DNA from: a bacterium
Lineage (GTDB): Bacteria; Armatimonadota; Fimbriimonadia; Fimbriimonadales; Fimbriimonadaceae
Length of the DNA stretch: 32,000 nucleotides
NCBI GenBank assembly: GCA_044508115.1
Contig: JBIQII010000001.1
Span: 1,547,799 to 1,579,798 of the forward strand
Direction: 5' to 3'
The notes beneath the pieces are model-generated. The model was not told the origin of the DNA, made no database searches, and saw only the letters and a list, made by a program, of their open reading frames with translations. Positions within the stretch are counted from its first letter, which is position 1; every line of letters begins with the position of its first letter. Both the position numbers and the translations under genes were made by a program. Below are positions 1-32,000 of the stretch, piece by piece.

Positions 1-2409
1 TTGTCCAAGTTCTACTGCGCAATACTGCTTATAGCTACTCGTAAGTTCTAGCGTGCTCATCCATCCGCCGGGAGAAGCTGCGGCCCGGCTTGGCAACACC
101 AAGCCCGGCCACTGATTCATCACTCGCTGAGCCGTATCACGCGTGACCGGCAGTCGGCCTCGCGACGAATTCAAGAACACCATGACTGCGCCTTCCGTAA
201 GCAACGAGCGAACGTAATACGCCTCGCCCGGTTGGAAACTAGTTGCCGCGACAAATGTGCCGTTTTCACGATTGATCGGATCGGGCACAAAGCGGAAGAA
301 GGTTTGCCCCACAATCGTTCCGGCCCCTTCCGCCCAAGTCGAAATCGCCTGGGTTGAGGTAGTCAGGAGCACATCGGTTGTTGAAGCGGCGCTGGTTCCC
401 GGCACCGTCACCAAATTCCAACCCGGCTTGAGACTCACGGCAATCGGAGTCTTATCGCTTGTGCGTCCGGAATAGTGGCGCGTTCCGGGTGCCGGCGGAC
501 GGATGAAGTAGCCCAATCCTTGTCGGAGCTCGCCTTCATCTGGGTAGTACTGGTACCGACCGGCAAACGAATCCCACCGGGCGACAAGCGTCTGGTCATC
601 AGGCAGTCCAAGCAGGTCCGCCGGATTCGGACGGTACGGATCAACCGCAACGCCGAGCGTCATCAATCGATCCAAAATCGGTTGACTGATCGTCAGATCG
701 GAATCCGGACTGCGGAGATCGACATTGAGATCGCCCCGTCCCTTGTTGAAAATCACGGTCTGAATATTGCCAACCCCGCTCTGCCGAATCGTGAGCGTAA
801 TCCGCTGGGGATTGCGGAAGTTAGGATCGGTGATCTGGGTGCCGAACGCTCCATTTATGATCGGCACCGTGGCGCTTCCGCCACTCCAGGCGATATCCAC
901 CGTCCGGTTGGCCGAAGGGATATCGTAGCCCACGACCGTTCCGTAAGCGTTGTTTGGAAACGGCTTTGCCCCAGTTGAATACGCCCCCGCTGGAAAGTAC
1001 AGCCGAACATTTTTGCCCTGAAATGGCAAATCAACGGCCGTGCGGTAGATCGGGTTCGATCCCCCTTGCGCGGGGAAATTCGGTGCCACCGCCCCGTAAC
1101 CACCCGCAATGGGAATCACGTCATCTTGCGCTGACGTAAAGAACCGCGTGAAGTCGTTACGCCAGTAAATGGGGTAGCTCGTTCCGGCAAGCAGAGTTTC
1201 ATCTCCGTTGGCACTGGTGTTAAACGCATTGAGGACAATTCCGAACACGCCGAAGTCGCTTGTGGCCGGGGTCGCGACAAACGGGAACGCTTCGGGCACC
1301 AACTTGAGACCGGCGTTGATCCGAGTATCGAGAATGAACTGACGCCTTGCCCAATCGGGAAAGCTGTACCCCTCGACCGTGGCCCCCGGCGATCCGGCCA
1401 GAAAATTGATGACCTGCTGGCCCAAAGCGACCAGCGATGCTTCATCCGAAAACGCCGCTGGGTTTACCGTGTATCGCTGATTGAATTCGCGGATGAATCC
1501 CGGATATTCGACCAGAACCTTAAGCCAGGCCGTTCCCGCCATTTTGTAGCGCAGCAGATAGATTCCGCCCGTGCTTCCACCTGCGGGAAGCGGATCGTTT
1601 AAAAGGTTATCGGCGATAAATCGCGGTGCCCCCAACCCCGGATAGTTGCTCCATACGTACACTTCGCTGGCGTCGTACAAACTTTCCAGCGTCTGTTCAA
1701 TCTCATCTGGCGTGCTGTTGGGAATTGTAGAAGGAACCCGCGCGACAGTCACGGTGGCGGCGCGGACCAACCCTTCATTATAGGCATCAAATGGGTATTG
1801 CTTATCGCTCAGGTAAGCGAGAAGCAAGGTGTGAACAAAGTTGATACTGGCGGCGACCGGACTGTTATAGATCGGAAAGCGGATTTCTGGACCACCTGGC
1901 GCATTAGGAATATAGATTCCGCCCGAAACGGCTTGCCGAGCGGGGATGGTGGCATCGTAATTGTAAACGTTGATCGTGTCGGATGACACCGGCAGACCAA
2001 ACACCGCATCCATCGCCGGACCCGCCGAGGTAAACGTGTTCTGTAGTTGCGTTCGATAAAACGACGGGAAAGCTAAGCTCCCGGTAGTCGGAAAGTTCAG
2101 TGTGAGTTCTGACCAGTCGCGCGGATCATTATTGCTTCGATTAATTGGGAGCGGAATTCCGTTTTTGGTGAGGATCACCCGCGTCGGAAGAGTAAATACG
2201 GTTCGGTCGCCGCTCAAGCGACGTCGCGGTTCGGTGAGGATGGCGAGCCGGGTGTTGTGAGCCTTAACGGTCTGTTCTACGATCGCGGCATATTCGGTGG
2301 CACCCCGCGATCCGACTTCGACAAAAAGGTCTCCGGCGGAGGCGAACTGCACCATTCCGGCGCACAAGAGGGCGGCCGAAACCGCCCTCAACACTGCAGA
2401 CTTAGTCAT
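1..2409 (-). CDS. Large secreted protein of unknown function; the 3' end lies beyond the window edge (803 codons visible)
   Basis: This ORF is absent from the ORF track because no stop codon falls inside the window. I checked every in-frame triplet of the minus-strand frame from ATG 2409 down to position 1 and found no stop. GAGG sits 5 nt upstream of the ATG, within 2410-2418. The N-terminus MTKSAVLRAVSAALLCAGMVQFASA looks like a Sec signal peptide. I recognised no catalytic motif such as HExxH or GxSxG. Confidence 0.75.
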   Translation of the reverse strand, partial: MTKSAVLRAVSAALLCAGMVQFASAGDLFVEVGSRGATEYAAIVEQTVKAHNTRLAILTEPRRRLSGDRTVFTLPTRVILTKNGIPLPINRSNNDPRDWSELTLNFPTTGSLAFPSFYRTQLQNTFTSAGPAMDAVFGLPVSSDTINVYNYDATIPARQAVSGGIYIPNAPGGPEIRFPIYNSPVAASINFVHTLLLAYLSDKQYPFDAYNEGLVRAATVTVARVPSTIPNSTPDEIEQTLESLYDASEVYVWSNYPGLGAPRFIADNLLNDPLPAGGSTGGIYLLRYKMAGTAWLKVLVEYPGFIREFNQRYTVNPAAFSDEASLVALGQQVINFLAGSPGATVEGYSFPDWARRQFILDTRINAGLKLVPEAFPFVATPATSDFGVFGIVLNAFNTSANGDETLLAGTSYPIYWRNDFTRFFTSAQDDVIPIAGGYGAVAPNFPAQGGSNPIYRTAVDLPFQGKNVRLYFPAGAYSTGAKPFPNNAYGTVVGYDIPSANRTVDIAWSGGSATVPIINGAFGTQITDPNFRNPQRITLTIRQSGVGNIQTVIFNKGRGDLNVDLRSPDSDLTISQPILDRLMTLGVAVDPYRPNPADLLGLPDDQTLVARWDSFAGRYQYYPDEGELRQGLGYFIRPPAPGTRHYSGRTSDKTPIAVSLKPGWNLVTVPGTSAASTTDVLLTTSTQAISTWAEGAGTIVGQTFFRFVPDPINRENGTFVAATSFQPGEAYYVRSLLTEGAVMVFLNSSRGRLPVTRDTAQRVMNQWPGLVLPSRAAASPGGWMSTLELTSSYKQYCAVELGQ

Positions 2410-2418
2410 AAATCCTCT

Positions 2419-3729
2419 TTAAGGAACGAACGTTCCGATTTCGCTAATCGTTCGACTGTCGAATCCGTTGGCCAATCCCAGAACCACATAGTAGTAGGTG
2501 CGACCGGACTGCAGAGGCGGACCACTGTAGGTCCACGAGAGTCCGGTGGTCGGATTGTTTGCATTCGAAGCGTACGCCTCGCTTGATGCTCCCGCATGAC
2601 CGCTGGGGTAAGTATCGAACACATAGACAATGAACTCTTCGGCGCCCGAACCAGACCGCCAGCGAATCGTGGGTCCGGCGGTAACGCCGTTGAGGTCAAG
2701 TCGGTTGAGCGTATCAACCACGATCCGGTTGCTCAGCTGACTCTCGGTGTTGCCGTATTCGGGATACAGCGTAGACACCGTGCTGATGGCATAGCTGTAA
2801 GTTGAAAGCGGGTTGATGCCCACATCCAGGTAGTAATTTGCGAGCGGATCGAACGAGAGGTCAATCGCCGAAACCGAACCACTGGCTCCGCCCCCCCGAT
2901 AGATGTTAAAGCCGAGCAGGTCGGGAAATTGCATCAGATCCCAGAAGAGTTCCGTTTCCACCGACATATCGGTGCGCAGCGAACGGCCCACCACCTGGGT
3001 GGTTTTGTGCCGTTTATCGTACAGCTTCTTGATAAATTCATACGCGGCCGCATCGTTCGATCGAGTCGGGGGCGGGGTAACCCAGGTGACAGCCCCGATA
3101 TTCGATGGCGGACTAAGCGCGGGGAGTCCGGGGTTCGAAAGAACAAAGTCAACCACCCGGGTCTGATTGCCGCTAATGACGATATCTTCCTGGTCGCTGC
3201 GGTATCCGCGGCCGCTTGCGCTCAGTCGAAACTGAACATTCGCCGGAACATCACGCAATGTATATCGACCCTCTTCGTCGGTGACCGCGCGCTGGCTCGA
3301 TCCGGCCCCCGAATAAGCAAAGACACTCGCGTTCATCAGGGTAAAGCCCTCGCGATCGCGCACAATTCCGGTCACGGTTCCCCGCTGGGAATTTGGGGCG
3401 ACCACGATGTTTACATTGTTTTGCTGCGTGTTCTCCAGGTTAAAAATGGTTGTCCGTCCAAAGTAGCGGACTCCATTGACAAATGCTTCCGCCGTGACTT
3501 CGACATCCCCGTTCGGAATGTTTTGCAAAGCGTAACTTCCGGTTGTCGTCGTGGTGGTGTTTTCGCCTTCACTACGGACCGATGCGCCGCGCATCGGGTT
3601 GAAGTCGATATCGACAACACTGCCCGTAATCGTCGAGGTGCGCGGTCGAACATCGCCGCCACATCCAACAAGAGCGGCCATCCCCAAGGCCGCGATCCCC
3701 CAACAGAAAACACGGTGCAACGATCTCAT
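2419..3729 (-). CDS. Lipoprotein with two carboxypeptidase-regulatory-like domains and FN3-like C-terminal domains
   Basis: The track ORF is 2419-3837. I place the start at ATG 3729 (MRSLHRVFCWGIAALGMAALVGC), which gives a signal peptide plus an L-V-G-C lipobox. The 36 Arg-rich codons upstream overlap the preceding gene. The CarboxypepD_reg-like segments are ITGSVVDIDFNPMRGASV and VTGIVRDREGFTLMNASV...DEEGRYTLRDVP. The FN3-like signatures are GFNIYRGG and GRTYYYVV. Confidence 0.8.
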   Translation of the reverse strand: MRSLHRVFCWGIAALGMAALVGCGGDVRPRTSTITGSVVDIDFNPMRGASVRSEGENTTTTTTGSYALQNIPNGDVEVTAEAFVNGVRYFGRTTIFNLENTQQNNVNIVVAPNSQRGTVTGIVRDREGFTLMNASVFAYSGAGSSQRAVTDEEGRYTLRDVPANVQFRLSASGRGYRSDQEDIVISGNQTRVVDFVLSNPGLPALSPPSNIGAVTWVTPPPTRSNDAAAYEFIKKLYDKRHKTTQVVGRSLRTDMSVETELFWDLMQFPDLLGFNIYRGGGASGSVSAIDLSFDPLANYYLDVGINPLSTYSYAISTVSTLYPEYGNTESQLSNRIVVDTLNRLDLNGVTAGPTIRWRSGSGAEEFIVYVFDTYPSGHAGASSEAYASNANNPTTGLSWTYSGPPLQSGRTYYYVVLGLANGFDSRTISEIGTFVP

Positions 3730-3760
3730 CTGATTTCTTAACGCCTCTCGCCGCCCGTTG

Positions 3761-6337
3761 TTACCGTCCAAAGTTGAACGCCAGCTCAAAGTCGAGCGTC
3801 CGCGCGCGGTACGCCCCCGATTGCTGGAACGGGTCACGGTTGGTAATGTCGCTCAAGTTGTACCGAATGTTGAGCGCAAGGTTCTGCCAAATCTGGTACT
3901 GATAAACCAACGAAAGATCCATGTGGTCTTGGGGAAGATAGCCCGTGATGTTGCCGTAGTTGGCATTGAACATGAGGTTCTGTCTCGAATCCAGACGGTA
4001 GTCGAGCGAAAGATTAAAGGCGAGATTGTCTTGCGCATACTGGCTTCCGCTGGAAAGCAGGAATGATCCTCCTGCCCGATATCCAAACTTGCCGAATTGA
4101 CCGTTGAGAAATCCGTGTAACGAAGTCACGTTCGACCGCACCGGCAGATTCGCAAAGCTCGTATTGCTAAAATCCAGATCGCCGCCCAAATAATGGCCCG
4201 ACCCGAGGTCGTAATCCAGGCCGAGGCTCAGACTTCGGGTCGTGGCATTAGAGCTCACACCGCCGCGCGACTGATAAAGCCCGGCATTGGCGCGCAATCC
4301 AATCCGAGGGGTGGGTTCGTATCGGACAAAGAGGCTGGTTTGACGACCGTTAGTCGCTCCCGCGGTGAAGTGCGAACTCGATCCAGCGGTGAAGCCGTTG
4401 CCGTCAAAGCCCGTCCCGTAACCCGAATTAATCCCCGGCACGTAGTTGACGTTGCCACTATCGCTTTCCGAATGGCTGAGTCGCAAAAAGAAGTTGTCCG
4501 TCGGGGTGTAGCGTGTCGAAAGTTGAACGTCGTGCCCCGTCCCGCTTTGAGTGGGGGTTTTAATCTGGTTAAGCCCCGCGCCCAGGGTGAACTGCCATGC
4601 CCGGCTGGGATCGTAGCTTGTGTTGAGCCTCGTGCTCAGTACGTTCGCCCGCTGATTCCCGCTCACGCTTTGGTGCTCTAAACTTAGACCCGTATTCAAG
4701 CGGCCAAACATCCGGTTTGTGCTGAGCGATGCCACATCGACCCGGGTATCTCCGGCTGCATTCGAAGTATGGGTGCGCGTCAATCCAAACTGGATCGGGA
4801 ACGACAACTTGGGATCACGGGTGAGCGCATAGGTAAAGAAAGATCGCGTGAACCGCGTACGATTCACCGTGGTGCCCGTGCCCGTGTTTGAAAAACTCAG
4901 GATGCTGGAGTTGAAATTCCCCGCCGTGATTTTGCCATCGCGTCCCGCCTTGAGCCCGATGGTGAAATCGTTCGCTCGTTCGTTGCGATTGAATCCAGCG
5001 GACTGAATGCTGACAAAACCTTGTGGGATGTCCCGAAAACCGGCCTGGAGATCCCACGGGCCAATTCCGTACCGAATGTTTGCCCCTCGCGCAGTGCCTG
5101 AGCTCGCCGAGGGTGTATTTCGCGATCGACCGGTGGCTTGGCTGAGCCGGATATCCCCGTTTTTTCCAATCGGAAGCACATAGTCGATTCCCACAACCTC
5201 CCGATCTCCGGGGACATTCTGCGAGGGTCGAGGCGTGTATAAAACGTCGATGGTCGATGTAGCGGGCATAAACCGATTGAAATAGAAAATGCTCGGATTC
5301 CCCGGATCAAAGTAATAGTCCACTCCTTCGGTTTGCAACACGCCATCAACGCGCACAACGATCGGTTGGCCCGGCATGGGTTGAAACTGCAAAAAGTAAG
5401 GCGTACTCGCGGGTCCAAATCCTTGGAACTTCTCGAGCCTTGTGGAAAGTTGGCTTCCCGCTCCGGTCACCTGCCTGGCTCCCACAATGCCGATGGTTCC
5501 CGCCGAGCCCATGTTGTACTGAAGGGATGCCCCTTCGATCCGCCCCGCCGAACCGGCAAAGTTGAACGATTCGTAAGTGGCCACAATCGTGCTGGTGGGC
5601 GGAATGATCTTGCTTTCCAAGGTGGTCCGGTTCAAGAATGTCACCGCCCCAAGATCGTAATCCATCGTGTAATCCTGCCCGAACACCTGCAGGACTCCAT
5701 CGACCTCGATATTTTCCGACCCTCGAATAATCTGATTGCTTTGCAGATAGTAGGGTCCCGCGGAGTTGTTGCCGGGAATCGAAACGGTGCGGGCCTCCCC
5801 TCGGGCTTCGGTGCGCAGCAAACCTACGCGGAGGGGGCCTTTGCGATATCCCATGCTAAGGCCGCTTACGTTATTGGTGACCTGAACGAATCGGTTGCTA
5901 CTGGGCAAAACTCCGCGGATATCGCCGTACTCGGCGGTGAAACCGTTCCGGTCAATCCACAACCGGTATCGCTGCGCTTGCGGATCGGAAAAGCGCGAAT
6001 CCTGAATATTTGCATCAAAATTGAGCAGGTCAAAGACATTGCGGCCTTCGAACCGCAGGTACCCAAGATCGGTGATCCGCCGATCGCCAAAGCCGCCATC
6101 GTTGGTGACGTTGTAGGCTTCGCGGTCGCCATCCACATCGCGAATGTGATAGGCAATCCGACGCTCACCAAAGGCCTTGATTCGGCTGACGACCTTATCT
6201 TTGGTCCATTCAATCACGCTGGATTGCGCCGGAACGATCGCCACCAACAGGCAAGTCGAGGCAACCGCCGCCGTCTTAAACGCCCATGCAGTCACGCAGG
6301 GCCTGAATATTCCCTTGGGCGGCTTCAACTTGTTCAT
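3761..6337 (-). CDS. Outer-membrane beta-barrel-like protein with an N-terminal region and two tandem beta-sandwich-like repeats
   Basis: The track ORF is 3761-6364, but its first codon is TTG. ATG 6337 (MNKLKPPKGIFRPCVTAWAFKTAAVASTCLLVAIVPAQS) or GTG 6295 gives a cleaner signal peptide. All three candidate starts overlap the csaB stop at 6276. The C-terminal ~470 aa consists of short alternating-polarity segments rich in G/S/T/N/Y/R, for example SLSLGLDYDLGSGHYLGGDLDF and LAFNLSLDYRLDSRQNLMFNANYG, and ends LDFELAFNFGR. An internal repeat lies at nt 5570-5758 and 5234-5404. Confidence 0.8.
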   Translation of the reverse strand: MNKLKPPKGIFRPCVTAWAFKTAAVASTCLLVAIVPAQSSVIEWTKDKVVSRIKAFGERRIAYHIRDVDGDREAYNVTNDGGFGDRRITDLGYLRFEGRNVFDLLNFDANIQDSRFSDPQAQRYRLWIDRNGFTAEYGDIRGVLPSSNRFVQVTNNVSGLSMGYRKGPLRVGLLRTEARGEARTVSIPGNNSAGPYYLQSNQIIRGSENIEVDGVLQVFGQDYTMDYDLGAVTFLNRTTLESKIIPPTSTIVATYESFNFAGSAGRIEGASLQYNMGSAGTIGIVGARQVTGAGSQLSTRLEKFQGFGPASTPYFLQFQPMPGQPIVVRVDGVLQTEGVDYYFDPGNPSIFYFNRFMPATSTIDVLYTPRPSQNVPGDREVVGIDYVLPIGKNGDIRLSQATGRSRNTPSASSGTARGANIRYGIGPWDLQAGFRDIPQGFVSIQSAGFNRNERANDFTIGLKAGRDGKITAGNFNSSILSFSNTGTGTTVNRTRFTRSFFTYALTRDPKLSFPIQFGLTRTHTSNAAGDTRVDVASLSTNRMFGRLNTGLSLEHQSVSGNQRANVLSTRLNTSYDPSRAWQFTLGAGLNQIKTPTQSGTGHDVQLSTRYTPTDNFFLRLSHSESDSGNVNYVPGINSGYGTGFDGNGFTAGSSSHFTAGATNGRQTSLFVRYEPTPRIGLRANAGLYQSRGGVSSNATTRSLSLGLDYDLGSGHYLGGDLDFSNTSFANLPVRSNVTSLHGFLNGQFGKFGYRAGGSFLLSSGSQYAQDNLAFNLSLDYRLDSRQNLMFNANYGNITGYLPQDHMDLSLVYQYQIWQNLALNIRYNLSDITNRDPFQQSGAYRARTLDFELAFNFGR

Positions 6338-7352
6338 CGCGTTTGCGTAAAATTTGAGCGGCAATCTTATCTCTATCTTTAATAAAGGATTGAAACTGAG
6401 CGAATAGACGGTCGGCGGTCGCTCCCTGAATATTAGGAGGGGTAGGGAGGCCCATCACGTTCGCGAAAGCCGTTACTTTTGGATCGTAGCTCACCATCAG
6501 GGACGGGATACCCACGGTCGAGGCAAGGATTCCCGCATGCAGACGCATCGCCACCACCGCTTCCATTCGCGCGATGCGCTGCTGAAGCTGGGTCGGAGTG
6601 GTGATCCCCTTAAGGTCAGGAACTTTCCCGCCATGCTTTTTAGCAATGGCTTCGATAATCGCCCGATCTTCCGTATCATCGAGTGCCATCATTACGGGTA
6701 CGTAACCGTTGGAACTGAGCATCCGGACAAAATCACTGAAGGTGTCGACCACACCGCGGGATTTATCTTTGCCGAACGGACGAGCGGAAATTCCGATCGT
6801 TTTCATGCCCGCCACCCCAAACGAAGAAGAATCTTCCCCCTGAGCCGGAGGAGGCGGAAGCAGGAACGCCGAATCTGCCGTGGTGCGTGGATTAGTCTTC
6901 ACGCCAAGCGAGCGGAGCGTGCTCACACTCATCGGATCGCGCACCGCCAGCATATCGACGGCATTAAAGGCGGATCGGGCCATCCGTTTACCAGTCCAGG
7001 TCGTGAGCGGGCCGATGCCTTGGCCGACCATGATTACCTTTTTGCCCGACTTTTTGGCTTGCTGAACCAACTTTGAATAGTAGATCACGCTGCGAACGCT
7101 CGTAACATCCTGAAAAATGCTACCTCCGGGAAAAACAAGCGCATCGCATTCGGCAATTGCATTCTTGAGCGCGCCAAAATCCGACTTGGGCACGCTTTGG
7201 ATGCCGAGTTGACGCATGAGCCGCTCGGGTGAGGAAGAGATCGCCCGGTACTGGTAATTCAGACCTTCGAGTCCAGAGACAAAGCCCTTCAGAACGGCAT
7301 CATCCCCCAAGTTGCCGGCACCAAAATAGCCGGCAAGCAAAAGTTTCGGCAT
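6276..7352 (-). CDS. csaB: Polysaccharide pyruvyl transferase, CsaB type
   Basis: This is a 358-aa protein. The N-terminus MPKLLLAGYFGAGNLGDDAVL matches the characteristic G-x-x-G-x-G-N-L-GD-[DE]-A start of CsaB-family pyruvyl transferases. The size and the later G-MRLHA segment (AVVAMRLHAGILA) also fit the family. Confidence 0.85.
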   Translation of the reverse strand: MPKLLLAGYFGAGNLGDDAVLKGFVSGLEGLNYQYRAISSSPERLMRQLGIQSVPKSDFGALKNAIAECDALVFPGGSIFQDVTSVRSVIYYSKLVQQAKKSGKKVIMVGQGIGPLTTWTGKRMARSAFNAVDMLAVRDPMSVSTLRSLGVKTNPRTTADSAFLLPPPPAQGEDSSSFGVAGMKTIGISARPFGKDKSRGVVDTFSDFVRMLSSNGYVPVMMALDDTEDRAIIEAIAKKHGGKVPDLKGITTPTQLQQRIARMEAVVAMRLHAGILASTVGIPSLMVSYDPKVTAFANVMGLPTPPNIQGATADRLFAQFQSFIKDRDKIAAQILRKRDEQVEAAQGNIQALRDCMGV

Positions 7353-7354
7353 GT

Positions 7355-9202
7355 TTAGTTGTCTTCCCCGGCGGAATTAAGCGGAAGAATACGTGATAAA
7401 ACCGCCCAACCCAAGAGCCCGATTATACACCCCAGTACGTGTCCGGTTACCACTCGGATCACCGTCAGATCGATCGGAGTGTGGAGGTGACAAAAGGTGT
7501 TCACCACACTCGTCTGACCGATCGCTCCTGCCGAAATCAGCGCCGCCGCAATTAACTGTGCCGTCGATCCGACCTGAGCACGTTTCCACCACAACAACCC
7601 GAAAATCAGGGCCGGGTGTCCGATCATAAACTCCTTGGTCCGGGGCCGGACGATGAGAAATCGATCCAGCAGGTTTCGTAGCTTGAGCTCCAATCCGCTC
7701 ACCCCCGCCGGATTATCGTTTCCGGTCCGGCTGGCCATAAAGGCCAGCGCGAACAACACAACCAGTGCGGTAATCAAACCGCGCCACATGATCGGACGCG
7801 CCAGAAGATCATGTACGGATACGATCCGCGAAATCACCACATAGGCCGCACCAAAAATCGGAAAGAATACGACCAACTTAACGCCTGTAAACTGGTCTAA
7901 ATGCAGCATGTACCCGATCCCTGTAAGCAGCCCGGCCACCTGCAATCCCGCCACCAGTGAAAACGCGGAGATTCCGAGATAAGAGAGAATTGGAGCTCGG
8001 TTTGAACGATCACCGAACCAAGCAAATCCAGCAATCGGAATCAAAATTGCCGCGAGCAGCGAGAGCGGCTCTCTCGCCGCCGGAAGATAGGCCGCCGCTC
8101 CGAGTAACCCAAGCACGCCACCCGCGATCATCCGCAACTGAGGCGTAAACCGAGCCCCCAGCAATGCCAGCAATCCGTACAACATGGCTGGAACCAAACT
8201 TATACCGAGTGCCGCTTTGAGAATCGGGTTCGAAGTTGGGTCTTCGAAGGGACGCGCAGGCTTGGCCGCCATGCCTTTCTTATCCAGCTCATCCCGAATT
8301 TTGTCAATCAAATCCGCATACTTGGTGAGGGGCTTATCTGAAGCGGTGGACGACGGGCGGACGAGCAGATATCGGATATTGCGCTCCCGAGCCGCCTTAA
8401 CATATCGTTCGACAATGGCCGTCGGCGACATTCGCACAAGTTCTGCCGCTTGCGCGGCGTGCAACCGAATCACGTTATGCTTAGCCTTTCCGGCCAGCTT
8501 TGCGTCACCAGATATCTTCGCAAATTCTGCCGAAACATAGATAATTCCCTCGCGCTCCAGCTTATCGGCGGTGAGTCCGATTAGCTCATCGTTACCCATA
8601 ACTTCGTCGCCAAGCGGAAGATAGGCCACGGCCCCTTGTCGGGAAATCCGGGAGATGGCGAAATCGAGGTACTCAGGAGTAGTGCCACTGGGATTCCCAA
8701 TTCGCGCTAAAGTCACTAGCCCTGCTTCGCGAGCGGCGCGGACTTCGAATTCGTTGAGCCCGAGTTGGATCGAGCGTAGCCGTTGGGGATCGCGGATGAC
8801 GAACTCTTCCCCTTCGCGGATCGATTGGCCAAATCGCGCCCGATAGCTAGCTTCGATGGCCCCAAGATCGGAATCTAGCCCGCTAAGACGGTAACGCCCG
8901 CCTGGCATCGGATCAAGCTCAATTAATCCGTTGGAAAGCAGCTCGCCCGCGGTGCGCTCGTTGCACGAGACCATTCCGACTCCGGCCTCCGCCAGCTTGC
9001 GATACCCCTCCCCCACTGAGAGCCCCTCGGCCCCCGCGAGATCGGCAGCCGCTTCCGCTTCGACAATAATCGTAACCGCTCGGTTCGATTGCTCCGCTTG
9101 GTAGCGCGAAGCGACGTTGATAATCGACAGGATCGCCGCCGCCACAAGCGATGCTCCCACCAGCCAGGGCGGATTAATCTTCGAACTCACTATCTTCCTC
9201 AA
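7355..9202 (-). CDS. Polytopic membrane protein, DUF5693-like (the family name is recalled from memory, not searched)
   Basis: This is a 615-aa protein. It has one N-terminal TM helix (PPWLVGASLVAAAILSIINV) and an extracytoplasmic domain of about 300 aa. The C-terminal half has many hydrophobic helices and contains VRPRTKEFMIGHPALIFG. It ends 2 nt upstream of the csaB start. From memory, DUF5693 proteins have this architecture and often sit next to csaB. Confidence 0.6.
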   Translation of the reverse strand: MRKIVSSKINPPWLVGASLVAAAILSIINVASRYQAEQSNRAVTIIVEAEAAADLAGAEGLSVGEGYRKLAEAGVGMVSCNERTAGELLSNGLIELDPMPGGRYRLSGLDSDLGAIEASYRARFGQSIREGEEFVIRDPQRLRSIQLGLNEFEVRAAREAGLVTLARIGNPSGTTPEYLDFAISRISRQGAVAYLPLGDEVMGNDELIGLTADKLEREGIIYVSAEFAKISGDAKLAGKAKHNVIRLHAAQAAELVRMSPTAIVERYVKAARERNIRYLLVRPSSTASDKPLTKYADLIDKIRDELDKKGMAAKPARPFEDPTSNPILKAALGISLVPAMLYGLLALLGARFTPQLRMIAGGVLGLLGAAAYLPAAREPLSLLAAILIPIAGFAWFGDRSNRAPILSYLGISAFSLVAGLQVAGLLTGIGYMLHLDQFTGVKLVVFFPIFGAAYVVISRIVSVHDLLARPIMWRGLITALVVLFALAFMASRTGNDNPAGVSGLELKLRNLLDRFLIVRPRTKEFMIGHPALIFGLLWWKRAQVGSTAQLIAAALISAGAIGQTSVVNTFCHLHTPIDLTVIRVVTGHVLGCIIGLLGWAVLSRILPLNSAGEDN

Positions 9203-9860
9203 ACCGTCGCTCGGCCAGAATCGAACGGCGACCTCCCAAAATCATCACCGTAATCATTCCCGCTAAAAAACCCCCGACATGCGCCCAATTCGCCACTCCT
9301 TGTTGTGGGAAAAACACCTGGAACCCAAACCAAAGCAGAAGTAGCACCCAGCTTGTGACCACAAATGGCCAAAAGAAAAACGGCGGAATCATCACCCGCA
9401 CTTGCGACCCGGGGAACAGCAAGAAGTATGCGCCCAGCACCCCCCCGATCGCGCCCGAAGCGCCAACGGTGGGGCTCTCAGAATTGGGATTCACAAAAAT
9501 ATGCGCGGCCGAAGCACACAACCCCCAAAACAGATAGTACAGCGCAAATCGAGGGCCGCGCAATGCTTCTTCAACCGCGGGTCCGAATACGGCGAGAAAC
9601 ACTACGTTTCCAAACAAATGCGCTAAGTTTCCGTGCAGAAACATGCTCGTAAAAATCTTCGCCGCTTCTAACGGATCGCCCTGGCCCGTAAAAACAAGCA
9701 AGACCTGGCGCGGCCGCATAGCGAGATCGGCAAACGCCATATTTGGACCGAAAAATCCAAAGTTTCGGTCCCAAAGGTAAATCGCCACGTTCAGCACCAC
9801 CAGGGTGTAAACCAGCACCGGTGTCTGTTTCCGCAAAAGATTATCGCGGAGGGGAATCAT
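9174..9860 (-). CDS. Rhomboid family intramembrane serine protease
   Basis: This is a 228-aa polytopic protein. It carries FLHGNLAHLFGNVVFL, the catalytic G-x-S-G motif (VGASGAIGGVLGAYF) and the catalytic His segment AHVGGFLAG. Its 3' end overlaps the next gene by 29 nt. Confidence 0.9.
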   Translation of the reverse strand: MIPLRDNLLRKQTPVLVYTLVVLNVAIYLWDRNFGFFGPNMAFADLAMRPRQVLLVFTGQGDPLEAAKIFTSMFLHGNLAHLFGNVVFLAVFGPAVEEALRGPRFALYYLFWGLCASAAHIFVNPNSESPTVGASGAIGGVLGAYFLLFPGSQVRVMIPPFFFWPFVVTSWVLLLLWFGFQVFFPQQGVANWAHVGGFLAGMITVMILGGRRSILAERRFEEDSEFED

Positions 9861-10105
9861 GGCTGGCCCATGTTACACGCTATGCGTCTGAAAATTGTGC
9901 CAACTGCCCGCACGGCGGTCTCGTAAAGGCCGAATTCGTTCCGGGTCTTATCGAATAGTCCAAGATCGGGTCCAAAGGGTACTATGCGACTTCGCCGTTA
10001 CTGAAGTTTTGATTTCGTTGCCGAGACTTCATTGATTGGCGATTCGTGATTTAGCCATCTTGGCGACCATTGGACCGGTCTTCCAATTTGGCGATTGAGT
10101 CGCAC

Positions 10106-10981
10106 ATGTTCAGTCCGCTTGCATTGGTTTTGGCGGTGGCTACGGTTGGCCCTGCCCCGGCCCCCCGCGTTCTTCCGCCCGCGCCGGCCTTCTCACGTAC
10201 AACTCGTCGGCCCGGAAACATATACGGATCGGTGCTTGTACTGATGTACCATCGCACCGGCCCGGACGAAAAGTACATGGTCCGATCCCACAAGAAGTTC
10301 CGCGCCGATCTTGAACGACTCCACCGACTGGGCTACCGACCCGTGACGCTTGCCGAATACTCCGAAAATCGAATGCCTCTGCCCCGAGGAGCATCGCCCG
10401 TGGTCATCACGTTCGACGACAGCCATCCCAGCCAATTTCGACTGCTGCCCGACGGGCAGATTGATCCTAATTCGATGGTCGGAATCTGGCGTTCTTTTGC
10501 CAAAAAGCATCCAGATTTCCCCGTCAAAGCGACATTCTTCGTGCTCCCCAACGGACCGTTCGGTCAGCCAAAATCGGCCGAGCGCAAGTTGGAGCTGCTC
10601 AAAGAGTGGGGTTGCGAAGTCGGAAGTCACACCATGCATCACGAAAACCTCGCCAAACTTACCGATGCGCAGGTCCGCAAAGAGCTTGGTGAATCGTATC
10701 AGTTCGTCCAAAGTTTAGGTTTTGAGCCGACCAGTCTAGCTCTGCCGTTCGGAATCCTCCCCCAAAATCGTGCGCTCACCGAACAGTTTACATTTTCCGG
10801 AAAAACCTACCGATATTGGAACATTTGCTTGGCCGGATCGTCGCCCGCCCCATCGCCGAACTCTGCTCGATTAAATCGTCTGCGTATTCCGCGCGTGCAA
10901 GGTTACGATGGTCTTTACGGAATACACTATTGGCTCAATCGGCATAAGAAGTACCCTTCGAACGTTTACGTCCAACCATGA
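10106..10981 (+). CDS. Polysaccharide deacetylase (NodB homology domain), exported
   Basis: NodB motifs are present: VVITFDDSHPSQF (the TFDD motif) and GSHTMHH (H-[ST]-x-x-H), plus VLMYHR. The track start is TTG 10070. I prefer ATG 10106 (MFSPLALVLAVATVGPAPAP, a hydrophobic leader). The stop overlaps the next start as ATGA at 10978-10981. Confidence 0.82.
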   Translation: MFSPLALVLAVATVGPAPAPRVLPPAPAFSRTTRRPGNIYGSVLVLMYHRTGPDEKYMVRSHKKFRADLERLHRLGYRPVTLAEYSENRMPLPRGASPVVITFDDSHPSQFRLLPDGQIDPNSMVGIWRSFAKKHPDFPVKATFFVLPNGPFGQPKSAERKLELLKEWGCEVGSHTMHHENLAKLTDAQVRKELGESYQFVQSLGFEPTSLALPFGILPQNRALTEQFTFSGKTYRYWNICLAGSSPAPSPNSARLNRLRIPRVQGYDGLYGIHYWLNRHKKYPSNVYVQP

Positions 10982-11664
10982 TTCACTCCGTTCCCGCAAG
11001 CAAACCGATCACGCTCAAAGATGTCAAAGCGAACCCTAAAGTAAATTCGCTTATCACCGGCGCCAACGAACTGCTTAACGGAATGGGGTTCACCGAGCAC
11101 GGGCATCGTCATGTGGGAATCGTGGCCGGAATAACCAAGCACATTATGGAACGGCTCGGCATGCCCGAGCGTGAAGTCGAACTCGCCCAGATCGCGGCCT
11201 ATTTGCACGATATCGGAAACGTCATCAACCGGGTCGACCACCCCATCAGCGGGGCTGGAATCGCATATCGGTTGCTCGACGAAATGGGCATGCCTACCGA
11301 TGAAATCTGCCCGATTCTGGGTGCAATCGGCAACCATGAAGAGTTACTCGGCACCCCCGTTAGCGTGATGTCAGCCGCCCTCATCGTGGCCGACAAGAGC
11401 GATGTTCATCGATCCCGGGTGCAAAATCCAATGATGGAAACATTCGATATCCACGACCGCGTGAACTATGCCGTGGAAAAATCGCGCGTGGAAATGGAGC
11501 GCGAAACCAAAACCATCAAGCTCATTCTTCAGCTTGATAGCAGCTTTGCCACGGTAATGGAGTACTTCGAAATCTTCCTCAACCGCATGGTAATGTGCCG
11601 ACGCGCAGCCGCACTTTTCGGCTATCGGTTCAGCCTCCAGGCAAACGGAACTTTGCTGGAGTAG
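10978..11664 (+). CDS. HD-domain metal-dependent phosphohydrolase
   Basis: This is a 228-aa protein. The HD-superfamily signature is H...HD: HGHRHVGIV followed by AAYLHDIGN. It is translationally coupled to the deacetylase through an ATGA overlap. Confidence 0.85.
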   Translation: MIHSVPASKPITLKDVKANPKVNSLITGANELLNGMGFTEHGHRHVGIVAGITKHIMERLGMPEREVELAQIAAYLHDIGNVINRVDHPISGAGIAYRLLDEMGMPTDEICPILGAIGNHEELLGTPVSVMSAALIVADKSDVHRSRVQNPMMETFDIHDRVNYAVEKSRVEMERETKTIKLILQLDSSFATVMEYFEIFLNRMVMCRRAAALFGYRFSLQANGTLLE

Positions 11665-12000
11665 TTATTCCGCGCCGAATTTACCGAGCTTGGCTCCGCC
11701 TAGCAAATGAGCGTGCAGATGCGGAACGGTTTGCCCGGCGTCATCGCCCTGATTGATGACGAGCCGATAACCGTTTTCCAGCCCAAGCTGTTCTGCTACA
11801 TGTTTGGCTACATTTAATATCCGCTGATGCGCGCCCGATTCCGGCAGATGCGCGAGTCCGGCAATCTCTTGGCGGGGCACAATCAGCACATGGACCGGTG
11901 CTTCCGGTGCAATATCCCGAAACGCGACGATTTCTTCATCTTCGTAAACGATATCGGCGGGAATTTCCCGATTGATGATTTGCGTGAAAATCGTGGGCAT
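11665..12000 (-). CDS. HIT (histidine triad) family nucleotide hydrolase/transferase
   Basis: This is a 111-aa protein with the histidine triad HLHAHLLGG near the C-terminus. The N-terminus (IFTQIINREIPADIVYEDEEIVAFRDI) is typical of HinT-like proteins. Confidence 0.9.
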   Translation of the reverse strand: MPTIFTQIINREIPADIVYEDEEIVAFRDIAPEAPVHVLIVPRQEIAGLAHLPESGAHQRILNVAKHVAEQLGLENGYRLVINQGDDAGQTVPHLHAHLLGGAKLGKFGAE

Positions 12001-12009
12001 GGTCGGATT

Positions 12010-13392
12010 CTACGCCACCGTTCGGGGGTCCGTGATGTGCCCGGTTAGCGCGGTGGCCGCGGCGGTCAGTGGACTCACGAGGTGGGTCCGCGACCCTGGA
12101 CCTTGGCGACCTTCGTACGGACGGTTACTGGTGCTCGCGGATCGTTCCTGCGGACGAAGAATGTCGCCATTCATACCCAAACACATGCTGCATCCGGCAT
12201 GGTGCCATTCGAATCCGGCACTCTTGAAGACTTCATCCAGCCCCTCTTGGATCGCAAGGTTTCGTACCGATTCTGAACCCGGCACGACCATGGCGCGAAC
12301 TCCGCTAGCCACTTTGCGGCCTTGGACTAAAGACGCCGCAAGACGCAGATCTTCGATCCGGGCGTTGGTGCAACTTCCGATAAACACGGTATTGATCGGC
12401 AGCTCTTGCATCGCCACACCGGGTTTGACGCCCATATACATTTGGGCACGTTCCTCGGCGGCATCTTGCGGTTCGGGAATGGCTTGATCCACATCCACGG
12501 TCATCGCGGGAGTGGTTCCCCAGCTGACTTGCGGCTTGAGGTGGTCTACATCCAGTGATTCGTCGCGGTCGAAAACGGCTTCTGAATCGGTGGGCAGGGT
12601 CCGTGCGTATTCGACCATCCGGTCAAACTCTTGGCCCTTGGGTGCATACGGCCGGTCCTGATCGATGTAAGCAAACGTGGTGTCATCGGGAGCGACCATT
12701 CCGGCCCGGGCACCCATTTCGATACTCATGTTACAGATAGTCATCCGACCGCTCATGGTCAAAGAACGGATCGCAGAACCTGCATATTCGGCCACATAGC
12801 CGGTAGCTCCACCCGCACCAAGCTTACGAATAATCGCCAGGATAATATCTTTGGCCGTAACCCCTTCGGCCAGAACGCCATCAGCCGTGATCCGCAAGGT
12901 TTTGGGCTTGCGAGAAACCCGAAGAGTTTGAGTGGCCAATACGTGTTCGACCTCGCTCGTCCCGATCCCGAAAGCAAGTGCTCCAAAAGCTCCATGCGTC
13001 GAGGTGTGGCTATCACCGCACACCATGGTCAGGCCCGGGAGGGTAAGACCAAGTTCTGGGCCAATAATATGGACAATTCCCTGTCGAGGATCGTGGTATC
13101 CAAACAGGGGAATGCCGAATTCCGCCGCGTTGCGGTTAAGAGCAGCGAGCTGTTTTCCGCTCAGGGTCCGCTCGTCAATCGCACGGCCATCGGTGGGAAC
13201 GTTGTGGTCGACGGTGGCAAAGGTGAGATCAGGTCGCCGAACCTTTCGGCCCGCTTGGCGCAACGCGTCGAACGCTTGCGGAGAGGTGACTTCGTGCACC
13301 AAGTGCCGGTCGATATAGAGGAGGGTTCCGCCGCCATCTAGATCGCGAACTTTGTGGAAATCCCAAACTTTTTCAAACAGGGTTCTGCCCAT
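12010..13392 (-). CDS. leuC: 3-isopropylmalate dehydratase large subunit (aconitase family)
   Basis: This is a 460-aa protein. The N-terminus is [15 protein letters not shown]. The Fe-S ligand motifs are [27 protein letters not shown] and [14 protein letters not shown]. Confidence 0.92.
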
Positions 13393-13422
13393 CGATACTC
13401 TTACCTATTCTACGCGGAATGA

Positions 13423-16206
13423 ATGGTGAGAGCCCAAATTCCCACCGCCCCTTCAGAGCCGACCGGGACGGATGGCGGTACCCTGCCTCTCATGCCAGAC
13501 GCGCTTCTTGGCCTTGATCCTGCGCGGTACGGACTTTCCGAATTCCTTAGCCGCGATCTTCAACTTATCGACCGTCTACTGGGTGAGGTTGTCGAACAGC
13601 ACGAAGGCAAGCAGATCGGGCAGGCGTGCCGCGCACTTTTTGAACTAGGGCAGTCAAATCCGGAAGCAGACCCGATGGATGAAATCGCGGCACTCGCCGA
13701 TCCTGCCTCCGCCCGGAAAGTTGCCCGAGCCTATACCGTCCTTTTCCAGCTCATCAATATCGCCGAACAAAAGGAGATTATCCGGGTCAACCGCGCACGG
13801 GCGCACCGCCCCGAAAGCATCCAGCGAACTCTGAGCTCCCTGCGCGATTCTGGCCACACCCCGCAAGATCTGCGCGCTCTCCTCGAAAACATGAGGATCG
13901 CCCCCACTCTCACCGCGCATCCCACCGAAGCACGACGCCGCGCGGTGCTCGATAAGCTCGAAGCGATTGCGCGCTTACTGGTGGAAACATCGCGGCCAGG
14001 ACAGGAGATCGACTTATCGCGGCCACTTAATTCCGAATCGATGCCAAACCGCGATTTGCATCGTCAGATGAGCCTACTGTGGCAGACCGCCGAAATGGAG
14101 CCCGGCGGGATGAGCGTGCGCGACGAGGTGGAAAATGCTTTGTACTACTTCGAGCAGTCGATTTTCCGCGTTTCGGGTTGGATTCAACGCGATCTCACCG
14201 AAGCCTGGCGCGATCTTTTCCCCGATGAGGCCATGCCGAAGTTCGAGCAGGCGTTGCAGTACCGTTCGTGGGTCGGCGGAGATCGTGATGGGAACCCCAA
14301 TGTTACGCCCGAAGTCACGGCCCAAACGCTGCGACGACACCGAGAGGTTTTTGTCAATCACGCCGTTGAGCTGTGTCATAAACTCGCCGCAGAGACAACC
14401 CAGGCGGCAGATTCAATCGAAGACCGCGGTGAGCTGGATGCCCTGTTCCAACGGTGGACTTCCCAAGGAATTCCGGACGGTTCCGCCGAACCGATGCCGT
14501 TTGCCTGGGCGTTTTCGCAGATTGCAAAGCAGTTGAAAGCAGATTCGCGCTATGCCCGGGAATCGCTCGCCCGAGACATCGCCGCACTTCGGACCGCGCT
14601 CATTCAGTCTGGATCAGAGATTGTCGCCCAGTCGGGCACGTTTGCTCGCCTTAACCGTTTAGTAGGAGCTTATCCTCAAGGGATCATCCCTCTGGATATT
14701 CGCCAGCACTCGGACGAGCATGTTGATGCGGTGGCCGAGCTTTTGACCGCTGCCGGCGCAATCTCGACTCCCGAGGAGTACAGCCAGGCCGATGAACAAC
14801 GCAAAGCCGAACTGCTCTGGGCCGAACTCGCCAATCCTCGACCGCTCGTGGGGCCGGAGTGGCGGGGCTCGGAAAAGACCGAGCAAGCCCGGGCCGTGTT
14901 CCGCACGATTCGAGAGGCTCAACACGAATTCGGGCCCGATTCGATCCGGGCCGCAATTGTCTCGATGACCCACGGGGTGAGCGATCTGCTGGAACCAGCG
15001 ATCCTCGCCAAAGATGCGGGTCTACTTCGATATCAAAACAGTCAAATCGAATCCACGGTGGATTTCGTCCCCCTCCTAGAAACCATTGACGACCTCAATT
15101 TTGGAGTTGAACTTTTTGAATCCTTATTGAACCATCCGGTCTATCGGTCGATTCTCAACTCTCGAAGCGATACACAGGAGGTCATGCTTGGTTACAGCGA
15201 CTCAAGCAAAGATGGGGGCTATTTTGCCGCGAACTTGGCATTGTATCAGGCGCAGAGCTCACTTGCCGACATCGTTCAAAGGCACGGCTACAAAATCCGG
15301 TTCTTCCACGGACGCGGCGGAACGGTTGGTCGCGGCGGTGGGCGTGCGAATCGGGCGATTCAGTCTCAACCTCCGGGTGCGTTTTCGGGAGACATGAGGT
15401 TTACCGAGCAGGGAGAAGTCATTTCGTTTCGATACTCATTGCGCCCGATTGCGCATCGGCACCTTGAGCAGATCGTGAGCGCCGCGATTCTGGCCGCCGC
15501 CCGCGGGAACGAGCAGCCTGCCGTGAATCAAGAGTTTCTCCAGCTTGCGGAAAGAATCGCTGATGCCTCGCGCCAAACCTATCGCGCCCTTATTTACGAT
15601 GACCCGCAATTTCTTGAGTTCTTTCGCCAAGCGACTCCGATCGACTATGTTTCTCAGCTCAGCATCGCAAGTCGACCGGTGATGCGGCCGGGGAAAAAGC
15701 TCGACTCGCTCGATGGTCTGCGCGCAATCCCATGGAACTTCGCGTGGGTTCAAACCCGATACGTGGTGCCCGGCTGGTACGGACTTGGATCGGGGCTGGC
15801 CGCGGTCGGCGAATCAAACCTGGGGGCACTCCAAAGGATGGCCGCGGAGTGGCCATTTTTTGCCACCGTTATGGAGAACGCCGAGCTCGAGCTCATTCGT
15901 ACGGACCTCGCAACCGCAAAGCTCTATCTGCGTCATGTTGAATCCACACTTGCGAAATCGTTTCATGGCCGAATCGAATCCGAATTTGCTCTTGCCGCAG
16001 AATGGTTACAGAAGATGCTCGGTCGACCTCTGATGGATGGCTCGCGAGTGGTACGCCAAACGGTCGAATTTCGGAACCCGATTACGCTCCCGCTCAACAT
16101 GCTACAGGTTGCCCTGATCGGGCAATCACGTCATGGGCAGCAAGTCGACGCCGCGATTTTGCAGACTTTGGCCGGTTTGGCCGCGGGAATGCAATCCACC
16201 GGATAG
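13423..16206 (+). CDS. ppc: Phosphoenolpyruvate carboxylase
   Basis: This is a 927-aa protein. The PEPC signatures LTAHPTEARRR, GYSDSSKDGG and FHGRGGTVGRGGG are present, and the C-terminus is MQSTG. The start could instead be ATG 13492 (MPDALLGL), because only 30 bp separate 13423 from the divergent leuC start. Confidence 0.95.
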   Translation: MVRAQIPTAPSEPTGTDGGTLPLMPDALLGLDPARYGLSEFLSRDLQLIDRLLGEVVEQHEGKQIGQACRALFELGQSNPEADPMDEIAALADPASARKVARAYTVLFQLINIAEQKEIIRVNRARAHRPESIQRTLSSLRDSGHTPQDLRALLENMRIAPTLTAHPTEARRRAVLDKLEAIARLLVETSRPGQEIDLSRPLNSESMPNRDLHRQMSLLWQTAEMEPGGMSVRDEVENALYYFEQSIFRVSGWIQRDLTEAWRDLFPDEAMPKFEQALQYRSWVGGDRDGNPNVTPEVTAQTLRRHREVFVNHAVELCHKLAAETTQAADSIEDRGELDALFQRWTSQGIPDGSAEPMPFAWAFSQIAKQLKADSRYARESLARDIAALRTALIQSGSEIVAQSGTFARLNRLVGAYPQGIIPLDIRQHSDEHVDAVAELLTAAGAISTPEEYSQADEQRKAELLWAELANPRPLVGPEWRGSEKTEQARAVFRTIREAQHEFGPDSIRAAIVSMTHGVSDLLEPAILAKDAGLLRYQNSQIESTVDFVPLLETIDDLNFGVELFESLLNHPVYRSILNSRSDTQEVMLGYSDSSKDGGYFAANLALYQAQSSLADIVQRHGYKIRFFHGRGGTVGRGGGRANRAIQSQPPGAFSGDMRFTEQGEVISFRYSLRPIAHRHLEQIVSAAILAAARGNEQPAVNQEFLQLAERIADASRQTYRALIYDDPQFLEFFRQATPIDYVSQLSIASRPVMRPGKKLDSLDGLRAIPWNFAWVQTRYVVPGWYGLGSGLAAVGESNLGALQRMAAEWPFFATVMENAELELIRTDLATAKLYLRHVESTLAKSFHGRIESEFALAAEWLQKMLGRPLMDGSRVVRQTVEFRNPITLPLNMLQVALIGQSRHGQQVDAAILQTLAGLAAGMQSTG

Positions 16207-16347
16207 CCCGGTAAATCTTACTAAAGAAGCGCTTCGTGGCTCCCGACCATTATTGTTGAACGAAGCAGAACGGAACGCAACGACGTTCGCAAAAAACGTT
16301 TTGACTTCGATTCAGCATCCAGGGAAAGAAGCTGAAAAGAGGGTATG

Positions 16348-16382
16348 GGCACCTCCAAAAGGGTGGGGGTGCCACTTTTTTT
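16348..16382 (+). terminator. Rho-independent terminator downstream of ppc (possibly bidirectional)
   Basis: A 9-bp stem pairs 16348-16356 (GGCACCTCC) with 16365-16373 (GGGGGTGCC), including one G-U pair. The loop is 8 nt. The hairpin is followed by AC and a run of 7 T (16376-16382). It lies between the convergent ppc gene and the 16403-16972 gene. Confidence 0.6.
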
Positions 16383-16402
16383 ACTGAAACGTTTCGGGGA
16401 TT

Positions 16403-16972
16403 TTACTGACCGCCCCCGGCACCACCGACTCCCGGCGGCGGAGGAGGAGCTCCGCCCGGTTTGAGATCATCCTCGTGTTGGGGAACGTAGATGTTAACCA
16501 TGTTCGCATCGCGGTCGTAGCTTACGGTCGCACCCAGCGATTCCGAAAGGAAGCGGAGCGGAACCATTGTCGATCCGCTTACGATCTGTGCGGGCATGGG
16601 AATCCATTTTTCTTGATTGTTCACCAGTGCCTTATTGGAACCGATCTGCATTACGACCTCGATTCCTGGCTTGTAGGCACTCACAATCTTCTTATCGACA
16701 TCCCAGTCGACCCGCGCCCCGATCTTTTCGAACACACCGCGAACCGGCACCAGGGTATGCCCCCCTTTGATAAACGGTTGGGCGGTGGCAAAATGGACAT
16801 CTTCACCGTTCACCGTGACAACCATAGATTGGCGCTTGGCCGGCTCCACTTGTCCGGTGACCATAGAATAGGCGAGCATTGAGGCGATCATTGTCATGGA
16901 ACCTAATTTAACGGCTCGGCCGGAAAATTTGTGTAAATTTATTCGGATGCGCACGTAGAATTTGATATGCAA
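16403..16972 (-). CDS. Copper amine oxidase N-terminal-domain-like ('stalk' domain) exported protein with a Pro/Gly-rich tail
   Basis: The sequence VNGEDVHFATAQPFIKGGHTLVPVRGVFEKIGARVDWD...ALVNNQEKWIPMPAQIVSGSTMVPLRFLSESLGATVSYD matches the two-lobed Cu_amine_oxidN1-type repeat pattern. The C-terminus is PGGAPPPPPGVGGAGGGQ. The start is uncertain: ATG 16972 gives a long basic leader, while ATG 16897 (MTMIASMLAYSMVTG) is an alternative. Confidence 0.72.
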   Translation of the reverse strand: MHIKFYVRIRINLHKFSGRAVKLGSMTMIASMLAYSMVTGQVEPAKRQSMVVTVNGEDVHFATAQPFIKGGHTLVPVRGVFEKIGARVDWDVDKKIVSAYKPGIEVVMQIGSNKALVNNQEKWIPMPAQIVSGSTMVPLRFLSESLGATVSYDRDANMVNIYVPQHEDDLKPGGAPPPPPGVGGAGGGQ

Positions 16973-17050
16973 TTTATTTTTATGAATCCTTAACCGATAC
17001 AGGCCCCGAGATTATTCCGGCTACCGCCCTGATTGCATTAAAGTTGCCAC

Positions 17051-17566
17051 ATGGTCAGTCCGGTCCAATACTTTAAGTCTGCTCATGCTTTACGGCGTGG
17101 CGGTTGGGGGGAGATTGTCTTCGCAGGACTTGCAACCGTCGCGGTGGCAGTGATCGGCTCCTACGTTACCCAGCAAGCGACCGATAGCAATTGGTACAAC
17201 GCGCTTGCAAAGCCATCGTTGATGCCACCCTCGTTTCTGTTCGGGATCGCGTGGACCACGCTCTATGCACTCATGGTCATCAGCTACGGGGTCGTCCGCC
17301 ATCATGCGGATCGCCACGACTTCGATTTCCAAGCAATCTTCAGCGTGAATCTGCTGGTGAATCTCGCTTGGACCCTTGTCTTTTTTGGGCAACGTTCACC
17401 CCTGGGCGGCCTTCTCGTAATCGTCAGCTATCTCGCGATAGTGATCGCCATGGCCGCAATTTTTGCCAAGTATTCTCGACTGGCTGGATGGCTGTGCGTT
17501 CCGCTTTGTCTATGGGTAGCGTTCGCCACGTATCTGAACGCCAGCATTTTTATGCTGAATCAGTAG
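17051..17566 (+). CDS. tspO: TspO/MBR family tryptophan-rich sensory protein
   Basis: This is a 171-aa protein with five hydrophobic helices. Family-typical segments are WYNALAKPSLMPPSFLFGIAWTTLY, NLAWTLVFFG and LWVAFATYLN. Confidence 0.85.
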   Translation: MVSPVQYFKSAHALRRGGWGEIVFAGLATVAVAVIGSYVTQQATDSNWYNALAKPSLMPPSFLFGIAWTTLYALMVISYGVVRHHADRHDFDFQAIFSVNLLVNLAWTLVFFGQRSPLGGLLVIVSYLAIVIAMAAIFAKYSRLAGWLCVPLCLWVAFATYLNASIFMLNQ

Positions 17567-17782
17567 TCAGACCACCACCACCGTTTGGTTGGGATCGAAC
17601 TCAACGGTATCGCCGGGGAACAGTTTTCGTCCCCGGCGATTTTCGGCTTCGCCATTCACATAGACCGGATTCTCAGCAAGGAACTGCTTTGCTTCCGCGC
17701 CATCTTGCACAATGCCCGCGGCTTTAGCAAGTTGACCAAGAGTGATAAATTCGGTTCTTAGCGTAAATTCGGTTCGGCTCAT
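17567..17782 (-). CDS. Small S4-domain RNA-binding protein (YaaA/YbcJ-like)
   Basis: This is a 71-aa protein. The sequence ITLGQLAKAAGIVQDGAEAKQFLAENPVYVNGEAENRRGRKLFPGDTVEF follows the pattern of ribosome-associated S4-domain proteins. Its start overlaps the mntH stop as ATGA at 17779-17782. Confidence 0.8.
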   Translation of the reverse strand: MSRTEFTLRTEFITLGQLAKAAGIVQDGAEAKQFLAENPVYVNGEAENRRGRKLFPGDTVEFDPNQTVVVV

Positions 17783-19191
17783 GCAGCGGCCTCGGCGGGT
17801 TCTTCAGGCTTACCCTTGTAGCCCCATTTAACGTAAGCCGCAAATCCTGCTGCCACGGCGAGCATAAGGGCCACCCAGGCCGGGCCAAGCGCATCGTAGA
17901 GCAGATAGATGTTGAGGACAGAAATCACGGTGCCAATCAAAAAGCCGGTCATCTTAACGAGCGGCTTGTTCACGAATTTACCCATCCGCCGAGGATCGCT
18001 CGTCACCGTTATAAGGGGGAAAATCGCAAACGGCAACTGCATCGAAAGCACAACCTGCGACATCACCAGCAGCATAACCGTATCGTGCCCGCCGGTCATT
18101 TGAATCAAAATAATGGCCGGAATAATCGCCAGACTCCGGGTGATTAATCGACGAAGCCAAGGCTTGATCCGCCAGCGCATAAAGCCTTCCATCACGATCT
18201 GCCCGGCCAGGGTTCCCGTCACTGTAGACGATTGACCGGAGGCCAGGAGTGCGACGGCAAACGCAAGACCAGACGTCGCCCCGAGCGTAGTGGAAAGCAT
18301 CCGGTGCCCTTCTTGGAGATCTTCCACCAACGTCCCGTGGAAAGTGGATGCCGCAAGAACCAAGATCGCCGCGTTCACGAAAAAGGCAAGGCTCAACGCC
18401 AAGATTGTATCGATCGTGTTGAACTTGATCGCCTCCTTCATGGAATCATCATCTTCGGGATGCGCTCGGGTTTGCACGATACTCGAGTGCAAATAGAGAT
18501 TGTGCGGCATCACCGTAGCCCCCAAAATTCCAACCGAAATAATGAGTGCTTCCATGTTCGGCATGGTGGGAATAAATGTTCCCCTTGCCACCGCCCCCCA
18601 ATCTGGCTGGGCCAGATAGAGCTCGTAGAAAAAACACCCGAACACGGTCATCACCAACGTCAAAATAATCGCCTCGATCTTGCGGAACCCAAACTTCATA
18701 AAGCCCAGCAGGAGCAAAACATCAAGCCCAGTGACAACAACACCGAGTTCGAGTGGCATTCCAAACAGCAGATTCAGCGCGACCGCCGATCCAACCACTT
18801 CCGCCAAATCGCATGCAATGATTGCGATTTCGCACAAAATCCACATCGCAATCGCCGCCGGTCGTTTGTAATAGTCGCGGCACGCCATCGCCAAATCTTT
18901 CCCGGTGACCAATCCCATGCGGGCGCACAACACCTGCAGGAACTGAGCCAGCAAATTCGAAAGGAAAATCACCCACAAAAGGGCGTAACCAAACTGCGAA
19001 CCACCGGCAAGGTCGGTCCCCCAGTTCCCCGGATCCATGTATCCAACGCTGACTAAGAATCCCGGTCCGGCGACCGCCAACCAACGACGCCAAGCAGGCT
19101 TTCCGGCCGGAAGGGCAATGCTACGATGAACTTCGGGGAGCGAACGATTCGTATCGTTTTTGATTCGAGGGGGCTCAGGAGATGCGGCCAT
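17779..19191 (-). CDS. mntH: Nramp-family divalent metal (Mn2+/Fe2+) transporter
   Basis: This is a 470-aa polytopic protein. It carries the Nramp signature GPGFLVSVGYMDPGNWGTDLAGGSQFGY and MPHNLYLHS. Confidence 0.93.
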   Translation of the reverse strand: MAASPEPPRIKNDTNRSLPEVHRSIALPAGKPAWRRWLAVAGPGFLVSVGYMDPGNWGTDLAGGSQFGYALLWVIFLSNLLAQFLQVLCARMGLVTGKDLAMACRDYYKRPAAIAMWILCEIAIIACDLAEVVGSAVALNLLFGMPLELGVVVTGLDVLLLLGFMKFGFRKIEAIILTLVMTVFGCFFYELYLAQPDWGAVARGTFIPTMPNMEALIISVGILGATVMPHNLYLHSSIVQTRAHPEDDDSMKEAIKFNTIDTILALSLAFFVNAAILVLAASTFHGTLVEDLQEGHRMLSTTLGATSGLAFAVALLASGQSSTVTGTLAGQIVMEGFMRWRIKPWLRRLITRSLAIIPAIILIQMTGGHDTVMLLVMSQVVLSMQLPFAIFPLITVTSDPRRMGKFVNKPLVKMTGFLIGTVISVLNIYLLYDALGPAWVALMLAVAAGFAAYVKWGYKGKPEEPAEAAA

Positions 19192-19199
19192 TGGATTTT

Positions 19200-19215
19200 T
19201 GTAGCCCTTGCTACA
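19200..19215. promoter_or_regulatory. Candidate MntR operator: inverted repeat TGTAGC-N4-GCTACA
   Basis: A perfect 6-bp inverted repeat with a 4-bp spacer lies 9 nt upstream of the mntH start codon, within the 89-bp mntH-mntR divergent region. A degenerate second copy, TCAAGC-CTGT-GCTACA, lies at 19256-19271, next to the mntR start. The 10-mer TGCTACACTT occurs at both 19209-19218 and 19265-19274. Confidence 0.35.
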
Positions 19216-19280
19216 CTTCTTGCATCCATAGTCTGAATCGTCGAGTGAGAAAAAATCAAGCCTGTGCTACACTTTTAGGA

Positions 19281-19721
19281 ATGAGTCCCGCTCATCCCCA
19301 CGCTGCGCGGTTCCAAAAAGCACGGGAAGTTCATCGAACCGAACTTGCCGAAGACTATGTGGAAGTGGTGCTCGATCTCCAAGAAGAGTTCGGTGAGGCC
19401 CGGATGACCGAGGTGGCTCAGCGGATCGGGGTCGCCCATCCGACCGTGGTCAAAGCCATGCGGCGATTGGAAAAAGAAGGCCTCGTCGAGCTCGAACCTT
19501 ACCGGCCGGTCCGGCTGACGCCTGCCGGAAGGGAGCTCGCTCTCGCCTGCCGGACCCGACACCGTATTGTCAAAGATTTCCTAGTCGCCCTTGGACTTTC
19601 AGACGCGGCCGCCGAACTCGAAGCGGAGGGAATGGAACACCATGTGGGCAAAGAAACGCTTGCTCTCATGCAGAAATTCACCGCGTCGAGACCGGATGCT
19701 CAATCAGAGTCGGGGATATAG
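19281..19721 (+). CDS. mntR: DtxR/MntR family manganese-dependent transcriptional regulator
   Basis: The track ORF starts at 19182, which would overlap the mntH start. I place the start at ATG 19281 (MSPAHPHAARFQKAREVHRTELAEDYVEVVLDL). The sequence shows a winged-helix region (ARMTEVAQRIGVAHPTVVKAMRRLEKEGLV) and a DtxR-type dimerisation/metal-site region (RHRIVKDFL...EAEGMEHHV). Confidence 0.85.
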   Translation: MSPAHPHAARFQKAREVHRTELAEDYVEVVLDLQEEFGEARMTEVAQRIGVAHPTVVKAMRRLEKEGLVELEPYRPVRLTPAGRELALACRTRHRIVKDFLVALGLSDAAAELEAEGMEHHVGKETLALMQKFTASRPDAQSESGI

Positions 19722-20305
19722 CAACCGACCGCCGCGGTTTCAGAGATTGAAACCGGTTGTCCCGCGAGGATTTCATCCAGTGCCACTCGCAGATCCCGCC
19801 GATAGTTTTCCCGGATCTTGCCGTGCTCGATATTGGCGTCATCGATTCGCCCTCGGTAGAGCAACTCGTTTCGCGGAGAGAGAACCGCCACTTCCGGAGT
19901 CACTCTTACCCCCGTGGCCTTCGCCAGCTTACGGTTCGGATCAACCAGGGCGGGCATTTTGAAATCAAACTCTTTGGCGTGCTTTGTGTAGTCCGCAATA
20001 CTTTCCAGCGAATCCGGATACACCCGATAGAACTGAACACCTTTTGACCGGTAATCCTGATGAATTCGGTTAATTTCTGGCGCGTATCGATTGGCAATTG
20101 GACACACCGACGAGATGAAAATCAACACCGTTGCATGAGATCGAGCAGTCTCAATTTTTGCCGGATTCCGCTCCAGATCAAAGCCTCCCGAAAGGTCGAC
20201 TTGCGAACTCGAGGCGAGAAGTACCACCGCCAACGCAACCATGAATCCAAGTGTACTGCAAACCTTTCTCAGCGAGAGATGCTCAGCCAAACAGGCATAG
20301 ATCAT
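19700..20305 (-). CDS. Thioredoxin-fold redoxin (AhpC/TSA/TlpA-like) exported protein
   Basis: The sequence ATVLIFISSVCPIANRYAPEINRIHQDYRSKGVQFYRVYPD fits a thioredoxin-fold redoxin with a single visible active-site Cys (SVCP). The track start is 20368. ATG 20305 (MIYACLAEHLSLRKVCSTLGFMVALAVVLLASSS) gives a plausible signal peptide. The 3' end overlaps the mntR 3' end by 22 nt. Confidence 0.72.
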   Translation of the reverse strand: MIYACLAEHLSLRKVCSTLGFMVALAVVLLASSSQVDLSGGFDLERNPAKIETARSHATVLIFISSVCPIANRYAPEINRIHQDYRSKGVQFYRVYPDSLESIADYTKHAKEFDFKMPALVDPNRKLAKATGVRVTPEVAVLSPRNELLYRGRIDDANIEHGKIRENYRRDLRVALDEILAGQPVSISETAAVGCYIPDSD

Positions 20306-20623
20306 CGTTCGAGAAGAGACGAAAACGGCAAGATCACGGCTATAATTGTTGATGAAGGCGGAAAGCACACAGATGGTATCAGGGCCTTGGTAGACGCGGA
20401 TGCCGTTCGTGGTTCAAAGATAACCCCCGACGAACTGGTCGAGAACTTGAAGCGGGACGGCATCTACCGGGAGCCGAAACGACGGGTCGTCGCGGTCTTG
20501 ATGAGCCACCCGCACTTGACGCCGGAGATAAAAAAGCTATCCGAGGACGCTCAAGCGGAACTCAGGGCCCAGGGCGGGAAATCCCGGACAACCTTCCACC
20601 CCGGTACAAGCCGGAGTAACTGA
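20279..20623 (+). CDS. Hypothetical protein / possible 5' fragment of a frame-disrupted gene (see findings)
   Basis: The in-frame ATG at 20279 lies within track ORF 20060-20623. The portion downstream of the redoxin start reads protein-like: ITAIIVDEGGKHTDGIRALVDADAVRGSKITPDELVENLKRDGIYREPKRRVVAVLMSHPHLTPEIKKLSEDAQAELRAQ. I recognised no family. The start codon is unsupported, and TTG 20387 is an alternative. Confidence 0.3.
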   Translation: MLSQTGIDHRSRRDENGKITAIIVDEGGKHTDGIRALVDADAVRGSKITPDELVENLKRDGIYREPKRRVVAVLMSHPHLTPEIKKLSEDAQAELRAQGGKSRTTFHPGTSRSN

Positions 20624-20935
20624 GCTCGATTCTGCCCATGTTAACCAAGTAGCAGCCAAAGCCAAAGCTCGCAAAGCTGCACGCCAGGCCGCTCGCAATC
20701 GCGGTGAAACCCCGCTGGCGTCTGGCTTTGATCCAGACATTCTCTACGATGCGATTGACGACGCCATTATCTGGATTGCTGAACGCGCCTACCCCATCGA
20801 AGTCGCCATTCGTGAAGTACTCAAGGCATATAAGCTCCCAGAAGATGCAGCAGAGCACATTCGCATAGGAATAGATGATGAGTTCGCGAACCCCCAGGCT
20901 CCGGTATCCCGCACGTTGGAAGGTAAAATCTTACC

Positions 20936-22141
20936 TTGCGGAACTGGTACAAAACTCTTTTGTGGGCCGCCGCGGGCGCCATTGTCGCGGCGGGGGTTTA
21001 CCCCGCCCCCGCACGGCCAAACGTTCCACGTAACCCCACCTTTTCCGCCGATATCTATCCGATTTTCCGACAGAAGTGTTTGCCTTGCCACACGCCTAAT
21101 CGAGTTGGTCCGTTCCGTTTTGATGAGTACGATTCGGTCAAGCGTCACCTCCTTCTGATCGAATCGCAAGTGCTTAGCCGGAATATGCCCCCCTATCAGA
21201 TCACCTCCGACCTGGGATTAATCGGATGCGGTGAACCATTTACCGATGCGGAGATGCGACTGTTTCAGCACTGGGTATCCAATGGGGCACCTCAAGGATC
21301 GTCGATCCCTTCGCACGATCCGGCCCAACCGCCGGATTCCACCTTGAATATCGCGTTAGAAAATGCTCCACCCACCCGCGCGGAAGGTGCCCCTTACTGG
21401 ATGCTATACGAAGTTCCGGTACCCGAGTCAGCCGAAATCTACGGGTTCGATTTCTTGCCCGCCACGCCCGGACTCCTCCGGAGCGCAACGCTGGGAATCA
21501 TACGGAATACGCAACCCAATCCCCCGCGCGAGGTTGTGAGTCGGATCGGACTCCGAGGCAACAATATCCTCGGCGCGTGGTCGGACGGGATGCCCGCATT
21601 CCGACTTCCGCCGGATGCCAGCATTGACCTCCGCAAGGGCGATGTCATTCGAGTGCTTGCCTTATACCAGCCCACCGGGCGCCCCCTCGATTCCGGATTT
21701 ACCATCCGCCTACTCACCACCGATCAACCCCGTCCAAAAACTATGGATGTGATTAGCTTTGAAGATGATAAGTTTATCATTCCAGCGGGACACTCGCCAA
21801 CATTTACCCTCGGCACCACTCTTGCAGAATCTCGCCGAATCTACGCGATTCTTCCGGAAGCGCGGTTCTACTGCACTACTTTCGAAGCGACCGCGACCAC
21901 TCCTGCGGGCAAACAAACGCTTTTTGCCACAAATCGCTGGAGCCCTTATTGGATCGGCAACTTTGCCCTTCCCACCACGCCAGAATATTCCGCGGGCACC
22001 ACGCTTGCGTTTCGCTTTACTTATAACAATGATGAACGGTGCGCGATGAACCTCACCCGTCCGCCCAAAACGGTCCAGCCGGGCGAAACAATTGACGATG
22101 AAGCGTGCGCGGTACACGTCATCACCATCGTCGATCGCTAA
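20936..22141 (+). CDS. Membrane-anchored periplasmic CXXCH-motif protein, probably of the copper type II ascorbate-dependent monooxygenase (PHM/DBH)-like family
   Basis: The gene has a TTG start and an N-terminal anchor WYKTLLWAAAGAIVAAGV. The sequence DIYPIFRQKCLPCHTPNRVGPFRFDEYDSVKRHLLLIESQVLSRNMPPYQ contains CLPCH at nt 21077-21091. From memory, this pattern (I-x-P-I-x(4)-C-x-x-C-H...G-P-F-x-L...MPP[WY]) is the N-terminal module of bacterial redoxin/PHM-like proteins. The assignment of the remainder of the protein is an inference. Confidence 0.75.
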   Translation: MRNWYKTLLWAAAGAIVAAGVYPAPARPNVPRNPTFSADIYPIFRQKCLPCHTPNRVGPFRFDEYDSVKRHLLLIESQVLSRNMPPYQITSDLGLIGCGEPFTDAEMRLFQHWVSNGAPQGSSIPSHDPAQPPDSTLNIALENAPPTRAEGAPYWMLYEVPVPESAEIYGFDFLPATPGLLRSATLGIIRNTQPNPPREVVSRIGLRGNNILGAWSDGMPAFRLPPDASIDLRKGDVIRVLALYQPTGRPLDSGFTIRLLTTDQPRPKTMDVISFEDDKFIIPAGHSPTFTLGTTLAESRRIYAILPEARFYCTTFEATATTPAGKQTLFATNRWSPYWIGNFALPTTPEYSAGTTLAFRFTYNNDERCAMNLTRPPKTVQPGETIDDEACAVHVITIVDR

Positions 22142-22144
22142 CGC

Positions 22145-23767
22145 TTATCGTTCAATACGGAACTGAGCAAAATCGATATTCGCCGCTAACCGCGCCGATG
22201 TGCGGGTCAACGAATCGTACGTAAGTCGCACCTTCACCTGATTGGTTCCCGCTTGAACGTAATCCGCCGGATCACCGGTTGCTCGTACGATTACGTTGGC
22301 ATAGCTTTGGGAGGCCGTCGGTGAGCCTAGTAACTGCCAGGCCTGAGTTCGGAAATTATAAACTTCCAACCGTTTAAAGTACGCCTCACTCGTTTCCTTG
22401 CTGCGGAGTTCGAATTCAATCGATTGCGGATTGTCATCAAAAGCGTGAGTCATGAATTCCAGTTCAATCGGATACAAACTCGTTGACGCTGATCCCGGCA
22501 AAATCTCCCAGCCGTTACCATCCGCAGTGCCGATCAAATCGGGCGTTGATCCAGTAGCGGATTGACCCCGTGTCAGAGTGACCGCCGGTGTAGAGGAGCG
22601 CGTCACCGCTTTGGAAACATCTACCACAAACAATCCGCGATTGATATCGCTGATAATTACCACTCCGCTGGGGAAAAACGGATAACAGCTCCACGCCCCA
22701 TCGAAACCGCGGTTATCGTTGGCCGGGTACGTGTCGTAGAACCCGACGAGAAATACATTCGTCGGAGCATCGGAAACATCGAAAATACGAAGTCCGCTGC
22801 GATAGTTGGCTTGGAAGCTGAATCCATCGACCACGTACTGGTTATGGTCAATTGCCGGAAGTCCGGTGGAAAAGGTGCCGACAAAGTAAGCATTTTCCGG
22901 ATCTTCGACGTTGAACACCAGCGACCGAGTAGAAACAAAGAGTGAGTTTTCGTCAAGCTCGTCATCGACAAACAAATACTTTCGATCCGTGCTTAGCCAC
23001 GCCTGATGGCAGTAGCTCATGTTCGGATAAGTCACCCGTTTCACCAACTTAGGTGAGTTTTTGTCGGTCATATCGTAAATATCCACGCCGCGACCTTCGC
23101 TACAACCAAAGAACAGTTCTCGGCCCGCTAGATTTCCGGATTGCCAAGTCACCACTTGGGCATCGTGAATATAGTTGGTGGTCATCGAAGCTGCGCCAAC
23201 CTGAACCGGGTGGGCCGGATTAGTAAGATCGAAACACGTGGTGGTTCCGCTAGATTGATTTGAACCGACGGTGTAGAGGAATCCGTTCTCTTCATCCATC
23301 ACCAAGTTGTGCGATCGCCCCGGACTGTTGATGGTTCGGACAAGCACCACCTGGCCGGAATCAATCTGCCCCATATCGATCACTTGGATTCCAGTACCGC
23401 TCGCTTCGGTGACCACGTACGCGAATTGACCGTAGACCTTGATATCCGACCACGTGCTACTCGTATGGGGAATCGTGGTCAGGATCTGCGGCGCAGTCGG
23501 ATTGGTAATCTCCACGAATGCCGTCCGGTTGTTGAGGCCCATGATCGCGTATTCACGACCAGATGGCGAAACGTAACCCCAGCAATCGTTTCCGGCCGAA
23601 GCTCCGAAAGTCGCCAAGCTAATTCGGCTGAGTTCGACAACATTCTCACCGAATTGAGCCGATCCGATCGCGGCAAGGGCAAGCAGGGTCGTCGCGGCAA
23701 GGTTTCGAAAGAAAGGGGACATACCAGAGGTTCCTAGCCTTTTGATTATATGACGCGAACCTTTCAT
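22145..23767 (-). CDS. Choice-of-anchor B / LVIVD-repeat beta-propeller secreted protein
   Basis: The sequences NDCWGYVSPSGREYAIMG, AFVEITNP, FAYVVTEASGTGIQVIDM, GFLYTV, CFDLTNPAHP, GVDIYDMTDKNSP and HQAWLSTDRKYLFVDDELDE follow the repeat logic of choice-of-anchor B/LVIVD proteins. The alternative start ATG 23722 (MSPFFRNLAATTLLALAAIGSAQF) gives a clean signal peptide. Confidence 0.85.
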   Translation of the reverse strand: MKGSRHIIKRLGTSGMSPFFRNLAATTLLALAAIGSAQFGENVVELSRISLATFGASAGNDCWGYVSPSGREYAIMGLNNRTAFVEITNPTAPQILTTIPHTSSTWSDIKVYGQFAYVVTEASGTGIQVIDMGQIDSGQVVLVRTINSPGRSHNLVMDEENGFLYTVGSNQSSGTTTCFDLTNPAHPVQVGAASMTTNYIHDAQVVTWQSGNLAGRELFFGCSEGRGVDIYDMTDKNSPKLVKRVTYPNMSYCHQAWLSTDRKYLFVDDELDENSLFVSTRSLVFNVEDPENAYFVGTFSTGLPAIDHNQYVVDGFSFQANYRSGLRIFDVSDAPTNVFLVGFYDTYPANDNRGFDGAWSCYPFFPSGVVIISDINRGLFVVDVSKAVTRSSTPAVTLTRGQSATGSTPDLIGTADGNGWEILPGSASTSLYPIELEFMTHAFDDNPQSIEFELRSKETSEAYFKRLEVYNFRTQAWQLLGSPTASQSYANVIVRATGDPADYVQAGTNQVKVRLTYDSLTRTSARLAANIDFAQFRIER

Positions 23768-23879
23768 TTAGCAAATATTTCTTTATAAGCCTGGAAAATG
23801 TTTGCGATTGCAAGCCGATTCTGCCATGACGCGGCGAAAGGGCCAGAACGGTATCCCTGCGCTCTGGTAAACCCGGTGC

Positions 23880-25385
23880 ATGTCCGAATTTGCCTCGATT
23901 GTACAAGCTCTTCTTCCGGATCTCAACACGGTGAAGGGTGACGATCTCGCGGTTCACACGCCCATTGATGGAAGCAAAATAGCCACGCTCCGCACCCACA
24001 CAGCCGAAGAAATCGACGCGATAATTACCCAAAGCGTCACCGCGTTCGATACATGGCGACTCGTCCCCGCCCCCCGCCGTGGCGAGTTTGTCCGTCGACT
24101 GGGCGAAAAACTGCGGCACCATAAGGAAGAACTCGCCCAGCTTGTCACCCTCGAATGCGGCAAGATCATCGAAGAAGGCCGCGGCGAAGTCCAAGAGATG
24201 ATCGACATTTGCGATTTTGCCGTCGGGCTTTCGCGCCAACTTTACGGACTCACCATCGCCAGCGAACGGCCTCGCCACACCATGCAGGAAAACTGGCTCC
24301 CACTCGGACCAGTCGGGATCATTAGCGCGTTTAACTTTCCGGTGGCCGTATGGAGTTGGAACGCCGCGCTTGCATTTGTCTGTGGCGACTCGACCATTTG
24401 GAAGCCTTCGGAAAAGACTCCGCTTACCGCACTCGCGGTCCAACGGATGGTGGACGAAGTTGCAAACGACTTCCCCGAAGCTCCGGAAGGTCTCAGCCAG
24501 GTTATTCTTGGCACCGCCGATCAAGGGGCTCAGCTGGTTGATGATACGCGGGTGCCGCTTATTTCCGCGACCGGATCGACCCGTATGGGCCGGATTGTTG
24601 GGCCGCGGGTCGCCGCTCGGTTTGGCCGATCCCTTTTGGAACTAGGTGGAAATAATGCGATTATCGTTACCCCCAGTGCCGATCTCCAAGTTGCAATCCC
24701 CAGCATCCTATTCGGATCAGTAGGAACCGCGGGCCAGCGATGCACATCCACCCGCCGCGTAATCGTGCACGAATCCATTTACGATTCGTTGTTCCGCACT
24801 TTGCGCGATGCGTATGCCCAGATTGCTAAAACCAAAGTCGGCAATCCCCTAGAATCCACTACTCTGGTGGGACCGCTTATCGATGAAGAAGCATTCGACT
24901 GTATGCAGAACGGACTTAAAACAATCAAAGAGCATGCTTCGGAAGTTGTGGGAGGGTCGCGCATCGATTTAGGAAACGATGGATTTTATGTCGAGCCTGT
25001 GATCATCAAACTTGATAAGCCTCACCCCGCGGTCGATACTGAAATCTTTGCCCCGCTTACGTACGTAATGCCTTACTCAACTCTTGAAGAAGCGTTGCAT
25101 ATCCACAACTCTGTCCCGCAGGGATTGAGCTCGGCGATCATGACCACCGATCTCCGCGAAGCGGAATACTTCAAGCAAAATTCTGACTGCGGAATTGCCA
25201 ACGTCAACATCGGAACCAGTGGTGCGGAAATTGGCGGCGCATTCGGCGGAGAAAAGGAGACCGGCGGGGGCAGGGAATCCGGCAGTGATTCGTGGAAGGC
25301 TTATATGCGGCGCCAAACCAGCACAACCTACTTTGGAGTCAAACCGCCCGCGCTGGCTCAAGGCGTTACTTTTAAGATAGAATAA
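23880..25385 (+). CDS. Aldehyde dehydrogenase, ALDH7 (alpha-aminoadipic semialdehyde / piperideine-6-carboxylate dehydrogenase)-like
   Basis: This is a 501-aa protein. The catalytic Glu segment is LELGGNNA and the catalytic Cys segment is GTAGQRCTSTRR. The C-terminal GGEKETGGGRESGSDSWKAYMRRQTSTTYF closely resembles the antiquitin-family signature. Confidence 0.92.
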   Translation: MSEFASIVQALLPDLNTVKGDDLAVHTPIDGSKIATLRTHTAEEIDAIITQSVTAFDTWRLVPAPRRGEFVRRLGEKLRHHKEELAQLVTLECGKIIEEGRGEVQEMIDICDFAVGLSRQLYGLTIASERPRHTMQENWLPLGPVGIISAFNFPVAVWSWNAALAFVCGDSTIWKPSEKTPLTALAVQRMVDEVANDFPEAPEGLSQVILGTADQGAQLVDDTRVPLISATGSTRMGRIVGPRVAARFGRSLLELGGNNAIIVTPSADLQVAIPSILFGSVGTAGQRCTSTRRVIVHESIYDSLFRTLRDAYAQIAKTKVGNPLESTTLVGPLIDEEAFDCMQNGLKTIKEHASEVVGGSRIDLGNDGFYVEPVIIKLDKPHPAVDTEIFAPLTYVMPYSTLEEALHIHNSVPQGLSSAIMTTDLREAEYFKQNSDCGIANVNIGTSGAEIGGAFGGEKETGGGRESGSDSWKAYMRRQTSTTYFGVKPPALAQGVTFKIE

Positions 25386-25414
25386 TGGACAAGCATTGCA
25401 GTAACCAAACTATT

Positions 25415-25440
25415 AAGGTCCGCTCACTGGAGCGGACCTT
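25415..25440. terminator. Perfect GC-rich hairpin downstream of the aldehyde dehydrogenase gene (terminator-like, no clear U-tract)
   Basis: The sequence is AAGGTCCGCTC-ACTG-GAGCGGACCTT, an 11-bp perfect stem with a 4-nt loop. It begins 30 nt after the stop codon at 25385. The flanks on both strands are only weakly T-rich. Confidence 0.4.
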
Positions 25441-25469
25441 GGTCAGATTTGAAGAGATGCAAAACCCAA

Positions 25470-25589
25470 CTATTCGGGAAAATCAAGAAGCGCATCGCCT
25501 TCGTCGATCAGCAAAAAGTCTTGCCATTCAAGATCGCTCGAAACAACTTGCCAATCGTTGATTACGGATTCGAACATCGGATTTCGCAT
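25470..25589 (-). CDS. Candidate 39-aa acidic small protein (below the ORF-track size cut-off)
   Basis: The ATG at 25589 is preceded by AGGTGA with 7-nt spacing (ACAGGTGACAAGACA-ATG). The translation is MRNPMFESVINDWQVVSSDLEWQDFLLIDEGDALLDFPE, and the stop is TAG at 25470-25472. The hairpin at 25415-25440 lies just downstream. There is no homology evidence. Confidence 0.2.
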   Translation of the reverse strand: MRNPMFESVINDWQVVSSDLEWQDFLLIDEGDALLDFPE

Positions 25590-25715
25590 TGTCTTGTCAC
25601 CTGTTAAAGGATTCTACGACGACGTTCTTCCGGATGAGGTTTAGGCAATCCCTGAATCCATAAATGTTATATAAAATCGACCCAGAACACCTCAGCCCGG
25701 TTTCAGCTCACGAAA

Positions 25716-25755
25716 AACCCCCGGAAAAAGACGGAATGCGCCAGGACCGGGGGTT
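25716..25755 (-). terminator. Terminator-like hairpin directly after the sugar dehydrogenase stop codon
   Basis: On the minus strand the sequence reads AACCCCCGG, a 22-nt loop, then CCGGGGGTT followed by TTTCG. That is a 9-bp stem and 5 consecutive T including the stem end. It starts 9 nt after the stop at 25764. The large loop weakens this call. Confidence 0.4.
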
Positions 25756-25763
25756 CAGTGAAC

Positions 25764-27026
25764 TCAGTTCGCCGGAACGATGCGCGAGATCCGCGCACCC
25801 GACTGGTCCGTGGCAAAGTATAGGTAGCCGTCGGGTCCGGTCTGTACGTTGCGGACTCGGTTACCAATCCGCAACTGGGTGATCTTGACCACCTTGCCAT
25901 CGCCATCCAGCTCAATCCGCCGGATATCTTGGCCCGCCAATCCACCACTAAAAAGATCGCCTTTCCAGTTCGGCATTTTGTCGCCCGTGTAGTAGGTGAG
26001 TCCGCACGGCGCGGGGCAAGGAGTCCAAGCAATCACCGGACTCACCATCCCCGGCAGACTCGTTTTATCCGTAATAACGCGGCCGGAATATTCTTTACTA
26101 AATGTTGCAAGCGGCCAGCCGTAGTTTTTGCCTGCAACCAGCACGTTGAGTTCGTCACCTCCGAGAGCCCCGTGTTCCGTTTGCCAGATCATGTTGAGGT
26201 TCGGGTCGTATGCCAAGCCTTGGACGTTGCGGTGCCCCAAAGAGAATATTTCCGGCAGATAGTCAGGATTCGACAGAAATGGATTGTCTTTGGGTGCTTT
26301 TCCATTTTCATCTAGCCGTAACACTTTGCCTAGATGACTATCCGGTTCTTGGACATGGTGGCGGGTGAGCTTGCCATTAATCGCACTGGGCGGATTGCCG
26401 CCATCACCTAGCGCAAGCAGAAGAGTTTTATCGGGCAGCCATAGGATCCGCGATCCAAAGTGCTGACCGCCCTCTTTAAGAAAGTTGGGCTTAAAGATAA
26501 CGGATACATCGGTCAATTGATCTCCGCTGAGTTTTCCGCGTGCGAGAACCGTGTGGTTCCGGGCGTTAGTGCCTTGCGAAAGGGTGAGATAAACCCAACT
26601 ATTCTGGGCAAAATCGGGGTGGAGAGAAACGTCCATCAGCCCGCCTTGACCGACCACCGCCACTTCGGGCAGACCAGAAATCCGAGTTTGCTCTTTGGTT
26701 TTGGGATCGTAGATCGTAAGGCGACCCCGCTTTTCGGTAAAAATCATCCGGCCATCCGGAAGCCAGTCCATCCCCCACGGAGTATTGAGACCGGTCAGAA
26801 TCACCTCTTCCTTCCAACCCGATTCCGGAGCGGGGACGCCAAGCGGTTCTTCGGCAAACTGAGTTTGAACGCCTTGCTTGCGAGGCTGATCGGCACCCGC
26901 CGATTCGATCCCTGCGGGTGATGGGCTGGGCTGCGGATCGGGGTTGACCGCTTCGGGAGCGCATCCCACCGCCAATAAACTTCCGATCAGAAACGAGGGT
27001 GCGAAAATCCGCCAGACCATACCCAT
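25764..27026 (-). CDS. PQQ-dependent (soluble glucose/sorbosone dehydrogenase family) sugar dehydrogenase, lipoprotein
   Basis: The beta-propeller family segments are GLNTPWGMDWLPDGRMIFTEKRGRL, GGLMDVSLHPDF, GHRNVQGLAYDP and TEHGALGGDELNVLVAGKNYGWP. The track start, GTG 27128, would abut the divergent neighbour with no gap. ATG 27026 (MGMVWRIFAPSFLIGSLLAVGC) gives a signal peptide plus an L-A-V-G-C lipobox. Confidence 0.88.
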   Translation of the reverse strand: MGMVWRIFAPSFLIGSLLAVGCAPEAVNPDPQPSPSPAGIESAGADQPRKQGVQTQFAEEPLGVPAPESGWKEEVILTGLNTPWGMDWLPDGRMIFTEKRGRLTIYDPKTKEQTRISGLPEVAVVGQGGLMDVSLHPDFAQNSWVYLTLSQGTNARNHTVLARGKLSGDQLTDVSVIFKPNFLKEGGQHFGSRILWLPDKTLLLALGDGGNPPSAINGKLTRHHVQEPDSHLGKVLRLDENGKAPKDNPFLSNPDYLPEIFSLGHRNVQGLAYDPNLNMIWQTEHGALGGDELNVLVAGKNYGWPLATFSKEYSGRVITDKTSLPGMVSPVIAWTPCPAPCGLTYYTGDKMPNWKGDLFSGGLAGQDIRRIELDGDGKVVKITQLRIGNRVRNVQTGPDGYLYFATDQSGARISRIVPAN

Positions 27027-27071
27027 AATGTACACCGTAGGCAAAGAGAATATTCCCCATCCGATCAACGC

Positions 27072-27863
27072 ATGCCCCCGATAGATCGTAGAAAAGCGCG
27101 GACTGGTATTCTCCCGTTTCGCCCCCACATGCTGAATTCATCCTCGGAACCAACGAGCTCCGGCGATCCCCCACAACGAAAGCCAGCTCGCAGTTTTGGG
27201 ACCGCCATTCGGGACATGTTCAGCTTGCGATACCACATCGCCCGGTTTCGCGAGGATTTGGCGGCCACTCGAGCCGCGTTGGAAAAGCGGCGCCGATTGG
27301 TAAGCGGCGAAGCTACAACCGAGGAGCTTCCCGAGATTTTTCGCGGCAAGCTGATGGGCGTCTTTCTAGCCACCGGATGGACGAATTTGGTGGGTCTTGC
27401 TCTGGGCGGAGTGGTGCAATATTCCACCGGGAGCCAGTGGCTTGGCCTCTTCTTAACTCCTGCAATCTGTTTTGTGGTGACGGCCATCGCGTTTCAGATT
27501 GCCTGGTGGTTCGATAATCGAAAACTGTATGCCCTCAGTGCATCTGATCCGGCCCACCGATTTTGGACGCTTCAAAAAGACATGGGACCGGTCCACCGAG
27601 CCGCGATTCCGGTTGCCGTGGGATTCTCGCTGGTGAACTTCATCATTATTTCTCCTTTGCTTGGGTTGATCACGCTGATCAATCCGGAATTGGGTCGCAA
27701 CACGCCCGCGGGTGCGCTCATCATGCTTGTGGAGTTCCTCTTCATTGGCAGCTCATTTGTAAGGCTTATGGGCGATTTCTTTGACAAATACAGCTTTAGC
27801 CTCGCCGCCAAGTACCGCGACACAATCTGCCAGGTCGTAGACTCTCCCCAGGCTCCGATCTAG
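27072..27863 (+). CDS. Hypothetical integral membrane protein (about 4 TM helices)
   Basis: The N-terminal third is soluble and charged (RYHIARFREDLAATRAALEKRRRL). Hydrophobic helices follow: MGVFLATGWTNLVGLALGGVV, LGLFLTPAICFVVTAIAFQIAWW, AAIPVAVGFSLVNFIIISPLLGLITLI and GALIMLVEFLFIGSSFV. ATG 27129 is an alternative start. I recognised no family. Confidence 0.68.
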   Translation: MPPIDRRKARTGILPFRPHMLNSSSEPTSSGDPPQRKPARSFGTAIRDMFSLRYHIARFREDLAATRAALEKRRRLVSGEATTEELPEIFRGKLMGVFLATGWTNLVGLALGGVVQYSTGSQWLGLFLTPAICFVVTAIAFQIAWWFDNRKLYALSASDPAHRFWTLQKDMGPVHRAAIPVAVGFSLVNFIIISPLLGLITLINPELGRNTPAGALIMLVEFLFIGSSFVRLMGDFFDKYSFSLAAKYRDTICQVVDSPQAPI

Positions 27864-28951
27864 AGCTCACGCAGAGTTCGCACGATCTTGGCCGCGGCAT
27901 CCGGCGATGCGTGAGCTTGAGCACAGGCCGACATCTGCGGACCAACCTCTGGATCGGCCTTCAACGTGCCGATAAGTTTTCGCAAATCATCCGGCGATCT
28001 CAAAATTTGCCCCGCTCCGCAATCAGCGAGGAACCGAGCATTCCCCTCTTCCTGCCCCGGAATTAAAAACGGCCAGTAGATGCCGAACGGCGTACCTGTT
28101 GCCAGCGCTTCAAACGTTGTGAGTCCGCCGGGTTTGGCCACTAGCAGATGCGCGGCACGCATCCGCGCGGCCATCTCCGACTGGTCGATCTGACCGAGCA
28201 CTTCGACCTCGGAATCCGACTGAAATTCTGACGTAAGCAGACGACGCGCAGCTTCGTTACGGCCGGAAACCGCCCATACATGAGCACCCTCGGAACGGGC
28301 CGCCCGGACCGTCTCCACCATCGGACCGCCCCCGATCCCGCCACTAGTCACCAGAACCTGGATAAAGCTGCCCCATCTTCGCTTTGGACCAACCTCTTCT
28401 CCGAAGGCCGGATGGATCGGAATACCGGTGGCTTCACTGTTCCGTCCCAGACGTGGACGCCTCCGCATCAGAACTTCGCGGGTCCAAGTTTGGGGGACAA
28501 AAAAGAAATCTGGACGGCCGCGCAGCCACATTCGATGGACATATAGATCAGTCACCACCACGGCTTCACGGAATCCGAACTCCCGTCGCAGAGGCACCAG
28601 CCGTGGCTGCGGAAGGCTGTGCGTGCACACCACCCAATCCGGACGGAAATCCGCAATACATCGGCGAATCCCCCGCGTGAATGCGTAGTCCAATCCGGTT
28701 TGAAAAGAATAGTTGAAAAGGGGTCGATCGCTGGACCGGTAGAGGTGGCCCCACACGGCAGGTTTCTTCCGCACAAGTTGTTCATATCCCCCTCGGTACC
28801 AGGTGCGGAACGCTGGCGAAGTGAAATCCAATACATCGACAACCTGGGCTTGGAGCGCCGCTCGATGCGCTTCCTCTGCAATCGCATGGGCGGCCGACAT
28901 GTGTCCGTTTCCGGTCGAAGCACTCAGGATAAGCAAGCGCGGACTTTTCAT
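27860..28951 (-). CDS. MGDG-synthase-like / GT28-family lipid glycosyltransferase (UgtP/MurG fold)
   Basis: The N-terminus MKSPRLLILSASTGNGHMSAAHAIAEE matches the I-L-S-A-S-x-G-x-GH start of monogalactosyl/diglucosyl diacylglycerol synthases. The C-terminal half (VLVTSGGIGGGP...LLVAKPGGLTTFEALATGTP) is GT-B nucleotide-sugar-binding-like. Confidence 0.86.
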   Translation of the reverse strand: MKSPRLLILSASTGNGHMSAAHAIAEEAHRAALQAQVVDVLDFTSPAFRTWYRGGYEQLVRKKPAVWGHLYRSSDRPLFNYSFQTGLDYAFTRGIRRCIADFRPDWVVCTHSLPQPRLVPLRREFGFREAVVVTDLYVHRMWLRGRPDFFFVPQTWTREVLMRRRPRLGRNSEATGIPIHPAFGEEVGPKRRWGSFIQVLVTSGGIGGGPMVETVRAARSEGAHVWAVSGRNEAARRLLTSEFQSDSEVEVLGQIDQSEMAARMRAAHLLVAKPGGLTTFEALATGTPFGIYWPFLIPGQEEGNARFLADCGAGQILRSPDDLRKLIGTLKADPEVGPQMSACAQAHASPDAAAKIVRTLREL

Positions 28952-29730
28952 GCTGATCGCGCCTCAAGTTTGCGCGCTCTGCGGATAAGTGTCCAGATTC
29001 GGTTTCGATTGGCTCGTTGCAAGAGTGCGCAGTACAGATCGCCCCAGAAAATCCACGCGGTGTATGGGATGGCAAACCAAAGCTGATTGACAACCGCATA
29101 GATAATCGGCACCACATCGATGGCCGCCATGACCAGGTGAACGCACTCGTTCACCCGGGTTTGATTCTCAAACTCAACGACGTCTTTGGTACGGGCACCG
29201 CGAACAAATTCAAGCGATGCACCGGCACGGCGTTCCGATCGGCTGTACCTTAGAGTCCAAATCACCCACTCCACCAACCGCCTAAATCGAGGCAATCCGA
29301 TCGCGGCATAAAATCGATCGGTTTCCCATTTTTTCGGGACAAACCACCAGTCACCCCACGTTTCGCTACGGGCCGGAGCCCGTTCTTCCGGGGTGGCCTC
29401 TGGATCGGCACCGAGCCGGAAAATTATCGTCGTCTTGTAGGATTCCAGCACCACCAAAACTGCGTGAAACAACGCCATCGCCCCAAACACGGCCATTAAA
29501 AACCACTGATCAAACCGCGCAAACATGGCGATCACGGGCAGATGTAAGACGAGTCTGAATAAGTTTGCCCGGCCAAAGTATCGCGCATCGTGCCGAAGGT
29601 CGTCAATATCCGTTTGGCGGAAACCGCGCGTGGATACAGCGTCTGCGATCGGCGGAAGCGGCTTCTGACCTGTTCGGTCGCTGATCAACCGGTGCAGATA
29701 CCGCAGGCCCAATCGCTCGAGCAGTTCCAT
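28948..29730 (-). CDS. Membrane protein whose C-terminal half resembles the CrtO-type glycosyl-lipid (glycosyl-4,4'-diaponeurosporenoate) acyltransferase family
   Basis: This is a 260-aa protein. The sequences WWFVPKKWETDRFYAAIGLPRFRRLVEW, ENQTRVNECVHLV and LLQRANRNRIW parallel the family pattern as I recall it (W-E-x-x-G-x-x-Y...E-T-x-R-A-E-x-x-H...Q-R-Y-N-R-x-R). The stop overlaps the glycosyltransferase start as ATGA at 28948-28951. The family assignment is from memory only. Confidence 0.6.
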   Translation of the reverse strand: MELLERLGLRYLHRLISDRTGQKPLPPIADAVSTRGFRQTDIDDLRHDARYFGRANLFRLVLHLPVIAMFARFDQWFLMAVFGAMALFHAVLVVLESYKTTIIFRLGADPEATPEERAPARSETWGDWWFVPKKWETDRFYAAIGLPRFRRLVEWVIWTLRYSRSERRAGASLEFVRGARTKDVVEFENQTRVNECVHLVMAAIDVVPIIYAVVNQLWFAIPYTAWIFWGDLYCALLQRANRNRIWTLIRRARKLEARSA

Positions 29731-29733
29731 AGT

Positions 29734-30591
29734 TCACTTAGGCGTGGAAACAAGATTTTTGATCGTCGCCCACGGACCCCGCGTAGGCGCCGAATGACTC
29801 TCGGAAAACCGCAAGAGTTCAAGCCTGCCATCCATATGCTCCACCACCACGGTGCAATTTTCCACCCAGTCCCCGGTGTTCACGTAGATGAACCCATTCG
29901 GAAGATCGGTTTTGATTTGGGGTCGATGCACGTGTCCGCACACCACACCGTCGAACCCGCTTTCCACCGCGTAGTCGATTACGGACTGCTCGTAGTTTGT
30001 AGCCTTACCAATAAACTTTTTGATTCCGCGCTTGGTAGCGGTGGTGAAATCGATTGGCCCCTTGCCGTTTCGATTTCTTTTCTTATTGAGAGCAACGTTG
30101 GCCATCCCCAGATACTCATACATCCAGGCTCCGATAAACGCTACGGGCTGATATTTGGTGCAGCTTCGGTCGAAAAGGTCGCCATGGACCACCAATAAAT
30201 CGCGCCCGTCAGCCGTGGTATGCAAAAAGCTATGTTCAATTTGAATGTTCCCAAGTTGGACATTGTGCATTCGACGCATAAATGCATCGTGATTGCCCGG
30301 CGTGTATCGAACAATCGTGCCTTGGTTGCCTTTCTCTAAAACTTCGCGGATCACGCCGGTTCCTAGTTCGGTCCACTTGCGGTCTTTGCGACCCACCCAG
30401 CCATCGATAATGTCTCCAACCAGATACAGGTATTCGCAGCTCACGCTTTCCAGAAATCTCAAGGCTCCCTCGGTCTGCGATCCAATCGCTCCAAGGTGGA
30501 TGTCCGATATAAATACGGATCGGAAGTGCGTTTGCGAGATCATGGAGATCTTCCGCGGCAGCTGGCTAGACTCGGCGGGCTCTCTTTCCAT
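29734..30591 (-). CDS. LpxH-like calcineurin-type metallophosphoesterase (UDP-2,3-diacylglucosamine diphosphatase family)
   Basis: The motifs are FISDIHLG, LVGDIIDGW, TPGNHD and VVHGDLFD. The track start at 30723 would overlap the divergent gene. ATG 30591 has AGGTGA 10 nt upstream. ATG 30543 (MISQTHFRSVFISDIHLG) is another plausible start. Confidence 0.84.
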   Translation of the reverse strand: MEREPAESSQLPRKISMISQTHFRSVFISDIHLGAIGSQTEGALRFLESVSCEYLYLVGDIIDGWVGRKDRKWTELGTGVIREVLEKGNQGTIVRYTPGNHDAFMRRMHNVQLGNIQIEHSFLHTTADGRDLLVVHGDLFDRSCTKYQPVAFIGAWMYEYLGMANVALNKKRNRNGKGPIDFTTATKRGIKKFIGKATNYEQSVIDYAVESGFDGVVCGHVHRPQIKTDLPNGFIYVNTGDWVENCTVVVEHMDGRLELLRFSESHSAPTRGPWATIKNLVSTPK

Positions 30592-30649
30592 TGTACGCAA
30601 TTCACCTATAAACCCCCCGACTGACGCGCCTTGGTAGTATCTCGATACT

Positions 30650-31324
30650 GTGACTCTTGACCAAGCCCTCGCCAAGCTAGAATCTGCCGGTCTCGAAAAT
30701 GTTCGTGCCATGCACACGCGCAATGGCTACCTAGGCGAGATGTTTGGTGTTCGAATGGGCGATATTCGAGCGGTGGCCAAGGAGATCAAGTTCAACCCTG
30801 ACCTGGCCCGCGAACTGTGGGCAACGGCAAACTTAGATGCTCGTTTGCTCGCGGTGCTCATCACCAAGCCAAAATCCCTCTCCGCCCATGAGCTCGAACA
30901 GATGGTCTCCGATTCCCAAATCGCCCAACTCGCCGACTGGGTGAACTCCTATCTCGTGAAAGCTCACCCGCAGAAAGAGGAGTTTCGAGCCCGCTGGATG
31001 GATTCCGATGATCCGTGGCTAGCCCGATCCGGCTGGAGTCTCACCGCCGAAGCCATTGCTAAAGCCGATCCGGCAATCGATCACGACGCTCTGCTGGACC
31101 GGATCGAGCGCGAGATGGCAAATGCGCCCGCTCCCGCGCAGTGGACCATGAACTTTGCCCTCGCTTACATTGGAATCTATAGTCCAGAGCACCGGATGCG
31201 TGCGCGAGCAGTCGGGGAAAAGCTGGGCGTCTACCGCGACTATCCAACCCCCAAAGGTTGCACTTCGCCCTTTGCTCCCCTATGGATTGATGAGATGGCG
31301 CGCCGCCAGCAATCGAAAGCTTAA
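30650..31324 (+). CDS. DNA alkylation repair protein (AlkD-like HEAT-repeat family)
   Basis: This is a 224-aa protein with a GTG start, which is the first start codon after an in-frame TAG at 30635-30637. The sequence LAKLESAGLENVRAMHTRNGYLGEMFGVRMGDIRAVAKEI...LWATANLDARLLAVLI...ADWVNSYLV fits the DNA_alkylation family layout. Confidence 0.82.
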   Translation: MTLDQALAKLESAGLENVRAMHTRNGYLGEMFGVRMGDIRAVAKEIKFNPDLARELWATANLDARLLAVLITKPKSLSAHELEQMVSDSQIAQLADWVNSYLVKAHPQKEEFRARWMDSDDPWLARSGWSLTAEAIAKADPAIDHDALLDRIEREMANAPAPAQWTMNFALAYIGIYSPEHRMRARAVGEKLGVYRDYPTPKGCTSPFAPLWIDEMARRQQSKA

Positions 31325-31332
31325 AGGGAGAA

Positions 31333-32000
31333 TCAGTCATTAACCGAGCGGTACTGCACCGCTTCGGCCAGGTCGCGCTTGGTGATTGAATCGCGTGAAT
31401 CCAGATCGGCGATTGTCTGCGAAACCTTAAGCAATCGATCAAATACTCGGGCAGACAGTCCAAGTTTATTGGCCGCAACCTGCATAAATACTTTGCATTC
31501 CTCGTCTAACGGAACAAATTCCTTAAGCTGACGCGGAGTCATTTTGGCGTTGGTTGCATTTGACCCCAGACGCGCACTCTGCCGTTCTCGCGCTCGGATC
31601 ACGCGCTCTCGAATCTGTTGACTCGATGGTCCGGTCGGCATCTCGGTGAGTTCTTCCGGCTTTAAGCGCGGAACGACCACGTGCAGATCGATTCGGTCCA
31701 GCAGGGGACCACTAATCCGAGATCCGTATTTGAGACATTTATCGGCTCCGATGCACTTGGCTTCCGGATACCCCTTGAACCCGCACGGGCATGGATTCAT
31801 CGCCCCCACAAGCATGCAAGAAGCCGGAAATGTAAGTGTGCTTTGCACCCGCGCTACGGTCACCACGCCATCTTCGAGAGGCTGTCGCAGTGCTTCCAGC
31901 ACATCGCGTCCAAATTCCGGCATCTCATCCAAAAAAAGCACCCCGTGATGTGCCATCGAAACTTCACCCGGCTTGGGCGTTTTTCCGCCGCCAACGATGG
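31333..32000 (-). CDS. comM: YifB/ComM family Mg-chelatase-like AAA+ ATPase; C-terminal part only, with the 5' end beyond the window
   Basis: The reading frame stays open to position 32000. The sequence reads ...GGGKTPKPGEVSMAHHGVLFLDEMPEF (Walker B/sensor region), then NPCPCGF...C and ISGPLLDRIDLHV, and ends with the C-terminal domain LGLSARVFDRLLKVSQTIADLD. Confidence 0.9.
   Translation of the reverse strand, partial: IVGGGKTPKPGEVSMAHHGVLFLDEMPEFGRDVLEALRQPLEDGVVTVARVQSTLTFPASCMLVGAMNPCPCGFKGYPEAKCIGADKCLKYGSRISGPLLDRIDLHVVVPRLKPEELTEMPTGPSSQQIRERVIRARERQSARLGSNATNAKMTPRQLKEFVPLDEECKVFMQVAANKLGLSARVFDRLLKVSQTIADLDSRDSITKRDLAEAVQYRSVND

Follow-up and report, generated by a model that had tools for sequence, protein, structure and literature searches.

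A probable two-module cell-envelope operon of Armatimonadota that combines a giant outer-membrane barrel with csaB and an LptC-LptA fusion

A 32,000 nt stretch of DNA from a Fimbriimonadaceae-like genome (the window) was analysed, and its first 9,860 positions contain the first part of a conserved cell-envelope operon of the Armatimonadota with 8–9 genes. The cluster very likely consists of two modules with the following gene products: module A comprises a rhomboid protease, a DUF5693 membrane protein, the polysaccharide pyruvyl transferase CsaB and an 844-aa giant beta-barrel, and module B a lipoprotein, an exported 907-aa protein, a second lipoprotein and an LptC-LptA fusion. It is a new form of the envelope gene clusters already known in diderm Terrabacteria. 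For the barrel we propose, with low confidence, a possible role as outer-membrane component of a glycoconjugate route. The overall explanation, in which architecture and gene identities are combined with this role, is our best one and has somewhat less than an even chance of being correct.

The six open reading frames, all on the minus strand, are real at the coordinates listed in Table 1. More than 100 full-length homologues exist for each of them and the same gene order recurs across dozens of genomes, therefore they represent genes and not chance ORFs. The tight junctions described in the initial annotation were confirmed from the sequence, and the co-directional envelope cluster is kept in relatives. 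The 29 nt reported there for the overlap of the rhomboid and DUF5693 genes hold if the latter starts with the TTG at 9202; with the start at 9190 chosen in the NCBI annotation the overlap is 17 nt. The DUF5693 gene is separated from csaB by 2 nt (7353–7354), and the csaB stop overlaps the start of the barrel gene, for which 6364, 6337 and 6295 are candidate starts. Gaps of 31 nt (3730–3760) and of 9 nt (2410–2418, sequence AGAGGATTT, with GAGG inside) follow between the barrel gene and lipoprotein 1 and between lipoprotein 1 and the large protein, respectively. Judged by spacing and synteny, these genes would be co-transcribed. Terminator-like and promoter-like patterns within the block were not clearly above shuffled expectation. 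The divergent intergenic region upstream of the rhomboid gene is the presumed promoter region of the operon; it gave neither an Rfam match nor a match to a consensus promoter. The polysaccharide deacetylase gene on its other side is not kept in relatives.

Table 1. Features of the envelope cluster and their positions. Coordinates refer to the window unless stated otherwise.
Feature	Position	Strand	Size and evidence
Divergent intergenic region, rhomboid gene to plus-strand polysaccharide deacetylase gene	9861..10069	.	209 bp
Rhomboid intramembrane serine protease, first gene of module A	9174..9860	-	228 aa; PF01694, E 2e-29
DUF5693 polytopic membrane protein	7355..9202	-	611-615 aa; PF18949, E 5e-119
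CsaB polysaccharide pyruvyl transferase	6276..7352	-	358 aa; TIGR03609; PF04230, E 1e-38
Giant outer-membrane beta-barrel, lineage-specific family	3761..6337 (6364 if longest)	-	844-867 aa by start codon; AF2, Foldseek, beta-signal
Lipoprotein 1, first gene of module B	2419..3729	-	436 aa; lipobox LVGC; PF13620, E 4e-20
Exported 907-aa protein, gene runs off the window	1..2409	-	N-terminal 803 codons; full length from locus L001
LptC-LptA fusion, gene beyond the window	L001 17454-18869		LptC and LptD_N above Pfam gathering thresholds

The count of six genes results from the window edge, which cuts the operon. Beyond it, the source genome carries the remainder of the gene for the 907-aa protein, followed by genes for the second lipoprotein and for an LptC-LptA fusion anchored in the inner membrane. 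At least eight genes make up the same-strand cluster, and in the source clade there are nine. The earlier suggestion of a self-contained module within positions 1–9860 has to be abandoned, as the second lipoprotein and the LptC-LptA fusion follow.

Synteny was compared in 80 related genomes. Module A is present in 51 out of 59 informative loci, in which the genes for rhomboid, DUF5693 and CsaB are located directly upstream of the barrel gene. It was also found around deep relatives of the barrel (about 1100 aa, 25–30% identity), and down to this level of identity the csaB-barrel junction is kept, often as an overlap. In 39 of 66 loci module B comes after module A in the same orientation, an arrangement that L091 and L092 show, too. 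Module B lies upstream of module A in L034, the two are divergent in L075 and L090, and in L089 module B stands alone and adjoins fabZ-lpxA-lpxB. Module A without module B nearby occurs in 26 of the 66 loci, and in 7 loci the barrel gene is found away from csaB. The gene for lipoprotein 1 is absent from 7 loci which otherwise retain module B. Hence, module B is separable yet stays near module A. The initial annotation had asked for synteny of csaB with all three genes downstream. This is true for the barrel but not for the lipoprotein and the large protein, which follow the barrel in only the 39 loci mentioned. Since these two sit in a separable module, csaB and the three genes do not form one evolutionary unit.

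For the three upstream genes, the identities assigned initially were borne out by profile-HMM search. The rhomboid translation shows the motifs GASGAIGG and AHVGGF together with histidines in TM2 and TM6, and so carries the catalytic GxSG serine and the TM6 histidine expected of a rhomboid domain (PF01694). A rhombosortase was considered and rejected (33 bits, cutoff 84). The DUF5693 protein matches PF18949 over its full length (398.9 bits, model positions 2–605 of 609); a TM helix at the N-terminus is followed by ~300 aa of extracytoplasmic domain and, at the C-terminal end, by a block of several TM segments. CsaB scores 223.6 bits with TIGR03609 over residues 3–304, which is above the curated equivalog cutoff of 213.1. 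DUF5693 pairs with CsaB in Armatimonadota, and two Bacillota MAGs have the order DUF5693-CsaB-WecG/TagA without a rhomboid or barrel gene. DUF5693 and CsaB form a cross-phylum core, which would make a pyruvylated secondary cell-wall polymer, and rhomboid and barrel are Armatimonadota-specific additions to it.

The AF2 model of the barrel is all-beta (pLDDT 81.6) with ~35 predicted strands; the DSSP count of 35 is odd and the strand number is uncertain. Two highly conserved beta-domains are inserted at residues ~175–250 and ~285–360 of the 844-aa form. They are internal duplicates of each other (E 2e-8), and their region is the most conserved part of the protein, with 74% column identity compared to 46% overall; which side of the membrane they occupy is uncertain in the model. 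The protein ends in a beta-signal, with an aromatic residue among the last 4 positions in 215 out of 226 homologues, and W30 close to the N-terminus is nearly invariant. Ahead of the first strand, the Fimbriimonadia proteins have only ~10–15 residues. In distant relatives the same N-terminal region is a long proline-rich arm, predicted to be periplasmic, of 100–230 aa with repeated LWDLL motifs.

Neither the barrel nor the large protein scores above the cutoff of any Pfam or NCBIfam family. Searching with the barrel model, Foldseek returned generic large barrels only (best SlpA of D. radiodurans, TM 0.38), and structural matches to known systems were low-TM generic barrels as well. The 47 homologues scanned likewise gave only generic OMP family matches, among them weak ones to Porin_4, OMP_b-brl and YfaZ. 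The HMMs Bac_surface_Ag/POTRA, TonB_dep_Rec/Plug, Usher, Secretin and Poly_export had no match in the window barrel, and BamA/TamA, TonB-dependent receptor/SusC, usher, secretin and Wza-type were rejected on these grounds; the sole match to these models among the 47 members was a single one to Secretin (E 0.15). An identity as LptD was rejected, too (no PF04453 match; hhalign probability of 0.2% against E. coli LptD; Foldseek TM ~0.23). The statement in the initial annotation that barrel, lipoprotein and large protein cannot be mapped to a named system was upheld by HMM, Foldseek and hhalign, with no placement as LptD, BamA/TamA, SusC, usher or polysaccharide porin.

The same applies to the SLH domain, which the annotation had not seen in the downstream products. 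HMM scans detected none in any product of the stretch, nor in the 47 barrel homologues (E≤1) and 9 distant relatives with lengths of 1000–1160 aa. A coiled-coil stalk is absent from the barrel as well, since in the AF2 model nothing but the signal-peptide helix precedes the first strand. According to a supplementary table, relatives such as Fimbriimonas ginsengisoli and Chthonomonas sp. UBA2785, to whose genome locus L037 belongs, encode a canonical SLH-OmpM elsewhere, and the same relatives have no LolA (bioRxiv 10.1101/2021.05.31.446380). Therefore, the lack of SLH domains in the cluster is no paradox. The reader of the pyruvylated polymer would be this OmpM, encoded elsewhere in the genome.

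Module B is an LPS/glycolipid-bridge module. The ATG start of lipoprotein 1 yields the signal MRSLHRVFCWGIAALGMAALVGC, and at least 30 of 34 homologues retain its GC-GG lipobox. Two CarboxypepD_reg (transthyretin-like) domains are followed by an uncharacterised beta-rich C-terminal half; of the domains proposed initially, the former were recovered but the FN3-like part is confirmed by no HMM. Diderm Terrabacteria have no Lol pathway and no outer-membrane lipoproteins (PMC11784454), so the lipoproteins of module B probably stay on the inner membrane. The LptC-LptA protein scores 33.1 bits with LptC (threshold 21) and 31.8 bits with LptD_N (threshold 20.4), and among 32 homologues LptD_N was matched in 25 and LptC in 17. 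It is also similar to LptA in the PDB (E 1e-3), and its hydrophobic N-terminus is a predicted membrane anchor.

In the 907-aa protein, a signal peptide precedes a degenerate gluzincin (M1-like) domain, behind which Ig-like beta-sandwiches are arrayed; a C-terminal beta-sandwich lies behind a disordered linker (AF2 pLDDT 86.6, pTM 0.86). Foldseek matched the protein to M1 aminopeptidase (prob 1.0) and ZmpB, and its N-terminal domain shares the fold of the M1/gluzincin metallopeptidases. H193 and, 19 residues further on, E212 are invariant in the 49 family members, a distance that in those enzymes separates the second His from the third zinc ligand. However, HExxH occurs in 0 of these 49 members and is replaced by (I/V)N(F/Y)(V/I)H193, so that neither the first His nor the catalytic Glu is present. 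A complete gluzincin/M1 zinc site is thus absent, which leaves similarity of fold only; the array of Ig-like domains is a further difference.

What the barrel does is the least certain part. Our tentative preference is that it forms the outer-membrane terminus of a trans-envelope route for glycoconjugates. Through the conserved Trp motif near its N-terminus it would contact a periplasmic or inner-membrane partner, the two duplicated insert domains would gate or plug the very wide lumen, and the neighbouring LptC-A bridge may feed the barrel or cooperate with it. Direct docking of the barrel to this bridge is unsupported, since OstA-like similarity between its N-terminus and the LptC/A protein is lacking (hhalign probability 2%). 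To our knowledge, the pore of a ~35-strand barrel far exceeds the width required by any known glycan exporter, which counts against such a route. A bolder version, in which the barrel is an unrecognised class of glycolipid/glycopolymer translocon that replaces the LptD/E missed in surveys of diderm Terrabacteria, carries duplicated plug domains instead of a lipoprotein plug and is distant kin of the giant barrel SprA, appears rather improbable.

The closest known system is CsaB/SLH-OmpM tethering, as in SlpA of Thermus/Deinococcus and OmpM of cyanobacteria and Negativicutes. Both have an equivalog-level CsaB and, genetically tied to it, a large outer-membrane beta-barrel with a C-terminal beta-signal, and both belong to the Terrabacteria supergroup. 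The barrel could be an SLH-independent tether that links outer membrane and cell wall, or a major structural OMP of the Omp-beta type, whose N-terminal Trp motif or proline-rich arm binds the pyruvylated polymer or the OmpM stalk. The tight and ancient csaB linkage, the LWDLL-containing arms of distant relatives and the top TM-score with SlpA, an OM-PG connector, agree with this, as does the precedent of csaB adjoining outer-membrane barrel genes, namely omp-alpha/omp-beta in Bipolaricaulota (bioRxiv 10.1101/2021.05.31.446380). However, neither SLH nor another known wall-binding domain was found, the short N-terminus in Fimbriimonadia cannot span to the wall, conservation peaks in the intra-barrel inserts and not at the N-terminus, and a TM of 0.38 is low and typical of any large barrel. 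The described system lacks rhomboid and DUF5693, its barrels differ in strand number, stalk and inserts, and the relatives already have a separate canonical OmpM. We consider a tether unlikely. The barrel might also be a general diffusion channel or abundant OMP without mechanistic tie to its neighbours, the cluster being an inherited envelope supraoperon. The diderm Firmicutes OM cluster (Negativicutes/Halanaerobiales) is such a lineage-typical assembly of LPS transport, OM proteins and tethering, and unrelated OM genes are known to cluster in terrabacterial diderms (PMC5007114); the weak porin-type matches and the 7 loci with the barrel away from csaB fit as well. The cluster described here is much smaller and differs in gene content by including csaB, DUF5693 and four uncharacterised lineage-specific families. 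Against a mere channel, the csaB-barrel junction is kept down to 25–30% identity, and the inserts vary far less than the wall of the barrel, unlike porin loops. Such a channel is decidedly unlikely.

Two other readings assign the barrel to transport with module B. As a functional replacement of LptD, it would receive LPS via the LptC-LptA fusion, with the CsaB linkage being secondary and the inserts taking the place of the LptE plug, because bacteria without Lol cannot deliver LptE. An LptC/A gene in the same operon in most genomes, the fabZ-lpxA-lpxB adjacency of module B where it is apart from module A, and the large barrel and lipoproteins in one cluster recall the LptC-LptA-LptDE bridge. 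Armatimonadetes carry core LPS genes, LptD/E were not found in diderm Firmicutes (PMC5007114), and no atypical diderm genome was found to carry lptD/lptE (PMC8871954). Against this stand the invariable partners of the barrel, which are CsaB and DUF5693 and not LptC/A, the absence of OstA/LptD_N (PF03968) from all 47 members and of any LptD homology, and ~35 strands compared to 26 in LptD. In comparison with the Lpt bridge, LptC and LptA are fused here, lptB/F/G are not adjacent, and the lipoproteins are multi-domain and transthyretin-like, not LptE-like, and probably cannot reach the outer membrane without Lol. We regard this replacement as rather unlikely. The remaining reading, a miniature SprA-like translocon exporting folded cargo such as the 907-aa protein, with the lipoproteins as accessories, draws on the SprA profile TIGR04189, which matches 47 of 47 members (best E 3.7e-13) at a local motif in an inserted beta-domain. 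Also, ~35 strands in a very large single chain come close to the 36 of the T9SS translocon SprA/Sov, SprA is among the Foldseek matches, and the candidate cargo, with its C-terminal beta-sandwich behind the linker, is encoded two genes downstream. But the match covers ~90 residues (model positions 593–681) and scores 24 bits where the cutoff is 200, and the profile found no SprA chain in a PDB sequence search. The barrel has ~850 aa instead of ~2300–2400, it often occurs without the proposed cargo gene, and no T9SS partner (PorV, PorU, PorK-N, plug or others) is encoded within the 22-kb neighbourhoods examined. The T9SS is considered to be confined to the Bacteroidota, another phylum (PMC7463736). 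An SprA-like function is therefore highly improbable.

The cluster places DUF5693, paired with CsaB and TagA, in a genomic context and gives a bacterial rhomboid protease a set of partners. Cultured species such as Fimbriimonas ginsengisoli and Chthonomonas calidirosea are suited for tests. How diderm Terrabacteria build and hold an outer membrane without Lol, outer-membrane lipoproteins and, according to published surveys, LptD/E bears on the evolution of diderm versus monoderm envelopes. With a giant barrel joined to wall-polymer pyruvylation genes, a fused LptC-A bridge and three uncharacterised envelope proteins, the cluster provides a concrete, phylum-wide set of candidates.

Six co-directional genes occupy the minus strand at 1-9860 of the window, as the initial annotation had it (ORF listing and translation), and its description of the gene junctions agrees with those read from the sequence: the pairs rhomboid/DUF5693 and CsaB/barrel overlap, and DUF5693 and CsaB are separated by a 2-nt gap. 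The HMM scans bore out the identities proposed for the rhomboid (E 2e-29), DUF5693 (E 5e-119), CsaB (TIGR03609, 223.6 bits vs a cutoff of 213.1) and the CarboxypepD_reg domains of lipoprotein 1, as well as the lack of an SLH domain in the operon products. The barrel and the large protein reached no family cutoff in these scans. Homologue names put the organism within Armatimonadota, close to Fimbriimonadaceae. A rhombosortase/GlyGly-CTERM reading was rejected on two counts: the rhomboid scores 33 bits where the cutoff is 84, and no hydrophobic tail is seen in the translated C-terminus of the 907-aa protein. The Rfam search found no RNA element, tRNA genes were not found, and scans for promoters and terminators were uninformative.

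An identical barrel protein was located on a 2.25-Mb NCBI contig (GCA_044506935.1), and in its flanks (locus L001) the same-strand cluster runs past window position 1. The six genes are real and co-directional; the window truncates the operon, which continues with the genes listed in the Table. The 471-aa protein exceeds the Pfam thresholds for LptC (33.1 bits vs 21) and for LptA/LptD_N (31.8 bits vs 20.4); these domains are also recognised in 25 (LptD_N) and 17 (LptC) of its 32 aligned homologues, and its profile retrieves LptA from the PDB at E ~1e-3. These matches identify it as a fused LptC-LptA beta-jellyroll protein (LptC/A). There is firm support for an eight- or nine-gene operon built of two modules: module A comprises the rhomboid, DUF5693, CsaB and the barrel, module B lipoprotein 1, the 907-aa protein, lipoprotein 2 and LptC/A.

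Table. Features of the window and of related loci
Feature	Record	Position	Strand	Description
Gene junction	window	2410-2418	-	reads TAA, AGAGGATTT, ATG
Lipoprotein 1, upstream ATG	window	3729	-	preceded by a 31-nt spacer; begins the textbook lipoprotein signal MRSLHRVFCWGIAALGMAALVGC
Lipoprotein 1, NCBI start	window	3687	-	422 aa, loses the greater part of the signal peptide; a start at the ATG at 3729 brings back a canonical signal with LVGC lipobox (region 3687-3837)
Polysaccharide deacetylase and HD-domain genes	window	10070-11664	+	divergent from the operon; unconserved in 80 related loci
ORF, 401 aa	window	20936-22141	+	no Pfam match
Adjacent 540-aa product	window	22145-23767	-	weak LVIVD-repeat match only
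ORF, 263 aa	window	27072-27863	+	no Pfam match
Three consecutive co-directional genes	window	27860-30723	-	MGDG-synthase-like GT28 glycosyltransferase, CrtO-like glycosyl-carotenoid acyltransferase, metallophosphoesterase; may be a glycolipid or carotenoid-glycoside operon
Large protein	L001			full length 907 aa
Lipoprotein 2	L001			289 aa, CarboxypepD_reg domains; follows the 907-aa protein with a 4-nt overlap
LptC/A protein	L001			471 aa, N-terminal membrane anchor; follows lipoprotein 2 with a 23-nt overlap
293-aa protein				next after the 471-aa protein in L001; in close relatives only
Barrel gene	L058 (CP021423.1, Armatimonadetes bacterium Uphvl-Ar1)	10001-12509		readable only in three successive frames (tblastn HSPs in frames 2, 1, 3)
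Variant cassette	L088 (GCA_030447685.1)	5509-17938		M48 peptidase between rhomboid and DUF5693; 1060-aa barrel, then 1044-aa FlgD_ig protein and CarboxypepD_reg protein

Gene order was compared in 80 loci fetched from species-representative genomes, all Armatimonadota-like in content, onto which the operon proteins were mapped by tblastn. Fifty-nine loci extend at least 4.5 kb upstream of the barrel. In 51 of them the barrel is immediately preceded by rhomboid, DUF5693 and CsaB; one locus lacks the rhomboid alone and seven have none of the three. Downstream, 66 loci offer at least 3 kb: the 907-aa protein, lipoprotein 2 and LptC/A follow on the same strand in 39 of these (seven without lipoprotein 1), module B lies upstream of module A in one, and it is absent nearby in 26. 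The eight-gene form is co-linear in L091 and L092, with LptC/A as the last gene. The two modules are divergent in L090 and L075. L089 has an isolated module B, which is divergent from fabZ-lpxA-lpxB, and a barrel elsewhere on the same contig.

A search of 1.84 billion representative proteins with the barrel profile yielded 212 relatives at E<1e-30. Relatives of 1000-1160 aa remain in the rhomboid-DUF5693-CsaB-barrel cassette (L083, L085, L088); module B is absent in L083 and L085, and the last two genes of the L088 cassette are possibly its divergent counterpart. Two Bacillota MAGs (L086 and L087) carry DUF5693, then CsaB and WecG/TagA, downstream of secA-prfB-lmeA and with neither rhomboid nor barrel; in L087 a single 611-aa fusion protein combines CsaB and WecG. 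For the part that DUF5693 plays in making wall polymer, this arrangement offers a useful clue. From the locus counts, the distant cassettes and the Bacillota arrangements we conclude that DUF5693-CsaB is a cross-phylum wall-polymer core, that rhomboid and barrel are Armatimonadota-specific additions, and that module B, though often adjacent, is separable and has a link to lipid A genes. Firm support also exists for a giant, lineage-specific barrel whose coupling to csaB extends over the whole family.

Two peculiarities of the database records may be mentioned. The reading frames of the L058 barrel imply two frameshifts in a complete genome, that is, sequencing indels or a pseudogene. Furthermore, the Armatimonadota barrel occurs in records (loci L008, L025, L040, L059; proteins P0019, P0135, P0403) titled Methyloversatilis discipulorum, Methanoregulaceae archaeon, Archangium gephyra, Synechococcus sp. 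UW140 and Kamptonema/Geitlerinema; in L008 and L059 it is accompanied by the upstream rhomboid-DUF5693-CsaB genes. These are probably mis-binned or contaminated assemblies.

An AF2 model of the barrel, built on 47 sequences (pLDDT 81.6, pTM 0.56), predicts an all-beta protein of about 35 strands from residue 39 to the C-terminus, broken up by two small beta-domains at residues ~175-250 and 285-360. These inserts are copies of one another within the chain (34% identity over 64 aa, E 2e-8) and form the most conserved part of the protein, with a mean column identity of 74% vs 46% overall. Judged by strand parity and loop lengths they might lie on the extracellular side, which is no more than a weak lean because DSSP gives an odd number of strands, 35. 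In most homologues an aromatic beta-signal closes the sequence. At the other end, the signal peptide is directly followed by a nearly invariant Trp (residues ~25-35 of the window's barrel; a single Trp in Fimbriimonadia), and distant relatives (P0314, P0321, P0325, P0316, P0337) have Pro/Ala-rich N-terminal arms of 100-230 aa with one to three LWDLL-type (L/I)W(D/E)xL motifs. A periplasmic partner may dock at this motif.

The AF2 model of the 907-aa protein, a confident one (pLDDT 86.6, pTM 0.86), has an alpha/beta domain at residues 30-360 and, behind it, many beta-sandwich domains. In Foldseek the alpha/beta domain matches M1 aminopeptidases (prob 1.0) and ZmpB. HExxH is absent from every member of the family; its motif is (I/V)N(F/Y)(V/I)H193, with E212 nineteen residues after. 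Given the M1 zinc-site spacing, HExxH-x18-E, the best reading of this motif is a degenerate gluzincin site. In both lipoproteins the GC-GG lipobox is kept across homologues. Searches of the PDB sequences with DUF5693, lipoprotein 1, the 907-aa protein, the barrel profile and the insert sub-profile gave nothing, or noise only (a mannanase at E 0.3, across the searches run).

Several functions may be considered for the barrel. Foldseek against the PDB returned large barrels only, at low TM, among them MtrB, D. radiodurans SlpA (TM 0.38), TonB-dependent receptors, LptD, SprA and ushers. SLH, LptD, BamA, usher and TonB-dependent receptor domains were absent from the Pfam scan of the 47 members, and SLH was not found in the N-terminal extensions of the distant relatives either. 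Among the alternatives we give most weight to an SLH-less tether or an Omp-beta-like structural OMP. Next comes a replacement of LptD. Against it, hhalign showed no relationship of the barrel to E. coli LptD or to the OstA protein of the operon (LptC/A); in its favour, LptD/E were not found in diderm Firmicutes (PMC5007114), and atypical diderm genomes are reported never to have yielded lptD/lptE (PMC8871954). A generic porin within an inherited supraoperon comes third; in its favour are the Pfam matches of the 47 members, which are all weak and generic to OMPs. Least weight falls to a SprA-like protein translocon: positions 593-681 of the NCBIfam SprA/Sov model are matched by all 47 members (best E 3.7e-13), the sole recurrent specific signal of the barrel, as a local match far below the family cutoff which was not reproduced against PDB sequences.

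Our own reading is a tentative one, with the odds rather against it. The barrel would serve a trans-envelope glycoconjugate route as its outer-membrane component. Its duplicated inserts would form the gate, its N-terminal motif would be the point of contact, and the LptC-A bridge would assist it.

The missing SLH domain is probably no anomaly, since the reader of CsaB's product, an SLH protein, is likely to be encoded outside the cluster, as it is in relatives. OmpM homologues were reported for Armatimonadetes (bioRxiv 10.1101/2021.05.31.446380), and SlpA/OmpM-like proteins of this phylum are mentioned in PMC9388160. The supplementary table of the former lists an SLH-OmpM for F. ginsengisoli and one for Chthonomonas sp. 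UBA2785, the latter on a contig other than the csaB contig, which is our locus L037. There is no LolA in that table; Lol and outer-membrane lipoproteins are described as missing from diderm Terrabacteria (PMC11784454), and core LPS genes as present in Armatimonadetes (PMC5007114). Literature text searches (DUF5693; Armatimonadota with CsaB and outer membrane; Fimbriimonas with OMP) found no description of the cassette or of DUF5693 among the papers listed. The observation made in the initial annotation is confirmed and its interpretation as a self-contained surface module borne out in part only. The cluster joins those known for envelope genes in diderm Terrabacteria, as a variant new to them, and includes four uncharacterised protein families.
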